Part shown: positions 1-64,000 of the stretch, piece after piece | Position numbering within the stretch: the first letter of the stretch is position 1 | Layout of the letters: each line of letters starts with the position of its first letter | Made by a program: the position numbers and the translations under genes | Notes under the pieces: model-generated | What the model saw: the letters and a program-made list of their open reading frames with translations, nothing else | Told to the model about the DNA's origin: nothing | The model's database searches: none | Assembly: GCA_964653025.1 (NCBI GenBank) | Contig: CAZZBZ010000004.1 | Coordinates: 4,173 to 68,172, forward strand | Reading direction: 5' to 3' | DNA: 64,000 nt | Source of the DNA: an uncultured Verrucomicrobiota bacterium | Lineage (GTDB): Bacteria; Verrucomicrobiota; Verrucomicrobiia; JABWAM01

Positions 1-2107
1 CGAGGCCGTTGAGGCGGGGCATCGCCACGTCCGAAAGAAGGATCGGAAAACGGGACGGGGTCGCCTCGAAAAGGCGAAGCGCTTCCGCCCCGTCCTTCGC
101 CATGACCACGCGGTAGCCATGCTCACGGAGGATGCGGCCCACCACCGCGCGAACCTTGGAATCATCCTCAACCAGGAGCACGGTCTCTGTCCCACGCAAG
201 GAGCTTTCGTCGACTTTTTCTGGAACTGCATGGACCGCGGGAACCGGACATCGCGGCAGGAGGATGGAGAACTCGGTTCCCTCGCCCACCCGACTCTGGA
301 CATGGAGGTAACCCTTGCTCTGGTGCACGATGCTGTGGACGATCGCGAGACCGAGCCCGGTGCCCTTGCCGCGATCCTTGGTGGTGAAGAAGGGTTCGAA
401 GATGCGGGCCTGGACCTCGGGACTCATCCCGCAGCCCGTATCGGCGACCGCGAAGATCGCATAGTCGCCGGGAGGGGCACTTGGAAAACGGGCATCGGGG
501 CCGTCGAGCGTGCAGGGAGATGTCTCGATACGGAGGGTGCCCTCCTCCCTCATGGCGTCCCGCGCGTTCACAACAAGGTTCATGAGGACCTGGAGCATCT
601 GGTTGTGGTCCGCGACAACCCAAAGGGGAAGCGGGTCGGGCCGCGTCACGATCTCGACATGCTCAAGGACCAGGTGCCGCGCCATCTTGAGGACCTCGCC
701 CACGAGCAGGTTGAGATCGAGGGGTTGCAAGTGACCCACCTGCTGGCGGCTGAGGGAAAGGAGTTGCTGGGTCATCCCGGACCCACGGCTGACGGCCCGA
801 CGGATCTCCTCGATCAGGGACCGCACAGGCGTATCCTCGGGAAGCCTCTTGAAAAGCAGGCTGGCACACCCCCCGAAGACCATGAGGAGGTTGTTGAAGT
901 CGTGAGCAATCCCCGCCGCAAGCTGTCCGACCGTTTCCAGCTTCTGGGATTGGACAAGCTGGGCCTGCAGGGCCAGCTCATGGGTCACGTCGCGCTTGAC
1001 GGCTACGTAGTTGACGATCTTTCCCGCACCATCGAACACCGGGGAAATCGTGGCCTCCTCCTCATAGAGGGTGCCATCCTTCCTCTTGTTGGTCACGTGC
1101 CCGGCCCAGGTTTCCCCGCGGGTCAGGGTCTGCCACATCTCCTGGTAGAAGGCGTTATCGTGTTTACCGCTCTTGAGGATGCGCGGGGTTTGGCCGAGGG
1201 CTTCGGCGCGGGAATAGCCGGTGACTTTCTCGAACGCCGGATTGGCGTAGAGGATCGCGCCATCGGTGTCGGTGATCACGATCATCTCCGCGGCCTGCTC
1301 GATCGCCATGGACTGGCGGCGAAGCTCCATCTCTGTGCGCTTTCGTTCGGTGATCTCCACTCCCACGGTGAGCACACAGGGTTGCGCCTCGACCTCCAAG
1401 GGGGCAAGCGACAGGAGGACGTCCACAACCTGCCCGTCCTTCCTTCGCACACGCGCCTCGACCATCGACGGGGATTCCCCGATTGCGATCGCGTGCACCA
1501 TCCGTTCGCGAGACTCGGGCTCCGCCCAGATCCCCAACTCAATGGAAGTCTTCCCGATGACTTCTTCGCGCGTCCAGCCCAGAAGCTGGCAAAAAGCCTC
1601 GTTCGCCTTCAGAAAGCGTCCATCGAGGGAGGCGGTGATCGAAATCGCGGCGGGGCTCGTACGGAAGACTTTCGCAAGGGTCTCCTCGCTTTCCGCGAGG
1701 GAGACCTGCGCGGCACGGTTTTGGCGGCGGCCCTCCACCTCGCGGAGTTCGCGGCGGACGGCGGGAACCAGGCGGCCAAGGTTCCCCTTCATGAGGTAGT
1801 CGTGGGCGCCCGCCCGCATCGCGGCCACCGCCATTTCCTCTCCAATGGTCCCCGAGATCAGGAGGAAGGGAAGGTCCTGCCCGGTCGCTTTGAGGTCCTT
1901 CAGCGCGTCCAATCCGCTGTAGGAGGGAAGACGGTAGTCGGCGAGGACAAGGTCCCAAGTGCCTTCCGCAAGCGCCTTCTGGAAGGCCCCCCGGGTCTCC
2001 ACCCGTTCGTGGACGACCTCGAAGCCACCCGCGCGCAACTCACGGAGGATGAGAAGGGCGTCTTCCTCGACGTCCTCGACCATCAGCACCCGGAGTTGGT
2101 CGGCCAT
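1..2107 (-). CDS. Hybrid sensor histidine kinase/response regulator (REC-PAS-PAS-HisKA-HATPase_c-REC), C-terminus runs off the window edge
   Basis: Minus-strand frame is open from the ATG at 2107..2105 ([26 protein letters not shown]) to position 1. My own translation shows a receiver domain, two PAS-like blocks, an H-box (AHDFNNLL), a G2 box (GTGLGLAIV) and a second receiver start (TVLLVEDD). It is not in the ORF track because no stop codon falls inside the window. The listed + ORF 119..2173 is its antisense. Confidence 0.7.
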
Positions 2108-2133
2108 GGGAAGGATCCTCGTGAATCTGGCGA

Positions 2134-2574
2134 TTACTTGCGAAAGGGATGCTCGTTGATGAGGAGCCAGTAGACCCCGAGTTCGCGCACCGCCTCGGAG
2201 AAGCGATCGAAGTCCACCGGCTTGCGCACGTAGCTGTTGGCGCCGAGTTCGTAGCTCTGGATCACGTCCTGCTCCTCGCGCGAGGAGGTGAGCACGACCA
2301 CGGGCAGAAGTTTCATGCGCGGGTCGGCACGAATCCGTTTGAGGACCTCGAGGCCGTCGACCTTCGGCAGTTTGAGGTCGAGCAGCACCACGGCGGGAAC
2401 CACGGCGGGGTTGCGCGAGGCGAACTTCCCCGTGCAAAACAACCACTCAAGCGCCTCGGCACCATCACGGGCAACGATCACCTCGTTTTGGATTTTGTTT
2501 CTTTGGAAGGCGCGCACGGTCAGCGCCTCATCGTCAGGACTGTCTTCGACCAGCAGGATGGGTTGGGTGTTCAT
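2134..2574 (-). CDS. Stand-alone response regulator receiver (CheY-like)
   Basis: MNTQPILLVEDSPDD.., conserved Asp/Lys receiver pattern, no output domain. The internal ATG at 2574 is preferred; the tracked TTG at 2616 would translate the octamer repeat region. Confidence 0.8.
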   Translation of the reverse strand: MNTQPILLVEDSPDDEALTVRAFQRNKIQNEVIVARDGAEALEWLFCTGKFASRNPAVVPAVVLLDLKLPKVDGLEVLKRIRADPRMKLLPVVVLTSSREEQDVIQSYELGANSYVRKPVDFDRFSEAVRELGVYWLLINEHPFRK

Positions 2575-2592
2575 GGGAATGGCGGAGGTTGA

Positions 2593-2672
2593 GAGGTTCA
2601 AGGGTTCACGGTTCAACGGTTCAACGGCTCAGAGAACTTACCCGCTTGTGGCGGATTCACGGTTCATTGCTC
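2593..2672. repeat. Tandem 8-bp repeats (GTTCAAGG GTTCACGG TTCAACGG TTCAACGG ..) in the HK-RR intergenic region
   Basis: Direct reading of the sequence. The same about 35-nt repeat block recurs at 38133..38170 and inverted at 38251..38276. Confidence 0.8.
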
Positions 2673-4369
2673 AAGGTGAAGAAAAAGGTAGCGCCTTGCT
2701 CGACCGCTCCCTCGGCCCATGCCCGACCGCCGTGACGGTGGACGATGCGCTGGACGTTGGCGAGCCCGATCCCGGTCCCCTCGAACTCTCGCGTGGCATG
2801 GAGTCGCTGGAAGGGAGCGAAGAGTTTGTCCGCATAGGTCATATCGAACCCTGCCCCATCGTCGCGGACGAAGAAAACAGGGGGCGAACCGACCCCGTCC
2901 CCGCCTCCGGGAGGCCGAACGCCGAACTCGATCCTCGCCTTCGGGTGGCGCGCGGTGAACTTCCATGCGTTGCCGAGAAGGTTCTCAAGGAGGATCCGGG
3001 CAAGGCCCGGGTCGGCGCGTGCCACCAAGCCGGGGGTAATCCTCCACTCGACGACGCGTGCGGCCTCCCCGTGCCCAAGCTCCTCCGCCACCTCCCGCGC
3101 AAGGACGCTCAGGTCCACGCGGCCGAGGTGCATCTCCATGCGGCTCACACGGGAGAGCTTGAGCAGATCATCAATGAGCAGGCCCATTCGCTGGCTGGCG
3201 GCGCGGATGCGGCCGAGATGCTCGCGGGCGGTCGTGTCCAGTTGTCCCGCGCAGTCCTCCAGAAGCACCTTGCTGAACCCATCGATCCCCCGGAGCGGGG
3301 TGCGCAGGTCGTGGGAGACCGAGTAGGCGAAGGTCTCGAGTTCCTTGTTCGCGGCCGCGAGCTGGGCGGTCCGTTCTGTGACGCGTCGCTCGAGCTCCAC
3401 GTTGAGCGTAAGGATCATCTTCCCCGCCTGCCGTTTCCACCAGAGCACGAGCGAGAGGCCGATGATCACCACCAACCCCGAGGTCGCCAGGAATGCCCAT
3501 GCGGTCTCCATTCGGAGCGGGGCGAAGATTTCCTCCGCGTCCACCTTGGCGACCAGGAACCAGGGACTCCCGGGAACCCGTCGGATCGCCGCCAGCACCG
3601 GAAATCCCCGATAATCCTCCCCCTCCACGATCCCTTCCTCGCCGCGGATCGCCATCGCCGCCGGGAGTTGGGGGTCGTTGACAGGGAGACGGAGGGTCAG
3701 CGCCGTTCCCTTCCGGTGACGGAGTTCGTTGAGGTAAAGGACGTCCTTCCCCTCCTGGCGAATCAGCAGGGTTTCCGCGGTCCGACTCGGGACCGGCCAG
3801 CCCTGGATCAGCGGATAGAGGAAGCGCTGCGGGTCGACCCGGCACACGAGCGCCCCGGCACCTTGAAGCGGTACGTAGAGGTTGAGGTGCGGCACGGGAA
3901 TCTCGCGGGAAGAATGAAACTCCGAGAGGGCGACTTCCCCCTTGCGTAATACCCGAATCGCCTCGGCCGAGGCTTCGGCGGGCAGCTGCATCCCATCCAG
4001 CCCGGTGGCCAGCCTCGGGCGTCCCGAGGCATCCAGCAACAGCACTGCACGGTAGTCATAGCGCGAGGCCATGGCCCCCAACCAATGGCGGATCGGCTTT
4101 TCCAGGACGGGCGACGGAGAACGCAGATAACGGGCGATGGCCTCAACCTCCAGCGGGGTCCGCGCGGCGACAAGGCCGTCCTCCATCCGTTCCCGTCGCC
4201 ACTCGACGATCTGGTTAATTTTGAGTTCTGCGATTGCGGCGAGTTGAACGGCGGCCTCGTTCTGTAAGATACGGCACTGGTTGCGATGGTATCCATAGCC
4301 CGTGGCGAGGACGAGCGCGGCCAACACGAGGAAGACCGCCGCGGGAACGGCCCGGCTGGGTCGGGCCAT
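2657..4369 (-). CDS. Sensor histidine kinase with periplasmic sensing domain (2 TM, HisKA, HATPase_c)
   Basis: ORF 2657..4522. The start is placed at MARPSRAVPAAVFLVLAALVLA (TM1). Includes SVSHDLRTPL (H-box), DDGAGFD and GTGIGLANV boxes. Confidence 0.8.
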   Translation of the reverse strand: MARPSRAVPAAVFLVLAALVLATGYGYHRNQCRILQNEAAVQLAAIAELKINQIVEWRRERMEDGLVAARTPLEVEAIARYLRSPSPVLEKPIRHWLGAMASRYDYRAVLLLDASGRPRLATGLDGMQLPAEASAEAIRVLRKGEVALSEFHSSREIPVPHLNLYVPLQGAGALVCRVDPQRFLYPLIQGWPVPSRTAETLLIRQEGKDVLYLNELRHRKGTALTLRLPVNDPQLPAAMAIRGEEGIVEGEDYRGFPVLAAIRRVPGSPWFLVAKVDAEEIFAPLRMETAWAFLATSGLVVIIGLSLVLWWKRQAGKMILTLNVELERRVTERTAQLAAANKELETFAYSVSHDLRTPLRGIDGFSKVLLEDCAGQLDTTAREHLGRIRAASQRMGLLIDDLLKLSRVSRMEMHLGRVDLSVLAREVAEELGHGEAARVVEWRITPGLVARADPGLARILLENLLGNAWKFTARHPKARIEFGVRPPGGGDGVGSPPVFFVRDDGAGFDMTYADKLFAPFQRLHATREFEGTGIGLANVQRIVHRHGGRAWAEGAVEQGATFFFTLSNEP

Positions 4370-4545
4370 AGTCTCCCTCAGAGGCGGCGACGCCCCGGTC
4401 GACCGGGCAGCACCTAAGTCTTCGGATCGGCTCATGTTCTCCGGACGGAAACGGGAAGACGCTCCGCCAATAATCCCTCCACGAATCAGGGTTACCGTAA
4501 GGCGAAGACCCCGTCCATGCAATAATCAAGAGGCTGCGATTCGAC

Positions 4546-5574
4546 TCACCCTCCCATCGCAAACATCACCTTGCCGGCGCGGCCACCGGCCATGGCGAGT
4601 TCGAGCGCAGCATGCGCCTCGGCGAGCGAAAACTGCCGCGCCACCGGAATCTCCAGTTTCCCGGCACGGACGAGCGCCGAGATCTCCGCGATCATCCCCA
4701 GCGCCCGCTCACGCGGTGCGTCGCGAAACCAGCGCGACACCCAGAACCCGCGGTACTGGAGATCCTTGAAAATCAGCGGCCCGGCCCCGACCGCAAAGGG
4801 CTGCTTGCTCATCCCCCCATAGGTGACAAGCACCCCGCCCGCGCCGAGGGCGCGGGAAAGATTCAGCGCGCTCTCTCCACCCACGGCATTCAGCGCGAGG
4901 CGGATCGGGCTCCCGTTCGTGAGTTCCTTCACGCGACGCCCGAGGTTCTCTCCTTCGGGAAGAACGATGTCCGCGCCAATCGCCTTGAGTTCAGTCTCCA
5001 ACTCGGGTCGCCGCACGAGGTTAAGGGTCTTCAGGCCGCGGTGCCGCGCGATCTGGATGACGCAGCGCCCAACCGCGGAGTTCGCCGCGTTCTGGGCGAT
5101 CCAGTCGCCGGGTTCGAGATTCACAAAATCCTCGAGCATCCGCCACGCGGTGGGCGGGTTCACGGTGAGCCCGGCGGCCTGCTCAAGGGTCAACCCCTCC
5201 GGTAGCGGCAAGGTGTCCTTCGCCTCGGCCACGAGAAACTCCCGCCACGTCCCCAGCCCTGGCGAAGGACGGACCACCTGCCCGACGCGAAGCCCTTCGA
5301 CCCCCACCCCAACCTCCTCCACCACGCCGGCTCCTTCGCCCCCACCAACGGCCGGCGGTGGGCGAACCGTGCCGTAGGTCCCCTCGATCGTGTTCAGATC
5401 GGCGGGATGGATCAGGGCGCGCCGCATCGCAATGAGCACCTGTCCCGGCCCTGGCCGGGAGACCTCCTCGCGTTCCATCGCAATCACCTCAAGGGGAGGG
5501 CCGTGGCGGCGAAAGACGACAGCGAGCGAGGAACGGGAATCGCTGGGGGGAGGCATGGGCGTGATTGTGCGCAC
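4546..5574 (-). CDS. Zn-dependent/quinone oxidoreductase, MDR superfamily (Qor-like)
   Basis: LAVVF..GPGQVLI..PADLNTIEGTYG pattern, GAGGV..VTYGGMS Rossmann region. Confidence 0.8.
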   Translation of the reverse strand: MRTITPMPPPSDSRSSLAVVFRRHGPPLEVIAMEREEVSRPGPGQVLIAMRRALIHPADLNTIEGTYGTVRPPPAVGGGEGAGVVEEVGVGVEGLRVGQVVRPSPGLGTWREFLVAEAKDTLPLPEGLTLEQAAGLTVNPPTAWRMLEDFVNLEPGDWIAQNAANSAVGRCVIQIARHRGLKTLNLVRRPELETELKAIGADIVLPEGENLGRRVKELTNGSPIRLALNAVGGESALNLSRALGAGGVLVTYGGMSKQPFAVGAGPLIFKDLQYRGFWVSRWFRDAPRERALGMIAEISALVRAGKLEIPVARQFSLAEAHAALELAMAGGRAGKVMFAMGG

Positions 5575-5611
5575 GGGGCGCCGAGACTACAATCCTTCCT
5601 CACCTCGAACC

Positions 5612-5686
5612 ATGACCCGCCTCATCTCCATCTCCATCGACTTCGACCTGCTCACCGCTCACCGCTTACTGCTCACTGGCGAATAG
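5612..5686 (+). other. 24-codon upstream ORF that duplicates the N-terminus of the downstream HAD hydrolase (MTRLISISIDFDLL.. vs MIRLISTDFDGT..)
   Basis: atgacccgcctcatctccatctccatcgacttcgacc (5612-) versus atgatccgcctcatctccaccgacttcgacgg (5689-). The uORF stop TAG at 5684-5686 lies 2 nt before the main ATG. Confidence 0.3.
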
Positions 5687-5688
5687 CC

Positions 5689-6477
5689 ATGATCCGCCTC
5701 ATCTCCACCGACTTCGACGGGACCATCTACGATGGGGCCGCCCCGGACCCCGTGGACCGGGATCTCGTGAAGCATCTCGACGAGGTGCGGGCCGGGGGTG
5801 CGGTGTGGGTGATCAACACCGGGAGGCTTTGCCCCGATGTGCTGCTTATTCTCTCCACGCTCGGGCTCGAGACGCGCCCCGACTTCATCGTCTCGGTGGA
5901 GCGTAACATCCATCGCCGCACGGGATCGAGCTACGAGGAACACGAGTCCTGGAACCGAACCTGCCGCGAAGACCACCAGGTACTTTTTGGGGCTGCGAAG
6001 CCGGGGGTTGAGCGCATCCGACGGCGAATCGAGGCGGAGCTCGATGCCGTGCTCTACCAGGACGAGTGGTCTCCCCTCTCCATCATTGCGAAGTCCCCTG
6101 AGGACGCCGACCTGATCCATCGCTGGACCCTTGAAGAATGCGAGCAGGTCGCGGGCCTTCGGATCGTCCGCAACACCCAGTACTTCCGATTCGGTCACGC
6201 CGACTACAGCAAGGGGACCGCCCTCGCGGAAATCGCCCGCATGCTCGGGTTGAAGCCGGAGGAGATTTTCGCGGCGGGCGACCACTACAACGACCTGCCC
6301 ATGCTCGACGGCGTCCACGCCCATCACGTCGCCGCCCCGTCGAACGCCATTGCGGAGGTGAAGACGGCTGTCCGCAGCGCGGGCGGCCACGTCTCCCGCC
6401 ACCCCTGCGGACGGGGCGTGCTCGATGCCTTGCGCCGACTCAACCGACCCACCCAACCCCAACGCACAAAATCATGA
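5689..6477 (+). CDS. HAD-superfamily hydrolase, Cof-like (HAD-IIB)
   Basis: MIRLISTDFDGTIYDG (DxDGT motif I), ..AAGDHYNDLPML (motif IV). The stop overlaps the deoC start (ATGA). Confidence 0.85.
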   Translation: MIRLISTDFDGTIYDGAAPDPVDRDLVKHLDEVRAGGAVWVINTGRLCPDVLLILSTLGLETRPDFIVSVERNIHRRTGSSYEEHESWNRTCREDHQVLFGAAKPGVERIRRRIEAELDAVLYQDEWSPLSIIAKSPEDADLIHRWTLEECEQVAGLRIVRNTQYFRFGHADYSKGTALAEIARMLGLKPEEIFAAGDHYNDLPMLDGVHAHHVAAPSNAIAEVKTAVRSAGGHVSRHPCGRGVLDALRRLNRPTQPQRTKS

Positions 6478-7145
6478 AACGAGAACAAGTTGCCCAGATG
6501 CTGGACCTGTCCGTGCTTCGCCCCGAGTCCACCCGAGCCGACGCCCTCGCCGGATGCCGCCTCGGCATCGAGCATGGTGTCAAGTCCGTGATCGTCCTGC
6601 CCTGCTGGATCGACGATATCGTCGAAGCCCTCCGCGGCAGCAAGGTGCTGCCCTCGGTGGTAATCGGCTTTCCCTTCGGCGGGGAAACCCCGGCCACCAA
6701 GGCCGCCAGTTCGAAGGAGGCGACCCAGCGCGGGGCGGTTGAACTCGACGTGGTTTTGTCCGTCGGAAAACTCCGCGACGGCAAGAAGGACTTTGTCCGG
6801 GATGACATCAAGGGGGTCGTCCAGGCCGCGAAAGGGGTCAACCCGAAGGCGATCATCAAGGTGATCCTTGAGACCTGCTACCTCGACGACGCACAGAAAA
6901 AGCTGGCCTGCCAGATCTCCGAAGAGGCGGGGGCCGACTTCGTCAAGACCTCCACAGGCTTCGGATCGAAAGGAGCCACGGTCGAGGACATCCGCCTCAT
7001 GCGCGCGAGCGTCTCCCCGAAGATCGGGGTGAAGGCCTCCGGCGGCATCCGCGACTGGGCCGCCGCCGGGGCACTCATCGCCGCCGGGGCCAACCGCCTC
7101 GGCTGCTCGAACCCAGCGTCAATCCTCGACGGGATGCCAAAGTGA
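6474..7145 (+). CDS. deoC: Deoxyribose-phosphate aldolase
   Basis: MKREQVAQMLDLSVLRPE..VKTSTGFG..KASGGIR; classic DeoC length and motifs. ATGA overlap with the upstream gene. Confidence 0.9.
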   Translation: MKREQVAQMLDLSVLRPESTRADALAGCRLGIEHGVKSVIVLPCWIDDIVEALRGSKVLPSVVIGFPFGGETPATKAASSKEATQRGAVELDVVLSVGKLRDGKKDFVRDDIKGVVQAAKGVNPKAIIKVILETCYLDDAQKKLACQISEEAGADFVKTSTGFGSKGATVEDIRLMRASVSPKIGVKASGGIRDWAAAGALIAAGANRLGCSNPASILDGMPK

Positions 7146-7259
7146 ACCCATCCTGGAACGACATTCGGACGACCCGTCGGGTCGTCCCTACCGCCCGCCT
7201 CAACCCGGACTTCCCCAGATAGGGCGGGGCCGCCGGCCCCGCCACCGCCCGCCCGCACC

Positions 7260-8186
7260 ATGAGCGCTCCCGATCTCGTCATCGACGTCGAGGGGGTTAC
7301 CAAGTGTTTTGACGGCCACGCGGTCGTCAACGGCATCTCGATGCAGGTGCGCCGCGGGGAGATCCACGGCTTCCTCGGCCCCAACGGCAGCGGCAAGACC
7401 ACCTTCATCCGCATGCTCTGCGGACTACTCCGCCCCGACGGCGGCCGCGGGACCTGTCTCGGGCACGACCTCCTCACGGGAAGCGACGACATCAAGCGCG
7501 AGGTCGGATACATGACCCAGCGCTTCAGCTTCTACGAGGACCTCACCATCTCCGAGAACCTGGACTTCGTCGCGCGTGTGTACGGGGTGCCCGACCGCCG
7601 CGGGACCGTGGACGCCAGCCTCGACCGCCTCGGTCTTCGGGACCGTCGCAACCAGCTCGCCGGCACGCTCTCGGGTGGTTGGAAACAGCGGCTCGCCCTC
7701 GCTGCCTGCCTCCTCCACAAGCCCCGCCTCCTCCTCCTCGACGAACCGACCGCCGGCGTCGACCCGAAGGCGCGACGCGACTTCTGGGACGAGATCCACC
7801 GCCTCGCGGCGGAGGGCCTGACCGTGCTCATCACGACCCACTACATGGACGAGGCGGAGCGCTGCCACCGCCTCGCCTACATCGCCTACGGGAACATCCT
7901 CGCGCGCGGAACCTCGGATGAGGTGGTTGCCGCGGCGGGACTCACCACCTGGGCGGTCTCGGGTCCGGGCCTCGGAAAGCTCGCCTCGCAGCTCCGTAAC
8001 TTGCCGGGGATCGAGCAGGTCGTTGCCTTCGGGAACACCCTCCACGCCAGCGGCCACGACGCCGCCCGCCTCGAGGCCTCCCTCGCCCCCTTCCGCACGG
8101 ACCCGGCGCTCCGCTGGCAACGCGCGGAATCCAGCCTCGAAGATGTGTTCATCAGCCTGATGGGGCGCGCGGAGGACCGCCGATGA
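7260..8186 (+). CDS. ABC transporter ATP-binding protein (ABC-2 exporter type)
   Basis: GPNGSGKTT Walker A, LSGGWKQRLALA signature, LLLDEPTAGVD Walker B. Confidence 0.9.
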   Translation: MSAPDLVIDVEGVTKCFDGHAVVNGISMQVRRGEIHGFLGPNGSGKTTFIRMLCGLLRPDGGRGTCLGHDLLTGSDDIKREVGYMTQRFSFYEDLTISENLDFVARVYGVPDRRGTVDASLDRLGLRDRRNQLAGTLSGGWKQRLALAACLLHKPRLLLLDEPTAGVDPKARRDFWDEIHRLAAEGLTVLITTHYMDEAERCHRLAYIAYGNILARGTSDEVVAAAGLTTWAVSGPGLGKLASQLRNLPGIEQVVAFGNTLHASGHDAARLEASLAPFRTDPALRWQRAESSLEDVFISLMGRAEDRR

Positions 8187-8485
8187 GTTCCAATGTTCAA
8201 AAGGAGACATTCCTGATCATCGGGGAGCATACGCGACTCGCGTGTCCAAACTCGGCGGCCCGCCGATTTTTCTCTTCTCGGATTCCGTTTGGCGAGCCGC
8301 CAAACGGGACACGCCAGCGGCGTGTGCTCCCCGATCCATTCCCCACCTTTGTAGGAGCCGCTGCCAGCGGCGACCCGAAATGGGGGGCCTGCCGACTGCA
8401 TGGTGCGAACCCTCGTGGCGTGGCGCATCCCAATTTCCTTTCGCCTCTGGCAGCGACTCCTACAGCCCCGACCGACTGAGATCCA

Positions 8486-9664
8486 ATGTCTGCTCTTCAA
8501 TCAGAAATCAGAAATCAGAAATCGCCAATCTGGCAGCGCTTTAGCGCCGCCAGATTTGTTGCGATCCTCGTCAAGGAGTTCATCCAGATGCGGCGGGACC
8601 GCCTCACCTTCGGGATGATGGTCGGGATCCCGGTGCTTCAACTCGTCCTCTTCGGCTTCGCGATCAACTCCGATCCCAAGCACCTGCCCACCGCCGTCCT
8701 CGTCGCCGACCCGGGCCCGTTCGCGCGGACACTCGTCGAGGCGATGAGCAACAGCGCCTACTTCGAGATCGTTCGCTCCCCCGCCTCCGAGCGCGAGGCG
8801 ACCGCGCTCCTCCGCTCGGGACGCGTCCAGTTCGTGCTCACGATCCCCGAAGACTTCACCCGCCGCCTCGTGCGCGGGGAACGCCCCGCGGTGGTCCTCG
8901 AGGCCGACGCCACCGACCCGGCCGCCACGAGCAACGCCCTCGCCGCGCTCGACACCCTCGCGCGCGAGTCCCTCGACCGTGACCTGAAGGGCCCCCTCGC
9001 CGACCTGCGCGCCACGCCGGGCCCCATCGAACTCCGCATCCACCGCAAGTACAACGAGGAGGGGATCACCGCCTACAACATCGTCCCCGGCCTCATGGGC
9101 GTCGTGCTCACGATGACGCTCGTGATGGCCACCTCCCTCGCGATCACGCGCGAGCGCGAGCGCGGCACGATGGAGAACCTGCTCTCCACCCCCGCTCGCC
9201 CGCTCGAGGTGATGCTCGGCAAGCTCATCCCCTACATCCTCGTCGGCTACATCCAGGTGGCGCTGATCCTTCTCGCGGCGCGCTTCGTCTTCGGGGTGCC
9301 CATCATGGGCAATCCCTTTTGGCTGGCGCTCTTCGCCCTCGCCTTCATCGTGGCGAACCTCATGGTCGGGATCACCTTCTCGACGCTCGCCCGCAACATG
9401 CTCCAGGCGATGCAGATGTCGTTCTTCTTCTTCCTGCCCTCGCTCCTCCTCTCGGGGTTCATGTTCCCCTTCCGCGGCATGCCCGGGTGGGCCCAGGCCA
9501 TCGGCAACCTCCTCCCCCTCACCCACTTCAACCGGATCGTCCGCGGCATCCTCCTCAAGGGCTACGGCCCGCTCGACGCCCTCCCCCACCTCTGGCCGAT
9601 CACGCTCTTCCTCCTCGTCGTCATGGTGATCGGCCTGAAACGCTACCGCCGAACGCTGGATTGA
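8486..9664 (+). CDS. ABC-2 family transporter permease
   Basis: Six TM helices, ABC-2 membrane protein pattern (RFVAILVKEFIQMRRDR..). It lies 300 bp downstream of the ATPase gene. Confidence 0.8.
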   Translation: MSALQSEIRNQKSPIWQRFSAARFVAILVKEFIQMRRDRLTFGMMVGIPVLQLVLFGFAINSDPKHLPTAVLVADPGPFARTLVEAMSNSAYFEIVRSPASEREATALLRSGRVQFVLTIPEDFTRRLVRGERPAVVLEADATDPAATSNALAALDTLARESLDRDLKGPLADLRATPGPIELRIHRKYNEEGITAYNIVPGLMGVVLTMTLVMATSLAITRERERGTMENLLSTPARPLEVMLGKLIPYILVGYIQVALILLAARFVFGVPIMGNPFWLALFALAFIVANLMVGITFSTLARNMLQAMQMSFFFFLPSLLLSGFMFPFRGMPGWAQAIGNLLPLTHFNRIVRGILLKGYGPLDALPHLWPITLFLLVVMVIGLKRYRRTLD

Positions 9665-9780
9665 CAGGGAAAGACGCCGCGCGACATGGTCCGGGAGTGA
9701 CAGGCTTGGACCGCAAGCTGCTCTACGGGTGCGCGGAAACCCTCGTGCTGGCCCTGCTCGCCGAGGAATCGAGTTACGGC

Positions 9781-9966
9781 TCAGTACTCGCCGACGACGA
9801 TGGGCTTCTCCTGCCCGATGCTGCAGAGGCGCACGGCCCACGCGTCGAGGGCGGCCTTGCGCTCAGCCTCGGCGAGGCGGACGGGCGCATAGACGACCTG
9901 CGGCGCGAGCACCTCAAACCCCGTGAAGCGGAAGACCCCGCGCTGGATCCGCGCCGAATCTGCCAT
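9781..9966 (-). CDS. Hypothetical small protein (61 aa)
   Basis: MADSARIQRGVFRFTGFEVLAPQVVYAPVRLAEAERKAALDAWAVRLCSIGQEKPIVVGEY. No recognisable domain, but the codon usage looks coding. Confidence 0.3.
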   Translation of the reverse strand: MADSARIQRGVFRFTGFEVLAPQVVYAPVRLAEAERKAALDAWAVRLCSIGQEKPIVVGEY

Positions 9967-10173
9967 GAGTCTCCGTCTCGCGTCTCGGATCTCATGTCTC
10001 GGGCCGCGGGGCACAGAGGGCGACGCTCACGCCATGCGGTTTACCTGCCCGCCCTTGGTGACGTGGGCGATGAAGGGCGGAGGTACGCGAAACGCCCCGC
10101 CCTGATTGGCGTTGACTTCGCGCCCGAACAGGATCCGAATTGCACGCCTCCTGAGAGGAGGAGGTTGAAGCCC

Positions 10174-11112
10174 ATGGAACGCCCTCGACTCCATCTGACA
10201 CGCGCGGGGAGGTCCCTCGCGCTCTTCGTCGCCTTCTGGGCCCTTTCCCCGGTCGCCCCGGCCCAGGATCCGTACTCAAACGCGATCGAGCAGGCGAAGG
10301 CGTCGCGTACCGTCTCAAACGACGCGGTCTTCTCCCAACTCCGCGTGATCACAAGCGACCTGCTCGTCCCCCTCGTCACGCCCACCGGCACCTTCCCAAT
10401 GATCCGCGTCTCCACGATGACGCGGGACTTCGGCTACAGCACCGCCACCAACCGCCAACCCTTCCACGTCGCCACCAACCGCTTCAGCTGGGTGACCCTC
10501 GATGGCGACCTGCGCAACTGGTACCACGACAAGGGCCTGCCGATCTCGAACAACGCCACGATCCGCAACTCCATGCTCGAAGCCCTCGGCATGCAGCACA
10601 ACACGAACTACAACGTCCTCACCTTCCTCGTGAGCCCCAGCGCCCTCACGCGCCCCGCGTTCAACCCCTCGATCTCCACGAATACCGCGCCCATCTGGAA
10701 CGCGTCGAAGCCCTGGGACTTCGGCACCGGCACGGGGCAGTACGACTTCGTCGCCAACGTGACCGATGCGGTCTCCTCGAACTTCTGGGCATGGGCCGGG
10801 GGCGTGAGCTACCCGGGACCGGAGAATTTCACAAACTGGCACCTCGGCTGGAGCACGGAATCCTACGCGAGCGCCAACCCCAACAACCTGTTCCCCTTCA
10901 CCGGGCTCGGCTTCACCTGGAACTGGAACACCAATGCGAGCCTCGAAGGATTCGCGCTCAGCGAGTTCGTCGTCAACAGCGATACCGACTTCTACTTCGA
11001 CAGCTACCTGACCCCCTACGACTACGTGGTAATCCCCGAGCCGGGTGCCCTTGCCCTCCTCCTGGCCGGCGGTCTGCTGTTTCTCGGCTGGCGTCGCGTT
11101 CCTCCTTCCTGA
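10174..11112 (+). CDS. PEP-CTERM sorting-domain secreted protein (Asn/Thr-rich)
   Basis: The signal peptide MERPRLHLTRAGRSLALFVAFWALSPVAPAQD is preceded by GAGGAGGAGG. The C-terminal VIPEPGALALLLAGGLLFLGWRR is a PEP-CTERM motif. Confidence 0.8.
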   Translation: MERPRLHLTRAGRSLALFVAFWALSPVAPAQDPYSNAIEQAKASRTVSNDAVFSQLRVITSDLLVPLVTPTGTFPMIRVSTMTRDFGYSTATNRQPFHVATNRFSWVTLDGDLRNWYHDKGLPISNNATIRNSMLEALGMQHNTNYNVLTFLVSPSALTRPAFNPSISTNTAPIWNASKPWDFGTGTGQYDFVANVTDAVSSNFWAWAGGVSYPGPENFTNWHLGWSTESYASANPNNLFPFTGLGFTWNWNTNASLEGFALSEFVVNSDTDFYFDSYLTPYDYVVIPEPGALALLLAGGLLFLGWRRVPPS

Positions 11113-11245
11113 TCGCCCTCTGTCGGCAAGGTCGCGAACTTCGCGCCGCGGTCAACGACCGCGGCTACCGACGGCAAGCGTGGCGCTTACCCTGCAGTAC
11201 CACCTCCCTCATCCCACGGCGGATCACCCTGCGCGCCGGGGACCC

Positions 11246-11539
11246 CTACGACTTTGCCTTCTTCTTCGCCTCTTCCTTGGCAGCCCACTCTTCCCACGAC
11301 TTGCCGGCGGCGGGATCCGCGCCGGTGAGTTCGATCTTCGCGATCTTCGAGACGGGGATGAGCCGCTTCTCGTCTGAGCCCGCGAGCATCATCTCGACGA
11401 AGGGCTCGGGGCAGCGCGAGGTCGCCCGCGACTCCCGGTTGAACAGGAAGCCCGCCACGTCGGCGCCATCCTTCAGGGTCACGGTGACGTCGCCGCGGTA
11501 GTTGTACGCCTTGTCGATGGTTTCGGTGAGGTTGTTCAT
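11246..11539 (-). CDS. Hypothetical small protein (97 aa) with Lys/Glu-rich C-terminus, co-directional downstream of hpnH
   Basis: MNNLTETIDKAYNYRGDVTVTLKDG..KSWEEWAAKEEAKKKAKS. No domain recognised. Confidence 0.5.
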   Translation of the reverse strand: MNNLTETIDKAYNYRGDVTVTLKDGADVAGFLFNRESRATSRCPEPFVEMMLAGSDEKRLIPVSKIAKIELTGADPAAGKSWEEWAAKEEAKKKAKS

Positions 11540-11586
11540 CGGATGGATGGGTCGAAAGATGGCATGGGAGAAGACGAAGGTTCTCC

Positions 11587-12741
11587 TCAGCGCCCGGCTC
11601 CGGTTTTTTCGTTTTCCTTGGGCTTGTTGGAGGCGCAGCCGCAGCCCGAGGCGCAGTTGCCCATGGAGGCCCCGCCGTCCGTCACGGGCGCCGCGTAGGC
11701 GAAGTCCGCGCCGACCGGCTGGCTGGACTTGAGGCCGAAGAGCGTGAGCTTCACCGTGCGCGCAAAGTGGCGGAACGACGAGAAGGTGGCGTCCACCGCC
11801 GTTGCTTCGTAGCCGCTGTGAACCATGCAGTTCGCGCACTTCGGGTTGCCGGAGTGATAGCCGTAGCGCGACCACTCGGTCTCCTCGATGAGTTGCTGGA
11901 AGGTGGGCACGTAGCCTTCATCGAGCAGGTAGCACGGTTTCTGCCAGCCGAAGATGTTGTAGGTGACCATTCCCCATGGCGTGCACTCGAAGTCCTGCCG
12001 CCCCATGAGAAACTCGAGAAAGATCGGCGACTGGTTGAAGGCCCATTTTGGATTCGGGTCAGAGAGGATCTTCGTGAAGAGTTCCCGCGTGCGGTTGCGC
12101 GCGAGGAAGTGCTCCTGGTCGGGAGCGTGCGAGTAGCTGTAGCCCGGCGACATCATCATCCCCTCGACGCCCATGGCGGTCATCTCGTCGAAGAAGGCTC
12201 GGACGCGCATGGGATCCGCCCCTTCGAAAAGCGTGGTGTTCGTCGTCACGCGGAAGCCACGCTTGAGCGCCTCGCGCGCCGCCTCGACAGCAGTCCGGAA
12301 GGTCCCCTCGCGGCAGACGGCGTGATCGTGCTCCGGCTCCAACCCATCGAGATGGATGCTGAGGGTGAGATACTTCGAGGGTTTGAAGAGGTCCATCCTC
12401 CGCTTGAGGAGCAGGGCGTTCGTGCAGAGGTAGATGTACTTCTTGCGCGCGACCAGGCCCTCGACGATCTGCTGGATCTCGGGGTGCACGAGCGGCTCGC
12501 CGCCCGGGATGCTCACGATCGGAACGCCACACTCCTCGACGGCCTGGAAGCACTGCTCAGGACTGAGGCGGCGCTTGAGGACGTGCTCGGGGTACTGGAT
12601 CTTCCCACAACCGGCACACTCAAGGTTGCAGCGGAAGAGCGGCTCGAGCATGAGCACGAGCGGGTAGCGCTTTCGGCCGGAAAGTTTCTGCCCGATCACG
12701 TAGCGAGCAACGGTATAAGCCTGGGAAATAGGAACGGGCAT
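11587..12741 (-). CDS. hpnH: Hopanoid biosynthesis-associated radical SAM protein HpnH (adenosylhopane synthase)
   Basis: YPLVLMLEPLFRCNLECAGCGKIQYP (CX3CX2C), the HpnH-typical N-terminal YVIGQKLSG..KRYPLVLMLEPLFRCNL, length 384 aa. Confidence 0.8.
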   Translation of the reverse strand: MPVPISQAYTVARYVIGQKLSGRKRYPLVLMLEPLFRCNLECAGCGKIQYPEHVLKRRLSPEQCFQAVEECGVPIVSIPGGEPLVHPEIQQIVEGLVARKKYIYLCTNALLLKRRMDLFKPSKYLTLSIHLDGLEPEHDHAVCREGTFRTAVEAAREALKRGFRVTTNTTLFEGADPMRVRAFFDEMTAMGVEGMMMSPGYSYSHAPDQEHFLARNRTRELFTKILSDPNPKWAFNQSPIFLEFLMGRQDFECTPWGMVTYNIFGWQKPCYLLDEGYVPTFQQLIEETEWSRYGYHSGNPKCANCMVHSGYEATAVDATFSSFRHFARTVKLTLFGLKSSQPVGADFAYAAPVTDGGASMGNCASGCGCASNKPKENEKTGAGR

Positions 12742-13591
12742 GGAACTTGATGGGTTGGGAGTTGGTCAAACTACCAGCACAGGGGACGATGCGCAACCGA
12801 AGCCTGCCCGACAAGGGCTCGGACGATCGGTGTTGTTCGGCCCGGGGGAATCCCCCTACGATGAGAGGGTGAGCAAGGACTTCGCCATTCTGGACAGCCG
12901 CGCAACGCCCCTCGGCGAAATCACTCTCCGCCGACGCCGCATCCCCATGCTGGGGGACGTCGAGGTCTTCGAGGTGAAACTCGGCGAGGCGTTCCTCATG
13001 TCCAGTCTGTTCCACGAGGTGGAAGTCGCGCTGGCCAGGCTCGGTTTGGCCTCCCTCGACGCCCCTTCTCTCGATGTCGTCGTGGGTGGGTTGGGGTTGG
13101 GCTACACCGCCGTGGCAGCGCTGGAGCACGTGGCGGTGCGGTCCCTCCTCGTTGTGGAGGCGCTGGACCCGGTGATCGACTGGCACCGTCAGGGTTTGGT
13201 CCCCCTGGGGGCATCCCTGACCAGCGACGCCCGCTGCCGTTTCATCCACGGCGATTTCTTCGCCCTGGCCCGGTCGCCGGAGCAGGGCTTTGACCCCGCG
13301 CAGCCTGGGCGCCGGTTTCATGCCGTGCTCTTGGACATCGACCACTCCCCGAGCCACCTCCTGCACCCGCGCCACGGGGTGTTTTACCAGCCTGGGGGGT
13401 TGCGACACCTTGCCGATCACCTTCATCCGGGCGGGGTCTTCGCCCTGTGGTCCGACGAACCGCCCGACCCGGAGTTTCAACAAATCCTCGACCGGGTCTT
13501 CGTCGAGTCCCGAGCCCACGTCGTGAAGTTCCACAACCCCCTGCTCGGCCATGACTCGGCAAGCACGGTTTACGTAGCCCGCAAGGCGTAG
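12740..13591 (+). CDS. Spermidine/spermine synthase-family protein (aminopropyltransferase-like fold); start uncertain
   Basis: FEVKLGEAFLMSSLFHEVEVAL.. and VVGGLGLGYTAVAALEH..VVEALDPVIDW. The tracked ATG 12740 abuts the hpnH start 12741, so the true start is probably further downstream, for example GTG 12869. Confidence 0.65.
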   Translation: MELDGLGVGQTTSTGDDAQPKPARQGLGRSVLFGPGESPYDERVSKDFAILDSRATPLGEITLRRRRIPMLGDVEVFEVKLGEAFLMSSLFHEVEVALARLGLASLDAPSLDVVVGGLGLGYTAVAALEHVAVRSLLVVEALDPVIDWHRQGLVPLGASLTSDARCRFIHGDFFALARSPEQGFDPAQPGRRFHAVLLDIDHSPSHLLHPRHGVFYQPGGLRHLADHLHPGGVFALWSDEPPDPEFQQILDRVFVESRAHVVKFHNPLLGHDSASTVYVARKA

Positions 13592-13643
13592 CCCGTGCTT
13601 CCCACCAATAGGGAAAAACGCGAGAGTGTTTTTCTGAATTGGA

Positions 13644-14264
13644 TCAGCGGCCGGACCGCGCCTTCGCCGCCTTCCACTCCTGCTTGGTGTGCTCCAAGCA
13701 ATCGGGACAAAGCCCGTGAGAAAGATCGATGTCGAGGTGGGTCTCCAGGTACTGCTCGATCGTCTGCCAGTAGTCCTTGTCCTTCCGCACTTTCTTACAA
13801 CCCATGCAGATCGGCAGCAGGGACTCGAGAGTCACCATCTCCTTGATGTCCTCGAGAGTGAGAAGCACCAACCTCCGTTCATCGAGGTCGAGCGGCGCCG
13901 CGCTCACCAGAAGATAGACCTCGGTAAGCTTGCCTTCGGAAACGAGTTGCATGTGCGTCCGCGTGCGGGCGACCTTCTCGCCCTGAAAAGCACGCGTCAC
14001 GCTTTTGCGGAGCACGCAGTCATTGCAGAGGGGACCACGCCCGCAGCCCTCCGGCACATCGACGGAGTGGAGACAGTGGAGCACTTCCCCGCCACGACGA
14101 CGAAACGAGATCGAGTGATCGGGGCCAAGCAGGGGTTCCGCAGCCTTGTTGTAGTCGTGGATCCGCACGTCCTCATCCACCACGAAGACCGGCAACGGAA
14201 TCGTGTCGAGCACCTTCCGATAGAAACCGGGGTCGGTCGCGCACAAGGAAGTCTGGGGCGTCAT
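13644..14264 (-). CDS. PAS-domain protein with a C-terminal Cys4 (CMGC..CPDC) zinc-ribbon-like tail
   Basis: KVLDTIPLPVFVVDEDVRIHDYNKAAEPLLG (PAS), ..LLPICMGCKKVRKDKDYWQTIEQYLETHLDIDLSHGLCPDCLEH. The start is placed at MTPQTS (14264). Confidence 0.6.
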   Translation of the reverse strand: MTPQTSLCATDPGFYRKVLDTIPLPVFVVDEDVRIHDYNKAAEPLLGPDHSISFRRRGGEVLHCLHSVDVPEGCGRGPLCNDCVLRKSVTRAFQGEKVARTRTHMQLVSEGKLTEVYLLVSAAPLDLDERRLVLLTLEDIKEMVTLESLLPICMGCKKVRKDKDYWQTIEQYLETHLDIDLSHGLCPDCLEHTKQEWKAAKARSGR

Positions 14265-14313
14265 TGGGAAATCCCTCCCGCGCCACTGAATGGGCCAAGA
14301 ACTACTCCTCCCC

Positions 14314-15489
14314 CTAGCACGAACCCGGCTCGTCCGCAACCCGCCGCAGCAGGTCAGCCAGTCGGCGTGCGGTCCATGGATCCGCGCCCCCGTTCGCGGG
14401 GGCCGTCTTTTTTGGGGGACGTCGCCCCGCGCGCACCTCGTCGGAGATCGCCGCGGCGAGGGTGCGGGGATCCGCGCAGTCCACCACCCAGCCGCTCGCG
14501 CCGTAATGGTTGTGGGAGATGACCCGGCAGCCCGCCGAGCGCGCCTCCGCGATGGCCAGACCGTAGCTCTCGTGCACCGAGGAGGAGACAAAGAGGTCCG
14601 CCCGTCGGAGCAGGGCGGCCTTGCGCGACGAGGTCAGGTGCCCGGGAAACTCCACGCGGATGCGGGAAGGAACCCGCGCCGCGAGTCGACGGAGACCCCG
14701 CAGGCACCGGCGCCCCATCATGAATGCGGGCCCTCCACAGATCATCACGCGGACACGGCGCTCCCCCGTCTCGACGAGGGAAAGCGCGCGCAGGATGCGA
14801 TCCAGCCCCTTCTCGGGTGAAATCCGGCTCAGCGTGACGACGAGGTACTCGTCCTCTCCCACGTCCAGGTCGGCGGAATCCCCTTCCCTCGAAGGCGCGG
14901 AAAGGTCGCCCCATGGGATGACCTCGATACGCTCCGTCGGACAGTCGGGATAGCACCGTCGGATCACCTCGCGCATCGGCTCGGAAGGAACCACGATCCG
15001 CGCGCTGTGCGCCACGCAGTCGTGCTGTTTGCGAAAGACCAGCCGCAGGAGACCGGGCAGGGGAAAACGATGCCATCCCGCCGCCCTCTCCGGCGTCACA
15101 CGGCCGCGCAGGTAGATACGCGTGAAAAAATCCACCACATCCACGTGCCAGATGCTCGCCACGCGGAAGCCCGCCCGCCCAAGCGCGGCAAAGTCGGGCC
15201 CCTCGCTGAGGTCGTTGGTGAGAACGATGGTCTCCCGCGGATCGGCGCCAAGGATGCGCTTCGTGGTCGCGCGCTCGAACTCGCGACAGAAGCGCGCGTA
15301 GGCAAACTCGCCCATCTCGACGAGCGGCCGAGCGAGGCGCAGGCCGAGCGAGGACGGGCTCAACACCTCAAACTCAAACGGGCGCGCGGTCTGCCACTCC
15401 CGGGCAAGATAGTCGGCCACCGCCTTGCCCCCTCCCAAGGGCTCGGTTTCGGGGAAGTCGGCATGGGCCGCTGCAAAAATCACACGCAT
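14314..15489 (-). CDS. Glycosyltransferase family 4 (GT-B, GT1 superfamily)
   Basis: ..LVVTLSRISPEKGLDRILRA..VHESYGLAIAEARSAGCRVIS (E-X7-E-like region). Confidence 0.8.
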   Translation of the reverse strand: MRVIFAAAHADFPETEPLGGGKAVADYLAREWQTARPFEFEVLSPSSLGLRLARPLVEMGEFAYARFCREFERATTKRILGADPRETIVLTNDLSEGPDFAALGRAGFRVASIWHVDVVDFFTRIYLRGRVTPERAAGWHRFPLPGLLRLVFRKQHDCVAHSARIVVPSEPMREVIRRCYPDCPTERIEVIPWGDLSAPSREGDSADLDVGEDEYLVVTLSRISPEKGLDRILRALSLVETGERRVRVMICGGPAFMMGRRCLRGLRRLAARVPSRIRVEFPGHLTSSRKAALLRRADLFVSSSVHESYGLAIAEARSAGCRVISHNHYGASGWVVDCADPRTLAAAISDEVRAGRRPPKKTAPANGGADPWTARRLADLLRRVADEPGSC

Positions 15490-15594
15490 TGAGGCGTTAG
15501 ACTGCGCGCTCGACCCACCGGGTGCAAGTTTTGGCGAGTGGCGCGGTACGACAACCTCGGAAATCAGGATCCCGTTGCCCCGACAGGACCGCCC

Positions 15595-18500
15595 TCACGG
15601 AGATGGAACAGGTAACCGCGATGCGGCAACATCAAAGGTCGCCGCCCCTTCCCTGCCGCTCGTCACATCGGTCGCGCGCAGCGTGTAGCGTCCCGGCGGG
15701 ACGTTCAGCGCCACCGGCCACGTCCAGCGCCCCGCTCCCTCGCGGAGGACGGTGACGTCGCGCGACCCGGGGATCTCACGCCCCTGCGCGTCCTCGATCC
15801 GCAGGCGCACGGCGTGGAGATCGGCCTTCGGGCCATCCGTCTCAATCGCCAGGTCGCAGGCCAGTTCCCCTCCTGCGGCCACCTTCGCGACGGGGAGCGA
15901 CGCCTTCACGCCCGCGACGGCGTAGTCGAGTACCGCGAAGACCTTGACGTGCCCCGGCGGAAAGACCTCCGCGAAGGTCCCGGCCCGTCCGAGGTCGCGG
16001 TGCGAGCGCATCTCGTACACCTGCCCCTTGCGTCCGAGGCGCACGGTGAGCGGCTCCTTCACTTCCCGCAGGAGGTAATGGGCCACGAAGAGGGTGCGCT
16101 TCGAGGGCGTCTCGTAGTACCAGGTCTCGGTGTCGAAAAGCGGTTGTCCCCCCTGCTCGATGCGGCAGCGCACCGCGATCCCGGCCTCGCGAAGGACCCG
16201 TTCGAACACCCGCCAGTGGGATCGGCGGAGGGCCTGCGGGCCCTCGACCGTCGTGCTCTTCTCCTCGGCGACGCCACCCTTGAACACGGCATTGTGCCCC
16301 TCAAGGCGGGAGTTCAACCAGTAGACCCTCCCCTTGCCCGCTTCGCGGACCGTCCACAAGGGAGTCCCGGCGGACTCGGCAAGCACCTTCACCGCCGTGG
16401 CCACCTTCACCCCGTTGCAGCAGGCGCGAAGCTTGAGCGGGGCGTCGGCACCCGAAGCCCTCATCTCCATCCCCGGGCTGGGCGTCGGACCAGCGATCTC
16501 CACGCCGGTCAGGTCCTCGATCACCGGGCGAGCGTGGGGCGCCCCATGCAGGTCGCGCCAGCCGCAACGCCCCAGCGCGAAGAGCGTGCCCCCGTCCTCC
16601 ACGAATCCGCGAATGGCCTCCGCCTGCGCTGCGGAGAGGCACCCGGTTTCCGCCAGGACGAGCAGCCGCACGCCGTCCTTCCCGAGTTGCCCGGGCGCGA
16701 GGCCCTCGAGATTCACGAAGCGATGCTGGTAGCCAAGCTCCTCGATCACCGCCTTGGCCTTCTGCCCCAGCGCCCCAACATCCGCCATCCAGGAAGGGTA
16801 GGAGTATCCGATCGCGATTCCATCGTCCGTGAAACGGGAGTTGAGGATCAGGCGATCGATGCCGCCAGTGAGGTCAGGGAACTCCTCCTTCGCCAGCGCG
16901 GCGTAGCCTTTCGTGGGGCGCTGGTCGGACGTGGCCACCCCGTAGTTCCAGAAGCCGTTGTCCGTCATCGCCCAAAAGGCGCAGAAGCTCCCGCCATTGA
17001 GGAGCGACGCCCACGCTTCGGCCCGACGATCGGGCGTGATATCGAGCATCCCGTAACCCTGCCAACGGCCGTGGCACGCGCCGTCGCCAAAACAACGGAA
17101 CAACTCCTCGAGCACGCCCTGCGAGTCGCCGTAGCGCAGCGTGTAACGGTAATAACGCGCGTAGCGGGCCCAATCCACCGGCCACTCCGCCCTTGGCTCG
17201 TACACCCCGTGCTCCCCCACGCTGAGGTCCGGGCTGATCTCCGCCGCCCACTCTGCGGGCGCCTTCATGTAGTGCTCCCCCGCGACAGTCCCGAGATACA
17301 TCTGGAACTCCAGCCACGGCGCAAGGTTCGGCGCGACCTGCACCTCGGCACGTTTCTTCGGCACCACTTCGGAAAAATCGGCGAAGCTCGCGCCCCAGCT
17401 GCGATTGAGTTCCGCGATTCCGGCGTAACGCCCCTTCAGCCACTCGCGGAAGCCCGCCATCGTTCCCGGGCTGCGATCGAAGTCCACGGGAAACCGCCTC
17501 TCGTCATCGAGGGGAAAGAGCCGCGCCCCTTGCGCGGCGGCGGCCCGCACCGCCGCCTGCCACTTCTCCTTCATCGCCGTGATGGACGCGGCCGATGGCA
17601 GGAAGGGCGGGCTCATCGCGCAGGAGGCGTCATCGAGCGAGGGCTTCACCGGCGGCAGCGCGTAGCGTTGCTTGAGGGAGAGGCCGCCCGCGTTGGACGC
17701 CGCCGTCCCTCCCGAGGCGTAAAGCGTCTGCATGTTGTAGCTGTGCGAGTGCATGGTCAGGCCGAGGGAGCGCATCAGCGGCAGGAGGGCCTGCAGGTGA
17801 AGCGGGCGCCGCTCGGGCGCATCCGCCACGGCCAGCACGAACCGGTCCGCGTAGTCCGGTTTCGCGGGGATGAGGAACACGTCCGCGGTCGTCTCGGCAA
17901 GGACCCGCCCGCCCGACTCCAGGGTTGCCACCGCCTCGTGATAAACCGTCAGCGGCCTGAGTTTTCCCAACGGGAACTCGACCCCTTGCGGGGTCCCGTC
18001 AAGCTTCGCATTCCGCGCGTCCTCGACCACCACCCGCCCGAGGCGGTCCACGAGACGGAAGCGGAGCCGGGCATCCCCAACCTTGCCCGACCATTCCACC
18101 CGGCAGGTGCCCGTCTTTTCCGCGGGCTGGCAGGCCATCACGTCCACCTTGAGGTCCACGCCCTCCCCGCCCACCGCGCCGGCCGAGGCGAAGGCCAGCA
18201 ACTTCCCCGAGGGGTCGCGCGCGAAGACCTCCAGCGCGCAGGGCCCCGCGTCGGGCCGGGCCTTCAGCGGCACCTCGCAGGAGACCGCGCCGGGCGCAAA
18301 CTTTACCTTCGCCTCCCCTGCGGTCCGCTCCTCCCATCGCCGCGTGCGAACCCGCGCCTGCACGATGACGTCGGTCGCCGCGCCATCCCAGCGGAGATCC
18401 ACGGCCACGCGGTCGCCGCGCAGCGCCACGCGGGTCACGCGGGCCGGCCCCTCCTTGCGGGCGGCCCAGCGGGCGAGTTCCCCAAGCGCGGCGTAGGCGT

Positions 18501-20421
18501 ACTCGTAGCCGTGCCAGCGAAACTCCGCGACCGGCAGGGCCTTCTCTCCGGCGAGCACGCTCGTCCACTGCCCCAGGGCCGCCTCCCCGCCATCTCGATA
18601 GTTGCTCCAGCCGCACATCACGACCGCGACCCGCCCCTTGCCAAGTTCATAGCACTTCATGGGGGGAAGAGGGACGGCGCAGGGAGGCAGCGGGGACGAC
18701 GCGAGCGACTTCGCCTCGCCAAGGAGGTTGAAGAGCTCGACCTGCTCCACCTCGCTCCTCGCGGCAACGACGAGACCCATCCCGCCTTTCACCCGCTCCA
18801 TGATTTCCGCGATCAGTTCCTTCGGGAACCCAACCTGCCAATTCAGTCCGAGACTGACAAGGACCTGGGCATCGGTCGCGCGCAGTTTCGCCCGGAACCG
18901 ACGGACATCCCCGAAGTTGAGCGTGTCGGGCGGGCTCTGGATCTTCGCGATGGCGTGGTAGTCGTACTCGAGGTCCGAACGCTGGGAGATCTCGCGCAGG
19001 TGGCCAAGAGTGCAGTCGGCCGGAGCCGCGAAGAACACTCGTACCGCCCCCCCCGCGTGGTTCTTCGCCAGCGGCAGGTGCGGCGTGACGAACGACCGGT
19101 CGACCGAGGTAAACTGCGGGTCGAAGGAGGCCGGCTCCACGCCGCCACCCTCGACGCGTTCCCCGCGCTTCGCCCCCGCGGGCAGCGTCGCGGTGAACGT
19201 GAGACGACTCCGCCCGACCGTCAGCCCCTTCTCCATCATCAGCAACGGGACCCCGCCAGCCCCGCTCACCGACGCGCTGAGCACGTAGAGTCCTTCGTCG
19301 GACAGGGCCATACGGCTCTCGAGCGTCGCGGTTTCGCCAGCCTTGAGCACGGCCGACAGTTCCTGGTCGAGAACGGTCCGCCCATCCTCTTTCCGTGTGC
19401 AGCGCAGGAGGACTTTGACAGAGCGCTCCCGCCCGCTCGCGAGGAAGACGCGAAGCGGCACGTTCGCCCCCGTCTTGAGCTCCGCGGTGGCCACATCGTC
19501 GGGAAATACGGGCGCCGCCCCCACCCGAATCCCGCCGGCGAGGTCGTCCTGCATCCCGTCGAGGGCGCCGAAACCGGTGAAGGGCAGAAAAGTCGCGGCG
19601 AAGGTCACCGACCCGCCCGCCGTCACCTCTCGTTCTCGCAGGCTTGCCAGGTAGGCCGAGCCGACGGTTTTCCAGAGGTCCACCTTCATCCCGTCCACAT
19701 CCGCCCAGTCGAAAGAGAAGGCCGCGCCAAGACCACCCTCGCTGACGCCCCCCATCCACGCCCCGGCCAGGTCGGGCGCGTAGATGAACCTGGAACTGGA
19801 CTCATCGGCGCGGTCGAGGCCGAGGAGCCTGCCGTCGGCTGCCGGCAGGCAGACGGCGGTCGCCACGCGCCCGAGCGAGAGCCCCTGGAAGATTCCCATG
19901 CGCAACCGCCGGGGCTCGGTCCCGCGGTTCTCGATGGTCGTCTCGACGCGGACCGCGGGGGTGTCCTCGCGAAACGTCAGGCGCCGACGGCAGGCCATCT
20001 GGGTGACCCACTCACGCTCTGGGTCGGGTTTCTGGGAAACTTCGAATTCCAGGACTAGGTCGTCGGCCGACTGGCGCACGACCCGGTGGACCGCGGGCAA
20101 CCGCGGCCCCAGCCCGAGGTCCTCGGTAAAGAGATCGTTGCGCCTCGAGTAGTAGTTCTCCGCGCGCAACTCGACGTTGGAGGATTTGTAGATGAACGAA
20201 GATGCCGCGCCCGCGTTCGGCAGCGAGAAGGTCGCCTTGTAGAAACGGGTCTCGACCTCGACGGTCTGCGCTGGGCCGTTTCCGCCTTCGGGCAACCGGG
20301 CCACCACCCTGATCTCCGCCCGCGCTGCAGGAATCAGGAAACCCAGCACGCACGCCGCCAACGCAAGACGTCGAGGCACGCTTCCTCGCGCGCGAGATGG
20401 TAAAACGTGGTCGGGGACCAT
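15595..20421 (-). CDS. Very large secreted protein (1608 aa) with a GH42-like beta-galactosidase catalytic/trimerisation module in the C-terminal half
   Basis: Signal peptide RRLALAACVLGFLIPAARA. ..FREWLKGRYAGIAELNRSWGASFADFSEV (GH42-like) and DGVRLLVLAETGCLSAAQAEAIRGFVEDGGTLFALG (Glyco_hydro_42M-like). The + ORF 15814..20058 is its antisense. Confidence 0.75.
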   Translation of the reverse strand: MVPDHVLPSRARGSVPRRLALAACVLGFLIPAARAEIRVVARLPEGGNGPAQTVEVETRFYKATFSLPNAGAASSFIYKSSNVELRAENYYSRRNDLFTEDLGLGPRLPAVHRVVRQSADDLVLEFEVSQKPDPEREWVTQMACRRRLTFREDTPAVRVETTIENRGTEPRRLRMGIFQGLSLGRVATAVCLPAADGRLLGLDRADESSSRFIYAPDLAGAWMGGVSEGGLGAAFSFDWADVDGMKVDLWKTVGSAYLASLREREVTAGGSVTFAATFLPFTGFGALDGMQDDLAGGIRVGAAPVFPDDVATAELKTGANVPLRVFLASGRERSVKVLLRCTRKEDGRTVLDQELSAVLKAGETATLESRMALSDEGLYVLSASVSGAGGVPLLMMEKGLTVGRSRLTFTATLPAGAKRGERVEGGGVEPASFDPQFTSVDRSFVTPHLPLAKNHAGGAVRVFFAAPADCTLGHLREISQRSDLEYDYHAIAKIQSPPDTLNFGDVRRFRAKLRATDAQVLVSLGLNWQVGFPKELIAEIMERVKGGMGLVVAARSEVEQVELFNLLGEAKSLASSPLPPCAVPLPPMKCYELGKGRVAVVMCGWSNYRDGGEAALGQWTSVLAGEKALPVAEFRWHGYEYAYAALGELARWAARKEGPARVTRVALRGDRVAVDLRWDGAATDVIVQARVRTRRWEERTAGEAKVKFAPGAVSCEVPLKARPDAGPCALEVFARDPSGKLLAFASAGAVGGEGVDLKVDVMACQPAEKTGTCRVEWSGKVGDARLRFRLVDRLGRVVVEDARNAKLDGTPQGVEFPLGKLRPLTVYHEAVATLESGGRVLAETTADVFLIPAKPDYADRFVLAVADAPERRPLHLQALLPLMRSLGLTMHSHSYNMQTLYASGGTAASNAGGLSLKQRYALPPVKPSLDDASCAMSPPFLPSAASITAMKEKWQAAVRAAAAQGARLFPLDDERRFPVDFDRSPGTMAGFREWLKGRYAGIAELNRSWGASFADFSEVVPKKRAEVQVAPNLAPWLEFQMYLGTVAGEHYMKAPAEWAAEISPDLSVGEHGVYEPRAEWPVDWARYARYYRYTLRYGDSQGVLEELFRCFGDGACHGRWQGYGMLDITPDRRAEAWASLLNGGSFCAFWAMTDNGFWNYGVATSDQRPTKGYAALAKEEFPDLTGGIDRLILNSRFTDDGIAIGYSYPSWMADVGALGQKAKAVIEELGYQHRFVNLEGLAPGQLGKDGVRLLVLAETGCLSAAQAEAIRGFVEDGGTLFALGRCGWRDLHGAPHARPVIEDLTGVEIAGPTPSPGMEMRASGADAPLKLRACCNGVKVATAVKVLAESAGTPLWTVREAGKGRVYWLNSRLEGHNAVFKGGVAEEKSTTVEGPQALRRSHWRVFERVLREAGIAVRCRIEQGGQPLFDTETWYYETPSKRTLFVAHYLLREVKEPLTVRLGRKGQVYEMRSHRDLGRAGTFAEVFPPGHVKVFAVLDYAVAGVKASLPVAKVAAGGELACDLAIETDGPKADLHAVRLRIEDAQGREIPGSRDVTVLREGAGRWTWPVALNVPPGRYTLRATDVTSGREGAATFDVAASRLPVPSP

Positions 20422-20459
20422 CTTCTCCCGGATTCGAACGTGGTGGCGGGGAACCCGGA

Positions 20460-21713
20460 TCAGCGACCGCGGTTGAACTCCCGCACCGCATCGAGCATCG
20501 CCACGATGTTCTCCACGGGGGTGAGGGCCTGGACGTTGTGGATGGAGTCAAAAACGAACCCGCCGTTCTTCGAGAACACCTCGCAGCGCTCGAGAACCTG
20601 GCGGCGCACCTCCTCCTTCGTCCCGAACGGCAGCACCCGCTGGGTGTCCACCCCGCCTCCCCAGAACACCAGCTGGTCGCCAAAGCGTTTCTTGATCTCC
20701 GACGCTCCCATCCCGGTCGCCGAACACTGGACCGGGTTGATGATGTCGAAACCGCTCTCGATGATCGAGGGGAGCAGCGGCACGATTGCCCCGCAGGAAT
20801 GCTTGAAGGTCTTCCACCGGGTATTGCGGTGGACCCAGTCGTTCAGCGCCTTGTAGCGCGGGAGCCACAACTCGCGGAAGGTCGCCGCCGAGCAGAACTG
20901 GCTGACCTGCGTCCCGAAGTCGGTGCCGCATACGAAGAGCACGTCGAACGAATCGCCGAGGACGCGGTGGGCCTTCCGTAGATTCGCGAGGCCAACCTCG
21001 AGTTGTCGATCGAAGATCGCCGCCACATAATCCTTCCTCGTCGCCACCGTGACGTACCACTCCGCCACGTCTCGGATCCCCTTCGGCCGCCGCAAGAACG
21101 GCCCCGGCACCAGCGCGATATCCCCAAACCCCAAACCCCCGATCCCCGCAACCACCGCGCGCCCGGAGCCCTTGACCCGGTCCACCTCGGACTTGAGGTG
21201 CGCGAGCGTCTCGTCGGAAAGCGGCGTAAACTCCTCAAGGTTGTCCGCGGGATTCAGTTTCTCCTCATCGATCGGATCCTGGCGGATGATGGAATCGAAA
21301 AAATACCCCCCCGATGGCAGGCGCCCGCTCGCCGGAACGCTCATGTCCCCCTCGGGATAGATCAGCACGTCGTCGCCCTCCTTCCTGGTGTTGAACTTGC
21401 CCGGCACGAGAACGTCCTGCCCCCAGGGCGTCCGCCATTCCTTCCAGTCCTTCGGTGCGAAGCCAAAGATGGAACCCGGCGGCATCGGGGCCGCGGTGTC
21501 GATCCCCGCCGCATCGAGAAGGTCGTCCTCGATCCATCCGAGCATCTGGTAGGGCTCGTGAACCTTCACGGGGCGTTTCGCGAGCCCGTAGTGATTCCTC
21601 AACGCCGCCACGCAGGAAACGTGCATGCCGGTCACCGGGGTGCTCCCAAAATCCACCGGAACCGGGCCGGAACGGTGGGCAAGGGCCGTCAGAACCTTCT
21701 CGCGATGCGTCAT
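20460..21713 (-). CDS. Uroporphyrinogen decarboxylase (URO-D)-like family protein; MtaA/MtvB-type corrinoid methyltransferase fold
   Basis: MTHREKVLTALAHR.GPVPVDFGSTP..; 417 aa. The rest of ORF 20460..23498 upstream of 21713 is antisense to the S55 peptidase gene. Confidence 0.8.
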   Translation of the reverse strand: MTHREKVLTALAHRSGPVPVDFGSTPVTGMHVSCVAALRNHYGLAKRPVKVHEPYQMLGWIEDDLLDAAGIDTAAPMPPGSIFGFAPKDWKEWRTPWGQDVLVPGKFNTRKEGDDVLIYPEGDMSVPASGRLPSGGYFFDSIIRQDPIDEEKLNPADNLEEFTPLSDETLAHLKSEVDRVKGSGRAVVAGIGGLGFGDIALVPGPFLRRPKGIRDVAEWYVTVATRKDYVAAIFDRQLEVGLANLRKAHRVLGDSFDVLFVCGTDFGTQVSQFCSAATFRELWLPRYKALNDWVHRNTRWKTFKHSCGAIVPLLPSIIESGFDIINPVQCSATGMGASEIKKRFGDQLVFWGGGVDTQRVLPFGTKEEVRRQVLERCEVFSKNGGFVFDSIHNVQALTPVENIVAMLDAVREFNRGR

Positions 21714-21818
21714 GCCGCTCCTTCTAGTGGGCGGCCCACAGGAAATCGAGGAGGAAAAGGGAGAGGCGCCACCCGTGGGTGATTTGACCCAACGCGCGGA
21801 TTCTGGCATGGCTTTCCC

Positions 21819-23654
21819 GTGCCCCTCGCCTCCCGCTTCGCACTCGCACTGGTTCTCCTGGCCGGGAGCTCGTTCGCCGCGCCGCCCATCTTCCCTCTCA
21901 AGGACGTGAAGCCCGGACTGCGCGGCGAGTGCCACACGGTTTTCGCCGGCACCCGCGTGCAGGCCTTCCCTTTCGAGGTGATGGGTGTGGCGAAGGATTT
22001 TGCCGGCCCCGGCCGCGACATCATCTGGTGCAAGATGCTCGACGACCCCACGAAGCAGATGGTCGTCGCCGGCGGCATGAGTGGCAGCCCCTGCCTCATT
22101 GACGGGAAGAACATGGGTGCCCTCGCTTACGGGTGGACGTTTAACAAGGACCCGATCTTCGGCGTCCAACCGATCGAGTCCATGCTCGAGCTCTTCGAGT
22201 TCCGCGGCAACACGCGCGGCGGGCGCTCCCTCTTTGGCGACAAATCCTCCCCCCCACGCTCCTCCCCGGGCGTGCGGATGCTCAGTGCGCTGGCCGGTTT
22301 CGCGCTTCCCCCCGGACAAGCCCTTTCCGAACCGACCGCCAGCCCCATCCCCCTGCCCCTCGAGATCGGGGGCCTGCACCCGCTCGCCAGGGAGCCGGTT
22401 GCTCGCGCCCTCCAGGAAGCGGGGTTCTTCCCGATCTTCGGCGGCGGCGGCGCGAGCCAGGGCGGCCTGGGTGACGCCTCGGACCTGGTCCCCGGCTCCC
22501 CGCTCACCGGCCTCATCGCGCGCGGCGACCTCAGCATGGCCGCCACGGGAACCCTCACATGGCGCGACGGAGACCGCGTCCTCGCATTCGGGCACCCCTT
22601 CCTCGGCGCGGGTGCCATCGCGATCCCCATGGGCAAAGCCGAGATCATCGGGATCGTCTCCAGCTACATGCGCTCGTTCAAGATGGCCAACAAGGGACCC
22701 GTGGTCGGCACCCTCACCCAGGACCGGATGTCGGCGGTCGCCGGCTTCATCGGACGCGTCCCGAAGATGGTACCGATGACGGTCAAGGTCACCCGCGAGG
22801 GGGCCTCCCCCCGCACGCACCGGCTCGAGTTCTGCGATAACAAGTTCTTCACCCTTTCCGTCTACCAGACCGCCCTCCTCCAGTTCCTCGCAAACGTCAT
22901 GGAGCAGAGCGAAGAGGGCACCCTCGCAATCCGAAGCGAGGTCCGCCTCAAGGGCGCCCCGCCCCTCGTCTTCGAGGACATGTTCACAGGGGAAAGGGGC
23001 TCCTGGGCTCTCGATTCGGTGGTGGGACCCGCCATGCAACTCGGCAGCCTGTACGCGAACGACTTCGCGCAACCCGAGATTGAATCGGTCGCCGTCGAGG
23101 CCTCCTTCCGCCCCGCGGTCCACCAGCTCTCCATCGAGCAGCTCTCCGCCGAACCCCTTGAGGCCCGTCCGGGGGACGCCGTGCGCCTCCGCGCCATCTT
23201 CCAGCCCTGGCACGGCAAGCGGATCAGCAGGGAGTTCGAAGCCCGGATCCCCGAGGAAGCCAAGTCCGGCGAGGTGCAGGTCGTGCTCGCCGACGCGGCT
23301 CGTGCCAGCCAGCTTACCGGGAAGAGCGCCCTGCGGGGCGGCGGTTTCGTCATCACGGTCGGCGGCGCGCCGGATTTTTCGACCGCCGCGCGCAACCTCG
23401 AGGAGACCGTGCTCGGCCTCAATGACCGCCGGCCCTCCGACCGCCTCTATCTCCTCGTCACCCGCGCCGCGGAGGGGCTCAACCTCGGCGAACGCCACCT
23501 GCCGGCGCTTCCCGAGTCCGTCCGCAAACTCATTGCCGGGGATTCCACCGCGGGTTCCCCCTCCCGACTTTCGACCCTGATCCTTTCCGAGACCCAGGTT
23601 CCGATGCAGGCCCGCGTCGAGGGCAGCCGGAGCGTCACCATCCGAATCAAATGA
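21819..23654 (+). CDS. Secreted peptidase S55 (SpoIVB-like) family protein
   Basis: GTG start; signal peptide PLASRFALALVLLAGSSFAAP; serine protease motif GGMSGSPCLIDGKNMGA. Confidence 0.7.
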   Translation: MPLASRFALALVLLAGSSFAAPPIFPLKDVKPGLRGECHTVFAGTRVQAFPFEVMGVAKDFAGPGRDIIWCKMLDDPTKQMVVAGGMSGSPCLIDGKNMGALAYGWTFNKDPIFGVQPIESMLELFEFRGNTRGGRSLFGDKSSPPRSSPGVRMLSALAGFALPPGQALSEPTASPIPLPLEIGGLHPLAREPVARALQEAGFFPIFGGGGASQGGLGDASDLVPGSPLTGLIARGDLSMAATGTLTWRDGDRVLAFGHPFLGAGAIAIPMGKAEIIGIVSSYMRSFKMANKGPVVGTLTQDRMSAVAGFIGRVPKMVPMTVKVTREGASPRTHRLEFCDNKFFTLSVYQTALLQFLANVMEQSEEGTLAIRSEVRLKGAPPLVFEDMFTGERGSWALDSVVGPAMQLGSLYANDFAQPEIESVAVEASFRPAVHQLSIEQLSAEPLEARPGDAVRLRAIFQPWHGKRISREFEARIPEEAKSGEVQVVLADAARASQLTGKSALRGGGFVITVGGAPDFSTAARNLEETVLGLNDRRPSDRLYLLVTRAAEGLNLGERHLPALPESVRKLIAGDSTAGSPSRLSTLILSETQVPMQARVEGSRSVTIRIK

Positions 23655-25891
23655 AACCGTTCCCCCTCGCGCTCCTCGCCGTCCTCGCCGCCCTTCCCTG
23701 TGGTGCCGTCCAGACGCAGAAGTCCACCCAGGATTCCTTCGCCGACTTCGCCGAAGGGGAAGCCCGGGGCACCGCTGTCTCCTCGGATGGCTTCCTCCGC
23801 CTCGGGATCGAGGCGACCCGACTCGCCACCCTCCCCGTCCCCACCGTATGGACCGCCGTGCGGGCAGCCGACGGCACGCTTTATGTCGCCGCCGGTAACG
23901 AAGGGCAGGTCTTCCGCGTCGGCAAAGACGGCAAGCCGGAGGAATACTTCAAGGCGAAGGAGATCCAGGTCCATGCCCTTGTGCTCGACCGCAACGGCGT
24001 CCTCTTCGCCGGTGCCTCCCCCGATGGGAAGGTCTACCGCATCGAGGGCCCCGGGAAGTCCTCGGTCTTTTTCGAGCCGAAGGAGAAGTACATCTGGGCG
24101 CTCGCCTTCGACGCCGACGGCCACCTCTTCGCCGCCACCGGCGACAAGGGCAAACTCTTCAAGATCACCGCCGCCGGCAAGGGCGGCGTGTTCTACGACA
24201 GCGACGAGACCCACCTGCGTTCCCTGTTGCTCGACGCGAAGAAGCGGCTCTGGGCGGGCAGCGACGGCAACGGCATCGTCTACCGCTTCGATTCGACCTC
24301 CGGCGAAACCGGCGCACCCTTCGCCGCTTACGACTCCGACTTCCGCGAGATCACCGCCATGGCGGCGGCCCCCGACGGGGCCGTCTTCGTCGCCGCCATG
24401 GGCGATGGAAAATCCTCCCGTTCCCCCGGTCTTTCGATGTCATCCATGCCCAAGCCTCCCTCGGGCGCCGCCGGAAACGCCATCGCGGCGATGATGGAAG
24501 CGTCCGCCAAGGCCGAGGACCCGGGCGGAAGCTCGAGTGGCCAGGACAAACCCGGTGCGGGCGAGATCGTGCGCATCGGCCTCGACGGGGCCACGGAGCG
24601 CTGGTGGAGCGACAGCGAGGACGTCCACGCCCTCGCCGTCACCGGCCCCGCACGCGTCTGGGCGGGAACGGGGCGCAAGGGCAAGCTCATCCAACTCACG
24701 GGGCCGAGGTCCTGGACCATTCTCAACCAACTCGAAGCCGAGACGATCACGGCCCTCTTGCCTCGCGGCGGGGAAGGTTGGATCGCCACCACCTCCACCG
24801 CCGGCGCGCTCTGGGCGTTGCCCGGGACGCCCGCGCGGAAGGGTTCCTTCGAGTCGAAGGTCCTCGATGCGCGCGCCTCAGCGCGCTGGGGGGTCGCCGA
24901 CTGGCGCGCCGGTGGCGCCGGCAAGGTGCGGATGCTCACGCGCACCGGCAACACCGCCAAGCCCGACAAGGTCTGGAGCGACTGGAAACCCCTCGACCCC
25001 GGTGGGCGCATCCAGAGCCCGATCGCGCGCCACCTCCAGTACAAGCTCGAGATGGAGGTCGAAGGCGCCGGGGACGGGCCTTTCGTGGACCGCGTGGACC
25101 TCTTTTACCAGCCACAGAACCAACCCCCCCGACTGGCGCGGGTCTCGGTCACCCCTGCGAACATCGAACTCGCCAAGGCCCCGAAGCCCGAGATGCCGCT
25201 GCCGCCGGTCACTGCGGCCGGGGGCGCCGGCATGGGCGCCGCGGGCGCGAACGGTCGCTCCTCCGCCTCGACAAATCCCTCCATGGGCGCGGCCATGGAC
25301 GCCATGATGGCCGCCGCCCGCGGCCCCATGCTCCAGCAGGTCAAGAAGATGGGCTGGCGTTCGGCGATCTGGCAGGCCTCCGACCCTGACAGCGACGACC
25401 TCCTCGCCCAGGTCTTCTTCCGCGCCTCGGGCGCGAAGAAGTGGATGCTCCTTCGTGGCGACCTGCGCGAGAGCTTCTTCGCCTGGGATGCCGCCACGTG
25501 GCCCGACGGGGACTACGCCCTCAAGGTCGTGGTCAGCGACCTCCCCGGCAACCTTCCCATCGAGCAGCGCAGCGACGAGATGGTGAGCGAGGTCTTCACG
25601 GTGGACAACACGGCGCCGGTGATCGTCCCCGATATTTCGCCCGAGACCCTCAAGAAGGGCTCGCTCCTCCTCGTGATCCGCGACACCACCAGCGTGGTGG
25701 ACGAGGCCGAGTACTCCCTCGACGGGGCCGACTGGCGTCCACTGCTGCCCATCAGCGGCATCTACGACGCGAAGGAGAACCGCTTCGCGATCCCGATCGC
25801 GAACCTCGCCGCCGGCGACCACTACGTCAACGTCCGCGCCAGCGACTCCGCCAACAACATCGCCAGCGCCACAATCCACTTCAGGAAGTAG
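23651..25891 (+). CDS. Secreted beta-propeller repeat protein with a C-terminal beta-sandwich region
   Basis: Signal peptide. Repeats YVAAGNEGQVFRV / FAGASPDGKVYRI / FAATGDKGKLFKI / WAGSDGNGIVYRF / WAGTGRKGKLIQL. ATGA overlap with the S55 stop. Confidence 0.7.
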   Translation: MKPFPLALLAVLAALPCGAVQTQKSTQDSFADFAEGEARGTAVSSDGFLRLGIEATRLATLPVPTVWTAVRAADGTLYVAAGNEGQVFRVGKDGKPEEYFKAKEIQVHALVLDRNGVLFAGASPDGKVYRIEGPGKSSVFFEPKEKYIWALAFDADGHLFAATGDKGKLFKITAAGKGGVFYDSDETHLRSLLLDAKKRLWAGSDGNGIVYRFDSTSGETGAPFAAYDSDFREITAMAAAPDGAVFVAAMGDGKSSRSPGLSMSSMPKPPSGAAGNAIAAMMEASAKAEDPGGSSSGQDKPGAGEIVRIGLDGATERWWSDSEDVHALAVTGPARVWAGTGRKGKLIQLTGPRSWTILNQLEAETITALLPRGGEGWIATTSTAGALWALPGTPARKGSFESKVLDARASARWGVADWRAGGAGKVRMLTRTGNTAKPDKVWSDWKPLDPGGRIQSPIARHLQYKLEMEVEGAGDGPFVDRVDLFYQPQNQPPRLARVSVTPANIELAKAPKPEMPLPPVTAAGGAGMGAAGANGRSSASTNPSMGAAMDAMMAAARGPMLQQVKKMGWRSAIWQASDPDSDDLLAQVFFRASGAKKWMLLRGDLRESFFAWDAATWPDGDYALKVVVSDLPGNLPIEQRSDEMVSEVFTVDNTAPVIVPDISPETLKKGSLLLVIRDTTSVVDEAEYSLDGADWRPLLPISGIYDAKENRFAIPIANLAAGDHYVNVRASDSANNIASATIHFRK

Positions 25892-25983
25892 CTCTCAACC
25901 GCAGTTCTTGGTGTGGGAGGCGCGGCTGTATTCCCCCGAACGCATTTTCGGGGCGCGCGAATTCTGCTCCGACGCAAACTCCT

Positions 25984-26412
25984 TCAGATCAAGATCTCCA
26001 CCCGAAGCCCCGGAAAACGACGAAACCCCCGGTCAAAGGTGACCAGACCCCATCCCCCGGCCCGCGCGAACGCTGCCAGATAAGCGTCGGTTTCCGCGCA
26101 CTGTCCCTTGCGGATCGCAACGGTGACTCCACGCCACGCCGCCTCAAGCCCCTTGGGCTCCTCGATCCGAAGGAATCGATCATCTTCCATCATCAGGTCC
26201 CAGCCGCGCCAAAACTCGGCGGGAGAGAGCGTCTCCTCCTTCATCACCACGGGCTGCGTGAGGATACGCAGGGCGCTCATCTGGGCGATGCGACAGACGA
26301 GCACCAAACCCGGTGCGCGCTGCCCATCGAGCCATCGAACCGCCGCCCCCGAATGCCGATGCCGCGCATGCAGGAGCGCGACGAGGACGTTGACATCAAC
26401 GAGCGCGTCCAT
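25984..26412 (-). CDS. vapC: PIN-domain toxin VapC
   Basis: MDALVDVNVLVALLH.., acidic PIN residues. Overlaps the upstream antitoxin gene. Confidence 0.8.
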   Translation of the reverse strand: MDALVDVNVLVALLHARHRHSGAAVRWLDGQRAPGLVLVCRIAQMSALRILTQPVVMKEETLSPAEFWRGWDLMMEDDRFLRIEEPKGLEAAWRGVTVAIRKGQCAETDAYLAAFARAGGWGLVTFDRGFRRFPGLRVEILI

Positions 26413-26659
26413 GGCGGCGAACATCCTCCCCGTCCTCCAAGCGAGCGAGGTCGGCGTTGGTCAGGCTCATGGTTCCCGGTGCCCGGGAGGAAAAGATGGG
26501 GAACGCGGCCCGCCGCCGGCGGTATACATCTGGCACCGGGATCTCCAACTCGCGGGCCAGGGCCTCTCCCACGAGGTTTCGCAGCGTGGTTCCCCGCTCC
26601 ACGGCGGTGATCTTCGCGCGCCGCACCATCTCATCGGGCAGATCAAGGGTGGTCTTCAT
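26396..26659 (-). CDS. vapB: Type II antitoxin (VapB-like)
   Basis: MKTTLDLPDEMVRRAKITAVERGTTLRNLVGEALAREL..; 87 aa; 17-29 nt overlap with the vapC start. Confidence 0.7.
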   Translation of the reverse strand: MKTTLDLPDEMVRRAKITAVERGTTLRNLVGEALARELEIPVPDVYRRRRAAFPIFSSRAPGTMSLTNADLARLEDGEDVRRHGRAR

Positions 26660-26950
26660 GCGCCCAGTTTCCTGTATTCCCATATTCCTGTTAAACTGAG
26701 AACAACATCCCCATCCTCGCATCGGCGGCTTCTCCGGAGGGGATTTATCTGCACCATGATATGACATTGAACCGACACGTTTTCGTTTTCTTCCCCGAAA
26801 CCCGTCGAAAACAATAACGGGAAACCTCATCAATCATTCAAGCTTGCGGCGCGGCGAGACAAGGCCCTGTCGAAACTCTGATGGGAAGGCGGCAGACGGG
26901 ACCTTTCTTCCGTTCCCGCTCATTTTGCGTTTTACATTGGCCGCTGCGCA

Positions 26951-27913
26951 TTGCTCATTGCTCCCGTGCCTTGGTCCGACCTCTCCTCCCAGCCACTCGT
27001 CTGCGACCTCCTGAAGCGGTCGTTGAAGAACGATCGCATCCACCACGCATGGATCCTCGCCGGGGAGGAGTTGGAAACCGAGCCGGTCGCGCTCGGTTTC
27101 GCCCGTGCGCTCAACTGCGAAAAGAACGACGGTGATTTCTGCGGCAAGTGCCCCTCCTGCGCCGACATCGCCGCGGGACGCCACCCGGACGTCAGCGCCC
27201 TCCGCGCCGCTTCAAAATCCCGCCAGATCCTCATCCCGCAGCTTCGCGAGTTGGAGCGCGGCATCTACCTCAAGGCCAGCCGCGCCCGCCACAAGGTGGC
27301 CATCATCCACACCGCCGACCGGATGAACGATCCCGCGCAAAACGCGTTCCTCAAGACGCTCGAAGAACCCCCCCCGCGCACCGTCTTTCTCCTCCTCACC
27401 GAAGAGTCCCAGCAGCTCCGAGAAACCGTGCTCTCCCGTTGCCTGCGCGTGCCGTTCCGCCCTGCGGCCAACCGCCCGAAGGATGAACGCGAGAAACAGG
27501 TCGAGGCATGGCTCGAGGAATTCCTCGCGAAAAAGACGGAGGCGCCCGCACCCTTCCGCGCCTTTGGCCTCGCCTCACGCCTCCTCGCGATGCTCAAGGC
27601 CCTCCGTGACGAGAAGCAGGCAGAGTTCGCCGCCGACTTCGACGACGCCGCGAAGGAAAGCCTCGAGCCCGCCCAGCGCGAGGCGGTTGAGAAGCAGATG
27701 GACGCCCAGTCCCAGGCCGAATACCTCCGCGAGCGGACCCGTCTCCTCAAGGGGGTCCTTCAGTGGCTCCGCGACCACGGCGCCCCGCTCGCCTCGCTCC
27801 GCCAGTTGGACGACCTCGCACGCCTCCTCGGGCGAAACGTCCACGAACCCCTCGCCCTCGAGGTCGCCTTCCTCCAGATCACCGAGGCCGGCCTCGGTGA
27901 GGCGCGCACCTGA
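26951..27913 (+). CDS. holB: DNA polymerase III delta-prime subunit
   Basis: HHAWILAGEE..GKCPSCADIAAGRHPDV (Zn module), AIIHTADRMN..AFLKTLEEPP. The start is TTG in the track; the alternative GTG 26966 is possible. Confidence 0.85.
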   Translation: MLIAPVPWSDLSSQPLVCDLLKRSLKNDRIHHAWILAGEELETEPVALGFARALNCEKNDGDFCGKCPSCADIAAGRHPDVSALRAASKSRQILIPQLRELERGIYLKASRARHKVAIIHTADRMNDPAQNAFLKTLEEPPPRTVFLLLTEESQQLRETVLSRCLRVPFRPAANRPKDEREKQVEAWLEEFLAKKTEAPAPFRAFGLASRLLAMLKALRDEKQAEFAADFDDAAKESLEPAQREAVEKQMDAQSQAEYLRERTRLLKGVLQWLRDHGAPLASLRQLDDLARLLGRNVHEPLALEVAFLQITEAGLGEART

Positions 27914-27942
27914 CGGCTCCTTCGCATCTCACCGTCCTCTAA

Positions 27943-29367
27943 ATGATCAAACCCCGCCACCTCCTTTGCTGTCTCGCTCTCTTCTTCTTCGTCTTCGGGA
28001 TGGACCTCTCCGCCGCCCCCCCGCCTGCGAAACCCGCCACATCCCCGACGGTTCACTTCGTTTCCCTCGAGGGAAAGATCACCTCCTCCCCGATCGTTGA
28101 GCACCCGTGTCCCTCCTCGATCGGGGAACCCGAACTCACGGTCCGCGTCGAGCCCCGCTTCCGCGGCCAGACCCTCGAGGGCATCGGCGGTGCCTTCAAC
28201 GAGCAGGGAGGCGAGGCGATCACCCACCTCCGCGAGAAGGCCCGCGAGCGCCTGCTCACCGCCCTCTTCGACCCGAACGAGGGCGCGGGTCTCAACTTCT
28301 GCCGCGTCCCCATCGGCGCCAGCGACTTCGCCCTCTACGCTTGGAGCCTCAACGACTCCAAGGGCGACTACCCCATGACGCATTTCAGTACCCGTCGGGA
28401 CGAGAGGTACCTCGTCCCTTTCATCCAGGCCGCGCGCGCGATCAACCCGGCGATGCGCCTGCATGCCTGCCCTTGGAGCCCGCCCGGCTGGCTCAAGACC
28501 ACGGGCACGATGACGAATGGCGGCCAGCTCCTCGACCGTCCCGAGGTCTATCGTGCCCACGCGCTGTATCTCCGAAAGTTCGTGGAGGGCTACGCCCGCC
28601 TCGGCATCCCGATCGACCGGGTCTTCGTCCAGAACGAGCCGAACATCGAGCGCCGCTACCCCACCTGCGGGATGCCCCCGAAACAAATGGCCCGGTTCGT
28701 CATGCAGTACCTGCGTCCCGAGTTCGATCGCACCGGGGTGAAGGCCGAGATCTGGGCGGGCACCTTCCAGGAAGGCCAGGAGACCTACGCCCAGGACTGC
28801 ATGGATCTTCCCGGTTTCCGCGGGGCCATCTCCGGCATGGGCTTCCAGTACAGCCACCCGGGGAGGATCCGTGACATCAGGATGCAGGACCCCTCGCTCA
28901 AGGTCATGCAAACCGAGGCGATGTGCTTCGACGGCGAGAACAGCCGCCCCCAGGCCCGCCTCCTCTTTGAGAACATCGTGGACCACTTCAACGCAGGGTG
29001 CACTGTCTACACCTACTGGAACATGGTCCTCAACGAAACCTCCCGCAGCGCGTGGGATTGGCGCCAGAACTCGCTGCTCATCGTGGACCGCAATACGGGC
29101 GGCATCCGATGGAACCGCGACTTCGCGATCATGGCCCTCGTCGGCCGTACATTAAAACCCGGCGCGAAGTGGGTCGCCTCGGCACCCTCCGCCGGCCCCA
29201 ACACCGCCGCCTTCCTGAACCCCGACGGGTCCCTCGCGATCCTGCTCTGGAACGAAGGCCCCCGCGTCACCTGCGAGATCCAGGTCGGCACCACCCGCAC
29301 ACGGGTCGAACTTCCCGCTGATTCTCCCTGTGCGATGGTTCTCCCCGGACGATTGTTTACGCCGTAA
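27943..29367 (+). CDS. Glycoside hydrolase family 30 (glucosylceramidase/xylanase-like), secreted
   Basis: Signal peptide; LEGIGGAFNE..GLNFCRVPIGASDF..FVQNEPN (catalytic acid/base Glu region). Confidence 0.85.
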   Translation: MIKPRHLLCCLALFFFVFGMDLSAAPPPAKPATSPTVHFVSLEGKITSSPIVEHPCPSSIGEPELTVRVEPRFRGQTLEGIGGAFNEQGGEAITHLREKARERLLTALFDPNEGAGLNFCRVPIGASDFALYAWSLNDSKGDYPMTHFSTRRDERYLVPFIQAARAINPAMRLHACPWSPPGWLKTTGTMTNGGQLLDRPEVYRAHALYLRKFVEGYARLGIPIDRVFVQNEPNIERRYPTCGMPPKQMARFVMQYLRPEFDRTGVKAEIWAGTFQEGQETYAQDCMDLPGFRGAISGMGFQYSHPGRIRDIRMQDPSLKVMQTEAMCFDGENSRPQARLLFENIVDHFNAGCTVYTYWNMVLNETSRSAWDWRQNSLLIVDRNTGGIRWNRDFAIMALVGRTLKPGAKWVASAPSAGPNTAAFLNPDGSLAILLWNEGPRVTCEIQVGTTRTRVELPADSPCAMVLPGRLFTP

Positions 29368-29412
29368 ATCCACGGGAGGCATGCCTCCACAATCCCCACT
29401 TCTTCACCCCGA

Positions 29413-30300
29413 TTAAGGGGGAGGTGAGGCGGGAGCGAGGGCTGCGGCCAGCGCTTGGATGAAGGCGGGGCTGGTACCGCAGCAGCCGCCGATGAAGGAG
29501 GCTCCCGCCGCCTTCACCTTCAGCGCGTGCTTCGCAAATTCTTCGGGCGCGACGCGGTAGACGGCCTTGCCCTCCACCATCTCGGGGAGGCCGGCGTTCG
29601 CCTTGATCCAGATCGGGCGCTTCGTCGCCGCGCGGAGCCGCTCGCAGATCGGGATGTAGCCCTCGATTCCCTGGCCGCAGTTTGCGCCGATGACGTCGGC
29701 TCCCGCCTCGTCGAGTTCCGCGGCGGCCTGCTCGGGAGTCGTCCCCATCATCGTGCGGTCGTGCCCCTTGCCGGAGTCGTAGACCATGGAGACCACGCAT
29801 GGCAGCCCGGTCGCCTTCCCCGCCGCGAGGGCGCAACGGGCCTCGGCCACCTCCGCGAAGGTCTCGATCACGAATCCCTGCGCCCCACCGGCGGCAAGCG
29901 CCGCCATCTGCTCGGCAAAGATCTTCTGCAGGTCCGCCTCCTCGATCTCACCCGCGGAAACCATCTTTCCCGTTGGCCCAACCGAGGCGAAGACCAACGC
30001 CCGATCGCCCGCCGCCTTGCGGGAGAGCGCGGTGCCGGCACGGTTGATCTCAAACAGCTTTTCGGCAAGTCCCTGCCGCTCGAGGACCACCCGGTTCGCG
30101 CCGAAGGTGTTCGTGAGGACCACGCGGCTGCCGGCCTCCACGTAGGAACGGGCGACCCGCTCCACGCGGTCGGGATGATCGAGGTTCCAGCAGTCGGGAC
30201 ACTCACCAGGGGCGAGGCCGAGCTTCTGGAACTCGGTGCCCCACCCACCGTCAGAAACCACGGGGATGGACTTCAGGAGGGATTCGAGGGTTGGGTGCAT
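29413..30300 (-). CDS. Homocysteine S-methyltransferase-domain protein (MetH Hcy-binding-domain-like; Zn thiol methyltransferase)
   Basis: VVSDGGWGTEF..VVLTNTFGAN..GANCGQG..FIGGCCGTSPAFI (Zn-binding Cys motifs). Confidence 0.85.
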   Translation of the reverse strand: MHPTLESLLKSIPVVSDGGWGTEFQKLGLAPGECPDCWNLDHPDRVERVARSYVEAGSRVVLTNTFGANRVVLERQGLAEKLFEINRAGTALSRKAAGDRALVFASVGPTGKMVSAGEIEEADLQKIFAEQMAALAAGGAQGFVIETFAEVAEARCALAAGKATGLPCVVSMVYDSGKGHDRTMMGTTPEQAAAELDEAGADVIGANCGQGIEGYIPICERLRAATKRPIWIKANAGLPEMVEGKAVYRVAPEEFAKHALKVKAAGASFIGGCCGTSPAFIQALAAALAPASPPP

Positions 30301-30440
30301 GGGAGGAGGGAGGGAGAGGAAAATGTAAAATGATCAACGGCCAATGAAAAATGGGCAATGGGCGGAGCGGAGAGAGGGATTTGGGCCCCAGAGCGTAAGC
30401 TACAGGCCACAGGCTTCAGGAGGGAAGCCCGGAGATAGGG

Positions 30441-30480
30441 GAAAAGCAAAAGGCCCGCCCCGCGGTTGGCGGGACGGGCC
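30441..30480 (-). terminator. Rho-independent terminator after the corrinoid-protein gene
   Basis: On the minus strand: GGCCCGUCCCG-loop-CGGGGCGGGCC followed by UUUUGCUUUU (plus-strand text aaaaggcccgccccgcggttggcgggacgggcc). Confidence 0.55.
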
Positions 30481-30503
30481 TTTGGGAAACTGTGTGGAAC
30501 CGA

Positions 30504-31130
30504 TCAGACGCCGAGAACTTTCCTGGCAACGGCCACGGCGGAGCTGGCGTTGTCGGCGTAGCCATCCGCCCCGATCTCGGTGGCGTACTGCTGCGTCACC
30601 GGCGCGCCGCCGATGATCACCTTCACGTTCGCGCGGACACCCTGGGTCTTGAGGCTCTCGATGGTGGTCTTCATCGAAGGCATCGTGGTGGTCAGCAGCG
30701 CGGAAAGTGCGATGACATTCGCGTTCTTCTCCTTCACGGCGGCGATGAACTTCTCGGGGGAGACGTCCACCCCGAGGTCAATCACCTCAAACCCACCGCC
30801 CTCGAGCATCGCGGAGACGAGGTTTTTGCCGATGTCGTGGAGGTCGCCCTTCACCGTCCCGATCGCAACGCGGCCCACGGGCTGGGCACCGGCCTTGGCG
30901 AGCAGCGGCTTGATCAGCTCGAGCGCGGCCTTCATCGCGCGCGCGGAAATGAGCAGCTCGGGCACGAAGTACTCGTTCGCCTCAAAGCGACGCCCCACCT
31001 CGGCCATCGCGGGAATCATCTGCTCGTTGACGAGCTTCTGCGGATCGGTGCCGTCAGCGAGGGCCTTCTCGGTAATGGCCTTGGCATCCTTGGCCTTACC
31101 TTCGAGCACGGCATTGTAGAGTTCCTTCAT
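30504..31130 (-). CDS. Cobalamin-binding corrinoid protein (B12-binding cap + Rossmann domain; MtbC/MetH B12-domain-like)
   Basis: GTVKGDLHDIGKN (DxHxxG), SALLTTTM, GGAPV motifs; 208 aa. Confidence 0.85.
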   Translation of the reverse strand: MKELYNAVLEGKAKDAKAITEKALADGTDPQKLVNEQMIPAMAEVGRRFEANEYFVPELLISARAMKAALELIKPLLAKAGAQPVGRVAIGTVKGDLHDIGKNLVSAMLEGGGFEVIDLGVDVSPEKFIAAVKEKNANVIALSALLTTTMPSMKTTIESLKTQGVRANVKVIIGGAPVTQQYATEIGADGYADNASSAVAVARKVLGV

Positions 31131-31253
31131 ATTTTAATTAAGTGGGATGGGGTGAATGGGGTGAGAGAACGGGGGATTATTGGTCAGATGGGGCGGCGAA
31201 CGTCAATGGAAATTCTAGCAGCTCCGTAGCCGCATGAGATTGGGAGAAACACC

Positions 31254-31287
31254 GGAATTCGATCTGGCACGTGCTCGATCGAATTCC
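31254..31287. promoter_or_regulatory. 34-bp near-perfect palindrome GGAATTCGATCtgGCACGTGCtcGATCGAATTCC about 120 nt upstream of the corrinoid gene
   Basis: Direct reading. The 11-bp outer arms are perfectly complementary and the centre GCACGTGC is itself palindromic. Confidence 0.45.
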
Positions 31288-31328
31288 TGTATTTTTGATG
31301 GGTGTCAATTGAGGCCCGTCCACGCGAC

Positions 31329-32264
31329 TCACCGCGCCCGACGCACCGCCCCGGCGTCTCCGCGATCATAGTCCCCCATCCGCGCGAAGGAGCGCCAGCG
31401 CGCCTTGATGTCGGCGGAGGAAAGGTCGCGAATGCGGTCGAGGCTGAAGGATTCCACGGTAAACGAGGCCATCACGCTCCCAAGGACCACCGCGCGCTGG
31501 AGGGTCCCGAGGTCGGCCCGACGCTGCCGGGCGACACTCCCCATGAACCCACCCGCAAAGGCGTCCCCCGCTCCGGTCGGGTCCTGGACGTCCTCCACAG
31601 GGAAGGCAGGCGCCGAGAAAAAGGTGTCGCGCCCGAAGAGGAGGCATCCATGCTCGCCCTTTTTCACGATTGCCCAGGCGGGACCGAGCTTGAGAAGGGC
31701 CCGGCCGGCGCGGATGAGGTTGGGCTCACCGGTGAGTTCGCGCGCCTCGCCGTCGTTCATGCAAATGGCGTCCACCTTCTTGAGAAGCCGCAAAAGATCG
31801 GGGCGGGAGAGTTGGATCCAGCGATCCATGGTGTCCGCCATCACAAACTTTGGGCGACGCATCTGACCGAGGACGTGAAGTTGGAGCGAGGGCTCGATGT
31901 TCCCGAGGAGGGCGAAGGGCGCGTTGAGGCAGGAGGGAGGCAAATCGGGGCGAAAGTTTTCAAAGACGTTCAGCGCCACCGAGAGCGTTCGCCGCTCGTT
32001 CATGTTCTGGAAGTATTCGCCCGACCATCGAAAGGTTAGCCCGTGCTCAACCTTCATCCCCGCAAGATCCACGCCACGCCCGAGAAAGATGCGGCGGAGT
32101 TCCTCCGGGAAGTCCTCGCCCACCACACCGACAAGGCGGGGCTCGGCGAAGTAGCTGGCGGCAACGGCCGCGTAGGAGGCCGAGCCCCCGAGCAGGCCCG
32201 CCCGCGCCTCGCGCGGCGTCTTCACATCGTCAATGCCAATGGAACCGACAACCAGGAGCGACAT
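31329..32264 (-). CDS. PfkB-family carbohydrate kinase (ribokinase-like)
   Basis: VVGSIGIDDV.., ..DPTGAGDAFAGGF (PfkB signature 2). Confidence 0.85.
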   Translation of the reverse strand: MSLLVVGSIGIDDVKTPREARAGLLGGSASYAAVAASYFAEPRLVGVVGEDFPEELRRIFLGRGVDLAGMKVEHGLTFRWSGEYFQNMNERRTLSVALNVFENFRPDLPPSCLNAPFALLGNIEPSLQLHVLGQMRRPKFVMADTMDRWIQLSRPDLLRLLKKVDAICMNDGEARELTGEPNLIRAGRALLKLGPAWAIVKKGEHGCLLFGRDTFFSAPAFPVEDVQDPTGAGDAFAGGFMGSVARQRRADLGTLQRAVVLGSVMASFTVESFSLDRIRDLSSADIKARWRSFARMGDYDRGDAGAVRRAR

Positions 32265-32320
32265 GCGCGGAAGCTACACGCGACCCACGGCGCATGGCAA
32301 CGCTTGATTGAGGGCGAGGC

Positions 32321-34159
32321 TTGGCCTTGAGTGTCCCCCAAGCCATGAGCGACTTTTTTGGGAAAGAGGTGCTGGACCGCGTCCGCATGGCGAACGACAT
32401 CGTGGAGATCGTCCAGTGGCTCGGGGTGCCCCTGCGCCGCGCGGGAGCGAGCCACAAGGCGCTCTGCCCTTTTCACAAGGAGAAGACCCCCTCCTTCCAC
32501 GTCAACGCACGCACGCAGGGCTTCAAGTGTTTCGGCTGTGGGGCCGGGGGCGATGTCTTTAAATTTCTCATGCTCCGCGAGGGACTCGACTTCCCGACGG
32601 CGGTGCGGCGGCTCGCGGAGCGCGCGCAAATTGTTCTTCCCGAGAGTTCGGGTTCCCCCGGCGACCGCGGCCCGACGCGAGAGCGGCGCGAAAAACTCTA
32701 TGAGGCACTCTCAAAGGCGCGCGACTGGTATCACCTCCTCCTGATGCGCGACCGCCGGGCGAATGCCTCGCGGCGCTACCTGCGGGATCGCGAGTTCAGC
32801 AGCGTGGTGGCGAAGGAGTACCGCCTCGGCTACTCGCCCGGGGATGGCGACGGGCTTGTCGAATGGGCGACCGGCCATGGGATCGAGGCCGCAGTACTCG
32901 AGGAAGCTGGACTCGCGCTGCACGGACGATCGGGGTTCTTCGACCGATTCCGAAACCGTCTGATGATCCCGATCGCCGACGACTTCGGACGGATCGTCGG
33001 CTTTAGTGCTCGCCTGCTCGACCAGGGAGCGAAGGAAGCTAAGTACATCAACTCTCCCGAGACCCCGGTTTTTCACAAGGGTCGCCTTCTCTTCGGCCTC
33101 GACCGTGCGAAGCGCGTGCTCCAGGAGCGCCGTTCGGCCCTTCTCTGCGAGGGCCAACTCGACTGCATCCGCTGCCAGTCCGCCGGCCTCGGCTGGACGG
33201 TGGCCCCGCAGGGGACTGCACTCACCGAGGACCAGGCACGCATCCTGCGCCGCTACGTGGACGAGGTGGTGCTCTGCTTCGACGCCGACCCCGCCGGGCA
33301 GGAAGCGACGTGGCGCAACGCGGGCACACTCATCGCCGCCGGGCTCTCGGTGAAAGCCGCCACGCTTCCCAAGGGAGAGGACCCGGATAGCCTCATCCGC
33401 AAGCAGGGCGCCCCCGCGATGGAGAAGGCTGTCGCCGCCGCCACCGACATCTTTGAGCACCGCGCCCTGGCACTTCGGGGACAACTGGACATGCGCAATC
33501 CGAGAAACCATCGGCGAGTCGTTGAGCACATTACCCCGCTCCTCTCCCTCCTCGAAAGCGAGCCCGAACGCCTGCGCGCCGCCTCGAACGTCTGTGACAT
33601 TCTCGGAATCCAGCCGGATGCCTTCCTCGCCGAGTACGCCCGCCTGCGCCGACGCGCCTCGCGCTCCCCGGGGGCCTCCGAGGCAGAGGCGGCGGCCCCC
33701 TCCGCCTCACCCGAGTCCTTCCGCTGCGCCGACCGCCTCCTCCACATCGCGCTCTCGGAGGCCCCGGCCGCGCGCATGCTCGCCGCCCACCTCTCCATGG
33801 AGTGGCTGGAGGGCTACTCGCTCGCGGAGGTCTTCGCTCACGTGCTTGCCGCCTCCAAGAAAGGAGAGTGGCAGGAGGGTTGGGGCGGCGTACCCACCTC
33901 CATCGACGACGAGACCCGGGCTCTCCTCGCCTCGGTGCTGATGCTCCCCATGCCCGGCAATCGCACGGCCCTCGTGGCGGACATCCAGGACAACCTCCAT
34001 CACCTCGAACGGCAGCACCTCGTGCGCCAGCGCGACCTGGCGCTCGCCCGCCTGAAAGCCCCCGACCTTCCTCCTGAAGAACTTCAGAAACTCCAGTCTC
34101 ACCTGCTGACTGTAAAGAAAGGTCTCGAAAGACTTGCCAAAAGCCTTCGCTCCCGATAG
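32321..34159 (+). CDS. dnaG: DNA primase
   Basis: Zinc-binding domain [36 protein letters not shown] region ..LCEGQLDCI... ATG 32345 is an alternative start. Confidence 0.9.
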
Positions 34160-34202
34160 GCTGTTGAGTCCCAGTTTTCGGCTCTGCTCTCCCCGCCGCA
34201 GG

Positions 34203-36098
<1,896 letters not shown>

Positions 36099-36105
36099 CC
36101 CCTCT

Positions 36106-36855
36106 ATGGCGACGGGCCCCGAGCCCCTCCCGCCCCGCTCCGCCGGGGTATTCGTCGTGGCGCTCGCCACGCTCGTGGCGCTCTGGCTTCCCGCCTTTGA
36201 AAGCCCCCTCCAGCCTGCCGACCTGCCCGCATGGCTCGCGGAGGTGCTACGACTCGATTCCTCGGCCCGCTGGCGTCCACGATGGGATTACCTCGTCGTA
36301 CCTGTGCTCTTCGCGTGGGTCTCCCTTTCCACGTGGCGAAGCTGGCCTGGGGCCGCGGCCCTCGGGCTCTCCCCGCGAAATTTCTGGGCCGCCTGCCGCG
36401 GGCTCGTCCTTCCCACCCTTGCGGGGCTCGCACTCGTCCTCGCGATCGGGGCCGCCTGGGGCCAACCCCCCTCCGAGGTTTTTCGCGCCGGCTCGCCGTT
36501 CTGGAAGCGGCTCATCCCGATCCCCGCGTTTTTCCAGCAACTCGTGATCCAGGGCTGGTTTCACCGCCAGCTCATGCCCTGGCTGGGGCGCGGGAGGCGC
36601 ACCGCAGCCGTGCTCACCGTCTACTTCGTCCTCCTCCATGCCCCAAACCCGGGACTGATGCTCGGGACCCTCGTCGGCATGTACTTCTGGGCCCGCAGCT
36701 TCCAGCGCCACCCCAACCTCTACGCCCTCGCTCTCTCCCACGCCCTCCTCAGCGCCGCCCTCATGGGAGCCTTCCCGAAGGCCCTCCTCCCCAGCGTCTC
36801 CGTTGGATTGCGCTTCGTCGAAAAAGGAATCGCTGCGGGCTGGTGGCCTTGGTGA
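36106..36855 (+). CDS. CPBP-family intramembrane metalloprotease (CAAX protease-like) membrane protein
   Basis: Multi-TM; ..FFQQLVIQGWFHRQL.. and ..VYFVLLHAPNP.. motifs; begins 7 nt after the rpoD stop. Confidence 0.7.
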   Translation: MATGPEPLPPRSAGVFVVALATLVALWLPAFESPLQPADLPAWLAEVLRLDSSARWRPRWDYLVVPVLFAWVSLSTWRSWPGAAALGLSPRNFWAACRGLVLPTLAGLALVLAIGAAWGQPPSEVFRAGSPFWKRLIPIPAFFQQLVIQGWFHRQLMPWLGRGRRTAAVLTVYFVLLHAPNPGLMLGTLVGMYFWARSFQRHPNLYALALSHALLSAALMGAFPKALLPSVSVGLRFVEKGIAAGWWPW

Positions 36856-36971
36856 TTACCCGGACAGAAAATGCGAGAGGAATGGACGCCGCCGGGGGCG
36901 GCCGCTAGTGTGGTGTCCACGAAATACTTGCCGTTACAGAACTCGCACATCCCGAGAAGATTGCTCTAAAT

Positions 36972-37040
36972 GATGGAGGGGCACGCTTCGTCGTGCCCTC
37001 TGTGAGGACCGATGGCCACGACGAAGCGTGGCCCTCCATC
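36972..37040. repeat. Long inverted repeat (about 25/27-bp stem, 16-nt loop)
   Basis: gatggaggggcacgcttcgtcgtgcc .. ggccacgacgaagcgtggccctccatc. Confidence 0.6.
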
Positions 37041-37101
37041 AAAAGAAATAATGGCAGATACTTCAAGGACAGCAGACTAGACTCCGCTCCAAGGAAAACG
37101 G

Positions 37102-38121
37102 ATGGCCAGGACCCGCGCAACCCGAAAACCCGGACGCGGCGAGACACTCGCCGCATGGAGCGTCCTCCTCGTCCTCGCCGTTATCGCCGCCGGGGTGGGC
37201 TGGTGCCAGTCCCACTTCAACCCTGCGATACACGCGATGGCCTTCGCCACCTCCGACACCGGCCTCGCAAAGGCGCGCACCGCCGCCCCACTCGATCTTC
37301 TCGAAAAATGGCCCGCAGGAATGAAACCCCTCGGCCCCGCCGAGCGCTTCGATGCCGTCACACTTTCCGATAAGATCGACGGCAAGGCCGAACTCTACTT
37401 CTCCGCCGGGTTCAAGGAACTCCGCTGTCAGCGCGTGGGCACTGCGGGCGGGGCCTCCGAGTGGATGGAGATCGAGGCCTTCGACATGGGCGAGCCTGCC
37501 AACGCCTTCTCCGTCTACAGCGTCCAGCGCCGCAAGACCGCGACCGACGCCGGGATCGGCGACCACTCCTACTTCGCGGGCAATGCCCTCTGCTTCGTTC
37601 ACGGACCGTTCTATGTGGAGGTCATCGCCACCGACGCACAACCCGCGCTCATGAAATCCGTCGCCGCAGCGGGACGGCGCTTCATCGAGGAGCACCCGGT
37701 CGCGCGAAAGGTGAACGTCGCCGACGACAAGGCCCTCTTTCCGAAGGAGGCGATCGTCCCCAACAGCTTCTCGCTCCTCGCAAGCGATGTCTTCGGCTTC
37801 GACCGCCTCGATCGCGTCTTTCTCTGCCGCGTGAAGGAGGGGAAGCAGGAGATCGCCCTCTTCGCCTCGCGCCGAGGTTCTCCCGCAGAGGCCGAAAAAC
37901 TCGCGGTGGACTACCGCGCCTTCCTCATCAAGGACTGCGGAGGCAAGGACGCGGGGACCGTCCCTCCGGTGCCCGGTTCCTCGATGATTTCCCTCGACGG
38001 GATGTTCGAGGGGGTGTTCTCCTCCGGATCCGTGATGGCAGGCATTCATCAGGCCCCAAGCCGCGAGGCCGTGCTTCGCTGGGCGGAGCGCCTCGCCCGC
38101 AGCATCGAGGGGAAGAAATGA
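37102..38121 (+). CDS. Hypothetical membrane-anchored protein (N-terminal signal anchor), no recognised domain
   Basis: MARTRATRKPGRGETLAAWSVLLVLAVIAAGVGW..; consistent coding composition; 339 aa. Confidence 0.6.
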   Translation: MARTRATRKPGRGETLAAWSVLLVLAVIAAGVGWCQSHFNPAIHAMAFATSDTGLAKARTAAPLDLLEKWPAGMKPLGPAERFDAVTLSDKIDGKAELYFSAGFKELRCQRVGTAGGASEWMEIEAFDMGEPANAFSVYSVQRRKTATDAGIGDHSYFAGNALCFVHGPFYVEVIATDAQPALMKSVAAAGRRFIEEHPVARKVNVADDKALFPKEAIVPNSFSLLASDVFGFDRLDRVFLCRVKEGKQEIALFASRRGSPAEAEKLAVDYRAFLIKDCGGKDAGTVPPVPGSSMISLDGMFEGVFSSGSVMAGIHQAPSREAVLRWAERLARSIEGKK

Positions 38122-38295
38122 TGCAGTTATCCAGGTTCACGGTTAAGGGGTTCAACGGTTCAACGGTTGGAAAGAGTATATGGAACGAGCATTTTGACGG
38201 TTTCGAGGCGTGGCAATTGAAGCGAGAACTGACTTGCAGTGTGAAATCAACCGCTGAACCGTGAACCGCGGAACCCAACAACCCGTCCGACCAGT

Positions 38296-39303
38296 ATGAG
38301 CCACCCCGAACCCCATCCCCACCACGGCCACCCCGCCTCACGGCGGGAGTTTATCCGCCGCAGCGCACGGCTTGCGGCCGCGATCGCCGCCACCGGCACC
38401 GTCGGCGGATGGCTCTGGAACCGGCACCCGCCCGGTGATTTCTCAAAGGCTTCCGCCCCCCCGCCCCTCCCCGATTTCTCCGTGCGCGATGGCGGCCCTG
38501 CGATGAGCATTGTCACCGGCGGGGAGCGTGCGACGGCCCTCCAGCGCGGCCTCGCCGCACTCGGCGGGATCGAGCGCTTCGTGAAACGCGGCGATCGCGT
38601 CCTTCTCAAGGTGAACGCCGCGTTCGCCACGCCGGCGGCCCTTGGAGCGACGACCCACCCCGACCTCGCCGCCGAACTCATCCGCCTCTGCCTCAAGTCC
38701 GGGGCCGCCTCGGTGATCGTCACCGACAACCCGATTAACTCCCCCGAGAGCTGCTTCGCCCTCTCGGGCCTCGGGGAGGCGACGGCCCGCGCCGGAGGGC
38801 GCCTGGTCGTCCCGCGCGAAACCGATTTCCTCCCCGCGACCGTCCCCGGCGCGCGTCTTCTCCGCGACTGGCCGGTCCTGCGGCGCCCGTTCGAGGGGGT
38901 GAACAAGCTGATCGGGGTCGCCCCCGTGAAGTCGCACAACCGCGCGGGGGCCTCGATGACGATGAAAAACTGGTACGGCCTCCTCGGGGGACGGCGAAAC
39001 CAGTTTCACCAGGACATCCACGGAATCGTCTCGGAACTGTCCGCACTCGTCCGTCCGACCTTCGTGGTCCTCGACGGCACGGCAAGCATGATGTCGAACG
39101 GGCCCACGGGCGGCTCCCTCGACGACCTCAAGGCCACGCGCACGATGGTGGTGAGCACCGACATGGTCGCCGCGGACGCCTTCGGGATCTCGCTGCTCGA
39201 CCGGTCGCCCGCCGACCTGCCCTACCTCCGCATGGCAGCCGAACGCGGCGCCGGCCGCCTCGACTACGAGGCCCTCAAGCCCATCCGTCTCTCTCTTTCC
39301 TAA
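38296..39303 (+). CDS. DUF362-domain protein with twin-arginine (Tat) signal peptide
   Basis: SRREFIRRSARLAAAIAATG (Tat motif); DUF362-like core (..KVNAAF.., ..VVLDGTASM.., ..MVVSTDMVAADA..). Confidence 0.8.
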   Translation: MSHPEPHPHHGHPASRREFIRRSARLAAAIAATGTVGGWLWNRHPPGDFSKASAPPPLPDFSVRDGGPAMSIVTGGERATALQRGLAALGGIERFVKRGDRVLLKVNAAFATPAALGATTHPDLAAELIRLCLKSGAASVIVTDNPINSPESCFALSGLGEATARAGGRLVVPRETDFLPATVPGARLLRDWPVLRRPFEGVNKLIGVAPVKSHNRAGASMTMKNWYGLLGGRRNQFHQDIHGIVSELSALVRPTFVVLDGTASMMSNGPTGGSLDDLKATRTMVVSTDMVAADAFGISLLDRSPADLPYLRMAAERGAGRLDYEALKPIRLSLS

Positions 39304-39340
39304 GCCCATGATTTTCTCCTCCATCCACGCGAACAACGAG

Positions 39341-39466
39341 GCCGCTCATCGGAGCCTCGATTCTGATCGGGGCGATGAGCGGCTCCATGCCCTGCATTCC
39401 GTTTTCGTGTGTTTCGTGTACTTCGTGGTAATCCTTCTGAATCCGTGTCCATCCGTGGCTTCCCCC
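39341..39466 (+). repeat. Structured repeat, copy A (divergent): 11-bp-stem hairpin + CGTG heptamer direct repeats + CATCCGTGGCTTC terminus, ending 9 nt before the polyferredoxin ATG
   Basis: gccgctcatcg-21nt-cgatgagcggc ..ttcgtgtgtttcgtgtacttcgtgg.. ctgaatccgtgtccatccgtggcttcc. Confidence 0.6.
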
Positions 39467-39474
39467 TCCTCACC

Positions 39475-41424
39475 ATGAAGATCCTCACGGCCCGCCGGAT
39501 CGCCCAGGTGTTCTTCCTCGCGCTCTTCACGTGGCTCTGCGTCGTCGCCACGGTCGGCACCGCCCCGTGGCAGTGGCGCGGATGGCCGATCAACGCCTTC
39601 CTCCAGTTCGACCCACTCGTGGCCGTCGGCACCGCCCTCAGCACCCATTCCCTTTACGCCGGGCTCGCCTGGGCACTCGTCACGGTCGCGGTGACGATGC
39701 TTCTCGGGCGCGTCTTCTGCGGTTGGGTCTGCCCCTTCGGCACGCTCCACCAAATCCTTGGCTGGCTGGGCCGACGGCGCTCTCGCCCGAAGGAAAAGGT
39801 GGAGGTAAACGAGTTCCACCCGGCGCAGCGTTTCAAGTACTACCTCCTCTTCGCGATGCTCGCGGCGGCTTCGGGAAACCTCGCGGTCAATCTCCTCCGC
39901 TCCACGCGTGAACAGCCTACCTGGGCGGTCGCGGCGATCGCCGCCGGATGTGCCATCGCCCTTTTCCTCGGTTTGCGGCGGTTCGTCTCAGGCCCCTCCA
40001 CCGCGGCCGCGCTCACCGTGCTCCTTGTCGGGGCCGGCGCGCTCGTCACCGGTCGCATTTCCACGGACCGCGCGATCGTCGCCTCACTCCAGACCGGACT
40101 GCTCGACCCGATCCCCCTGCTCCACCGCTCCTTCACGGTCGTGGTCCTGCCGCTCGCCGACTCGGCCTTCGGGCGAATCTGGAGCGCCCCCCGCCATTAC
40201 GAAGGGGCATGGTTCATCGGCGCTCTTTTCGCCGCCTTCCTCGCGCTCAACCTCTGGATCCCGCGCTTCTACTGCCGCTTCCTCTGCCCGCTCGGCGCGC
40301 TCCTCGGCGTCTTCGCGCGCACCACCCTCTGGTCGGTCGGGATCAAGGAGGCCCTCTGCACCGACTGCGCCTCCTGCGACCGCAACTGCGAGGGGGCCTG
40401 CACCCCGACCGGCCCGCTCCGCGTCAGCGAGTGCCTCATGTGCATGAATTGCCTCGAGGACTGCCCCACCTCGAAGCCGATCCACTACCATCCGCGCCCA
40501 TCGAGCAGCGGCGAGGAAACGGGCCACGGGGTCACCCGCCGCGGCTTTCTCATCTCGGTCGCGAGCGGCCTCGCCGCCACGCCCGCGCTCCGCCTTGGGG
40601 GACTCGTTGGCCCGACCTGGTCCGCCCAACTCGTCCGCCCTCCGGGCGCCGTCGATGAGGAGGAGTTCCTCGCGCGCTGCATCAAATGCGACCAGTGCCT
40701 CCGCGTCTGCCCCACCAATGTCCTCCAGCCCGCCGGCCTCTGGGCGGGGATCGAGGCGTTCTGGACCCCGTTCCTCAACAACCGCATCGGGACGAGCGGC
40801 TGCCAGGTCAATTGCATCGCCTGCGGAAACGCCTGCCCCACGGGCGCGATTCGCCCGCTCACCCTCGATGAAAAGCAAGGGAAGGGCGACTTCGCGGGGC
40901 GCGGACCCGTCCGCCTCGGCACCGCTTTCGTGGACCAGGGGCGCTGCCTCCCATGGGCCATGAACCGCCCTTGCATCGTCTGCGAGGAGAACTGCCCCAC
41001 CACGCCGAAGGCGATCTGGGTGGACACCACCTTCCGCGCGGTGCGCGACGGGACCCTTGCGATCGCCGCCGTCGAGGGCGACACCTTCCGCTTTGCAACC
41101 GGGGGACACGCCCTCCCCCCGGGCCGCTACGCGAGCGGGGACCACTTCTGCCTCGCCGAGGGGGACCCTGCCCCCCGGAGGATCGTCGCGAACACCGCGG
41201 ACACGGTGACGTTCGCCCCCGCTCCCGGCGGGAAGAAACCCCCGGCACCCGGCACCCGCGTGGAGATCCAGGTGCGCCTCCAGCGCCCCGTGGTGGAAGC
41301 CGAGCGCTGCATCGGCTGCGGAATCTGCGAGCACGAATGCCCCGTGAGCGGCCTCCGCGCCATCCGCATCACCGCCGAGGGCGAGACCCGCAGCGCCTCC
41401 CGCTCCCTCCTCGCCGGGCGCTGA
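39475..41424 (+). CDS. Membrane-bound polyferredoxin, NapH/MauN/RnfB-like 4Fe-4S binding protein
   Basis: TM segments with FCGWVCPFGTL and FYCRFLCPLGAL motifs plus multiple CxxCxxCxxxCP ferredoxin motifs (CIKCDQCLRVCP, CIACGNACP, CIVCEENCP, CIGCGICEHECP). Confidence 0.8.
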   Translation: MKILTARRIAQVFFLALFTWLCVVATVGTAPWQWRGWPINAFLQFDPLVAVGTALSTHSLYAGLAWALVTVAVTMLLGRVFCGWVCPFGTLHQILGWLGRRRSRPKEKVEVNEFHPAQRFKYYLLFAMLAAASGNLAVNLLRSTREQPTWAVAAIAAGCAIALFLGLRRFVSGPSTAAALTVLLVGAGALVTGRISTDRAIVASLQTGLLDPIPLLHRSFTVVVLPLADSAFGRIWSAPRHYEGAWFIGALFAAFLALNLWIPRFYCRFLCPLGALLGVFARTTLWSVGIKEALCTDCASCDRNCEGACTPTGPLRVSECLMCMNCLEDCPTSKPIHYHPRPSSSGEETGHGVTRRGFLISVASGLAATPALRLGGLVGPTWSAQLVRPPGAVDEEEFLARCIKCDQCLRVCPTNVLQPAGLWAGIEAFWTPFLNNRIGTSGCQVNCIACGNACPTGAIRPLTLDEKQGKGDFAGRGPVRLGTAFVDQGRCLPWAMNRPCIVCEENCPTTPKAIWVDTTFRAVRDGTLAIAAVEGDTFRFATGGHALPPGRYASGDHFCLAEGDPAPRRIVANTADTVTFAPAPGGKKPPAPGTRVEIQVRLQRPVVEAERCIGCGICEHECPVSGLRAIRITAEGETRSASRSLLAGR

Positions 41425-41431
41425 CCGCTTA

Positions 41432-41507
41432 CCCGAATCAGAAGCCACGGATGAAACACGGATTAGACACGGATAGCGCCAATCCCGCCACAACGGGATT
41501 GGCGCAC
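41432..41507 (-). repeat. Structured repeat, copy B (reverse orientation)
   Basis: The reverse complement reads ggtgcgccaatccc-gttgtggc-gggattggcgc tatccgtgtctaatccgtgtttcatccgtggcttctgattcgg. Confidence 0.75.
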
Positions 41508-41861
41508 CACGCAACTACCCACGAGATCATCGGGGCCGCGTTCGAAGTTCATCGCGAACTTGGCCACGGGTTCCTTGAGCGCGTCTATCAGCGCGCCCTC
41601 CTTATCGAACTCCAAAAGCGCGGAGTCCCTGCTGAATGCGAGCACAAGCTGTCGGTTTGCTACAAAGGTACCGTGGTGGGCGAGTATCAGGCCGACCTTG
41701 TTGTCGCGGGCAAGGTGATCGTCGAGTTAAAGGTCGCCCACGAGTACAACCCCTCCGACGAAGCTCAACTGTTGAACGAGTTGAAGGCGACCGGCATGAA
41801 GGTCGGAATCCTCCTCAACTTTGGCCGCGCAAAAGTCGAGTTCAAGAGAATGGTGCTGTGA
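41451..41861 (+). CDS. GxxExxY family protein (TIGR04256-like; PD-(D/E)xK-related small protein)
   Basis: THEIIGAAFEVHRELGHGFLERVYQRAL (GxxExxY motif) ..YQADLVV..IVELKV... The tracked ATG lies inside repeat copy B, so the true start may be downstream. Confidence 0.75.
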   Translation: MKHGLDTDSANPATTGLAHHATTHEIIGAAFEVHRELGHGFLERVYQRALLIELQKRGVPAECEHKLSVCYKGTVVGEYQADLVVAGKVIVELKVAHEYNPSDEAQLLNELKATGMKVGILLNFGRAKVEFKRMVL

Positions 41862-41906
41862 TCCATGGACCCTGATCGCTTCGGAGCGGTTTCTCCGTGC
41901 AATGGA

Positions 41907-41980
41907 GTGCGGCGATTCCGTGTAGCGGAATCGCCGCGTCTTCCTCCGATCCGTGTCCATCCGTGGCTTCTGATTCTGCC
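41907..41980 (+). repeat. Structured repeat, copy C (forward)
   Basis: gcggcgattcc-gtgtagc-ggaatcgccgc gtcttcctccg atccgtgtccatccgtggcttctgattctgcc. Confidence 0.75.
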
Positions 41981-42119
41981 TCTGAACTCCCCTTGCCAAA
42001 TCAACCCCTTCGCGGTCCGCTTTGCCTTTTTCGGATGGACACGCGCACACCGCCGGGCGGATATAGGGACGGTCTTCGCGAATCCCAAATCACGTTTTTA
42101 AAAAACAGGAGCACTCCCT

Positions 42120-43358
42120 ATGAAAAGCCATAAGAAATCCATGACGCGTCGTGACTTCTTCCGGGCCGCCGGCGTGGCGGGCCTCGGAACCGTGCTCCTT
42201 CCCCGCATGGCGTGGGGACAAGATCCCGCGCCGGCCACGGGGGCCACCCCTGCCGCCGCGGGCACTGCCGCGGTCGTCGCCGCGGCCATGTTGCGCCGCA
42301 AGTTTGGCAAAACCGGCGTCGAGGTTCCGATCCTCTCGATGGGCGGGATGTACGACATCCCGAACAACCAGCACATGCTCCGCCAAGCCATCGACCTCGG
42401 CGTCACCTACTGGGACACCGCCGCGGGCTACAGCAACGGCCAGAGCGAGGTTGGCATCGGGATGTTCTTTGAGAAGAACCCCGACGAGCGAAAAAACATC
42501 TTCCTCGTATCGAAGGCCTCGGGCGGCCCGACCCCGGACGCGATGACACGCCTCCTCAACCAGTCGCTCGAGCGGATGAAGACCGACCACGTGGACCTCT
42601 ACTTCATGCACGGGATGAGCGGTATCGCCCAGGTGGACAAGCCGGAGATCAAGGCGTGGGCCGAGAACGCGAAGAAGGAGGGCAAGATCAAGCTCTTCGG
42701 CTTCAGCACCCACAGCAACATGGAGCAATGTCTCATGGGCGCCTCCAAGCTCGGTTGGATCGACGGGATGATGATCACCTACAGCTACCGCAATATGAAC
42801 ACGCCGGAGATGAAGGCCGCGATCGACGCCGGCATCGCCGCCGGCATCGGCCTCACCGCGATGAAAACCCAGGGCAAGGGCCCCGCGGACGATTCCGCGC
42901 TCGGCACGTTCACCCAGAAGGGTTTCACCCCGGGCCAGGCGAAGCTCAAGGCCGTTTGGGAGAATCCGCAGATCTCCGCGATCTGCTCGCAGATGCCGAA
43001 CGTGAAACTCCTCAAGGAGAACGCCGCCGCGGCGATGGACAAGACCCAGCTCGCCGGGGCCGACCGCGCCGCGCTCGCGCGCCACGCGGAGGACAACTGC
43101 GAGGGCTTCTGCGCGGGCTGCCGTCACCTCTGCGAGGGGGCAATCGCCGCCGCCGCGCCCGTGCAGGACGTGATGCGCTACCTCATGTATCACCGCCATT
43201 ACGGGATGCAGGGCGAGGCGCGCGCGATGTTCGCCTCCCTGCCCGCCGACGTGCGCGACCGCCTCGCAGCGCTCAACTACTCCGCCGCCGAGCGTGCGTG
43301 TCCCCATCACCTCCCCATCGCAAGCCTCATGCGCGAAGCCTCCGGCCTCCTCGCTTAA
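42120..43358 (+). CDS. Tat-exported aldo/keto reductase with a C-terminal Cys cluster (CX3CX2CX3C)
   Basis: MTRRDFFRAAGVAGLG (Tat); AKR core (GVTYWDTAAGYSNGQSE.., ..HVDLYFMHG..); C-terminal EDNCEGFCAGCRHLCEG. Confidence 0.85.
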   Translation: MKSHKKSMTRRDFFRAAGVAGLGTVLLPRMAWGQDPAPATGATPAAAGTAAVVAAAMLRRKFGKTGVEVPILSMGGMYDIPNNQHMLRQAIDLGVTYWDTAAGYSNGQSEVGIGMFFEKNPDERKNIFLVSKASGGPTPDAMTRLLNQSLERMKTDHVDLYFMHGMSGIAQVDKPEIKAWAENAKKEGKIKLFGFSTHSNMEQCLMGASKLGWIDGMMITYSYRNMNTPEMKAAIDAGIAAGIGLTAMKTQGKGPADDSALGTFTQKGFTPGQAKLKAVWENPQISAICSQMPNVKLLKENAAAAMDKTQLAGADRAALARHAEDNCEGFCAGCRHLCEGAIAAAAPVQDVMRYLMYHRHYGMQGEARAMFASLPADVRDRLAALNYSAAERACPHHLPIASLMREASGLLA

Positions 43359-43447
43359 GGATTCCGCTAAAAATCACGGGGAACATTATTTCTGTTGCAC
43401 GTGCCGCAACCATATCGAAGAAGCGGATAACAGATTTTCTGTTGCCC

Positions 43448-44284
43448 ATGGCACCTCCTCACTCCCTTGGTGTGCGGATTTTTTTTCGGGCCCGGGGACT
43501 CATGCTCTCCCTCCTCAGTATTTACGCCATGCTCGGGGTGGCGCTCTGGCTGCTCGGTGACCGCCTCGCGCACCACCCACCCCACGGCGAAGCGAAGCGC
43601 CTGCCCGAAGAGATCGCCCTCCGCGCGTCGGACGGCGTGGCGCTCTCGGGCGTGTGGCTCCCCAACCCCTCGGCGGATGCGACGCTTCTCCTCAGCCACG
43701 GCAACGGCGAAAACCTCGACCACCTGCATTCGTTTCTCGGCGAGCTCCACGACGCAGGCTTCTCCGTCTTCTCATACGACTATCGAGGCTATGGCCGGAG
43801 CGAGGGACGACCCACCGAAAAAGGAGTCTACCGCGACATCGAAGCCGCATGGCGTCACCTCACCGGATCGCTCGGTGTGCCGCCCTCCCGTGTCATTCTC
43901 CTCGGCCGCTCGATCGGGAGCGGACCGACCCTCTGGCTTGCCTCCCGTGAAAAGCCCGGTGGGGTGATCCTCGAAAGCGCCTTCACCAGCGGCCAGCGGA
44001 CGCTCTTCCCCGTCCCGATCTTTCCCTTCGACCAGTTCCCCAACCTGAAACGGGTCCGGGACCTCCACTGCCCCCTCCTTGTCATCCACGGCCTGAACGA
44101 CCGCATCATCCCCGTCCGCCACGGTCGGGAGTTGTTCGCCGCGGCACCGGAGCCGAAGTTCGCCCTCTGGGTCGAGGGTGCCGATCACAACGATGTTTCC
44201 GGCGTTGCCCCCGAACTCTATTTGAAAGCGTTGCGGGATTTTGGCAAAAGGGTGGTGGGCGCGGCCGACCGCCCCTCCTTGTGA
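43448..44284 (+). CDS. Alpha/beta hydrolase (S9/BAAT-like), N-terminal TM anchor
   Basis: ..LLSHGNGEN.., GRSIGSG (nucleophile elbow GxSxG), ..LLVIHGLNDRIIP.., ..GADHND. Confidence 0.8.
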   Translation: MAPPHSLGVRIFFRARGLMLSLLSIYAMLGVALWLLGDRLAHHPPHGEAKRLPEEIALRASDGVALSGVWLPNPSADATLLLSHGNGENLDHLHSFLGELHDAGFSVFSYDYRGYGRSEGRPTEKGVYRDIEAAWRHLTGSLGVPPSRVILLGRSIGSGPTLWLASREKPGGVILESAFTSGQRTLFPVPIFPFDQFPNLKRVRDLHCPLLVIHGLNDRIIPVRHGRELFAAAPEPKFALWVEGADHNDVSGVAPELYLKALRDFGKRVVGAADRPSL

Positions 44285-46470
44285 CCTCCGCCCTTCGCCT
44301 CGCACTCAGCTTATACCGCCGCTTCCTCCTGCGTTTCCGGGTCATCGGGGCCACGCGCCTTCCCGACGGCCCCGCCCTCCTCGTCGCCAACCGCGCCTCG
44401 GCGCTCGACGCCCTCGTCCTTTCCACCGTCTTCCCCCGCCCCGTGATCCTCGTCGGAGGCCCCGCCCGCCCGAAAGGCGTTCTCCAGCAAACCCTCGCAG
44501 ACCTCCTCGACCTCCGCACGACCGGGGAAGACCCCCTCGCCGACCTTGAGAAGGCCGCCCACGAAGCGATCGCGGGGCGCGCCCTCGTCCTCGTCCTTGC
44601 CGACCCCCAACCCACCCATCCGCCCTGCCCCTTCGAACTCCGCGACGGCGTGAAACTGGCCGCGCAACAGAAGCTGCTCCCGGTCGTGCCCGTAAACACC
44701 GACTCGTTCTGGGCCGGAACCCTCCGCTTTCTCCGCGGCCTGTCCCCGTGCCATTTTGCCGGCGCCTGCCGACGGGCCACGATCCGCGTCGGCAAGGTCC
44801 TCCCCGCGGGCAGAGCGAGTTTCCCGATCCTGCGCCAGGAACTCACCGACCTCGACGAGTTCGGGCTCGCGGCACGCACCGAGATCAATGGTCACCTCGC
44901 GTGGTCCTGCCTCGTCTCGCTCTCTCGCAAGCCGTGGCGCGAGTTCATCGTGGACCGCGTGCCCACCCGCAGGGCCCTCTCCCGGGGGAAGACGCTCGCG
45001 GTCGCCATCGCCCTCTCCCGCCGCTGGCGGCACTCGCTCCCCGGACGACGCGTTGGCGTCGTGCTCCCCCCCGGCCTCGGGGCCACCGTGGCCAATCTCG
45101 CCCTCATCCTCGCGCGCCGCGTGCCGGTCAACCTCAACTTCACACTCGGGGCCGAGGCCGTGCGCGCCTGTTTCCGCAAGGCCGGCATGCGCCGCCTCGT
45201 CAGCGCGGGCGCGCTCCGCGAGCGCTTCCCGAACTTCCCCTGGCCCGCCGACACCCTCGATATCTCCGCCGAGATCCGCGCCTGCCCGCGCGCCGCCATC
45301 CTCTTCTGGTTGGTCCTCGTCTGGATCCTACCCGCGCGCCTCCTCGCCGCGCTGCTCCGCGTGCCGCGCACCGGCGGGCGCGAGGAGGCCGCCCTTCTCT
45401 TCACCAGTGGCAGCGCCGGGGAACCCAAGGGGGTCGCCCTCACCCACCGCAACATCCTGGGCAATGTCGGCCAGGTCGCCGCGGTCGGCTTCATCCATGA
45501 AACCGACACGATGCTCGCCTCGCTCCCCGTCTTCCACAGCTTCGGGTTCACCGTCACCCTCTGGTACCCCGTCCTCCGCGGCGTACGGATGGTCACCGTC
45601 CCCTCCCCGCTCGAGGTGAAGACGATCGCGGAGGCCATCCATGACGAGAAGGTCACCCTCTCCTTCGGCACCTCCACCTTCCTGCGCCCCTACCTCAAGC
45701 GCGCGGAACGCTCCCAGCTCGCCTCCCTCCGCTTCGTGGTCGCCGGCGCCGAGAAGCTCGCCCCCGACCTCGGGCGCTCGTTTGAGGAAACCTTCGGCGT
45801 CCGCATCCTCGAGGGTTACGGCCTCACCGAGACCACCCCCGTCGCCAGCGTAAACCTCCCCGACCCCGTGGACATGACCCGCAAGACGAGCCCCGGCTGG
45901 AAGCTCGGCTCCGTCGGCTGGCTCCTCCCCGGCGTCACCGCGCGGATCGTCCATCCCGAGACCGGTGCCCAACTCGACCCAACCGCCACCGGCATGCTCT
46001 GGCTCCGCGGGGTCAATGTTTTCGAGGGGTACCTCGGCGACGTCGAACGCTCCCGCCAGGTCCTTCGCAACGGGTGGTTCATCACGGGCGACATCGCCCG
46101 CTTCGACGAGGACGGCTTCCTTTTCATCGAGGGCCGCCTCTCCCGCTTTTCCAAAATCGGCGGCGAGATGGTCCCGCACGGCACCATCGAGCAAAAGATC
46201 ATCGACCTCTTCGGCGAGCGCGATGCCGAGCAGCAACCCTTCGCCGTGGTCGGCGTGCGCGACGCAACCAAGGGGGAGGCCCTCGTCCTCCTCGCCGCGC
46301 ACGAGATCACCACGGATCAGGTGCGAGAGAAGCTTCTCGCCGCGGGGTTTCCCCCGCTCTGGGTCCCGCGGTACCTCTGCCGGGTCGGGAAGATCCCCAC
46401 GCTCACCTCCGGCAAGCTCGATGTCCGGGCCTGCGAGGAACTCGCCCGCAAGGCGCACCCTCCGGGCTGA
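44281..46470 (+). CDS. Bifunctional Aas-like protein: N-terminal PlsC-type acyltransferase domain + C-terminal acyl-[ACP]/CoA synthetase (AMP-binding)
   Basis: GTG start overlapping the upstream stop (GTGA). LLVANRASALDALVL (HX4D position, with Arg replacing His); FTSGSAGEPKGV (AMP-binding motif I); ..GYGLTETT.., ..WFITGDIARFDEDGFLFIEGR... Confidence 0.85.
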   Translation: MTSALRLALSLYRRFLLRFRVIGATRLPDGPALLVANRASALDALVLSTVFPRPVILVGGPARPKGVLQQTLADLLDLRTTGEDPLADLEKAAHEAIAGRALVLVLADPQPTHPPCPFELRDGVKLAAQQKLLPVVPVNTDSFWAGTLRFLRGLSPCHFAGACRRATIRVGKVLPAGRASFPILRQELTDLDEFGLAARTEINGHLAWSCLVSLSRKPWREFIVDRVPTRRALSRGKTLAVAIALSRRWRHSLPGRRVGVVLPPGLGATVANLALILARRVPVNLNFTLGAEAVRACFRKAGMRRLVSAGALRERFPNFPWPADTLDISAEIRACPRAAILFWLVLVWILPARLLAALLRVPRTGGREEAALLFTSGSAGEPKGVALTHRNILGNVGQVAAVGFIHETDTMLASLPVFHSFGFTVTLWYPVLRGVRMVTVPSPLEVKTIAEAIHDEKVTLSFGTSTFLRPYLKRAERSQLASLRFVVAGAEKLAPDLGRSFEETFGVRILEGYGLTETTPVASVNLPDPVDMTRKTSPGWKLGSVGWLLPGVTARIVHPETGAQLDPTATGMLWLRGVNVFEGYLGDVERSRQVLRNGWFITGDIARFDEDGFLFIEGRLSRFSKIGGEMVPHGTIEQKIIDLFGERDAEQQPFAVVGVRDATKGEALVLLAAHEITTDQVREKLLAAGFPPLWVPRYLCRVGKIPTLTSGKLDVRACEELARKAHPPG

Positions 46471-46718
46471 GTGAGGCTGGAGGATGGAGGATTCATCGGG
46501 GAGCACACGCGGCCCGCGTGTTGAGGTGGGCGACCCGCCCGCCTCGTCCGAAGATCGATTCGGCGAGCCGCCGAATCGCGCACGCGAGCCGCGTGCACTC
46601 CCCAGAACGTCATCGAGTGCATCGGTGCTCCACCGATGGGTGGGGATGGTCTCGCTCTGGAGAAGCCGCTTGCGCGAGGATCAGGACTGCCCGACGCCCC
46701 CGTCGCCCGACTTTCCGC

Positions 46719-47870
46719 CTACTTCGCGAGGAACGCGCGGATCTTCTCGCAGACGTAGTCCACCTCGGGCTGCGTGATGGACGGGAAGATGGGCAGCGAC
46801 AGGATCCGGTTCACGAGCTTTTCGGTGACCGGCAGCTTCGGGAGATCCTTGTAGAGCGAGGTCATCGCCGGCTGCTGGTGGTTCGGCACGGGATAGTGGA
46901 CGCCGGTCCCAATCCCCTGCTCCTTGAGGAACTTCGCCATCTCCTCGCGCTTCTCCACCTGGACGACGAACATGTGGTAGACAGGGACGCAGCCGGGTTT
47001 CTCAATTGGCAGTTGCACCTGGGGGAGGCCCTTGAGCCGCTCGCGGTACCAGCCCACTGCCACGCGGCGCTTCGCGTTGAAGGCGTCGAGGTGCTTGAGC
47101 TGCTCGCGGCCCACCGCCGCCTGGATCTCGTTGAACCGCATGTTGAACCCAACGATCTCGTGGAGGTACTTGTCCTTGCGCCCGTGGTTGCGGAGCATCT
47201 TCACCCGCTCCGCGATCGCGTCGTCGTTGAGCGTGAGGCAGCCGCCGTCGCCGAAGACCGTGAGGTTCTTCGAGGGATAGAAAGAGAAGGCACCGAAGGT
47301 CCCGAAGCTCCCGACCCGCCCGCCGTTCCAGGTCGCCCCGTGCGCCTGGGCGCAGTCCTCGATCCAGAAAAAGCCCTTCTTCTCCGCGATCGCCTTGATG
47401 CGGGCGATGTCCGCGGGATGCCCGTAGAGGTGCACCGGGATCATCCCGACCGTGCGCGACGTGATCTTCGACTCGAGGTCCGCGATGTCCACCGTATAGG
47501 TCTCGTCCACGTCCACGAAGACCGGCTTCGCGCCCGCATGGACGATCGGCTCGATGCTCGGGAACGCCGTGTGCGAGGGCACGAGGATCTCGTCGCCCGG
47601 CTTGAGCTTCAGCGAGAGGAGCAGGAGATGGACCGCCGAGGTCCAGTTCGAGGAAAGGACGCAGTGTTTCGTGCCGGTGTAGGTCGCGAGTTCCTTCTCA
47701 AACGCCTTGCACTCCGCGCCGAGAATGAAGTTCTCAGAATCCACCGCAGCGAGGATGCGGTCCTTGATGGTCTGGTCAATGTAAACGCGGGACAGGGGGA
47801 TTTTCACGGGCGCCTTGTATAAGGGGGAACGGGGCTTGCCGCAAGCCCCATCAGCCATCTCCAAATTCAT
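46719..47870 (-). CDS. DegT/DnrJ/EryC1/StrS-family PLP-dependent sugar aminotransferase
   Basis: ..FILGAECKAFEKELATYTG.., ..FSFYPSKNLTVFGDGG.. (PLP Lys region). The start is ambiguous: ATG 47870 or GTG 47807 (VKIPLSRVYID). Confidence 0.8.
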   Translation of the reverse strand: MNLEMADGACGKPRSPLYKAPVKIPLSRVYIDQTIKDRILAAVDSENFILGAECKAFEKELATYTGTKHCVLSSNWTSAVHLLLLSLKLKPGDEILVPSHTAFPSIEPIVHAGAKPVFVDVDETYTVDIADLESKITSRTVGMIPVHLYGHPADIARIKAIAEKKGFFWIEDCAQAHGATWNGGRVGSFGTFGAFSFYPSKNLTVFGDGGCLTLNDDAIAERVKMLRNHGRKDKYLHEIVGFNMRFNEIQAAVGREQLKHLDAFNAKRRVAVGWYRERLKGLPQVQLPIEKPGCVPVYHMFVVQVEKREEMAKFLKEQGIGTGVHYPVPNHQQPAMTSLYKDLPKLPVTEKLVNRILSLPIFPSITQPEVDYVCEKIRAFLAK

Positions 47871-47889
47871 CCATAGAGCCGCCCTGGGC

Positions 47890-48945
47890 TCACAATCCGT
47901 GCTCGATCGCCGCCTCGCGCAGGGCGAGAAAGTTCTCGAGCGGCACATCCTCGTGAAGTTCGGTGGATGACCCGACCATCAACCGCCCACCCGCGCCCTC
48001 GATCGCTCGGTGAACGGCATCCTTCACCTCCTGCGGTTTGCCAAACGGCAGGAGCTGGGAGACGTCGATGCCTCCCGCAAGGAAGAGATGCGGGTGCCGG
48101 CGATGGATCTCCGCGACGTCCATCCCCGCGAGAACCTCGATCGGGTTGAGCCCGTCGATCCCCGCCTCCACGAGCCCATCGAGGATCGGATAGAGGTTTC
48201 CGTCGGAGTGGAAGAGCACCTTGATCCCCTTGCGATGATAGGCCGCGGTCACGCGAGCAAGGCGGGCGAAGTAGTGCTTCTTGAACCACGCCGGGGCCAG
48301 GAGCGGCCCCGACTTGAACGCGATGTCGTCTCCCGCGAACACGGCCTCGATCCCGTGGCCCTCGGGAAGATGTTCGATCCACGACACCGATTCCACCGTC
48401 TGCCGTTCGAGGACCTCGTCAATGATCTCCGGGCAGTCCGCAAGGTAGTAGGAAAAGTCCTCCAGCCCCACTTCCCCGTAGGCACCCATCAGGCCAACCC
48501 CGCGCCCGGATGGGAAGAAGAACACCTCGCCGAGCCGGCGGCGATGGTCCGCCACGGAGGCCAGGAAATCCTCCATATCCCGCGCCTTCTCCTTCGTCCA
48601 GGCCGGATCGAAGGCGTCAAGTTCCTTCCTTTTGGCGGCCGCGTAGGCATCCGAGTCCGCGTAGTGCGCGTGCTCGTGCCAGACCGTCCAACGAAACTGC
48701 CGCAGTTGCCGCCCGTTGGGCCGGACACCCGTCCGCTCGCGCTCGGGCAGCCGAACGCTTGGTCGCGTAGCATCCACCGCCGGGGCAAAGGCGCGGAAGA
48801 CGACCTCCCGCGCATTTTGAAAATCGAGTTTCTCCCCGGCAAAATGGCTGATCACCGCGTCGTTTCGAAGCAGTTCATAGATCGGGGTGCGATCCGGCTT
48901 CTCTCCGCGCAACACCGCGCGGACGCGTTGGAGGGAGTCCTTCAT
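47890..48945 (-). CDS. URO-D-like family protein (second copy; corrinoid methyltransferase fold)
   Basis: MKDSLQRVRAVLRGEKPDRTPIYELL..; about 350 aa; paralogous architecture to 20460..21713. Confidence 0.8.
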   Translation of the reverse strand: MKDSLQRVRAVLRGEKPDRTPIYELLRNDAVISHFAGEKLDFQNAREVVFRAFAPAVDATRPSVRLPERERTGVRPNGRQLRQFRWTVWHEHAHYADSDAYAAAKRKELDAFDPAWTKEKARDMEDFLASVADHRRRLGEVFFFPSGRGVGLMGAYGEVGLEDFSYYLADCPEIIDEVLERQTVESVSWIEHLPEGHGIEAVFAGDDIAFKSGPLLAPAWFKKHYFARLARVTAAYHRKGIKVLFHSDGNLYPILDGLVEAGIDGLNPIEVLAGMDVAEIHRRHPHLFLAGGIDVSQLLPFGKPQEVKDAVHRAIEGAGGRLMVGSSTELHEDVPLENFLALREAAIEHGL

Positions 48946-49027
48946 GCGGCACCAAGTTTTACCGCCAAACGGTGTTCCCAACAATTACAATCGCCTCGCG
49001 TCACGCTCAAACCCTTGTCCTTTCCGC

Positions 49028-49585
49028 TCATGCCCCCCTGTCGCCGGTGGCTGTTCGATCGAGCTCCGCGTCGGCCACATGGGCGTATTGGGCCGAGAGG
49101 AAGGAGTGCGTTCCGTGGACACAATCCTTCGCGGCATTCATGGTCGAGAGATACTTCCGCACCGCACCGGCATATCGCGGATCGCCGAGGATCTGCGAGG
49201 CCTTGACCATACTGAAGAGGGCGGCGGCCCCGATGAGCGTGTAGGGCGTCCCCTTCGACCCCCCGTTGAGCCAGATACCGTCGGCGGGTTGAAGCCGAAG
49301 CATGAGGTCGGCCCACCGCCGCAGCCGATCGCAAAAATCGGACGGCCGCCGATCATCGCGAATCGCCCACTCGAGAAACGCCAGCGGCGCGAGCAGCCCG
49401 CTCCCAAAGCTGATGCTCTCGGGGCCCGTCAGACAGCTCGTGCCCGACATCGTTCCGGCCCCCGCCTGCCCCCCGAACCCGCCGTCGGGAAGCTGTGTCG
49501 CCAGGAGGCGCCCCGCCGTCTGGCGCGCGAAGTCCAGATAGAGCGGCTCCGCCGTGTAGTCCCACAACGCCATCAGGCACGTCAA
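49028..49585 (-). CDS. Hypothetical protein, possible alpha/alpha-toroid (prenyltransferase/LanC-like) fragment
   Basis: ..LQPADGIWLNGG.., ..KDCVHGTHSF.., Gly-rich GGFGGQAGAG. 185 aa, short for the fold, so possibly a truncated gene. Confidence 0.45.
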   Translation of the reverse strand: MTCLMALWDYTAEPLYLDFARQTAGRLLATQLPDGGFGGQAGAGTMSGTSCLTGPESISFGSGLLAPLAFLEWAIRDDRRPSDFCDRLRRWADLMLRLQPADGIWLNGGSKGTPYTLIGAAALFSMVKASQILGDPRYAGAVRKYLSTMNAAKDCVHGTHSFLSAQYAHVADAELDRTATGDRGA

Positions 49586-49696
49586 AGGGTAGGCGTCGCG
49601 CCCCAGTCAATCCGATTTTTAGAATATTTTTCAAATTTTCACGTTCATCAAGATCGGCCAAACCGCCGCGAATGGGGCAGCAGTCCAGAAGGGTGG

Positions 49697-50761
49697 CTAC
49701 AGGCGACCAAGGAGTTTGGCGATGTCCGAGAGAAAGACCGGGAGATATGCCTCCGCAAGGTGCTGGCGGTCGTCGGAAAGTGCGGCGGCGAAGCCCGCTC
49801 GCTCGATGGCGGGACGCACCTCAACCATGAGTTGGCGAAGGACCGAGGATTGCATCGGGGGATCGAGCGAGAGCAAGCCGGGTTCCTCGAGTTTGAGCCA
49901 GATCCTTTCCAGAGCGCGGAAGAGCGGGGGCCAGGTGACCCAGCGCGGATACGGCTCGATCCGGTTAAGGAGTGCCCACCAAGGGTCCGGCTTGATCCAG
50001 TACCGCTTCTCGCGCTTCGAGAGGTCCACGCGAAGATGCACGATGCCGGATTGGCTCATGTCCACGAGAGTCGTCTGGACGGCTCGCTCGAAGTAATAGG
50101 CCTCCCGCGAAATCTCGGAGGGGTGGGCGGATTCGTGGGTAAGAAGGTAAAGCAGCGTCTCGCAGCGGCTGTTGACGCCGATCAGGGCGCGAAGTTGGAG
50201 CACGAGATTGGCGCGTTCCGTGGGACGAAACGGTTGCGAGTAGCCCCGCAGCCGCGGGGGTCCACGGCGAAATCCGTAGCGGGCGAAATGGGGGTCCGGC
50301 GCGCCGATTGCGGGAGAGGGACGACCGTCACCCAGAGAGAACAGAGGTTCCAGGTCCGCCGTAGGTTCCGGGGGTTCGGCAAGTTGCTTCCACTTGGTGA
50401 CCTCGGTGCCCTTGGCGAGCCAACCGGCAAGGGCGGCCAGCACCCGGCCACCGGCGAATCCCTCCTTGGTGAGGATGCGCTTGAGACGCTGGATGTTGAG
50501 GCGACGCCCGTTGATTTGAAGCCAATCGAGGACTTCGTCGAACACGCGGGCATCATGGCGCCCCAAGGTGCAGGTCAGGAGCAAGAGGGCCTCCGGATCA
50601 ATGATCCAAGAATCGCCCCCCGAGATGTTCCCCGCCACGCCGAGCGCCGACCATTGGCGCCAGACGAAGTTCAGCAGGTGCTCGCAGTATTGGCGCTTAA
50701 AGTCGGAGAGTGACGGATTCATGGGACGACAGAAGCTGGAGAGCCTTCTGAATTCGTTCAA
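49697..50761 (-). CDS. Hypothetical protein (354 aa), no recognised domain
   Basis: Long ORF with coding-like composition; Trp-rich C-terminal half (..RYWIKPDPWWALLNRIEPYPRWVTWPPLFR..). Confidence 0.55.
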   Translation of the reverse strand: MNEFRRLSSFCRPMNPSLSDFKRQYCEHLLNFVWRQWSALGVAGNISGGDSWIIDPEALLLLTCTLGRHDARVFDEVLDWLQINGRRLNIQRLKRILTKEGFAGGRVLAALAGWLAKGTEVTKWKQLAEPPEPTADLEPLFSLGDGRPSPAIGAPDPHFARYGFRRGPPRLRGYSQPFRPTERANLVLQLRALIGVNSRCETLLYLLTHESAHPSEISREAYYFERAVQTTLVDMSQSGIVHLRVDLSKREKRYWIKPDPWWALLNRIEPYPRWVTWPPLFRALERIWLKLEEPGLLSLDPPMQSSVLRQLMVEVRPAIERAGFAAALSDDRQHLAEAYLPVFLSDIAKLLGRL

Positions 50762-51212
50762 CGGTCAGCTTGGTTGGCATAATGCTAGTTGTTGTGCGCC
50801 TTAAACGCACAAGTAGTATCTAATCATTTCCGCCGCCTGTCAAGTCCGATGTTGCGTCGTGCAGGGATCGAACCCCGAGGAAAAGTTCTCGGGCAGGGCG
50901 AGGCTTTACCCCCCATTCACGTCCTTGCGCGGTCGCTGAAGGCCGTAAGGCACGGGGATGACTGGAACGGAAGCTGCAAAGGTGCATGCGTGGGCTCATT
51001 CGATGAACTGCGTCTGGATTCGGGAAAGCGACCTCGTTCCTTCCGGGTTCGACGCCCTCACCGCGAAAACAGCTATTCGGTCGGGGTGAGTTGTCGCTAG
51101 GTTTTCATGGGAAAGGAGGTGAGGAGGTTCAGCCCCGCCCTTCGTCAAGGGCGCAAGGTTGTTTCCCCTTGATTTTCCCCCTTACTTGGAAGACCTTGCC
51201 GCATTGTCCATG

Positions 51213-51389
51213 AAGCCCACCTCCCCTCCCTCCCCTTCCCGTGCTGAGCAGATCAACGCCATGTGCGCCAAAGGTCGCCAGAAGGCCAACGCCCTCACTG
51301 ATGCACAACGCGAGGCCCATCTTGAGCAGGCCATGCGTATCATCTACGGCAGCCAGCCACTCGTGAAGCATGTTCGTCGCCGTCGATAG
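51213..51389 (+). CDS. Putative small antitoxin-like protein upstream of and overlapping a PIN gene
   Basis: MKPTSPPSPSRAEQINAMCAKGRQKANALTDAQREAHLEQAMRIIYGSQPLVKHVRRRR. 20-nt overlap with the PIN start. No clear RHH/AbrB match. Confidence 0.35.
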   Translation, partial: KPTSPPSPSRAEQINAMCAKGRQKANALTDAQREAHLEQAMRIIYGSQPLVKHVRRRR

Positions 51390-51858
51390 TTGCGTCCTCA
51401 TGCATCTTGCCGAAGGAGTTGAGGACACCCTCGACGCCCTCGGCACTCTCCGTCAGCGTCTCCCCACAGCCCGCATCATCGCCACGGCCACGGTCCTGCA
51501 AGAACTTCACTTCTTTGCCACCGATGACGAGTTCCATAAACGCGATCTCGCTTGTGCCGCCCTCGCGGGCCTTCGCCATCACCGCATCGAGCCCGTTAAC
51601 CTGATTCCCGTGGGCCACGGCATTGTCGAGATCACCGCCAACAAACTCCGCGACCGCGGCTTGCTACCCCACGAAGAACGCAACGACGCCCTCATCATCG
51701 CCGAAGCCGCCCTCTTGGGCTGTTCCATCCTGATCAGCTCTGATGCTCACATGCTTGCCATTCCCTACACGTCGCTAAAACTCGCCCTCGATGAGTGCCA
51801 CGTTCAGACCCCTCTCATCTGCTCCCCATCCAAAGTCGTTCGCAATTTCTTCAGTTGA
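51370..51858 (+). CDS. PIN-domain protein (VapC-like toxin)
   Basis: MFVAVDSCVLMHL..DALIIAEAALLGCSILISSDAHM. Confidence 0.75.
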   Translation: MFVAVDSCVLMHLAEGVEDTLDALGTLRQRLPTARIIATATVLQELHFFATDDEFHKRDLACAALAGLRHHRIEPVNLIPVGHGIVEITANKLRDRGLLPHEERNDALIIAEAALLGCSILISSDAHMLAIPYTSLKLALDECHVQTPLICSPSKVVRNFFS

Positions 51859-51932
51859 AATTGTCCGCTCAGGGCGCGGCTTGCTGCCTTCCAACACCAC
51901 TCCCGCCGCCGACTCGGAAAATGTAAGGTGCG

Positions 51933-53015
51933 CTAGCGTGATTTCCCCTCCGACGGAAACCAATCCCGCGTGCGGTTGCAGAACTTGCAGACCGAGAGCA
52001 TCACGGGGACCTCGACAAGAACCCCCACGATCGTGGCGAGCGCCGCGCCCGATCCGGGGCCGAAGAGGGTGATCGCCACGGCCACCGCCAACTCGAAGAA
52101 GTTGCTCGCGCCGATGAGCGCGCCGGGCGCGGCGACATTGTGCGGGACCTTCAGCCAGCGCATCAGTCCGTAGGTGAGACCGGAGTTGAAGTAGACCTGG
52201 ATGAGGATCGGCACCGCGATGAGCAGCACCGCGAACCAGCGTCGAGTCAGGTTCTCCGACTGGAACGCGAAGATGAGAACCAGGGTCAGGAGCAACGCTC
52301 CGATCATCAACGGGTGAAAACGGGGCAGGAACTTCTGCTCGAACCATTCCTTGCCGTGCGAACGGACCAAGGCCGTACGCGTGATCCAGCCCGCCGCGAG
52401 GGGAATCACGATGAAAACCACCACTGAGGTAATCAGGACCTTCGCAGGCACGACCACATTCGCCACCCCACAGAGGAACATCACGATCGGTGCGAAGGCC
52501 ACGAGCATGATGAGGTCGTTCACCGCCACCTGGACAAGGGTGTAGGCCGGGTCTCCGTCCGTGAGGTAGCTCCAAACAAAAACCATCGCCGTGCAGGGCG
52601 CCGCGGCGAGGATGATGAGGCCCGCCGTGTACTCCCTCGCCATGCCGGGCTCGATCCAGGCCGCGAAGACGTGCTGCATGAAGAACCACGCCAGCAGCGC
52701 CATGCTAAACGGCTTGACGATCCAGTTGACGAAGAGGGTAACCATGAGCCCCTTCGGGCGTCGGGCAATGCCGCCGATCGCGCCGAAGTCCACCTTCAGC
52801 ATCATCGGATAGATCATCAGCCAGAGCAGGACCCCGATCGGCACGTTCACTTGCGAGCCCTGCCCAAACTCCATCCGACTGAGCGCGGAGGTGAACCCGG
52901 GAAAAAGCTTTCCCGCGAGCACGCCCACCAGCATGCAGAGGAACACCCAGACCGTGAGGTAGCGCTCGAAAAAATCGAGGCGCTTCGGCGTGGCGAGGGA
53001 GGGCGTGTTGCTCAT
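51933..53015 (-). CDS. acr3: Arsenite efflux transporter, ACR3 family
   Basis: LDFFERYLTVWVFLCMLVGVLAGKLFPG..GVLLWLMIYPMMLKV..AAAPCTAMVFVWSYL; 10 TM. Confidence 0.9.
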   Translation of the reverse strand: MSNTPSLATPKRLDFFERYLTVWVFLCMLVGVLAGKLFPGFTSALSRMEFGQGSQVNVPIGVLLWLMIYPMMLKVDFGAIGGIARRPKGLMVTLFVNWIVKPFSMALLAWFFMQHVFAAWIEPGMAREYTAGLIILAAAPCTAMVFVWSYLTDGDPAYTLVQVAVNDLIMLVAFAPIVMFLCGVANVVVPAKVLITSVVVFIVIPLAAGWITRTALVRSHGKEWFEQKFLPRFHPLMIGALLLTLVLIFAFQSENLTRRWFAVLLIAVPILIQVYFNSGLTYGLMRWLKVPHNVAAPGALIGASNFFELAVAVAITLFGPGSGAALATIVGVLVEVPVMLSVCKFCNRTRDWFPSEGKSR

Positions 53016-53036
53016 AGTTCGTGAGGGTTGATGGTT

Positions 53037-53474
53037 CTATCGGGTGACCATTGGCACGGGTAGCGTTTCAACAAATCGGCGAATCTCGTCTCGGATCCGT
53101 CTGTAGACGGCGAGCTTTTCCTCCCCGTCGGGGAGGTGCGCCGTGAGTTTTGGCGGATCCTCGAAGCCGACGTGGATGACGCGCGTCTTCCCGGGGAATA
53201 CGGGACAATGCTCATTCGCATGGCCGCAGACGGTGACGACAAGCTCGAAGGCGGCCGAGCCAAGTTCATCAAGGGTCTTGGAGCGCTGGGCAGAGATGTC
53301 CACCCCGGCCTCGGCCATCACGCGCACGGCGTGGGGGTTGAGCCCGTGCTTCTCGATCCCGGCTGAATACGGCTCGACAAGGTCCCCCTTGAGGTGCCGC
53401 GTCCACCCCTCGGCCATCTGGCTCCGGCAGGAGTTTCCCGTGCAAAGGAAAAGAATTTTCAGTTTATCGTTCAC
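53037..53474 (-). CDS. arsC: Arsenate reductase, LMW-PTPase family (thioredoxin-coupled ArsC)
   Basis: KILFLCTGNSCRSQMAEGW (CX5R P-loop), ..TVCGHANEHCP.. Confidence 0.9.
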   Translation of the reverse strand: MNDKLKILFLCTGNSCRSQMAEGWTRHLKGDLVEPYSAGIEKHGLNPHAVRVMAEAGVDISAQRSKTLDELGSAAFELVVTVCGHANEHCPVFPGKTRVIHVGFEDPPKLTAHLPDGEEKLAVYRRIRDEIRRFVETLPVPMVTR

Positions 53475-54952
53475 GGGCTTTCTCCACCACGCTCAAAGCC
53501 CTGCCAGTTGCCGCCCAGGGATTTGACGAGCGCCACGGCCGCCGCGAAGCGTTGGCCGCGCAGGCGGGCGACGATGCGCTCGCGTTCCAGCGCCGCGGTC
53601 TGCGCCGTGGCGACCTGGAGATAGGTGACGAGACCGGAGCGCTCGCGTTGTTTGGCAATTTCAAGTTGCTTGCGGGCGGCCTCCAGCGCCGCCAGTTCCT
53701 GCTCGTACTGGCTGGCCATCAGGCGCTGGGCGGCAAGGTTGTCTTCGACCTCGGCAAAGGCCGACAGCACGGTTTGGCGATAGCGCGCGACGGTTTCCTC
53801 ATACGCCGCCTTCGATCCGCGCAAGTTCGCCTGCAGCCGGCCGCCTTCAAACAGCGGGAGCGACAGCGACGGCCCGACGGCCCACAGGCGGCTGGACCAG
53901 TTGAACAGCGTTCCCGCATCAATATTCTGAAGTCCGGCCATGCCGTTGAAACGGACGGATGGGAAAAATGCCGACTTGGCCACGCCGATGTCGGCGTTGG
54001 CGGAGGCCATGCGATGTTCGGCGGCGGCAATGTCGGGCCGACGTTCCAGCAGCTCGGAAGGCAACTCGGCGGGAATCACCGGGGGTTCCCGGTCAAGCGA
54101 GACGGACGGCAGGTGAAACAGGGGGGCGGGCTGACCCGTCAGCGTGGCGAGGGCATGTTCAAATTTTGATCGCGTCAGCGTGAGGGAGGGCAGTTGCGCT
54201 TCGGCGATCTTCAACACGGTTTCCGCCTGCGCAACGTCAAGGTCGGAGACGAGGCCGCCCGCGCGGCGGTGGCGGGTGAGTTCCAGCACCTTGCGATCGG
54301 CTTCGATGATGGCGAGGAGTGCGGTCTTTTCCGAGTCCAGGGCGCGGAGGGTGAAGTAATCGGCGGCAACTTCGGCGGCAATGGCGAGACGGACGCCCTC
54401 CACATCGGCGGCATCGGCCTGGGCGGTGGCTCGCGCGGCTTCCACCTGACGTCGCACACGTCCCCAAAGATCCACTTCATAGCTGAGATCAAAGGGCAGA
54501 GTGAAGTTGTCGTAGGTAAATGCCTCGCCGGCATCCTTGCCCGTGGTGTTGACAGGACGCCTGGCTGAATCGCGCTGGCGCGTCGCCTCGAAGGCCGCGC
54601 CAATGCGCGGAAACAAGGCGGAGCGCGCCACGTCCGCGCTGGCGCGGGCCTGGGCAAAACGGGTGACGGCGGCCTGGAGTTGCTGATTGGCCTCGGCAGC
54701 CCGGGCTTCGAGACGGTTCAGTTCCGGGTCGCCGAAGACTTCCCACCAAGAACCCTTGGAAAGATCGGCCCGGGGCGTGGCGACTTTCCACTCGTGGGTT
54801 GCGCCATCGTAGGCGTCGGGCATCGTCTCCACGGCCGCCGGGCGGTGATAGTCGGTCCCGACCGTGCACCCCGCGAGCAACATGACCGCGACCCATGCGA
54901 GAAATCGCCCCGCCGAAAGCGGCCAGCGGATGCGGCGTCGGTCTCGCTTCAT
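53471..54952 (-). CDS. RND efflux outer-membrane factor lipoprotein (NodT/OprM family)
   Basis: Lipobox LLAGC; two TolC-like repeats; 4-nt overlaps with both neighbouring genes. Confidence 0.85.
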   Translation of the reverse strand: MKRDRRRIRWPLSAGRFLAWVAVMLLAGCTVGTDYHRPAAVETMPDAYDGATHEWKVATPRADLSKGSWWEVFGDPELNRLEARAAEANQQLQAAVTRFAQARASADVARSALFPRIGAAFEATRQRDSARRPVNTTGKDAGEAFTYDNFTLPFDLSYEVDLWGRVRRQVEAARATAQADAADVEGVRLAIAAEVAADYFTLRALDSEKTALLAIIEADRKVLELTRHRRAGGLVSDLDVAQAETVLKIAEAQLPSLTLTRSKFEHALATLTGQPAPLFHLPSVSLDREPPVIPAELPSELLERRPDIAAAEHRMASANADIGVAKSAFFPSVRFNGMAGLQNIDAGTLFNWSSRLWAVGPSLSLPLFEGGRLQANLRGSKAAYEETVARYRQTVLSAFAEVEDNLAAQRLMASQYEQELAALEAARKQLEIAKQRERSGLVTYLQVATAQTAALERERIVARLRGQRFAAAVALVKSLGGNWQGFERGGESP

Positions 54953-56133
54953 TGGGGTTTTCCGGGCTGCGCGGCTTCTGGCTTGGCTGCCGTGGCGATC
55001 CGCACGACCGCGCCGCTCGCCAGCGAATCGGACGGGTTGAGAATGACCCGGTCGTTGGCGCCGACGCCGTCGAGGATCTCGATGGTCGCGCCAAAATCGC
55101 GGCCAATTTTTACGCTGCGCAGCTCGACCGTGCCGTCGGGTTGCACCACCCCCACCTGCGGACCTTCCGCGCGAAACAAAAGGGTGTTGCCGGGCAGCAT
55201 CAGCGGCGACGCGCCCTTGGCATCGGCAAATCTTACCTGCCCAAAGCTGCCGGCCAGGATTTCTCCGCGCGAGTTATCCACCTCGAGTTCCGTCAACAAG
55301 GTGCGCGAATCGGGAGAAATCGCACCGGCCGTGCGGGCCACCTTGCCCGTAAAGACCCGACCCGGCCACTCAGGGATCAACAGCTCGGCGGACTGGCCGG
55401 GGGTGATGGTCCGTGCCTGGGTCTGGGGCACACGCACAAAGATGCGAAGCTTGTCCGTCTGTGCCAGTCGAAACAGCTCCCTCCCGCCGCCGGCGGCAAT
55501 CAGGTCGCCCACATCCACCCCGCGCACGGTGATGATGCCGGCGAAGGGGGCCGTGACATGGGCAAACAATTGAAGCTCCTCCAGCCGTCGGGCATTCGCC
55601 CGCGCGGCCTGGACGGTCGCCGTCTTCAACGCAAAGTCGGCCTGCTTTTCGACGGTTTCCTGTTCGCTGACGCTCGCGGTCTTGAGGAGCTTGGTGTAGC
55701 GCTCGGAAGTGGTGGTCGCCAGGGCCAGCGCGGCCTCGGACTCGGCGAGTTGATAGCGGGCGCGCTCGAGTTCCTGGTCGAGTTCGGGCGTTTCAATCAC
55801 CGCCAGCCACTGACCCGCCTCGACCCGCGCGCCAAGGTCCACCAGCCAGCGCTTCAGATAGCCGCTGGCGCGGGCGTAAATCGGCGCTTCAATCCACGGC
55901 TTGACCTCGGACGGCAAAAGAAGTCCCGAAGACGGCTTGCCAGGCGCGGGCGACACGACGGTGACGGTTGGCAGCGCCAGGTCGCGCGTCTCCGCCATAA
56001 GCGCCGTTCGTTGACGCATCCGCGGCACCAACCCGACCGCGACCGCCACGACGATGAGTACGCCCACGACCAGCACGGCGCGGGAGAGTTTGGCCGGCGG
56101 CGGCGAAGCGGGTTGGGAAGAGGCGGGGTTCAT
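54949..56133 (-). CDS. RND efflux membrane fusion protein (periplasmic adaptor)
   Basis: The start is placed at MNPASSQ.. before the TM anchor AVLVVGVLIVVAVAV; coiled-coil and lipoyl/beta-barrel regions. Confidence 0.8.
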   Translation of the reverse strand: MNPASSQPASPPPAKLSRAVLVVGVLIVVAVAVGLVPRMRQRTALMAETRDLALPTVTVVSPAPGKPSSGLLLPSEVKPWIEAPIYARASGYLKRWLVDLGARVEAGQWLAVIETPELDQELERARYQLAESEAALALATTTSERYTKLLKTASVSEQETVEKQADFALKTATVQAARANARRLEELQLFAHVTAPFAGIITVRGVDVGDLIAAGGGRELFRLAQTDKLRIFVRVPQTQARTITPGQSAELLIPEWPGRVFTGKVARTAGAISPDSRTLLTELEVDNSRGEILAGSFGQVRFADAKGASPLMLPGNTLLFRAEGPQVGVVQPDGTVELRSVKIGRDFGATIEILDGVGANDRVILNPSDSLASGAVVRIATAAKPEAAQPGKPQ

Positions 56134-56146
56134 GGCTGGCTCTGGG

Positions 56147-64000: not shown

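Follow-up and report, generated by a model that had tools for sequence, protein, structure and literature searches.

URO-D#1, a gene of an uncultured Verrucomicrobiota bacterium, probably encodes a demethylase of sugar-like compounds whose methyl groups end up in methionine. We draw this conclusion from operons of other genomes, in which its orthologues stand together with a B12 carrier protein, a homocysteine methyltransferase and sugar transporters. The family to which it belongs is very widespread and unstudied: its orthologues, which are 57-66% identical, occur in more than 10 phyla and at least 595 species, and literature searches yielded no biochemical or expression data for any member. 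Such identity across phyla would fit a housekeeping role too. The window, i.e., the whole 64,000-nt stretch of DNA that was analysed, contains the giant gene, the two URO-D-like genes and the corrinoid/homocysteine methyltransferase pair where an initial annotation had placed them:

15595..20421, minus strand: giant secreted protein, 1608 aa (weak Pfam matches to GH42, E 6.4e-5, and GH42M, 1.9e-4)
20460..21713, minus strand: URO-D-like protein URO-D#1, 417 aa (Pfam URO-D, E 3.3e-11, C-terminal half only)
29413..30300, minus strand: homocysteine S-methyltransferase, 295 aa (PF02574, E 2.6e-64)
30504..31130, minus strand: corrinoid (B12) carrier protein, 208 aa (Pfam B12-binding_2, E 5e-24; B12-binding, E 3e-31)
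47890..48945, minus strand: second URO-D-like protein, URO-D#2, 351 aa (Pfam URO-D, E 9.4e-13)

URO-D#1 is a cytoplasmic protein with a URO-D/MtaA fold. In the NCBIfam comparison it matched the MtaA/CmuA model (E 3.7e-10; 39.6 bits, the cutoff being 235) and not the hemE model (TIGR01464), and the RQAGR motif of HemE was not found in it. Its AF2 model (pLDDT 84) had MtaA (PDB 4AY7) as top PDB fold match (E 3.8e-10), followed by HemE structures, and structure comparison indicated that MetE shares this fold as well; at the sequence level, no PDB entry was matched, even with the family profile. The motifs HSCG, NPVQC and IHN were invariant across 18 orthologues, and the ligand positions mapped with MAFFT and hhalign predict a metal site made of His305-x-Cys307 and His392. 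Judged from these sequence and fold comparisons, in which the best matches were MtaA/CmuA, URO-D#1 is not HemE, the one identity that the initial annotation had named as fatal to its proposal.

The corrinoid protein is of the His-on type, with the motif DxHxxG present as GDLHDIGK, and its closest NCBIfam models were MtgC/pyl_corrinoid. The homocysteine methyltransferase is a stand-alone enzyme of the MetH N-terminal-module type, with zinc cysteines in GANC and GGCCG (Zn-Cys3). As previously remarked, neither protein showed a pterin-binding or reactivation domain; RACo and DUF1638 were not found in the 64-kb window, and Pfam and NCBIfam searches found no pterin-binding gene in it. The link drawn earlier between URO-D#1 and this distant pair was supported by conserved operons in other phyla, which encode orthologues of both. 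The window corrinoid protein was 52-73% (mostly 60-73%) identical to those encoded no more than 10 kb away from orthologues of URO-D#1 (27 loci), and the homocysteine methyltransferase was 53-62% identical to those within URO-D#1 operons. We counted a locus as linked if any member of the following set lay within 10 kb: corrinoid protein, homocysteine methyltransferase, DUF1638, the MtaA-like URO-D336 and RACo. This was the case for 32 of 80 loci, many of them from related Acidobacteriota, and for 23 of the 45 loci in which the orthologue had flanks of 5 kb or more in both directions, with crude gene calls made for the analysis. The usual order was URO-D417-CP-HcyMT-DUF1638-URO-D336-RACo, the corrinoid protein being at most 300 nt from the URO-D#1 orthologue in 15 loci. 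URO-D336 is a classical MtaA-like His-Cys-Cys enzyme (MtaA/CmuA, E 5.7e-39). In about 60% of the loci, the window included, the URO-D#1 gene lies amid unrelated genes, so that the association signals come from a minority of loci. We consider it very likely that URO-D#1 is corrinoid-dependent and works with the corrinoid protein and the homocysteine methyltransferase of the window.

XylE-like sugar porters were found within URO-D#1 operons at 9 loci in at least five phyla (binomial P about 5e-5). In all, 11 XylE-like MFS sugar porter genes were present in the 1.31 Mb of loci; 7 of these directly adjoin URO-D#1 in the same orientation and 2 end its operon. The lineages concerned are Verrucomicrobia, Kiritimatiellales, Planctomycetota (two orders), Hydrogenedentota, KSB1 and Acidobacteriota. 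The position of the porter is taken by transporters of unrelated families elsewhere: SSF-family solute symporters in 2 Gemmatimonadales loci and members of the RhaT family, an L-rhamnose-symporter family, in 3 Solibacteraceae loci. URO-D#1 was also flanked by genes for carbohydrate-active enzymes: a CE15 glucuronoyl esterase and a GH120-like/CBM6 protein, with a GntR-type regulator (L036), AXE1 and a GH120-like protein (L024), a GH36-like protein (L039, L050 and L060), GH38 with an enolase-superfamily dehydratase (L025), a GH94-like protein (L044) and GH106 (L076). Apart from corrinoid genes, nothing recurred among the 165 nearest neighbours except transporters (six XylE-like, three RhaT-family, two SSF-family), GH36/melibiase-like glycosidases at three loci and acetyl-xylan-esterase-like proteins at two. 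The transporters and enzymes in or beside the operons suggest, independently of the initial annotation that had proposed it, a sugar-like substrate. The substrates of the sugar porter family include cyclitols and some organic acids as well, and we give about even chances to the donor being a methylated sugar or cyclitol.

We propose that URO-D#1 is a donor-specific (MT I) substrate:corrinoid methyltransferase, i.e., the substrate-activating enzyme of a corrinoid system with its parts dispersed in the genome. A position on the donor side appears likely, and action on an imported methylated carbohydrate, the best reading, has in our view an even chance of being correct. A small methylated compound, for which an O-methylated sugar or cyclitol is the likeliest candidate, would enter the cytoplasm and bind to the putative Zn site (His305/Cys307/His392), where its CH3-O bond would be polarised. 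The corrinoid protein in its Co(I) form would attack the methyl group, URO-D#1 thereby loading the carrier, and the homocysteine methyltransferase would take over the methyl of CH3-Co(III) and use it to turn homocysteine into methionine. Where the cluster encodes a pterin-binding methyltransferase, the methyl could be passed to tetrahydrofolate instead and then oxidised. Carrier oxidised to Co(II) would be reactivated by RACo/RamA and DUF1638, which other genomes encode within the operon and which here lie outside the window. MtaB shows that a Zn-assisted attack of Co(I) on an aliphatic CH3-O bond, that of methanol, is feasible; we know of no precedent for a corrinoid enzyme cleaving a sugar methyl ether. 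If the proposal is true, sugar demethylation by the URO-D#1 system is independent of O2 and conserves the methyl group. The same net task, removal of the O-methyl groups that block sugar catabolism, is reportedly performed in marine Bacteroidetes by a protein of unrelated fold, the cytochrome P450 6-O-methyl-D-galactose demethylase of Reisky et al. 2018, which is said to depend on O2 and NADH and to release formaldehyde.

Of the known systems, the methylcobamide:CoM methyltransferases MtaA/MtbA/MtsA provide the best fold match, with a common TIM-barrel core and an HxC metal motif at the same position, and they too have a small corrinoid protein and an ATP-dependent reductive activase as partners. 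URO-D#1 differs from them in that the identity is only about 13%, the third ligand is His and not Cys, and beta-rich segments are added, which are seen in the secondary structure and are missing from shorter paralogues in the alignment; furthermore, its operons already contain a true MtaA-like paralogue (URO-D336). To our knowledge, the bacteria hosting URO-D#1 are not known as coenzyme M makers. The MT I enzymes of aryl O-demethylases, OdmB/VdmB (Acetobacterium dehalogenans), MtvB (Moorella) and MtoB (Methermicoccus), are divergent URO-D-fold proteins that transfer the methyl of an ether to a Co(I) corrinoid protein, as proposed for URO-D#1, and they belong to four-part systems comprising an activating enzyme. 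Compared by description, they act on phenyl methyl ethers and deliver the methyl to THF or H4MPT, whereas the context of URO-D#1 points to sugars or cyclitols (alkyl methyl ethers, with a poorer leaving group) and its homocysteine methyltransferase would be a built-in acceptor. Type 1 mlp clusters (Kountz & Balskus preprint, PMC10418091), which are widespread and of largely inferred function, also combine several URO-D-like paralogues with a corrinoid protein and Ram/RACE, and have no THF methyltransferase. However, mlp proteins share about 30% identity with MtaA and possess His-Cys-Cys sites; they come from strict anaerobes, mostly Firmicutes, and are tied to S/Se-methyl metabolism (PMC10418091). 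The URO-D#1 family has diverged much further and its site is His-Cys-His. It is associated with a homocysteine methyltransferase and with sugar porters, and occurs commonly among Acidobacteriota and PVC bacteria.

With one Cys and two His, the URO-D#1 site is unlike both the carboxylate-rich metal site of aryl O-demethylases and the His-Cys-Cys site of thiol methyltransferases (PMC10418091), so that an S- or N-methyl donor is possible. The same corrinoid system could indeed serve a non-carbohydrate donor (lignin methoxyaromatics, methylthiols or DMSP products, methylamines or betaines, methyl halides), or URO-D#1 could act on the acceptor side like MtaA, from methyl-corrinoid to a thiol; we regard this as possible but doubtful. 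The substrates of all URO-D-fold corrinoid methyltransferases known to have been characterised are methyl halides, thiols or aryl methyl ethers (PMC10418091), a Cys is kept in the URO-D#1 site, the carriers are soil and sediment heterotrophs that meet lignin-derived methoxy compounds, and MtaB, present in some URO-D#1 clusters, would suit an MtaA-like acceptor role. Yet no aromatic-catabolism, sulfur or amine genes recurred among the 165 nearest neighbours, where transporters, GH36-like and esterase-like proteins did, and the operon has acceptor-side enzymes of its own, the MtaA-like His-Cys-Cys protein and the homocysteine methyltransferase.

It is unlikely that URO-D#1 stands in for the pterin-binding (CH3-THF:corrinoid) module of a housekeeping split MetH, a methionine synthase that draws on no external methyl donor. 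The CP-HcyMT-DUF1638-RamA-like set does correspond exactly to the split-MetH core that genetic work established in Phaeobacter (PMC5764234) and Ruegeria (PMC12478193). In this split MetH/MtgBCDE hub of roseobacters (Price 2018; Mausz 2025), which shares with the URO-D#1 system a stand-alone corrinoid protein, homocysteine methyltransferase, DUF1638 and RamA/RACo-type activase, exchangeable donor modules feed one corrinoid protein, and catabolic demethylation is tied to methionine synthesis (PMC5764234, PMC12478193). The donor modules are, however, the MttB-superfamily MtgB (glycine betaine) and the pterin-binding MtgD, whereas the donor candidate here has a URO-D fold and is joined in the operon by another URO-D, which is MtaA-like. 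A pterin-free window, very high conservation across phyla and the fold shared with MetE, a CH3-THF binder, are also consistent with a housekeeping synthase. Against it, a canonical Pterin_bind methyltransferase adjoins URO-D#1, the corrinoid protein and the homocysteine methyltransferase in L032 and L061, and accompanies URO-D#1 with MTHFR and FTHFS in Terracidiphilus clusters; the presence of this module, and of URO-D336 in the operon, argues that URO-D#1 is not the THF module. In addition, at most loci URO-D#1 has neither the corrinoid protein nor the homocysteine methyltransferase beside it, and sugar porters and carbohydrate-active enzymes share the operon. Tandem or nearby paralogues (L061, L071, L006 and L020) and a halo of 645 paralogue clusters (30-45% identical, E<=1e-30) are as expected for substrate-specific catabolic enzymes.

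The initial annotation, which is partly supported as a whole, had paired URO-D#1 with the giant gene and placed it directly downstream; since both genes are on the minus strand, URO-D#1 lies upstream, 5' of the giant gene. The 38-nt gap contains a ribosome-binding site (GGGAGAAG) and no terminator-like site, and the giant gene is probably co-transcribed with URO-D#1 here. The giant protein is secreted and GH42-like, as had been claimed. It starts with what is, by inspection, a Sec signal peptide (MVPDHVLPSRARGSVPRRLALAACVLGFLIPAARA|EIRV), followed by an N-terminal beta-rich/propeller-like region, a complete three-domain GH42-like module (residues ~860-1500) and a C-terminal Ig/MG-like domain. 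The AlphaFold model of residues 860-1608 (pLDDT 84.6), i.e., the C-terminal 750 residues, matched all three domains of GH42 beta-galactosidases (Foldseek E 5.6e-27, TM 0.62-0.70), and the family profile matched GH42 PDB sequences (E 1e-11). Like GH42 beta-galactosidases/alpha-L-arabinopyranosidases, it has a TIM barrel, a GH42M-like domain and a beta-sandwich, with an invariant LDDER (E974) at the acid/base position; it differs from them by an identity of only about 15%, some 860 extra N-terminal residues and a candidate nucleophile position (1151) occupied by Ala, where 9 of 17 homologues have Glu. Only 18 family members were found, the named ones in Verrucomicrobia MAGs.

That this enzyme frees O-methylated sugars for demethylation by URO-D#1 and URO-D#2 in one dedicated anaerobic pathway is very unlikely, and as a conserved system this model is largely refuted. 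The short gap on a common strand, the true GH42 fold with its Glu, and a giant homologue (L085) with a URO-D#2-type gene 2.6 kb away are in its favour. However, a giant homologue was found in 0 of 82 URO-D#1 loci, and the giant homologues of L083, L084 and L087 have no URO-D neighbour. In the closest relatives URO-D#1 is directly followed by GT4; the giant gene is thus a recent, lineage-specific insertion 3' of URO-D#1 and not a conserved component. The candidate nucleophile is missing, URO-D#2 has no corrinoid context, and the term 'anaerobic' is unsupported, many carriers being assigned to genera or families that are known to be aerobic (Terracidiphilus, Gemmatimonas, Bryobacteraceae, Solibacteraceae). 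A supply of substrate by the giant protein is, on its own, quite unlikely.

Another reading has the URO-D-like genes encode uroporphyrinogen decarboxylases, whether typical or divergent, or other decarboxylases that need no cofactor and have no tie to B12. It accords with the Pfam family name and the second-best fold matches but is exceedingly improbable given the missing hemE match and RQAGR motif, the HxC metal motif of URO-D#1 and its operons with corrinoid protein, RACo and DUF1638. For URO-D#2, which lacks corrinoid evidence, a decarboxylase may hold. URO-D#2 had been taken as a second copy in the same system; it belongs to a different, likewise widespread URO-D-fold subfamily (HSDG...NPIE; His-Asp, no Cys), and in three other genomes genes of its type had neither corrinoid nor DegT neighbours. 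It is only about 25% identical to the operon URO-D336, and in its alignment with MtaA 4AY7 (E 2.4e-4) HxC is replaced by HSD and GC by SS, the zinc cysteines of MtaA thus becoming Asp and Ser. Its location beside a DegT-like gene stood: 59 nt at its 3' end are shared with the annotated start of the DegT/PseC-like aminotransferase ORF (46719..47948).

The window (G+C about 65%, in part near-identical to a contig of the Verrucomicrobiia MAG GCA_049318025.1) contained all the genes on which the initial annotation had based its proposal of a corrinoid-dependent sugar O-demethylation system. The principal ones are as follows.

21713..20460, minus strand: URO-D#1, URO-D-like protein of 417 aa, first in minus-strand order
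20421..15595, minus strand: giant gene, secreted GH42-like protein of 1608 aa, second in minus-strand order
15489..14314, minus strand: GT4 glycosyltransferase gene, 3' of the giant gene and followed by a PAS protein gene
31130..30504, minus strand: corrinoid protein (CP), after a PfkB kinase gene
30300..29413, minus strand: homocysteine S-methyltransferase (HcyMT), followed by dnaG and rpoD
48945..47890, minus strand: URO-D#2, URO-D-like protein of 351 aa, abutting a DegT/PseC-like aminotransferase gene

HemE binds its substrate through an N-terminal RQAGR motif (Arg37/Arg41 in human UROD). This motif was missing from URO-D#1, URO-D#2 and all paralogues examined, and neither protein matched the hemE model TIGR01464 at E ≤ 0.01; judged by motif and model, URO-D#1 is not HemE, and this alternative could be set aside. 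The Pfam URO-D model matched only the C-terminal half of URO-D#1, and TIGR01463 (MtaA/CmuA) likewise matched only the C-terminal half of URO-D#1 and URO-D#2 (39.6 bits for a cutoff of 235). URO-D336, an MtaA-like paralogue encoded in operons with URO-D#1 orthologues, matched the latter model over its full length (134 bits). No PDB sequence was matched by URO-D#1 using phmmer or with the family profile, and its link to solved structures came only from a fold search. Its AlphaFold model (pLDDT 84) adopted the URO-D/MtaA TIM-barrel fold, with MtaA (4AY7, E 3.8e-10, TM 0.55/0.66) ranking first, followed by HemE and then MetE. As modelled, URO-D#1 is a very divergent member of this fold. The His-x-Cys motif of MtaA was retained in the family as an invariant KHSCG, and because both MAFFT and hhalign (the latter with the MtaA-like paralogue of the operon, probability 85%) mapped the invariant His392 onto the second Cys of MtaA, we predict a metal site formed by His305-x-Cys307 ... 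His392. The zinc site of MtaA/CmuA is His-x-Cys ... Cys, whereas that of URO-D#1 would be His-x-Cys ... His. Since one Cys and two His fit neither of the published ligand patterns (PMC10418091), the site does not settle the nature of the methyl donor.

Other indications came from gene neighbourhoods. In a 5.9-Mb genome, the URO-D#1 orthologue is the first gene of an operon with the order URO-D(422)–B12-binding protein–S-methyl_trans–DUF1638–URO-D(336)–RACo, the last being a reductive activase of corrinoid proteins. At least one of these partners was found within 10 kb in 32 of 80 further loci, and in 23 of the 45 that had 5 kb or more on each side; gene calls in fetched loci were made with our own heuristic. 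The typical order is URO-D417-CP-HcyMT-DUF1638-URO-D336-RACo, where URO-D417 stands for URO-D#1. A corrinoid protein gene lay at most 300 nt from the orthologue in 15 loci. The corrinoid proteins of these operons are 52–73% (mostly 60–73%) identical to the CP of the window, and their homocysteine methyltransferases 53–62% identical to its HcyMT; the operons include the Verrucomicrobia loci L037 and L051 (L numbers denote loci fetched from other genomes).

In the window, CP and HcyMT lie about 9 kb from URO-D#1, past holB and a GH30 gene. CP is a stand-alone B12-binding_2/B12-binding protein with DxHxxG/SxL/GG, and HcyMT a stand-alone PF02574 protein with three zinc cysteines. No pterin-binding (PF00809), MetH-reactivation, RACo or DUF1638 gene was found within the 64 kb, which agrees with the earlier description of a pair devoid of pterin and reactivation domains; a pterin-binding module is present in the orthologous clusters L032 and L061, and RACo and DUF1638 in many loci. 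The ensemble of CP, HcyMT, DUF1638 and RamA/RACo is the 'split MetH' core demonstrated genetically in Phaeobacter (PMC5764234), and in Ruegeria this core acts as a hub to which exchangeable donor modules deliver methyl groups (PMC12478193); the window likewise holds a stand-alone CP and HcyMT pair. Because operons elsewhere join orthologues of all three proteins, the long-range link to the pair at 29.4–31.1 kb, initially only surmised, now has real comparative-genomic support as judged from gene order. We consider it likely that URO-D#1 acts as a corrinoid methyltransferase together with the CP and HcyMT of the window. The PfkB-family sugar kinase gene (31329-32264) is directly upstream of CP on the same strand, with a gap of about 200 nt; its assignment as an adenosine kinase or a specific sugar kinase was not retained, the matches being generic and weak. 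The GH30 gene (27943-29367) is convergent with HcyMT.

As the window pair lacks the THF (folate) module of split MetH, URO-D#1 could in principle be that module. This is unlikely, and we down-weighted it because Pterin_bind genes co-occur with URO-D#1 in L032 and L061, the latter with two tandem URO-D#1 copies in the same cluster. Terracidiphilus clusters hold a canonical Pterin_bind methyltransferase, MTHFR and FTHFS alongside URO-D#1, CP, HcyMT, DUF1638 and RACo, and some clusters add MtaB, a parallel, methanol-specific donor enzyme. Furthermore, the operon already encodes a full-length MtaA-like His-Cys-Cys protein, URO-D336, URO-D#1 being the divergent one, and substrate-specific MT I enzymes (the donor-side substrate:corrinoid methyltransferases) are usually the divergent members. 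Finally, the tandem or nearby paralogues and the large halo of more distant ones look like substrate diversification. On these grounds, we read URO-D#1 as a putative MT I enzyme.

The corrinoid C1 clusters beside URO-D#1 (L032 13747-18384, L061 1602-6194, L041 5542-9854 and L035 17432-19480) belong to MAGs assigned to Acidobacteriaceae/Terracidiphilus and Terriglobia, lineages of a type usually regarded as aerobic heterotrophs. In L032 and L061 the MTHFR has an acetogen-type C-terminal domain, and in L035, L041, L043 and L079 an MtaB methanol methyltransferase gene (E about 1e-158) adjoins that of the corrinoid protein. By gene content, the L032/L061 and MtaB-type clusters look like a corrinoid-based route of methanol or methyl oxidation; for MtaB in Acidobacteria, the literature gave general surveys only.

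What URO-D#1 might demethylate is suggested by its other neighbours. After corrinoid genes, the commonest were transporters and a few carbohydrate-active enzymes, while no aromatic, sulfur or amine catabolic genes recurred. A XylE-like MFS porter gene lies immediately beside URO-D#1, in the same orientation, in L014, L024, L026, L036, L060, L065 and L076, and closes the URO-D#1 operon in L030 and L035. Five of these porters (L024, L036, L060, L065 and L076) were scanned; they scored 339–544 bits with the XylE model (cutoff 608) and exceeded the sugar-porter subfamily cutoff. In all, nine of the 11 XylE-like porter genes present in 1.31 Mb of loci were linked to URO-D#1 (P about 5e-5 for random placement), and four of them, from three phyla, are 51–59% mutually identical. 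RhaT-family permeases occupied the equivalent place in three Solibacteraceae loci, and SSF symporters in two Gemmatimonadales loci. In L060, GH36-like–URO-D#1–porter stands back to back with RACo–DUF1638–CP–URO-D336. Genes flanking URO-D#1 are listed below.

Carbohydrate-related genes flanking URO-D#1 in loci from other genomes
L036: CE15 glucuronoyl esterase and GH120-like/CBM6, with a GntR-type regulator
L024: AXE1 and GH120-like
L039, L050, L060: GH36-like
L025: GH38 and enolase-superfamily dehydratase
L044: GH94-like
L076: GH106

What chiefly leads us to propose that the substrate is an imported sugar or cyclitol is the repeated recruitment of unrelated transporters (XylE-like, RhaT-family and SSF-family) beside URO-D#1, and we give about even chances to a methylated sugar or cyclitol being the methyl donor. 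In MtaB, Zn-polarised methanol is attacked by Co(I), and by analogy a Co(I) attack on a sugar methyl ether is chemically plausible; we know of no precedent for it with sugars, and our literature search found no report of corrinoid- or cobalamin-dependent demethylation of methylated sugars. Xylan and pectin are methylated polysaccharides. Clostridium cellulovorans raises cobalamin-related proteins on both, which its authors left unexplained (PMC6547498), and this rise may be relevant to a corrinoid-dependent handling of glycan methyl groups.

The gene order around the giant gene had been described with the URO-D-like gene downstream; on the minus strand it is upstream. The gap between the two is 38 nt long and contains a ribosome-binding site, GGGAGAAG; a promoter/terminator scan of this gap revealed no terminator-like site and nothing else informative. 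Both genes are probably co-transcribed locally. The two closest relatives, whose URO-D#1 is 87% and 80% identical, lack the giant gene and have URO-D -> GT4 -> PAS/DUF4912 -> GH57; in another, with an 82%-identical URO-D#1, the gene adjoins GH57. By this comparison, the giant gene is a lineage-specific insertion. By tblastn, no giant protein homologue was found in any of 82 URO-D#1 orthologue loci, and the homologues in other genomes sit among unrelated genes, one of them with a URO-D#2-type gene 2.6 kb away. These findings rule out a conserved pairing, which had been the headline of the initial annotation: as far as gene contexts tell, the two genes form no conserved functional unit and their proximity is a local accident of gene insertion. 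We therefore regard a functional involvement of the giant protein as very doubtful.

The giant protein belongs to a tiny family of 18 proteins, 35–49% identical; the few homologues with organism names come from Verrucomicrobia MAGs. Its Pfam matches were weak (GH42, 22.9 bits for a cutoff of 21). The AlphaFold model of residues 860–1608 (pLDDT 84.6) matched the GH42 enzymes 8IBT/3TTS/5DFA (Foldseek E 5.6e-27, about 735 aligned columns) and superposed on all three GH42 beta-galactosidase domains with TM 0.62–0.70; the TIM barrel, the GH42M domain and the C-terminal beta-sandwich are all present in the model. The family profile also matched GH42 PDB sequences at E 1e-11. Glu974, in the invariant LDDER of the family, aligned 3 residues before GH42 residue 164 of 4UCF, and by alignment occupies the acid/base (beta4) position. 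Catalytic activity is uncertain because the candidate nucleophile position (residue 1151, its beta7 strand being assigned from the secondary structure of the model) is Ala in the window protein and Glu in 9 of 16 aligned homologues, the others having Ala (6) or Ser (1). The N-terminal ~860 residues include a propeller-like repeat (Pizza/NHL-type PDB matches), and the C-terminus resembles an alpha2-macroglobulin MG domain.

The homologue search returned at least 8000 homologues of URO-D#1, all with E ≤ 0.001. A relative was encoded in 595 of the 600 genome stretches examined, corresponding to at least 595 GTDB species, a lower bound because it was counted among the matches listed. In the 80 loci kept, the orthologues are 57–66% identical across phyla and the carriers comprise Acidobacteriota, Planctomycetota, Verrucomicrobiota, Lentisphaerota, Kiritimatiellia, Gemmatimonadota, Hydrogenedentota, Latescibacterota, KSB1, Fibrobacterota, Omnitrophota, Spirochaetota, Acidimicrobiia and Clostridia. 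With clustering at 50%, 645 clusters of relatives passed E ≤ 1e-30, most of them full-length paralogues with 30–45% identity. Public names of the relatives were limited to 'uroporphyrinogen decarboxylase family protein', 'methyltransferase' and 'hypothetical', and no cultured carrier or curated name was found among the cluster members, which come from MAGs only. By these comparisons, the family is very large, unusually conserved and unannotated. Tandem full-length duplicates occur in L061 (8696-11236), extra partial copies in L071 (9226-13184), and adjacent paralogues 34–38% identical to URO-D#1 in L006 (17702-18895) and L020 (3459-4694); such paralogues display variant ligand sets, HSD…H and HCC…H. 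These duplicates and variants suggest an ongoing diversification. In three loci from different lineages (L020 398-1774, L036 13798-15255 and L069 8480-9937), genes for B12-binding radical-SAM proteins adjoin URO-D#1 or a paralogue of it, and the Phaeobacter split-MetH cluster also includes a radical-SAM gene (PMC5764234).

The URO-D#1 system is a very widespread, unannotated variant of known corrinoid methyltransferase systems, in which a URO-D-fold methyltransferase probably feeds CP and HcyMT with methyl groups from methylated carbohydrates. More tentatively, and in our view somewhat improbably as a whole, the family would demethylate O-methylated sugars or cyclitols in a cobalamin-dependent, O2-independent and methyl-conserving way; its carriers number at least hundreds of species, among them Acidobacteriota, PVC bacteria, Gemmatimonadota, Hydrogenedentota and KSB1. 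URO-D#1 would catalyse a Zn-assisted attack by Co(I) on the alkyl methyl ether of the sugar or cyclitol, a reaction known so far, to our knowledge, only for methanol (MtaB), and the methyl group would be handed via the shared corrinoid protein to homocysteine, for methionine synthesis, or to tetrahydrofolate. The qualification 'anaerobic' was dropped because many carrier MAGs are assigned to genera or families that we take to be aerobic. Split-MetH/Mtg systems also operate in aerobes (PMC12478193).

If this reading is true, methyl groups carried by plant and algal glycans would be a hitherto unrecognised source of C1 units and methionine in soils, sediments and waters. Sugar O-methyl groups, as in 4-O-methyl-glucuronate in xylan, 6-O-methyl-galactose in red-algal galactans, 2-O-methyl-xylose and 2-O-methyl-fucose in pectin, and methyl-inositols, block ordinary catabolism, and the sole enzymatic route for their removal known to us is an O2-dependent P450 of a few marine Bacteroidetes. 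A corrinoid route would explain how abundant glycan degraders outside Bacteroidetes handle methylated sugars, and would add carbohydrates to the phenyl ethers and methanol covered by Co(I) methyl-ether chemistry. Such a route would also give soil and aquatic heterotrophs a new reason to depend on B12, and would directly link the breakdown of polysaccharides with methionine and C1 metabolism. Even with another donor, the family (>8000 sequences, at least 595 GTDB species) is a large unannotated gap with a clear, testable operon model.

URO-D#2 had been assigned to the same corrinoid system, which our results do not bear out. It represents another widespread and conserved subfamily (65–70% identity across phyla) with the motifs HSDG…NPIE and the ligand positions His-x-Asp ... 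Ser, Ser standing at the position of the second Cys of MtaA, and no Cys ligands. In three other genomes, its neighbours were GFO/IDH/MocA oxidoreductases, GH29/GH4, and ABC transporter or MFS genes, and neither corrinoid genes nor DegT were found beside it, so that the DegT association was also rejected. With about 25% identity to URO-D336, other ligands and no corrinoid context, it was discarded as the second URO-D of the operon. A corrinoid dependence of URO-D#2 is unsupported, a link with carbohydrates is possible, and the function of the subfamily may not be methyl transfer. Genes of this type are found at 47890-48945 in the window, in L085 (4330-5376), twice in L089 (7001-8059 and 10692-11741), and in L090 and L091. 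As listed, the DegT-family ORF (46719-47948) shares 59 nt with the 3' end of URO-D#2, and residue 57 is the first one covered by its Pfam match; translation of this ORF probably starts further downstream than listed, and the two genes may be translationally coupled.

A few other genes of the window deserve mention. Two large genes (21819-25891) are divergent from URO-D#1. The product of one, of 611 aa, matched nothing in Pfam or NCBIfam; that of the other, of 746 aa, weakly matched beta-propeller (Reg_prop/WD40-like) and Ig-like models. At 37102-41424, genes for DUF6599 and DUF362 proteins and for a 671-aa membrane polyferredoxin resembling a NapH/NapG fusion look like an uncharacterised redox module. 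Finally, a clear match to HpnH, the adenosyl-hopene transferase (11587-12741, E 1.8e-158), indicates a predicted capacity for extended hopanoid synthesis in this Verrucomicrobiia MAG.

Follow-up and report, generated by a model that had tools for sequence, protein, structure and literature searches.

A conserved four-gene operon predicted to encode a periplasmic redox enzyme around an aldo-keto reductase with a nickel-pincer-like His/Lys signature

Results

A four-gene operon conserved across phyla

Within the window, by which we mean the whole 64-kb stretch of DNA that was analysed, four plus-strand genes at positions 37102-43358 form an operon that encodes, in order, a DUF6599 protein, a DUF362 protein, a polyferredoxin and an aldo-keto reductase (AKR)-fold enzyme. 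Every feature that a preliminary description had reported for the DUF362, polyferredoxin, GxxExxY and AKR genes was recovered at its coordinates; the unit had been taken as 38296-43358, whereas its actual start lies one gene earlier. That first gene (37102-38121, plus strand; 339 aa; Pfam PF20244, E = 2.4e-38) encodes a protein with a signal anchor at its N-terminus and a domain predicted to lie in the periplasm. A search of DUF6599 for conserved Cys or His residues found none, no relative was found in the PDB and no paper in the literature, and the Pfam match was to its own family only.

Conservation was assessed in 80 genome loci, 60 of them informative (with enough upstream DNA) and 20 short. 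Comparing the linkage of the DUF362, polyferredoxin and AKR genes across genomes had been proposed earlier, and the linkage proved robust: the four-gene order, with DUF6599 upstream of DUF362, is kept in 56 of the 60 informative loci, and 18 of the 20 loci with too little upstream DNA agree with it. These loci span Verrucomicrobiota, Desulfobacterota, Fidelibacterota, Phycisphaerae and others, and their flanks are unrelated. Because the order is so widely kept among the informative loci, the operon genes are functionally linked across phyla. The polyferredoxin and AKR are present with DUF362 absent in two loci (L029 and L047), and some Desulfobacterales carry two to three tandem AKR paralogues behind a single polyferredoxin, which suggests that the paralogues serve as interchangeable catalytic subunits on a shared electron module. 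A fifth conserved gene was sought in a survey of the neighbours and rejected, since the commonest of these are generic or lineage-specific. Generic histidine kinases are the next most frequent (16 loci); WYL regulators, NifU/NifS and aldehyde dehydrogenase (6-8 loci) are lineage-specific.

A lineage-specific GxxExxY insertion

Ahead of the AKR gene lies a lineage-specific insertion of approximately 579 bp (41425-42002, no strand assigned) that carries a GxxExxY/PDDEXK_3 gene (41451-41861, plus strand; TIGR04256, E = 6e-42). It is flanked by a perfect 19-nt inverted repeat (I2; 41435-41453 and 41958-41976). The repeat at the right end of the cassette recurs as a 22-nt copy (repeat family D3) in the DUF362-polyferredoxin spacer at 39441-39462 (no strand assigned), where a repeat search found it to be 100% identical to 41949-41970. 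The insertion was not found in the closest relative (L152) nor in any of the 80 genome loci. GxxExxY was on these grounds rejected as a component of the system, and its original description as an inserted cassette was upheld.

A NapH-NapG fusion polyferredoxin with an internal Tat motif

The third gene encodes a polytopic polyferredoxin of 649 aa, a NapH-NapG fusion with two Pfam Fer4_5 matches (39475-41424, plus strand). The open reading frame covers 39409-41424, and comparison with orthologues placed the true start at 39475. Its NCBIfam matches are sub-threshold, both for NapG (E = 4.2e-22, 78.5 bits against a cut-off of 269) and for NapH (E = 1.9e-14, 53.4 bits against a cut-off of 234). 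The N-terminal part has NapH-like transmembrane (TM) helices with two Fer4_5 'CX3CP' motifs, then a cytoplasmic 2x[4Fe-4S] domain; the C-terminal part has an internal Tat motif, a weakly hydrophobic TM segment and a periplasmic NapG-like four-cluster domain. Several 4Fe-4S motifs were recognised in the protein. Both motif sets (the two CX3CP motifs and cytoplasmic 4Fe-4S motifs of NapH; the Tat signal and four 4Fe-4S motifs of NapG) are conserved in 63 orthologues. What had been called a NapH/MauN-type protein is of the NapH/NapG type, with its C-terminal half on the periplasmic side.

The internal twin-arginine motif, T-R-R-G-F-L (aa 354-359; 40534-40551, plus strand), directly precedes the last TM segment. 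S/T354 is present in 61 of the 63 orthologues and R/K355 and R356 in all 63; in the region of the last TM segment, G365 and P370 are invariant and R373 occurs in 61 of 63. Dual Sec-Tat insertion of this family, with a Tat-dependent last helix, was shown experimentally for PFD of delta proteobacterium MLMS-1 (Q1NSB0; Tooke et al., eLife 2017; PMC5449189), in a study that gave no partner or physiological role for the protein.

The exported AKR has lost the canonical NADPH-binding residues and carries four invariant cysteines

The last gene (42120-43358, plus strand; PF00248, E = 3e-23) encodes an AKR-fold enzyme of 412 aa that is predicted to be exported by Tat. Its signal, with T-R-R-D-F-F-R at aa 9-15, looks cleavable (TRRDFFR...AWG). 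An RR-x-hydrophobic motif is kept in the first 40-45 residues of 114 of 120 homologues, so that the twin-arginine signal noted earlier is not a product of chance; some homologues also have a precomputed Pfam TAT_signal match. The (alpha/beta)8 barrel fold is present and the catalytic tetrad D99/Y104/K132/H164 is invariant. The canonical NADPH residues (S-N...Q...Y-S-P-L...I-P-K...R) are replaced by S-T-H...T...M-K-T-Q...I-C-S-Q, namely S196-T197-H198, T220, M248-K249-T250-Q251 and I288-C289-S290-Q291, with N294 at the Arg position; the canonical E-N pair is kept (E300-N301). Structure searches with an AKR model returned canonical AKRs only, and literature searches on COG1453 and on AKRs combining Fe-S and Tat found nothing relevant. 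A preprint on a [Cu-4Fe-4S] acetol dehydrogenase deals with an unrelated GMC flavoprotein and was set aside.

NAD(P)H is not available in the periplasm. An AKR could nevertheless pass through Tat with NAD(P) tightly bound, as glucose-fructose oxidoreductase does, and would then act as a self-contained periplasmic dismutase or oxidoreductase, the polyferredoxin, DUF362 and DUF6599 having a different function that is only co-regulated with it. The Tat export of NADP-loaded enzymes is precedented by that example, and the intact fold and tetrad and the retained E300-N301 pair would suit such an enzyme. However, the residues for the carboxamide (Asn, Gln), ring stacking (Tyr) and the 2'-phosphate (Lys, Arg) are all replaced, and the strict four-gene synteny across phyla, together with the tandem AKRs per polyferredoxin, favours a physical or functional complex. 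We regard a nicotinamide-loaded AKR as very improbable.

The C-terminal domain of the AKR (aa ~307-412) contains the putative metal-cluster ligands (43110-43301, plus strand): C331, C334 and C338 (43110-43133) and C394, which is followed by P395 (43299-43304). The set first proposed was C327-x3-C331-x2-C334-x3-C338. Its last three members are invariant, whereas C327 is present in only 59 of 121 and 18 of 88 family members, and C394 had been omitted. C331, C334, C338 and C394 (Cx2Cx3C...CP) occur in 121/121 and 88/88 sequences and in 42-44 of 44 wider representatives, a pattern which indicates that C394 is the actual fourth ligand of the putative cluster and that C327 is not part of it. C289 was rejected as a universal ligand, being found in only 24 of 44 members of the wider family. 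The domain has no Pfam match and fits no known Fe-S family; it is confined to the C-terminus of ~400-aa proteins (313 representatives of 50%-identity clusters) and is family-specific. It may alternatively be a structural Zn site or form disulfides.

Because the four-Cys set is invariant, a cofactor-loaded periplasmic AKR wired to the polyferredoxin appears a reasonable reading of the sequences. The earlier suggestion of a periplasmic AKR fed by something other than NADPH holds in this respect and in the loss of the NADPH residues; it had missed the His/Lys signature of the nickel-pincer-dependent AKR NphT. An Fe-S site alone would not account for hydride chemistry at the intact AKR tetrad.

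A His/Lys pair aligns with the nickel-pincer site of NphT

NphT (PDB 9YEB; Semersky et al., Nat Chem 2026; PMC13524815) is an aldo-keto reductase homologue that depends on nickel-pincer mononucleotide (NPMN), which it binds through a His/Lys pair, H144 as the Ni ligand and K200 as the covalent tether. It is a cytoplasmic monomer of ~290 aa that shuttles hydride between sugars with no external electron partner (PMC13524815). Although the model structure searches did not single it out, NphT (9yeb) is the best solved sequence relative of the window AKR (profile search E = 8e-28; hhalign probability 99.4%), at an identity of only 26% and with a profile E-value that improves on that for canonical AKRs by no more than about four orders of magnitude. 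H198 and K249 (codons 42711-42713 and 42864-42866; 42711-42866, plus strand) are the equivalents of NphT H144 and K200 and were paired with them by two independent alignments (hmmsearch and hhalign); M248 pairs with I199 and S196 with T142. Both residues are conserved in 88/88 locus AKRs, and in the wider representatives H198 occurs in 43/44 and K249 in 44/44. The invariant His/Lys signature offers a concrete replacement for NADPH, in that a nickel-pincer cofactor may take its place. The NphT contacts W218/Y219 have no visible conservation in the AKR and E300-N301 is retained; for these reasons the protein could instead bind a dinucleotide form of the cofactor or a different cofactor.

A motif search of the 64-kb window found no lar genes. 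Among the 80 loci, larB, larC and larE adjoin the operon in two only, in L010 convergent with the AKR gene and in L060 divergent from the DUF6599 gene, in each case with scores above the NCBIfam curated cut-offs. Such adjacency in two independent arrangements is unlikely by chance (of the order of 1e-3, as a rough estimate). Two further loci (L089 and L091) have a Tat-signal AKR with the His/Lys motif beside larBCE. The reverse scan, starting from LarC in metagenomes, found the operon at 0 of 64 LarC loci.

These observations bear on a model that dispenses with nickel, in which the Tat-exported Fe-S AKR would take electrons directly from the polyferredoxin and reduce or oxidise its substrate at the tetrad, with neither a nicotinamide-type nor a nickel-pincer cofactor and with another role for the His/Lys pair, such as substrate binding. 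It would fit the invariant Cys set, the conserved Tat signal, the missing NADPH-binding residues, the tight linkage to the polyferredoxin, and the lack of lar genes in the window and in 78 of the 80 loci. The Asp-Tyr-Lys-His tetrad, however, suits hydride transfer with a cofactor stacked above it, whereas a single Fe-S cluster is a one-electron centre and no hydride carrier; the invariant H198 and K249 lie exactly at the Ni-ligand and tether positions of NphT, and larBCE is directly adjacent in the two arrangements just described. We consider an AKR working with Fe-S alone unlikely.

DUF362 shows the LarA fold

The DUF362 gene (38296-39303, plus strand) encodes a protein of 335 aa (Pfam PF04015, E = 1.7e-37) with S-R-R-E-F-I at aa 15-20 (RR at aa 16-17) and a helix at 16-40, which probably form an uncleaved N-terminal twin-arginine signal anchor of the Rieske-like kind. 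As the RR-x-hydrophobic motif is kept in the first 40-45 residues of 120/120 homologues, the twin-arginine signal initially reported for this protein cannot be put down to chance. No Fe-S motif was seen in it. DUF362 shows the LarA fold and shares Pfam clan CL0471 with the LarA N-terminal domain, and LarA matches the DUF362 profile at E = 5e-5. It lies outside Pfam Lar_N (PF09861) and LarA_C, having matched PF04015 only, and no locus contains a LarA homologue.

The segment S213-H214-x2-A-G-x-S-x3-K224...H238 resembles the 173-200 region of LarA, a register favoured by the Pfam profile coordinates, and would pair H214/K224/H238 with LarA H174/K184/H200 (in LarA a catalytic His, the tethering Lys and the Ni-ligand His) in a manual alignment without statistical support. 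In hhalign, the DUF362 alignment matched LarA at a probability of 0.2%, which is not significant; Smith-Waterman alignment scored below the shuffle mean and in a register different from the manual one; an HMM of DUF362 orthologues did not match LarA, and DUF362 has no evident equivalent of the catalytic His108 of LarA. Equivalence to the LarA active site at the level of residues would therefore be an inference, and we treat DUF362 as a candidate for a second nickel-pincer subunit or for a substrate-preparing epimerase.

DUF362 might even be the real catalytic subunit, possibly with a nickel-pincer cofactor, leaving the AKR-like protein mainly to electron transfer by Fe-S or to substrate delivery. 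The fold and the LarA-like motif would be in keeping with such a role, as would Tat export in the absence of an Fe-S motif, which suggests another cofactor; fusions of DUF362 to Fe-S domains are reported in the literature to be common elsewhere. Against it stand the alignment statistics above and the AKR itself, whose complete tetrad and His/Lys pair are all invariant and which is the component that is duplicated and diversifying, while L029 and L047 have retained the polyferredoxin and AKR without DUF362. We judge catalysis by DUF362 to be quite unlikely.

Discussion

The product of the operon appears to be a redox enzyme that is anchored in the membrane and faces outward. The linkage of the genes, the folds of the proteins, the conserved motifs and the lar adjacency in two loci are matters of direct observation. 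The best reading of them, to which we give about an even chance, is a periplasmic oxidoreductase linked to quinone that couples the hydride chemistry of a nickel-pincer cofactor to electron transfer through Fe-S clusters. The cofactor content of the proteins, the formation of a complex, the electron path, the substrate and the direction are what we infer in the scheme that follows.

The four gene products would form one membrane-bound redox complex facing the periplasm. The NapH-like helices of the polyferredoxin would be inserted by Sec, and its last helix and four-cluster NapG-like domain translocated by Tat, so that the protein could act as an Fe-S wire that connects the quinone pool of the membrane with the periplasm. 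N-terminal anchors would hold DUF362 and DUF6599 at the outer face, DUF6599 as a scaffold or anchor, and the AKR, already folded and loaded with its cofactor, would be exported by Tat as a soluble subunit. In place of NADPH it would contain a nickel-pincer nucleotide made by cytoplasmic LarB/C/E, tethered to K249 and with Ni on H198 as in NphT, and C331/C334/C338/C394 would hold an Fe-S cluster in addition. The substrate, of the carbonyl/alcohol type (an aldose, an alcohol or a hydroxy compound), would exchange hydride with the nickel-pincer cofactor at the tetrad, and the cofactor would be recycled in one-electron steps from the AKR cluster through the polyferredoxin clusters to menaquinone. 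The AKR probably passes electrons to the iron-sulfur wire; the oxidative direction would be favoured on thermodynamic grounds, and the reverse may be possible.

More tentatively, and with rather less confidence, the operon may represent a widespread, previously unrecognised respiratory-type class. Its members would be quinone-coupled periplasmic complexes with a covalent nickel-pincer nucleotide in an AKR barrel (possibly a second in the LarA-fold DUF362), in which substrate hydride is split into single electrons that pass by way of the AKR cluster and the NapG-like domain to the NapH-like anchor. The nickel-pincer enzymes known to us are cytoplasmic racemases and epimerases and, since 2026, one hydride-shuttling AKR; those characterised shuttle hydride internally or between substrates, and we know of none that exchanges electrons with Fe-S clusters. 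If true, our reading would extend the nickel-pincer cofactor to the periplasm and to catalysis linked to electron transport, provide the first nickel-pincer enzyme in net redox exchange with an electron-transport chain, and give the orphan Sec/Tat dual-targeted polyferredoxin family a physiological partner. It would assign functions to that family, to DUF362 and to DUF6599; for DUF6599 it is the first functional hypothesis, and for the very large DUF362 family a concrete, testable one. Hundreds of species carry the operon, among peat and soil Verrucomicrobiota and among sulfate-reducing or syntrophic Desulfobacterota, and it could therefore matter in anoxic carbon cycling, as an overlooked periplasmic route for oxidising or reducing sugars, alcohols or carbonyl compounds. 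Even with the nickel part wrong, there would remain a periplasmic AKR/Fe-S module of four subunits, strictly conserved and so far uncharacterised.

Comparison with known systems

Compared with canonical NAD(P)H AKRs (AKR14A1/YghZ, 4AUB; Tm1743, 5DAN), the window AKR has its cofactor residues replaced, is periplasmic by its Tat signal and has an extra Cys domain. With NphT it shares the AKR TIM-barrel, the same His/Lys positions, the conserved acid-base D and H, a hydrophobic residue that directly precedes the Lys, a Ser/Thr at the second position ahead of the His, the loss of canonical NADPH contacts as judged from sequence, and lar genes adjoining some loci. It is only 26% identical to NphT, adds the Tat signal and a C-terminal four-Cys domain of ~105 aa, and is tied by its operon to a membrane polyferredoxin, DUF362 and DUF6599, usually without adjacent lar genes. 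DUF362 has its fold in common with the lactate racemase LarA and the other nickel-pincer racemases and epimerases of its superfamily (PDB 5HUQ, 7S91, 9EIA), but is ~100 residues shorter, Tat-anchored on the periplasmic side and without a racemase context.

DmsABC and PsrABC are periplasmic respiratory enzymes of the complex iron-sulfur molybdoenzyme type. Like these three-subunit enzymes, the operon combines a catalytic subunit exported by Tat with a ferredoxin module of four clusters and a membrane anchor that interacts with quinone, a likeness that is one of functional analogy and not of membership. It differs in that the catalytic subunit is an AKR barrel with no molybdopterin subunit present, the four-cluster module and anchor are fused, and two additional subunits occur. 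Compared with the NapGH quinol dehydrogenase, the polyferredoxin falls far short of the curated cut-offs for NapG and NapH, and no nap genes lie nearby, either in the window or in the loci. Going by its published description, PFD has in common with the window protein the NapH-like helices with two CX3CP motifs, the cytoplasmic 4Fe-4S motifs and the NapG-like periplasmic domain, and both have a twin-arginine motif before a weakly hydrophobic, Gly/Pro-containing last helix that is followed by an Arg (PMC5449189). The window polyferredoxin has two extra, variable helices relative to NapGH and PFD, and in contrast to PFD its partners here are an AKR and DUF362.

A four-gene operon common to several phyla

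The window (G+C content ~65%) carries, on the plus strand, genes for a DUF6599 protein (37102-38121; PF20244, E = 2.4e-38), a DUF362 protein (38296-39303; PF04015, E = 1.7e-37), a 649-aa polyferredoxin (ORF from 39409, with the true start set at 39475 by comparison with orthologues), a GxxExxY/PDDEXK_3 protein (41451-41861) and an AKR (42120-43358; PF00248, E = 3e-23). The last four lie where the preliminary description had placed them, and the twin-arginine motifs that it had reported for DUF362 (S-R-R-E-F-I) and the AKR (T-R-R-D-F-F-R) are both present near the N-termini.

The order DUF6599, DUF362, polyferredoxin, AKR, with unrelated flanks, was seen on the contigs of three AKR homologues that were looked up. 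A scan of one genome per GTDB species with the AKR alignment then yielded 586 or more relatives, from which 80 loci were retained. These belong to Verrucomicrobiota (Opitutaceae, Limisphaerales and others), Desulfobacterota (Syntrophobacteraceae and Desulfobacterales; Desulfosarcina, Desulfonema, Desulfatirhabdium, Desulforhabdus), Fidelibacterota and Phycisphaerae; cultivable carriers include Desulforhabdus sp. TSK (L025) and Desulfosarcina cetonica JCM 12296 (L076). Among the 60 loci with 4.3 kb or more of upstream DNA, tblastn with the four window proteins recovered the complete ordered set in 56, and 18 of 20 shorter loci agree as far as their DNA extends. The proposed linkage of DUF362, polyferredoxin and AKR thus holds, although the unit also includes DUF6599. 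When all flanking ORFs of the loci were clustered, no fifth member emerged that was conserved. The unit is a four-gene operon common to several phyla. Exceptions are two Pseudomonadota-labelled MAG loci with polyferredoxin and AKR only (L029, L047) and two loci with the AKR alone (L031, L064); motifs are kept in all four AKRs, and that of L031 adjoins a HypD-like gene, as judged by eye from sequence.

The GxxExxY gene was in none of the 80 kept loci. Relative to the closest relative, L152 (AKR identity 85%), it occupies a clean ~579-bp insertion (41425-42002) directly 3' of the polyferredoxin stop codon, bracketed by a perfect 19-nt inverted repeat (GAATCAGAAGCCACGGATG; 41435-41453 / 41958-41976) whose left arm overlaps the GxxExxY start codon. 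The right end of the insertion recurs as a 22-nt copy at 39441-39462, inside the DUF362-polyferredoxin spacer. The insertion looks like a small mobile cassette targeting intergenic spacers. The ~115-nt spacer between polyferredoxin and AKR (42003-42119) is well conserved with L152 despite adjoining the insertion, in stretches such as GGTCCGCTTT..GGATGGACACGC..CGGGCGGATA.AGG, and could be a regulatory or 5'-leader element.

Putative AKR cofactor site

In an AF2 model (pLDDT 85), the protein folds as an AKR barrel with a helical extension at the C-terminus, and its catalytic tetrad D99/Y104/K132/H164 is invariant among homologues. Alignment with Tm1743 shows that the canonical cofactor contacts have been replaced: 'GVSNF' by G-F-S-T-H198, the carboxamide-binding Gln by T220, 'AYSPL' by A-M248-K249-T-Q, and 'IPK...R' by I-C289-S-Q...N. 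Of solved structures, the closest in sequence is 9yeb_A (profile E = 8e-28; hhalign probability 99.4%, identity 26%). This structure is of NphT, which a June 2026 paper introduced as the first enzyme of AKR fold with a nickel-pincer mononucleotide in place of NAD(P)H; K200 is the covalent cofactor tether, H144 a nickel ligand, the pyridinium stacks against I199, and T142 is in contact with polar groups (PMC13524815). The NphT paper makes no mention of Fe-S, Tat or periplasmic variants (PMC13524815). Profile alignment and hhalign agree in pairing H198 with H144, K249 with K200, M248 with I199 and S196 with T142, which places a His/Lys pair at the NphT nickel-ligand and tether positions. All 121 database homologues and all 88 AKRs from genome loci have both H198 and K249; among more distant full-length representatives they are kept in 43/44 and 44/44, respectively.

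The Cys4 cluster of the preliminary description, C327-x3-C331-x2-C334-x3-C338, is present in the window protein, but its first cysteine is kept in only 59/121 and 18/88 sequences. In all sequence sets examined, C331, C334, C338 and C394 are invariant; P395 comes directly after C394. C289 lies in the loop after beta-8, three residues before the position of the NphT phosphate-binding G248, and is invariant in close relatives, but within the wider family just 24/44 sequences have it. Pfam gave no match for the C-terminal domain (aa ~307-412). When 1.84 billion cluster representatives were searched exhaustively, 313 relatives were obtained, and in every full-length match the domain forms the C-terminus of a ~390-460-aa protein. 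As the Cx2Cx3C...CP set occurs in a Tat substrate linked to a polyferredoxin, it most simply indicates a putative Fe-S cluster. That the AKR works with this cluster alone, as the preliminary description had it, is unlikely, and that it is exported with tightly bound NADP, independently of the neighboring genes, is highly improbable: both readings face the invariant tetrad and His/Lys pair, the loss of the NADPH contacts and the strict synteny.

Polyferredoxin and its topology

Shared features of the 63 polyferredoxin orthologues are an N-terminal helix and two 'LDP' loops, after each of which comes a helix with CX3CP at its end. They also share a Cx2Cx2Cx3C...Cx2Cx2Cx3C domain, four NapG-type cluster motifs and an internal [ST]-[RK]-R-x-F motif, whose R/K355-R356 is present in 63/63. 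R356 is followed by a short, weakly hydrophobic segment in which G365 and P370 are invariant and R373 is kept in 61/63. Matches to NCBIfam NapG (E = 4e-22) and NapH (E = 2e-14) both fall far below the equivalog cut-offs. The layout is the same as that of PFD of MLMS-1, a NapH-NapG fusion in which Sec inserts the earlier helices and Tat then translocates the last helix and the downstream domain, as found by experiment (Tooke et al., eLife 2017, PMC5449189); no partner or physiological role was given for PFD (PMC5449189). Because of this homology, a periplasmic location is well supported as the predicted one for the NapG-like half of the polyferredoxin.

DUF362 and DUF6599

The twin arginine is kept in 120/120 DUF362 homologues, and no Ala-x-Ala site is found at the DUF362 N-terminus. 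This region (38296-38420, aa 1-45) weakly resembles the uncleaved Tat anchor of bacterial Rieske proteins (E about 0.1-0.2), and residues 16-40 are helical in the structure model. After the hydrophobic stretch comes a conserved W-L-W-D-R-H-P-P-G. With only two invariant cysteines, no Fe-S site is expected in DUF362. DUF362 and the N-terminal domain of LarA, the nickel-pincer lactate racemase, belong to one Pfam clan (PMC11770544), and LarA matches the DUF362 profile at E = 5e-5. The invariant S213-H214-N-R-A-G-A-S-M-T-M-K224...H238 resembles S173-H174-F-F-A-G-F-S-G-G-R-K184...H200 of LarA (sequence checked against 5huq), a register (S213/S173) favored by secondary-structure context and Pfam coordinates. 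Since neither hhalign nor Smith-Waterman gave a significant or consistent alignment of the two, nickel-pincer binding by DUF362 is offered only as a hypothesis.

Several Desulfobacterales have two or three Tat-AKR paralogues after one polyferredoxin, which suggests several substrates per electron module. Such tandem Tat-AKR-Cys genes are seen at L042 (6291-9001), L054, L057 (6867-8219) and L061, with His/Lys and Cys motifs kept in all. These AKR duplications, together with the lack of any supported active-site alignment for DUF362, make it quite improbable that DUF362 is the true catalytic subunit.

DUF6599, a small family that travels with the operon, has an N-terminal signal anchor and no conserved Cys or His, and no structural or literature lead for it was found. 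We infer that it may be an anchoring or scaffolding subunit.

Lar genes and genomic neighbors

Genes for nickel-pincer cofactor biosynthesis adjoin the operon at two loci. In L060 (Limisphaerales), 187 bp separate DUF6599 from larE, larC and larB, which are divergent and upstream of it; in L010 (Opitutaceae), larC, larB and larE are convergent with the AKR and lie downstream of it at a distance of 141 bp. Each of the six Lar proteins scores above the NCBIfam curated cut-offs. By a rough estimate that assumes a single lar cluster in a genome of about 4,500 genes, the chance expectation of immediate lar adjacency in 80 genomes is about 0.04. The operon was in 0/64 LarC-anchored metagenome loci, and a motif search found no lar genes within the 64-kb window. 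In two LarC-anchored loci (L089, 5434-6501; L091, 742-1740), larB-larC-larE is directly preceded by a gene for a 332-aa AKR that carries the NphT His/Lys motif (GITGH, IGMK) and a Tat-like signal (KITRRKFI) but lacks the Cys-rich C-terminal domain. Its sequence suggests a periplasmic nickel-pincer-type AKR lacking the Fe-S module; on this basis, these lineages seem to have Tat-exported nickel-pincer-type AKRs.

The window neighbors of the operon (27943-32264, 43535-50761) are unrelated to it. Upstream are GH30, homocysteine S-methyltransferase and B12-binding protein, and PfkB kinase genes, then DnaG (32321-34159) and RpoD (34134-36098); downstream are genes for an alpha/beta hydrolase, an Aas-like acyltransferase/AMP-binding fusion, DegT and a URO-D-like protein. 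Genes at ~51.9-62.3 kb resemble those of arsenic resistance (ACR3, ArsC, ArsR) and RND efflux, as judged from N-terminal sequence only. In subsets of Desulfobacterota loci (e.g. L021, L033, L041, L049, L063; L043, L055, L058), recurrent neighbors identified by eye are NifU/NifS-like genes (6-8 loci), an aldehyde dehydrogenase (7 loci) and, in 8 loci each, a WYL-domain regulator and a small multihaem cytochrome c. These probably reflect lineage synteny and could hint at substrate or regulation.

Proposed function and comparison with known systems

In the best-supported model, to which we give about an even chance, the operon would encode a membrane-bound periplasmic oxidoreductase with a nickel-pincer AKR wired to the quinone pool. 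The AKR tetrad would mediate hydride exchange between a carbonyl/alcohol-type substrate and the tethered cofactor, which would be recycled via the AKR cluster, then the polyferredoxin, to the quinone pool. Standard potentials are about -0.35 V for aldose/lactone, about -0.2 V for alcohol/aldehyde and about -0.07 V for menaquinone, and the oxidative direction would therefore be the easier one.

In our literature search we found neither this combination nor a nickel-pincer AKR with an Fe-S site or Tat signal described, and no function given for DUF6599. Each component is of a described kind, namely an NphT-type AKR (2026), a Sec/Tat polyferredoxin (2017) and a LarA fold.

Follow-up and report, generated by a model that had tools for sequence, protein, structure and literature searches.

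Among described systems, those closest to the locus examined here are the REP/REPIN-RAYT systems, in which a GTAG- or CGTC-tagged stem-loop is accompanied by a single-copy RAYT gene of the HUH/Y1 tyrosine transposase type, and the MITEs, such as Correia/NEMIS of Neisseria and ERIC of enterobacteria, which are recognised by terminal inverted repeats together with a target-site duplication. In cyanobacteria, the STRR heptamer repeats and the small dispersed repeats reportedly form arrays of a 7-nt unit in intergenic DNA, and we know of no nuclease gene that is tied to the STRR repeats. The GxxExxY genes, to which the present repeats are linked, form paralogous families within a genome and are not single-copy, according to the description of TIGR04256. 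Their Pfam family, PF13366, is listed as being of unknown function (PMC3424549). In Opitutus terrae, REPs have been reported to be abundant (PMC3733652).

The window, by which we mean the whole stretch of DNA analysed (64,000 nucleotides from an uncultured Verrucomicrobiota bacterium), contains a structured repeat, copy A, between a DUF362 gene (38296..39303, + strand; Pfam PF04015, E = 1.7e-37) and a polyferredoxin gene (NapH/NapG-like, 649 aa, 39475..41424, + strand, start ATG 39475). An earlier note, made from the letters of the sequence, had proposed that this repeat may serve the polyferredoxin gene as a promoter, operator or 5′-UTR element. The analysis reported here suggests that copy A is probably a non-autonomous remnant of a small selfish, REPIN/MITE-like repeat element, which is passively transcribed within the operon.

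Copy A takes up the entire 171-nt gap (39304-39474) before the polyferredoxin ATG, in which the sequence CTTCGTGGT is found, and its hairpin starts at 39341, just 37 nt from the DUF362 stop codon. The hairpin is preceded by an inner part (39304..39340, + strand) in which 24 of 31 aligned positions are identical with the copies of a relative, L037. The hairpin module itself (39341..39383, + strand) consists of an 11-bp perfect outer stem, formed by the arms GCCGCTCATCG (39341-39351) and CGATGAGCGGC (39373-39383) with 100% complementarity around a 21-nt loop, together with a 3-nt bulge and a 7-bp inner stem, containing one G-T pair, that is nested inside this loop. Folded as single-stranded DNA, the hairpin has a predicted energy of -18.9 kcal/mol (z = -3.9), which was equalled by none of 200 shuffles.

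Three (T/C)TTCGTG heptamers follow the hairpin (39403..39427, + strand), reading TTTCGTG, TTTCGTG and CTTCGTG from positions 39403, 39412 and 39421 with a start-to-start spacing of 9 bp. They are succeeded by the terminal arm (39431..39462, + strand), made up of a degenerate heptamer, ATCCTTC, at 39431, two ATCCGTG heptamers (39441 and 39451, 10-bp spacing) and GGCTTC as the outer end of the element. The start-to-start spacing along copy A is 9, 9, 10+10 and 10 bp, and not the 10-11 bp given earlier. The five CGTG that lie within 52 nt (starting at 39406, 39415, 39424, 39444 and 39454) form the sole such cluster in the window. The terminal motif ...ATCCGTG-N3/4-ATCCGTGGCT is present at the outer end, with CATCCGTGGCTTC (39450-39462) forming the terminus, and the conserved end at 39462 lies 12 nt ahead of the ATG (39475-39477), where 9 nt had been counted. 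A pyrimidine tail, CCCCCTCCTCAC(C), occupies the interval (39463..39474, + strand) and contains no Shine-Dalgarno-like purine run; C-rich tails after GGCT(T)C, like that of copy A, also occur in L011 and L027. The perfect 11-bp stem, the CGTG heptamers and CATCCGTGGCTTC that the earlier note had placed before the polyferredoxin gene were all found at the positions it gave.

The window holds four other copies of the repeat, where three had been counted: B (41441-41505, - strand), C (41909-41970, + strand), D (62391-62466, - strand) and E (62503-62572, + strand), with stems of 12-15 bp. All of them have the module order of copy A, namely hairpin, heptamers and end, and the last 22 nt of copy A (39441-39462), ATCCGTGTCCATCCGTGGCTTC, are identical to positions 41949-41970 of copy C. 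Copy A differs from B-E in its hairpin, in its additional TTCGTG heptamers and in the absence of a partner arm, and the description of copy A as a divergent member of this family is borne out. Exact occurrences of CATCCGTGGCTTC in the window number three, with two more at one mismatch. Perfect stems of 11 bp or longer (loop 3-30 nt) number eight in the window, compared with 0.95 +/- 1.0 in dinucleotide shuffles (n = 100), and five of the eight are members of the A-E family. In copies B-E, the internal hairpins have a constant TGTRG loop and divergent stems: 48 of 48 stem cells are paired, and both sides have changed at 8 of 12 positions, a result matched by none of 500 shuffles. The hairpin of copy A has no other copy elsewhere in the window. 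Classical GTAG-type REP doublets are also present elsewhere in the window.

Copies B and C enclose a gene. Their complementarity, with inverted ends GAATCAGAAGCCACGGATG...CATCCGTGGCTTCTGATTC, reaches outward to GAATCAGAAGCC...GGCTTCTGATTC, and the complete unit B-GxxExxY-C spans 41435..41976 (+ strand). This unit comprises a left arm with three CACGGAT (41441-41474), hairpin B (41476-41505), hairpin C (41909-41937) and a right arm (41949-41970). The gene (41451..41861, + strand) belongs to the GxxExxY/PDDEXK_3 nuclease family (PF13366, E = 2e-39; TIGR04256, E = 4e-42), and the ORF between B and C, of 122-136 aa, is open from ATG 41451 in the left arm, with an alternative start at TTG 41499 in hairpin B. 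The D82...E92-x-K94 motif is intact in the encoded protein and is invariant or nearly so among its homologues. The predicted fold, taken from an AlphaFold2 model with a mean pLDDT of 87, is that of a generic PD-(D/E)XK nuclease in which the arm-encoded residues 1-16 are disordered. Foldseek neighbours of the model were generic PD-(D/E)XK folds (Cas4, lambda exonuclease and Hjc) with TM-scores of 0.45-0.5, and hence no specific function is transferable; searches against PDB sequences, PADLOC and PHROGs returned no matches.

An ATG in the arm was considered as the general start codon of these genes and rejected, the outermost ATG being open and in frame in only 9 of the 56 complete units described below. 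The arm is not a required coding part, since the GxxExxY gene of another locus (L008) has its start about 85 nt into the arm and since the arm-encoded residues are disordered in the model. Copies D and E form a gene-less inverted pair of 182 bp (62391..62572, no strand assigned) with internal hairpins at 62432-62466 and 62503-62531, and the same pair is found, with its flanking sequence conserved, in another Verrucomicrobiota genome (L001). Copy A encloses no GxxExxY gene, the nearest being that of the B-C unit (41451-41861). Furthermore, no inverted partner arm of the GCCACGGAT type was found within about 600 bp upstream of 39341, and copy A is therefore a solo end.

Outside the window, genomes (one per species) were scanned for the exact 20-nt end ATCCGTG-N3-CATCCGTGGCTTC, which gave 36 loci in Verrucomicrobiota, in several orders of Planctomycetota and in one Saprospiraceae genome (Bacteroidota). 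Gene-less inverted pairs, GCCACGGAT...ATCCGTGGC, 60-270 bp apart, account for 21 of the 36, and a single pair encloses a GxxExxY gene (L008, Isosphaeraceae). One locus (L027) carries nine tandem arm copies, and the remaining loci are solo arms or lie at contig ends. In a parallel scan by protein, metagenomes yielded 80 loci with homologues 54-68% identical to the GxxExxY protein of the window, 67 of them with at least 150 nt on both sides of the gene. At 59 of these 67 loci, the inverted repeat formed between the two flanks of the gene scores above the 99th percentile of shuffles.

At these 59 loci, the close GxxExxY homologues lie between inverted arms like those of the window (AGCCACGGAT-ACACGGAT-ACACGGAT), the metagenomic arms reading (TTT)AGCCAC(G/A)GAT-N3/4-ACAC(G/A)GAT-N3/4-ACAC(G/A)GAT. 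Both ends were recognisable in 56 units, which measure 429-570 bp (median 461 bp), and the end of copy A (39441-39462) matches the arm that these units have in common. The units are tightly built: in compact ones the ATG lies about 6 nt past the left arm, and in many the right arm starts at, or a few nt from, the GxxExxY stop codon. About half of the 120 best protein matches start with MKHGLNTD, which is the translated arm. No direct repeat flanking the ends, such as a target-site duplication would leave, is visible around the 56 complete units.

Arms within a unit are more alike than arms of different units (mean score 21.7 vs 16.2 in 39 representatives; 0 of 5000 permutations). Across the arms, the heptamers are conserved and the spacers variable, a pattern that speaks for recognition of the sequence, combined with concerted change, rather than for a simple need of an RNA stem, and paired arms are often imperfectly complementary. 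Many of the metagenomic units occupy orthologous positions with flanks about 80% identical and have therefore been inherited vertically over long periods; the sole near-identical unit (95-96% identical to others) in unrelated flanks is that of L051. At L052, a UvrD-like gene is followed, 8 nt after its stop, by a co-oriented GxxExxY gene. The arm-gene-arm architecture, the cross-phylum distribution and the gene-less derivatives are shown by these scans. The literature searched contains no description of a GxxExxY gene-plus-arms unit; in joining repeats to a nuclease the unit follows a known theme, in a form that we could not find described there.

Short repeat arrays, with differing unit sequences, also lie beside more distant GxxExxY genes (32-50% identity) from Bacteroidota, Spirochaetota, Gemmatimonadota and Alphaproteobacteria. 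Inverted arms are formed by CCGGTTCAT, CGCAGAAA and CGGAATAAA on viral contigs, by CACAGAGGA in Bacteroides finegoldii and by CACAGAGA in Bernardetia, and TTCGTG-type arms, as in copy A, flank distant genes at L030 and L131. Other repeat types beside the gene are ACAAATCG in Prevotella, CGCGGAT in Gemmatirosa and CGCGAAG in Sphingomonas, and Treponema has one single ACACGGATTCG / CGAATCCGTGT pair. The inverted-arm rule is not absolute, since in two cases, one from Fusobacteria and one from Persicobacter, the repeats are direct and not inverted. With regard to its neighbours, the gene is co-oriented with both of them in all four plasmid records that have both annotated; it sits between fabD and fabG in Sphingomonas and between radA and its neighbour in Bacteroides, and in the window the polyferredoxin, GxxExxY and aldo/keto reductase genes all read the same way.

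The operon order DUF6599-DUF362-polyferredoxin-aldo/keto reductase is conserved in L037, L041, L042 and L044, with polyferredoxin orthologs of 647-649 aa, and in the window all three junctions of this operon hold a repeat insert. The DUF6599 to DUF362 junction, a 4-nt overlap both in L041 (Opitutaceae) and in L044, measures 174 nt in the window, the insert (38125-38275) being a GGTTCAAC-type palindromic unit. The interior of this unit (38178-38261) was considered as the remnant of a 23S-IVS four-helix-bundle gene, a candidate that was set aside as it is without Pfam support. The DUF362 to polyferredoxin junction measures 3 nt in L041, 2 nt in L044 and 171 nt in the window, where the insert is copy A, and L042 has a different palindrome, of 24 bp, at this junction. 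Likewise, the polyferredoxin to aldo/keto reductase junction measures 24 nt in L041, 37 nt in L044 and 695 nt in the window, the insert being the B-GxxExxY-C unit.

In the closest relative examined (L037/L038), the polyferredoxin of which is 82% identical, copy A is present at the orthologous site, in a DUF362-polyferredoxin gap of 339 nt. The two hairpins agree at about 86% of positions; one pair shows a compensatory change from C-G to T-A, and one is disrupted. The terminal arms match at 22 of 24 nt (92%), and the middle parts are about 40-55% identical. The L037 copy has a 25-nt insert after the hairpin and an extra GACAGGAT-type palindrome upstream, and its distance from GGCTTC to the ATG is 47 nt, compared with 12 nt in the window. 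Since identity between the window and L037 is only 58-62% at the 4-fold degenerate sites of the three flanking genes, the hairpin and end of copy A have been kept above the neutral level, which may reflect either constraint or copying from sister copies. A second A-type hairpin, with identical outer stems, lies downstream of the polyferredoxin gene in L037/L038, in a decayed unit with CACGAAG-like arms. Among the fetched loci, the copy A hairpin was found solely in L037/L038 and in the Logan contigs of the window itself, and an A-type hairpin module was never seen adjoining a GxxExxY gene. Comparison of the junctions shows that copy A was inserted between DUF362 and polyferredoxin, where other relatives have just 2-3 nt, and that it persists there in two lineages.

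We consider the following model the probable explanation of these observations. The complete element measures about 430-570 bp and consists of inverted arms placed tightly around a GxxExxY PD-(D/E)XK gene of about 125 aa, each arm having two or three ACAC(G/A)GAT heptamers, 10-11 bp apart, and ending in AGCC/GGCT. The enclosed gene has no room for a promoter of its own, and the unit may be expressed through read-through from host operons, which would require that units insert between co-oriented genes and do not terminate transcription. With their phasing along a single face of the helix, the heptamer arrays would be putative binding sites of the element's own nuclease, and this nuclease may spread or maintain the arms by cut-and-repair copying or by a transposition-like reaction without target duplication. 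Gene-less inverted pairs and solo arms would derive from the complete arm-gene-arm form. Copy A would have kept one internal hairpin module and one terminal arm, partly decayed and with the partner arm missing, and would be transcribed simply as the intercistronic leader of polyferredoxin. Any effects on that gene would be by-products rather than those of a designed switch, namely the loss of the tight DUF362-polyferredoxin spacing, a stable leader hairpin and, possibly, masking of the AUG by the CUUCGUGGU heptamer.

Several findings speak against this model. No target-site duplication is visible, and close relatives offer no clean empty site; many units show long vertical inheritance, with only L051 in unrelated flanks; and copy A is partnerless, with a hairpin seen only in the lineage of the window and in L037/L038. 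Moreover, the above-neutral conservation of its hairpin and arm could stem from a role in the host instead of from copying between sister copies. A reading of this kind, which we consider unlikely, would make copy A a host-domesticated REP-like element that acts independently of the nuclease, through protection of the upstream mRNA from 3′-exonucleases, as a site for RNase III or RNase E, or by binding a nucleoid protein or gyrase. The intercistronic position, the stable hairpin without a T-run, the long persistence at orthologous sites and the compensatory changes in the hairpins are consistent with such a role, as are the GTAG-type REP doublets of the window and the reported richness of Opitutus terrae in REPs (PMC3733652). 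However, a purely host function leaves the tight coupling of arms and GxxExxY genes (59/67 loci) unexplained, and the sequence of the arm unit varies between GxxExxY homologues of different lineages. In addition, the conserved heptamers, variable spacers and imperfect complementarity of the arms point to sequence recognition and not to a long RNA stem. A domesticated REP-like element and a selfish remnant are compatible readings and not exclusive of each other.

A dedicated cis-regulatory element, whether an outward promoter or operator or a 5′ leader in which the hairpin and an AUG-masking helix tune translation, is distinctly improbable. Such a role could be read from the position of copy A, which fills the whole gap before the ATG, and from the phasing of its CGTG motifs by about one helical turn, like that of some operator arrays. 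Its retention in two lineages, with conservation above neutral, is also in keeping with regulation. As RNA, the whole leader folds better than shuffles (-65.6 kcal/mol, z = -4.5), and CUUCGUGGU (39421-39429) is predicted to pair with ACCAUGAAG across the start codon with a probability above 0.9, comparable AUG pairing being predicted in the L037 copy. However, paired predictions come easily in GC-rich sequence, and masking of the AUG by the CUUCGUGGU heptamer is put forward, from the folding model, as a hypothesis only.

More directly, the element is absent from the L041 and L044 operons, whose junction measures 2-3 nt, and with two orthologous operons lacking it the polyferredoxin gene does not need copy A. 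The distance between the end of the element and the ATG also varies, from 12 nt in the window to 47 nt in L037, and the same arm recurs in dozens of contexts that are unrelated to one another and span at least three phyla, with a nuclease gene as its usual partner. Signal searches agree with this, although PVC promoters may deviate from the consensus used: no sigma-70 promoter (-35/-10, 16-18 nt spacer) was found on either strand of 39200-39600. No intrinsic terminator (GC-rich hairpin plus T-run) was found near copy A, the hairpin of which is directly followed by TCCATGCCC and no T-run. Rfam 15 gave no match at the gathering score in the whole window, none at E <= 1 in 38000-42300 and nothing in six related loci, and a tRNA scan found none. 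The promoter or operator role suggested in the earlier note is not supported by these results. Of its 5′-UTR suggestion, the physical part stands, in that copy A is an intercistronic leader if the operon is read through, whereas a dedicated 5′-UTR role is likewise unsupported. An incidental effect of copy A on polyferredoxin expression is possible.

That copy A is coding sequence, either an N-terminal extension of polyferredoxin from GTG 39445 or GTG 39409 or a small peptide, is highly implausible: the frame is open from 39409, and the public gene call P0001 (659 aa, 10 codons longer) begins at GTG 39445 inside copy A, but close orthologs have 647-649 aa, the N-termini in the window, L037, L041, L042 and L044 begin MK(I)/MRI...ARR at the equivalent ATG, the upstream gene in L041 and L044 stops 2-3 nt before this ATG and thus leaves no room for an extension, and the extension itself would be translated repeat; the P0001 call is probably too long and the true start is ATG 39475.

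For annotation, the selfish-remnant reading would mean that the stretch upstream of the polyferredoxin gene is not to be labelled as a promoter or riboregulator, being a repeat insertion that widens a 2-3-nt junction, and that gene callers mis-start the polyferredoxin within copy A. The analysis further links an abundant family of unknown function (GxxExxY, PF13366/TIGR04256), with about 8000 homologues, to inverted, phased heptamer arrays and to their gene-less derivatives. We tentatively suggest, as a possibility that we would not yet favour, that GxxExxY proteins may be the putative nucleases of undescribed minimal selfish elements (about 460 bp and 125 codons, with inverted phased heptamer arrays). 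The repeat unit of such elements differs between GxxExxY homologues of different lineages, and the units would lie inside host operons, depend on read-through for their expression and give rise to gene-less palindromic pairs and to solo arms such as copy A. The link between the family and the arrays also suggests a function that can be put to the test, in that the proteins would act on their own arms, and it would explain the repeat-derived N-termini (MKHGLNTD...) found in databases. Many intergenic palindromes in Verrucomicrobiota, Planctomycetota and Bacteroidota may have the same origin. If the nuclease mobilises or copies the arms, these units would be among the smallest autonomous elements known.

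Compared with known systems, the complete units differ from IS200/IS605 ends and from PATE in having terminal inverted repeats and, as their sole gene, a PD-(D/E)XK gene, with no TnpA or TnpB. To integron cassettes there is a resemblance only, in ORFs that are promoterless and co-oriented with their neighbours; by eye, the arms contain no GTTRRRY attC core. The cyanobacterial STRR and small dispersed repeats are like the GxxExxY arms in forming intergenic 7-nt arrays, with small palindromes nested in or adjoining the arrays. Free-standing homing endonuclease genes (seg and mob of T-even phages) share with the units a small, promoter-poor nuclease gene between conserved co-oriented genes, as seen in the placement of GxxExxY at fabD|fabG in Sphingomonas, at radA in Bacteroides and at polyferredoxin|aldo/keto reductase in the window, and they also share the absence of a target-site duplication. 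Unlike the GxxExxY units, they have no bracketing inverted arms and no gene-less palindromic derivatives.

The likeness to MITEs (Correia/NEMIS of Neisseria, enterobacterial ERIC) lies in the gene-less inverted units of 60-270 bp, such as D-E and 21 of the 36 genome loci, and in intergenic insertion with co-transcription, in principle able to alter expression of the downstream gene. The element differs from MITEs in having neither a target-site duplication nor a DDE transposase partner, and what is putatively its autonomous form codes for a PD-(D/E)XK protein within only about 460 bp; copy A, moreover, is one-ended, and does not have the terminal inverted repeats with target-site duplication of a MITE.

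By analogy, the closest counterpart of the GxxExxY arm element is the REP/REPIN-RAYT system. Copy A and its associated gene are set apart from that system in detail, as the copy A hairpin carries no GTAG or CGTC tag, the TGTRG of hairpins B-E lies in the loop, and no HUH/Y1 RAYT gene is involved. In place of the tyrosine transposase there is a PD-(D/E)XK GxxExxY protein of about 125 aa (PF13366), in place of a single tagged stem-loop there are heptamer arrays with 10-11 bp phasing, and the GxxExxY genes are described as paralogous within a genome, where RAYT genes are single-copy. The two systems nevertheless have in common dispersed, intergenic, structured repeats that occur mostly as inverted doublets but also as solo and clustered units, a small nuclease-type gene between inverted copies of the same repeats, long vertical persistence, and a repeat sequence that differs by lineage. 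If the tentative reading of the GxxExxY family is true, these units would represent a PD-(D/E)XK counterpart of REPIN-RAYT, from which much of the repeat DNA between the genes of PVC bacteria and Bacteroidota would stem.

The public gene call for the polyferredoxin (P0001, 659 aa) starts at a GTG at 39445, within the repeat, whereas orthologs indicate that the protein begins at the ATG at 39475 and is 649 aa long. Repeat-derived N-termini (MKHGLNTD...) are likewise frequent among database proteins of the GxxExxY nuclease family, and the genes of close homologues of the window's member usually lie between inverted heptamer arms. A left arm (CCACGGATGAAACACGG) bears a loose likeness to the polyferredoxin start region, both in the window (39472–39492, CCATGAAGATCCTCACGG) and in L041, an Opitutaceae relative lacking the element (2998–3020, CCATGAAAATCACCACGG). 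An arm-like start region might have served as an attractant for insertion; the likeness may also be a coincidence.

The junction between the DUF6599 and DUF362 genes (38125–38275) is occupied by a palindromic unit of another type than copy A, the solo hairpin and heptamer repeat end ahead of the polyferredoxin, with a left arm GGTTCACGGTTAAGGGGTTCAACGGTTCAACGGTT, a right arm AACCGCTGAACCGTGAACCGCGGAACC and an interior of ∼85 nt. The guess that this interior is what is left of a gene for a four-helix-bundle protein (23S IVS protein) found no support in Pfam. A lone arm of the same 8-mer type is present at 2586–2635, and in L037, the closest relative examined, the equivalent junction (1510–1615) carries a long tandem array of CCGAACCT/CTGAACCT. 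Upstream of the DUF6599 gene, at 36971–37041, lies an inverted repeat of 28 nt with 93% complementarity (TGATGGAGGGGCACGCTTCGTCGTGCCC / GGCCACGACGAAGCGTGGCCCTCCATCA); therefore the region directly before the operon carries a palindrome too, besides the three internal junctions. A non-coding block upstream of the aldo/keto reductase gene, CTTCGCGGTCCGCTTTGCC...TTTTCGGATGGACACGCGC...CCGCCGGGCGGATA, is conserved between the window (41990–42060) and L037 (5320–5390) and may be that gene's own promoter or leader.

Beyond the window, in a Verrucomicrobiae genome (L027, 4081–4420), an arm unit of 41 bp (CCCCCTCCCAATCCGTGTGAATCCGTGTTTCATCCGTGGCT) forms a tandem array nine copies long; the C-rich tail of the unit resembles the CCCCCTCC found after copy A. 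In six further loci (L036, 4989–5484; L030, 498–780; L071; L075; L081; L097), palindromic units of differing heptamer types, including CACGGAT, CACGAAA, CAGGAA and CTTTGC, are nested or stacked side by side, which suggests that these units preferentially land within or next to existing ones.

Another REP-like family in the window has twin hairpins, first TTYGGCG-AGC-CGCCRAA and then (A/G)CACGC(C/G)-AGC-(G/C)GCGTG(T/C); it is found at 8288–8332 and 46559–46603, with stems that differ between the two sites in a compensatory manner. Three tandem copies of AATCAGA (8499–8521) adjoin an inverted pair of GTAG-tagged stem-loops at 8350–8460 (GTAGGAGCCGCTGCCAGCGGCGAC ... GCCTCTGGCAGCGACTCCTAC). GTAG REPs have been reported in Opitutus terrae (PMC3733652), and the GTAG-tagged pair is similar to these.

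What the first reader, a model, noticed from the sequence alone, without database searches (positions are those of the whole stretch)
41432..41980. New dispersed structured-repeat family with compensatory stem changes; inverted copies bracket a GxxExxY gene (MITE-like cassette)
Copies B (reverse), C and D (forward) share three features: (i) an 11-bp perfect stem whose sequence differs between copies by compensating changes (gcgccaatccc/gggattggcgc; gcggcgattcc/ggaatcgccgc; gcgccgattcc/ggaatcggcgc), which is covariation indicative of selection on structure; (ii) two to three ATCCGTG direct repeats spaced 10-11 bp (helical phase); (iii) a conserved terminus CATCCGTGGCTTCTGATTC. B and C are in inverted orientation with the conserved termini outward, enclosing 549 bp that contain only the GxxExxY gene, whose annotated ATG lies inside B. 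This is the signature of a non-autonomous transposable cassette or an integron-like recombination site carrying a GxxExxY cargo. GxxExxY proteins are PD-(D/E)xK-related and notoriously multi-copy. The alternative is a phased transcription-factor binding array.
Basis: seen in the sequence. Interest (0 to 1): 0.8.

Follow-up and report, generated by a model that had tools for sequence, protein, structure and literature searches.

The report
Nuclease gene cassette inside heptamer-repeat palindrome
The small GxxExxY nuclease gene sits in a roughly 540-bp inserted cassette whose two ends are inverted arrays of a phased 7-base repeat. The same design brackets GxxExxY genes in several bacterial phyla and also occurs as many gene-less palindromes, so it looks like an undescribed kind of small mobile DNA.

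Summary
A perfect 19-nt inverted repeat (41435-41453 / 41958-41976), phased ATCCGTG heptamers and perfect 12-bp hairpins bracket one GxxExxY (PD-(D/E)xK) gene. The window holds 4 such arrays against 0.08 expected by chance.

It is not a genome-specific MITE:
- The heptamer pattern hit at least 97 loci in eight or more phyla. Most are short gene-less palindromes with three CACGGAT repeats, a centre of 3-200 nt, and three ATCCGTG repeats.
- At least 65 of 83 sampled GxxExxY genes, down to 42% identity, lie exactly between such arms. Heptamer variants change together in both arms.
- The cassette behaves as a discrete unit. Two copies 96% identical share homology only from GCCAC to GTGGC, with unrelated flanks.
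- More distant relatives of this organism (61-64% identity) have a clean Fer4-AKR junction. The closest relative (82% identity) has a different gene-less array element there.

No target-site duplication, integrase or Rfam family was found, and there is no RNA wobble bias.

Best reading, inferred rather than shown: the nuclease recognises the heptamer arrays, and the cassette and its gene-less derivatives spread like a REPIN-RAYT system built on a different enzyme. I found no description of this in the searchable literature.

The parts
41435..41474 (-). Left arm of the cassette (copy B). It has the outward terminus GAATCAGAAGCC followed by three CACGGAT heptamers at 41446, 41457 and 41468.
   Evidence: the 19-nt perfect inverted repeat pairs with 41958-41976
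41476..41505 (+). 5' hairpin: 12-bp perfect stem (41476-41487 / 41494-41505) with loop CCACAA. It contains the in-frame TTG at 41499.
   Evidence: DNA fold z = -5.7; conserved with covariation in L185, L186, L189 and L192
41451..41861 (+). GxxExxY / PDDEXK_3 gene. The longest ORF starts at ATG 41451 inside the array. The conserved domain starts at residue 22. An alternative start is TTG 41499, the equivalent of the start NCBI calls for P0075.
41909..41937 (+). 3' hairpin: 12-bp stem (41909-41920 / 41926-41937). It is an inverted copy of the 5' hairpin module.
41949..41976 (+). Right arm of the cassette (copy C). It has two ATCCGTG heptamers (41949, 41959) followed by GGCTTCTGATTC.
42032..42043 (+). 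Isolated reverse-oriented fragment CGGATGGACACG. It lies in sequence that is conserved upstream of the AKR gene in relative L181.
39341..39462 (+). Copy A, a gene-less half unit filling the DUF362-Fer4 spacer. It has a hairpin (39341-39351 / 39373-39383), three TTCGTG repeats (39403-39428, spacing 9), and two ATCCGTG repeats plus GGCTTC (39441-39462). It ends 13 nt before the Fer4 ATG at 39475.
   Evidence: the spacer is 3 nt in relative L183; the same hairpin occurs in L181
62326..62606 (+). Copy D, a gene-less unit. It has a remnant left arm GAAGCCACGGAT (62391-62402), hairpin 62435-62446 / 62452-62463, hairpin 62503-62514 / 62520-62531, and a right arm of ATCCGTG x2 plus ATCTGTG plus GGCTTC (62540-62572). 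The whole block is about 93% identical to L002, whose flanks are unrelated.

Best explanation
Shown:
- Window 41435-41976 is one member of a very widespread family of compact cassettes.
- Each cassette has a roughly 120-aa PD-(D/E)xK nuclease gene (GxxExxY) fitted between two inverted arms.
- Each arm carries two to three, usually three, copies of a 7-base repeat (CACGGAT / ATCCGTG or a close variant) spaced 10-11 bp, and ends outward in GCCAC...GTGGC.
- The cassette is a discrete unit of DNA that has been inserted into an operon junction. It sits beside a much larger population of gene-less palindromes built from the same arms (copies A and D here).

Inferred:
- The heptamer arrays are binding sites, on one face of the duplex, for the encoded nuclease, probably acting as a dimer or higher oligomer.
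- The nuclease cuts at or between the arms, possibly on extruded or single-stranded hairpin DNA.
- Host repair or replication then copies the unit into other intergenic slots or into resident palindromes.
- Gene-less units are non-autonomous relatives mobilised in trans.
- The gene has no promoter of its own. It persists only where host read-through transcribes it.
- In this Opitutaceae lineage the arms have gained an extra GC-rich hairpin module.
For: Anatomy:
- 237 arrays were found, 159 of them with exactly 3 heptamers. Spacing was 10 bp in 260 cases and 11 bp in 133. The terminal heptamer is followed by GCT in 160 arrays.
- There were 77 left-arm to right-arm pairs. Most centres are 3-200 nt, and the centres near 475 nt hold GxxExxY genes.

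Coupling of gene and arms:
- About 37-45 of 80 metagenome homologues have ATCCGTG-type arms.
- A de novo search found 3+3 phased heptamers, with the upstream array the reverse complement of the downstream one, at 65 or more of 83 genes.
- The bracket persists in a 42%-identity homologue on an AT-rich contig and on one IMG/VR contig.
- Arrays are 32 times denser within 150 nt of these genes than elsewhere.
- All six heptamers of a cassette carry the same variant. Variants group into clades on the protein tree.

Heptamers rather than a continuous stem are conserved:
- Spacers between arms match only 58% of the time, against 47.5% in shuffles.
- Heptamer mismatches show no G.U bias on the sense strand: 9 against 19.

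The cassette is a discrete inserted unit:
- L099 and L100 are 96% identical only from GCCAC to GTGGC plus about 14 nt. Their flanking genes are unrelated.
- The Fer4-AKR junction is 24-89 nt in relatives L182 and L183, against 695 nt here.
- The closest relatives carry a different gene-less array element in the same slot (L181; L199).

The enzyme looks active:
- The model has pLDDT 91.8 and its best PDB matches are Cas4, lambda exonuclease and Hjc-type nucleases.
- E27, D66, E76 and K78 are invariant or nearly so.
- Tandem two-domain fusions are common, which fits a dimer.

Co-orientation with host genes is 53 of 59 upstream and 53 of 62 downstream.
Against: - There is no direct evidence that GxxExxY binds or cuts the arrays.
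- No consistent target-site duplication was found.
- A PD-(D/E)xK hydrolase cannot carry out strand transfer by itself, so spread would need host functions.
- Cassettes persist at one site across deep divergence (cdsA-dxr; UvrD-MalQ). They are more conserved than their flanks. This fits a domesticated or host-useful gene as well as it fits an active mobile one.
- No ORF remnants were found in gene-less centres.
- No specificity-determining residue tracks heptamer type.
- Gene-less array elements with other motifs exist and have no known partner gene.
Confidence: 0.5

Rival explanations
1. The arms are ends recognised by an unlinked transposase or recombinase, and GxxExxY is cargo such as a defence, addiction or repair nuclease.
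For: - The arms are terminal inverted repeats with several sites each, as in Mu- or Tn7-type ends.
- Gene-less units greatly outnumber loaded ones.
- A hydrolytic nuclease alone cannot transpose DNA.
- The cassette moves as a unit.
Against: - In the sample read, the same single gene family is the only recurrent content of these arms.
- Start and stop codons are fitted to the inner heptamers.
- Heptamer variants travel with protein clades.
- No transposase or integrase was adjacent in any context read.
- No target-site duplication was found.
Confidence: 0.2
2. The arrays are host cis-elements: phased operator sites for a conserved DNA-binding protein, or insulator, terminator or nucleoid-organising palindromes like REP/BIME. 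GxxExxY is then simply a gene regulated by or lodged in them.
For: - The 10-11 bp phasing of identical short repeats is typical of operator arrays.
- Units sit tightly in intergenic spacers inside operons in all orientation classes.
- Units persist for long periods at fixed sites.
Against: - Presence and absence vary, and different elements replace each other at orthologous junctions.
- A 96%-identical cassette occurs in unrelated contexts.
- The same heptamer occurs in at least eight phyla, which fits horizontal spread better than a shared regulator.
- The hairpins are not followed by T-runs, and the terminator scan is at chance level: 2 found against 2.5 expected.
Confidence: 0.15
3. The element acts as RNA. 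The two arms pair in the transcript, putting the gene in the loop as in ORF-bearing 23S rRNA intervening sequences, or the gene-less units are structured small RNAs.
For: - Units fold into long segmented hairpins (z = -5.7 to -6.9).
- The 12-bp hairpin shows covariation.
- The gene is co-transcribed with host genes.
Against: - There is no Rfam match.
- There is no wobble-only cell in the hairpin alignment.
- There is no G.U excess on the sense strand in the arms: 9 against 19 A.C.
- Spacers between helices hardly covary.
- Three identical helices per arm are not required by any fold.
Confidence: 0.07
4. It is an integron-like gene cassette with an attC-type recombination site.
For: It is a promoterless single-gene cassette, co-oriented with upstream genes and bounded by imperfect palindromes.
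Against: - The two arms flank the gene rather than forming a single attC downstream of it.
- The termini are GCCAC...GTGGC, not a GTTRRRY core.
- Cassettes occur singly in housekeeping operons, not in arrays beside an integrase.
Confidence: 0.03

Closest known systems
REPIN-RAYT systems (REP doublets and their REP-associated tyrosine transposase; PMC3116915, PMC3337134)
   Same: - Short inverted repeat doublets form hairpins and are scattered in intergenic DNA.
- The associated enzyme gene is itself flanked by the repeats in inverted orientation.
- Gene-less units far outnumber the gene.
- Units persist for long periods at fixed sites.
   Different: - The enzyme is a roughly 120-aa PD-(D/E)xK nuclease, not an HUH/Y1 transposase.
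- Each arm is three phased copies of a heptamer, not a GTAG-tagged palindrome.
- The same repeat is shared across phyla, whereas REPs are lineage-specific.
- The gene is multi-copy and evidently transferred horizontally.
MITEs and other small palindromic bacterial repeats (Correia/NEMIS, ERIC, BOX, RUP; from my own knowledge)
   Same: They are small, have terminal inverted repeats, are dispersed, sit in intergenic DNA and are often co-transcribed with flanking genes.
   Different: - No target-site duplication was found.
- No parent IS with a DDE transposase is known.
- The arms are arrays of phased heptamers.
- A dedicated small nuclease gene occupies the centre of the loaded form.
Free-standing or intron-borne homing endonuclease genes of the PD-(D/E)xK class (for example I-Ssp6803I; from my own knowledge)
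   Same: - A small PD-(D/E)xK nuclease gene lies in the middle of a symmetric DNA site.
- The same site also exists unoccupied elsewhere.
- No target duplication is produced.
   Different: - The unoccupied sites are themselves dispersed repeats, not one conserved host gene.
- Whole arms move together with the gene.
- Cleavage of the site has not been shown.
Integron cassettes with attC
   Same: Both are promoterless single-gene units with palindromic boundaries, oriented with the upstream transcription.
   Different: No integrase, attI, cassette arrays or attC core sequence were found, and inverted arms lie on both sides of the gene.
ORF-bearing 23S rRNA intervening sequences (S23p four-helix-bundle ORFs; from my own knowledge)
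   Same: A small multi-copy ORF is enclosed by inverted repeats that could pair.
   Different: The element is not in rRNA, the protein fold is different, and there is no sign of selection at the RNA level.

Membership tests
GxxExxY / PDDEXK_3 protein family (TIGR04256, PF13366) | Profile match above the curated cut-off | tested here: met
   TIGR04256 scored 142.7 bits against a cut-off of 35. PF13366 scored 134.4 bits against a cut-off of 22.
GxxExxY / PDDEXK_3 protein family (TIGR04256, PF13366) | PD-(D/E)xK fold with the acidic and lysine catalytic residues, plus the GxxExxY motif | tested here: met
   G24-x-x-E27-x-x-Y30, D66, E76 and K78 are invariant or nearly so in 40 homologues. The model has pLDDT 91.8, and its best PDB matches are Cas4, lambda exonuclease and Hjc.
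MITE | Terminal inverted repeats on a short unit present in many dispersed copies | tested here: met
   There is a 19-nt perfect terminal inverted repeat here. At least 97 loci were found, with several per MAG, and 77 left-arm to right-arm units.
MITE | Target-site duplication of fixed length at the ends | tested here: not met
   The flanks of the window cassette, L099/L100, L185-L192 and about 37 metagenome cassettes show no consistent direct repeat. Direct repeats beside copy D (10 nt) and L002 (12 nt) differ in length and in distance from the unit.
MITE | Derivation from a parent IS that encodes a recognised transposase | tested here: not met
   The only ORF inside loaded units is GxxExxY. 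No ORF remnants occur in gene-less centres.
REPIN-RAYT | The repeat is a GTAG/CGTC-tagged imperfect palindrome of 20-40 nt | tested here: not met
   The arms are three direct heptamers whose spacers do not pair. No GTAG tag is present.
REPIN-RAYT | The associated gene is an HUH/Y1 (IS200-like) transposase flanked by inverted repeats | tested here: not met
   The flanking arrangement is met, but the protein is PD-(D/E)xK.
Integron cassette | A single attC downstream of the gene with a GTTRRRY core, an adjacent IntI and attI, and cassette arrays | tested here: not met
   The arms lie on both sides and the termini are GCCAC/GTGGC. Cassettes occur singly in housekeeping operons. The whole window was not scanned for an integrase.
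Intrinsic (Rho-independent) terminator | A GC-rich hairpin followed directly by a T-run | tested here: not met
   The 12-bp hairpins are followed by GTCTTCCTCC or TCTCCTCT. The scan found only two 5-bp stems inside the arrays, which is chance level: 2 against 2.5.
Known RNA family (Rfam 15) | A covariance-model match at the gathering score | tested here: not met
   There were 0 matches in the 64-kb window.
Homing endonuclease gene | The nuclease gene interrupts its own recognition site, and intact sites exist elsewhere | tested here: inconclusive
   The gene lies at the centre of a palindromic site that also exists unoccupied. Whole arms move with the gene, and orthologous empty slots hold other motifs.
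Homing endonuclease gene | Demonstrated cleavage of the unoccupied site | not testable with these tools
   This needs biochemistry.

The most novel reading that the evidence does not exclude
GxxExxY cassettes are autonomous mobile elements of only about 460 bp. Their sole protein is a PD-(D/E)xK nuclease that recognises phased heptamer arrays. This would be a new class of bacterial mobile DNA. It would have crossed phylum boundaries and seeded very large numbers of gene-less palindromic units in Verrucomicrobiota, Planctomycetota, Acidobacteriota, Chloroflexota and other phyla. It would also explain why the GxxExxY family is so notoriously multi-copy.
Probability: 0.35. Interest if true: 0.9.

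Novelty: new variant of a known kind. Interest (0 to 1): 0.75.

Why it matters
- PDDEXK_3/GxxExxY is a very large family: 16,885 clusters at 50% identity. The PD-(D/E)xK census lists its function as 'Unknown' (PMC3424549).
- Placing the gene inside a defined repeat architecture with exact boundaries gives the family a concrete, testable role. It also gives a defined DNA substrate for biochemistry.
- It explains a class of intergenic repeats that produce spurious ORFs and wrong start codons in genomes of soil and freshwater phyla. The ATG at 41451 may be one such wrong start.
- If the nuclease drives spread, this would be one of the smallest self-contained mobile elements known. It would be a second, enzymatically unrelated example of the REPIN-RAYT lifestyle.

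Tried and rejected
- Rfam gathering scan of the whole window found nothing.
- Promoter and terminator scan found no promoter, and terminator-like sites were at chance level.
- I first tested whether the DNA motif marks GxxExxY genes. Only 4 of 97 motif loci carry the gene, which showed that gene-less units dominate.
- I inspected many cassette boundaries for target-site duplications and found none that were consistent.
- I tested for an RNA-level stem between the arms. Spacer covariation is weak and there is no G.U bias.
- I looked for deletion remnants of the ORF in gene-less centres with a profile search of six-frame translations and found none.
- I looked for residues that track heptamer type. 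The result was dominated by one clade and is uninformative.
- PADLOC, PHROGs and a PDB sequence search gave no hits.
- A CsrA-type GGA motif idea and a DnaA-box or parS resemblance were dropped. Heptamer variants lose the GGA, and the similarity is partial.
- Six literature searches found no description of the architecture (GxxExxY, PDDEXK_3/PF13366, TIGR04256, the heptamer string, REPIN/RAYT with these phyla, MITE with these phyla).

Full report

Yes. Reading the window shows the following.
- On the left of the gene: GAATCAGAAGCCACGGATgaaaCACGGATtagaCACGGAT, then a perfect 12-bp hairpin (41476-41487 / 41494-41505).
- On the right: a perfect 12-bp hairpin (41909-41920 / 41926-41937), then ATCCGTGtccATCCGTGGCTTCTGATTC.
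- The 19-nt terminus is exact and inverted at 41435-41453 and 41958-41976. Chance expectation is 0.04 matches even when three mismatches are allowed.
- Copy D (62503-62572) has the hairpin and three heptamers but a variant terminus.
- A fourth copy, A (39441-39462), lies 13 nt before the Fer4 gene's ATG.

The bare heptamer is not enriched (14 against 9.4). Phased arrays are: 4 against 0.08 expected.

The enclosed ORF is a GxxExxY / PDDEXK_3 protein. Its conserved domain begins at residue 22 of the ATG-41451 ORF. An in-frame TTG at 41499 corresponds to the start NCBI uses for a homologue (P0075 against P0008).

**2. The motif is not specific to this genome or to GxxExxY genes.**

I scanned one genome per species for ATCCGTG-N3-4-ATCCGTGGCTTC. 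They came from Verrucomicrobiota, Planctomycetota, Acidobacteriota, Chloroflexota, KSB1, Calditrichota, Cloacimonadota, Bacteroidota, Binatia and a Thioalkalivibrio.

Only four of these loci hold a GxxExxY gene. The motif is normally half of a short palindromic unit: GCCACGGAT-N3-4-CACGGAT-N3-4-CACGGAT, then a centre, then ATCCGTG-N3-4-ATCCGTG-N3-4-ATCCGTGGC.

| Measure | Result |
|---|---|
| Arrays found | 237 |
| Arrays with exactly three heptamers | 159 |
| Spacing of 10 bp | 260 cases |
| Spacing of 11 bp | 133 cases |
| Left-arm to right-arm pairs | 77 |
| Typical centre length | 3-200 nt |

The units lie in intergenic DNA, often filling it to within a few bases. They occur in tandem, convergent and divergent gene contexts.

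**3. GxxExxY genes are, conversely, regularly inside such arms.**

- Of 80 metagenome homologues (50-70% identity), about 37-45 have ATCCGTG-type arms directly at the gene.
- The last left heptamer lies about 8-40 nt before the start codon.
- In the compact forms the stop codon overlaps the first right heptamer (TAATCCGTG).
- The remainder carry the same design with variant heptamers: CACAGAT, CACGGAA, CACGAAT, CACAGAA, CGCAGAC, CGCGGAT. All six copies of a cassette share the variant.
- A search that assumed no motif found 3+3 phased heptamers, upstream array the reverse complement of the downstream one, at 65 or more of 83 genes.
- A 42%-identity homologue on an AT-rich contig has the same bracket. 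So does the one IMG/VR contig found.
- Arrays are 32 times denser within 150 nt of these genes than elsewhere in the same loci.
- Heptamer variants group into clades on the protein tree, though CACGGAT and CACAGAT interchange repeatedly.

**4. The cassette is a discrete inserted unit.**

The organism is an Opitutaceae. At the Fer4-AKR junction:

| Relative | Fer4 identity | Spacer | Content |
|---|---|---|---|
| L183 | 61% | 24 nt | clean |
| L182 | 64% | 89 nt | clean |
| Window | - | 695 nt | GxxExxY cassette |
| L181 | 82% | about 490 nt | gene-less unit with other heptamers |

The L181 unit has the hairpin also seen in copy A. Its right arm lies at the same position relative to conserved downstream sequence.

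In Candidatus Udaeobacter:
- The UvrD-MalQ junction carries the cassette in L099 and in relatives with 77-81% MalQ identity.
- In the closest relatives (89% identity) the 129-nt spacer is filled, from stop codon to start codon, by a gene-less palindrome built from a different repeat, AATGACGAA / TTCGTCATT.

The clearest case is L099 against L100. They share 96% identity from GCCACAGAT to GTGGC plus about 14 nt and nothing beyond. Their neighbouring genes are unrelated.

Copy D behaves in a similar way. A 290-nt block is about 93% identical to L002, with unrelated flanks.

No consistent target-site duplication was seen.

**5. DNA or RNA? Stem or protein sites?**

Gene-less units fold as three helices of 6-10 bp separated by small internal loops (z = -5.7 to -6.9). 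Against a selected continuous stem:
- Spacers of the two arms match only 58% of the time, against 47.5 +/- 3.6% for shuffled partners. A quarter of the spacer pairs differ in length.
- In 53 distinct loaded cassettes the heptamer pairs are 95.7% Watson-Crick. The mismatches show no G.U excess on the sense strand: 9 G.U, 19 A.C, 20 transversions.
- Three identical short repeats per arm at one helical turn are what a protein bound to one face of duplex DNA would need. No fold requires them.

I therefore read the heptamers as protein-binding sites on DNA.

**6. The hairpins.**

- The 5' hairpin lies between the left array and the core ORF. It is conserved in the 136-aa subfamily (window, L185, L186, L189, L192), with no indels over 81 nt.
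- The 3' hairpin is present only in the window's C and D copies, L002 and L186. It is an inverted copy of the same module.
- Across seven hairpins, 7 of 12 pairs change on both sides and 95% of cells pair. No cell is wobble-only, and 0 of 500 shuffles reach the observed score.
The hairpin is a lineage-level addition, not a defining feature of the family, and most cassettes lack it.
- The absence of wobble pairs again points to DNA-level palindromy, though the sample is small.

**7. The protein.**

- The model is confident (pLDDT 91.8). It matches Cas4 SSO0001, lambda and alkaline exonucleases, a restriction-endonuclease-like protein and an archaeal Holliday-junction resolvase.
- G24/E27/Y30, D66, E76 and K78 are invariant or nearly so, so an active nuclease is likely.
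- The family has 16,885 clusters at 50% identity. Many members are tandem two-domain fusions, which fits a dimer.
- There are no PDB sequence relatives and no PADLOC or PHROG hits.
- The gene is co-oriented with its upstream neighbour in 53 of 59 cases and with its downstream neighbour in 53 of 62. It lies in operon junctions with almost no spacer, so it probably depends on host read-through transcription.

**8. Interpretation.**

Shown: a cross-phylum family of cassettes and gene-less palindromes with exact boundaries, variable presence, and tight coupling between arms and gene.

Inferred: GxxExxY binds the heptamer arrays and cuts there, and host repair or replication spreads the loaded and gene-less units. 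This resembles the REPIN-RAYT relationship but uses a PD-(D/E)xK enzyme.

Points against the inference:
- No biochemical evidence and no target-site duplication.
- Long persistence at fixed sites, where the cassette is more conserved than its flanks.
- No ORF remnants in gene-less centres.
- No specificity residue that tracks heptamer type.

The main rivals are mobilisation by an unlinked enzyme with GxxExxY as cargo, host operator or insulator arrays, an RNA-level role, and an integron-like site. The last is contradicted by the anatomy and the gene contexts.

**9. Novelty.**

Six full-text searches found no description of this architecture. The PD-(D/E)xK census lists PDDEXK_3 as of unknown function, with multiple transfers between divisions (PMC3424549). 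The REP survey that covers these phyla describes only GTAG/CGTC repeats (PMC3733652).

I rate it a new variant of a known kind, namely small palindromic mobile repeats with an associated nuclease gene. There is a substantial chance that it is a new class of element.

Noticed in passing
window 38133-38170 and 38249-38277; also 2586-2635: This is a second family of inverted short-repeat arrays. Tandem 8-mers GGTTCAAC/GGTTCACG on one side face their reverse complement about 80 nt away, filling an intergenic spacer. The design of inverted arrays around a centre is the same, but the period is 8 nt with no spacer.
   Followed up: partly
window 8219-8335 and 46485-46603 (weaker copy 49355-49399): These are REP-like composite palindromes (ATCGGGGAGCAyACGCG...CGCGTGT...) present in at least two or three copies. 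They may relate to the GTAG-type repeats reported as abundant in Opitutus terrae (PMC3733652).
   Followed up: no
window 36971-36998 / 37014-37041: A 28-nt inverted repeat, 93% complementary, with a 15-nt loop. I did not examine it.
   Followed up: no
window 62312-62345 / 62612-62645; L002 847-858 / 1164-1175: Copy D is itself enclosed by a 34-nt inverted repeat (79% complementary) and by a 10-nt direct repeat, GATTGCCGTC. The 93%-identical block in L002 is flanked by a 12-nt direct repeat, ATGCCTGCTCAC. These could be target duplications of a larger unit, but their lengths and offsets differ, so the question is unresolved.
   Followed up: partly
L199 2860-3000; L181 3360-3720: In close relatives, the operon junctions that hold the GxxExxY cassette elsewhere are filled exactly from stop codon to start codon by gene-less palindromes built from other short repeats. 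These are AATGACGAA/TTCGTCATT in L199 and CACGAAG-like repeats plus the copy-A hairpin in L181. The junctions look like slots in which array elements turn over.
   Followed up: partly
L020 1600-2540 and 7340-7840; L076 890-1110 and 2100-2500; L077 6743-6863: Some genomes carry long tandem runs of whole units, for example units of about 240 nt repeated head to tail in L020. Others have arrays of up to 12 heptamers (L077).
   Followed up: no
L050 1125-3240; L076 1104-2105: A group II intron reverse transcriptase lies between two arms in L050. An IS256-like transposase fragment lies between two arms in L076. Other mobile elements appear to have landed in or between these palindromes.
   Followed up: no
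proteins P0241, P0242, P0246 and others: Many GxxExxY homologues are tandem two-domain proteins of about 250-295 aa.
   Followed up: no
window 41451-41498; L185, L186, L189, L192: In the 136-aa subfamily an ATG created by heptamer plus spacer (GGATGAAA) opens a frame that stays open through the array and the hairpin for exactly 81 nt in all five sequences read. It is unclear whether this leader (MKHGLNTD...PATTGLAH) is translated. Annotation pipelines disagree: P0008 is called at 136 aa and the same sequence as P0075 at 120 aa.
   Followed up: partly
L186-L188, from the same samples as the window (SRR12261223 and SRR12261225): A second GxxExxY cassette, 69% identical in protein, has both the 5' and the 3' hairpin. 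It sits between an M20 peptidase gene and an alcohol dehydrogenase gene. It is probably a paralogue in the same or a closely related genome.
   Followed up: partly
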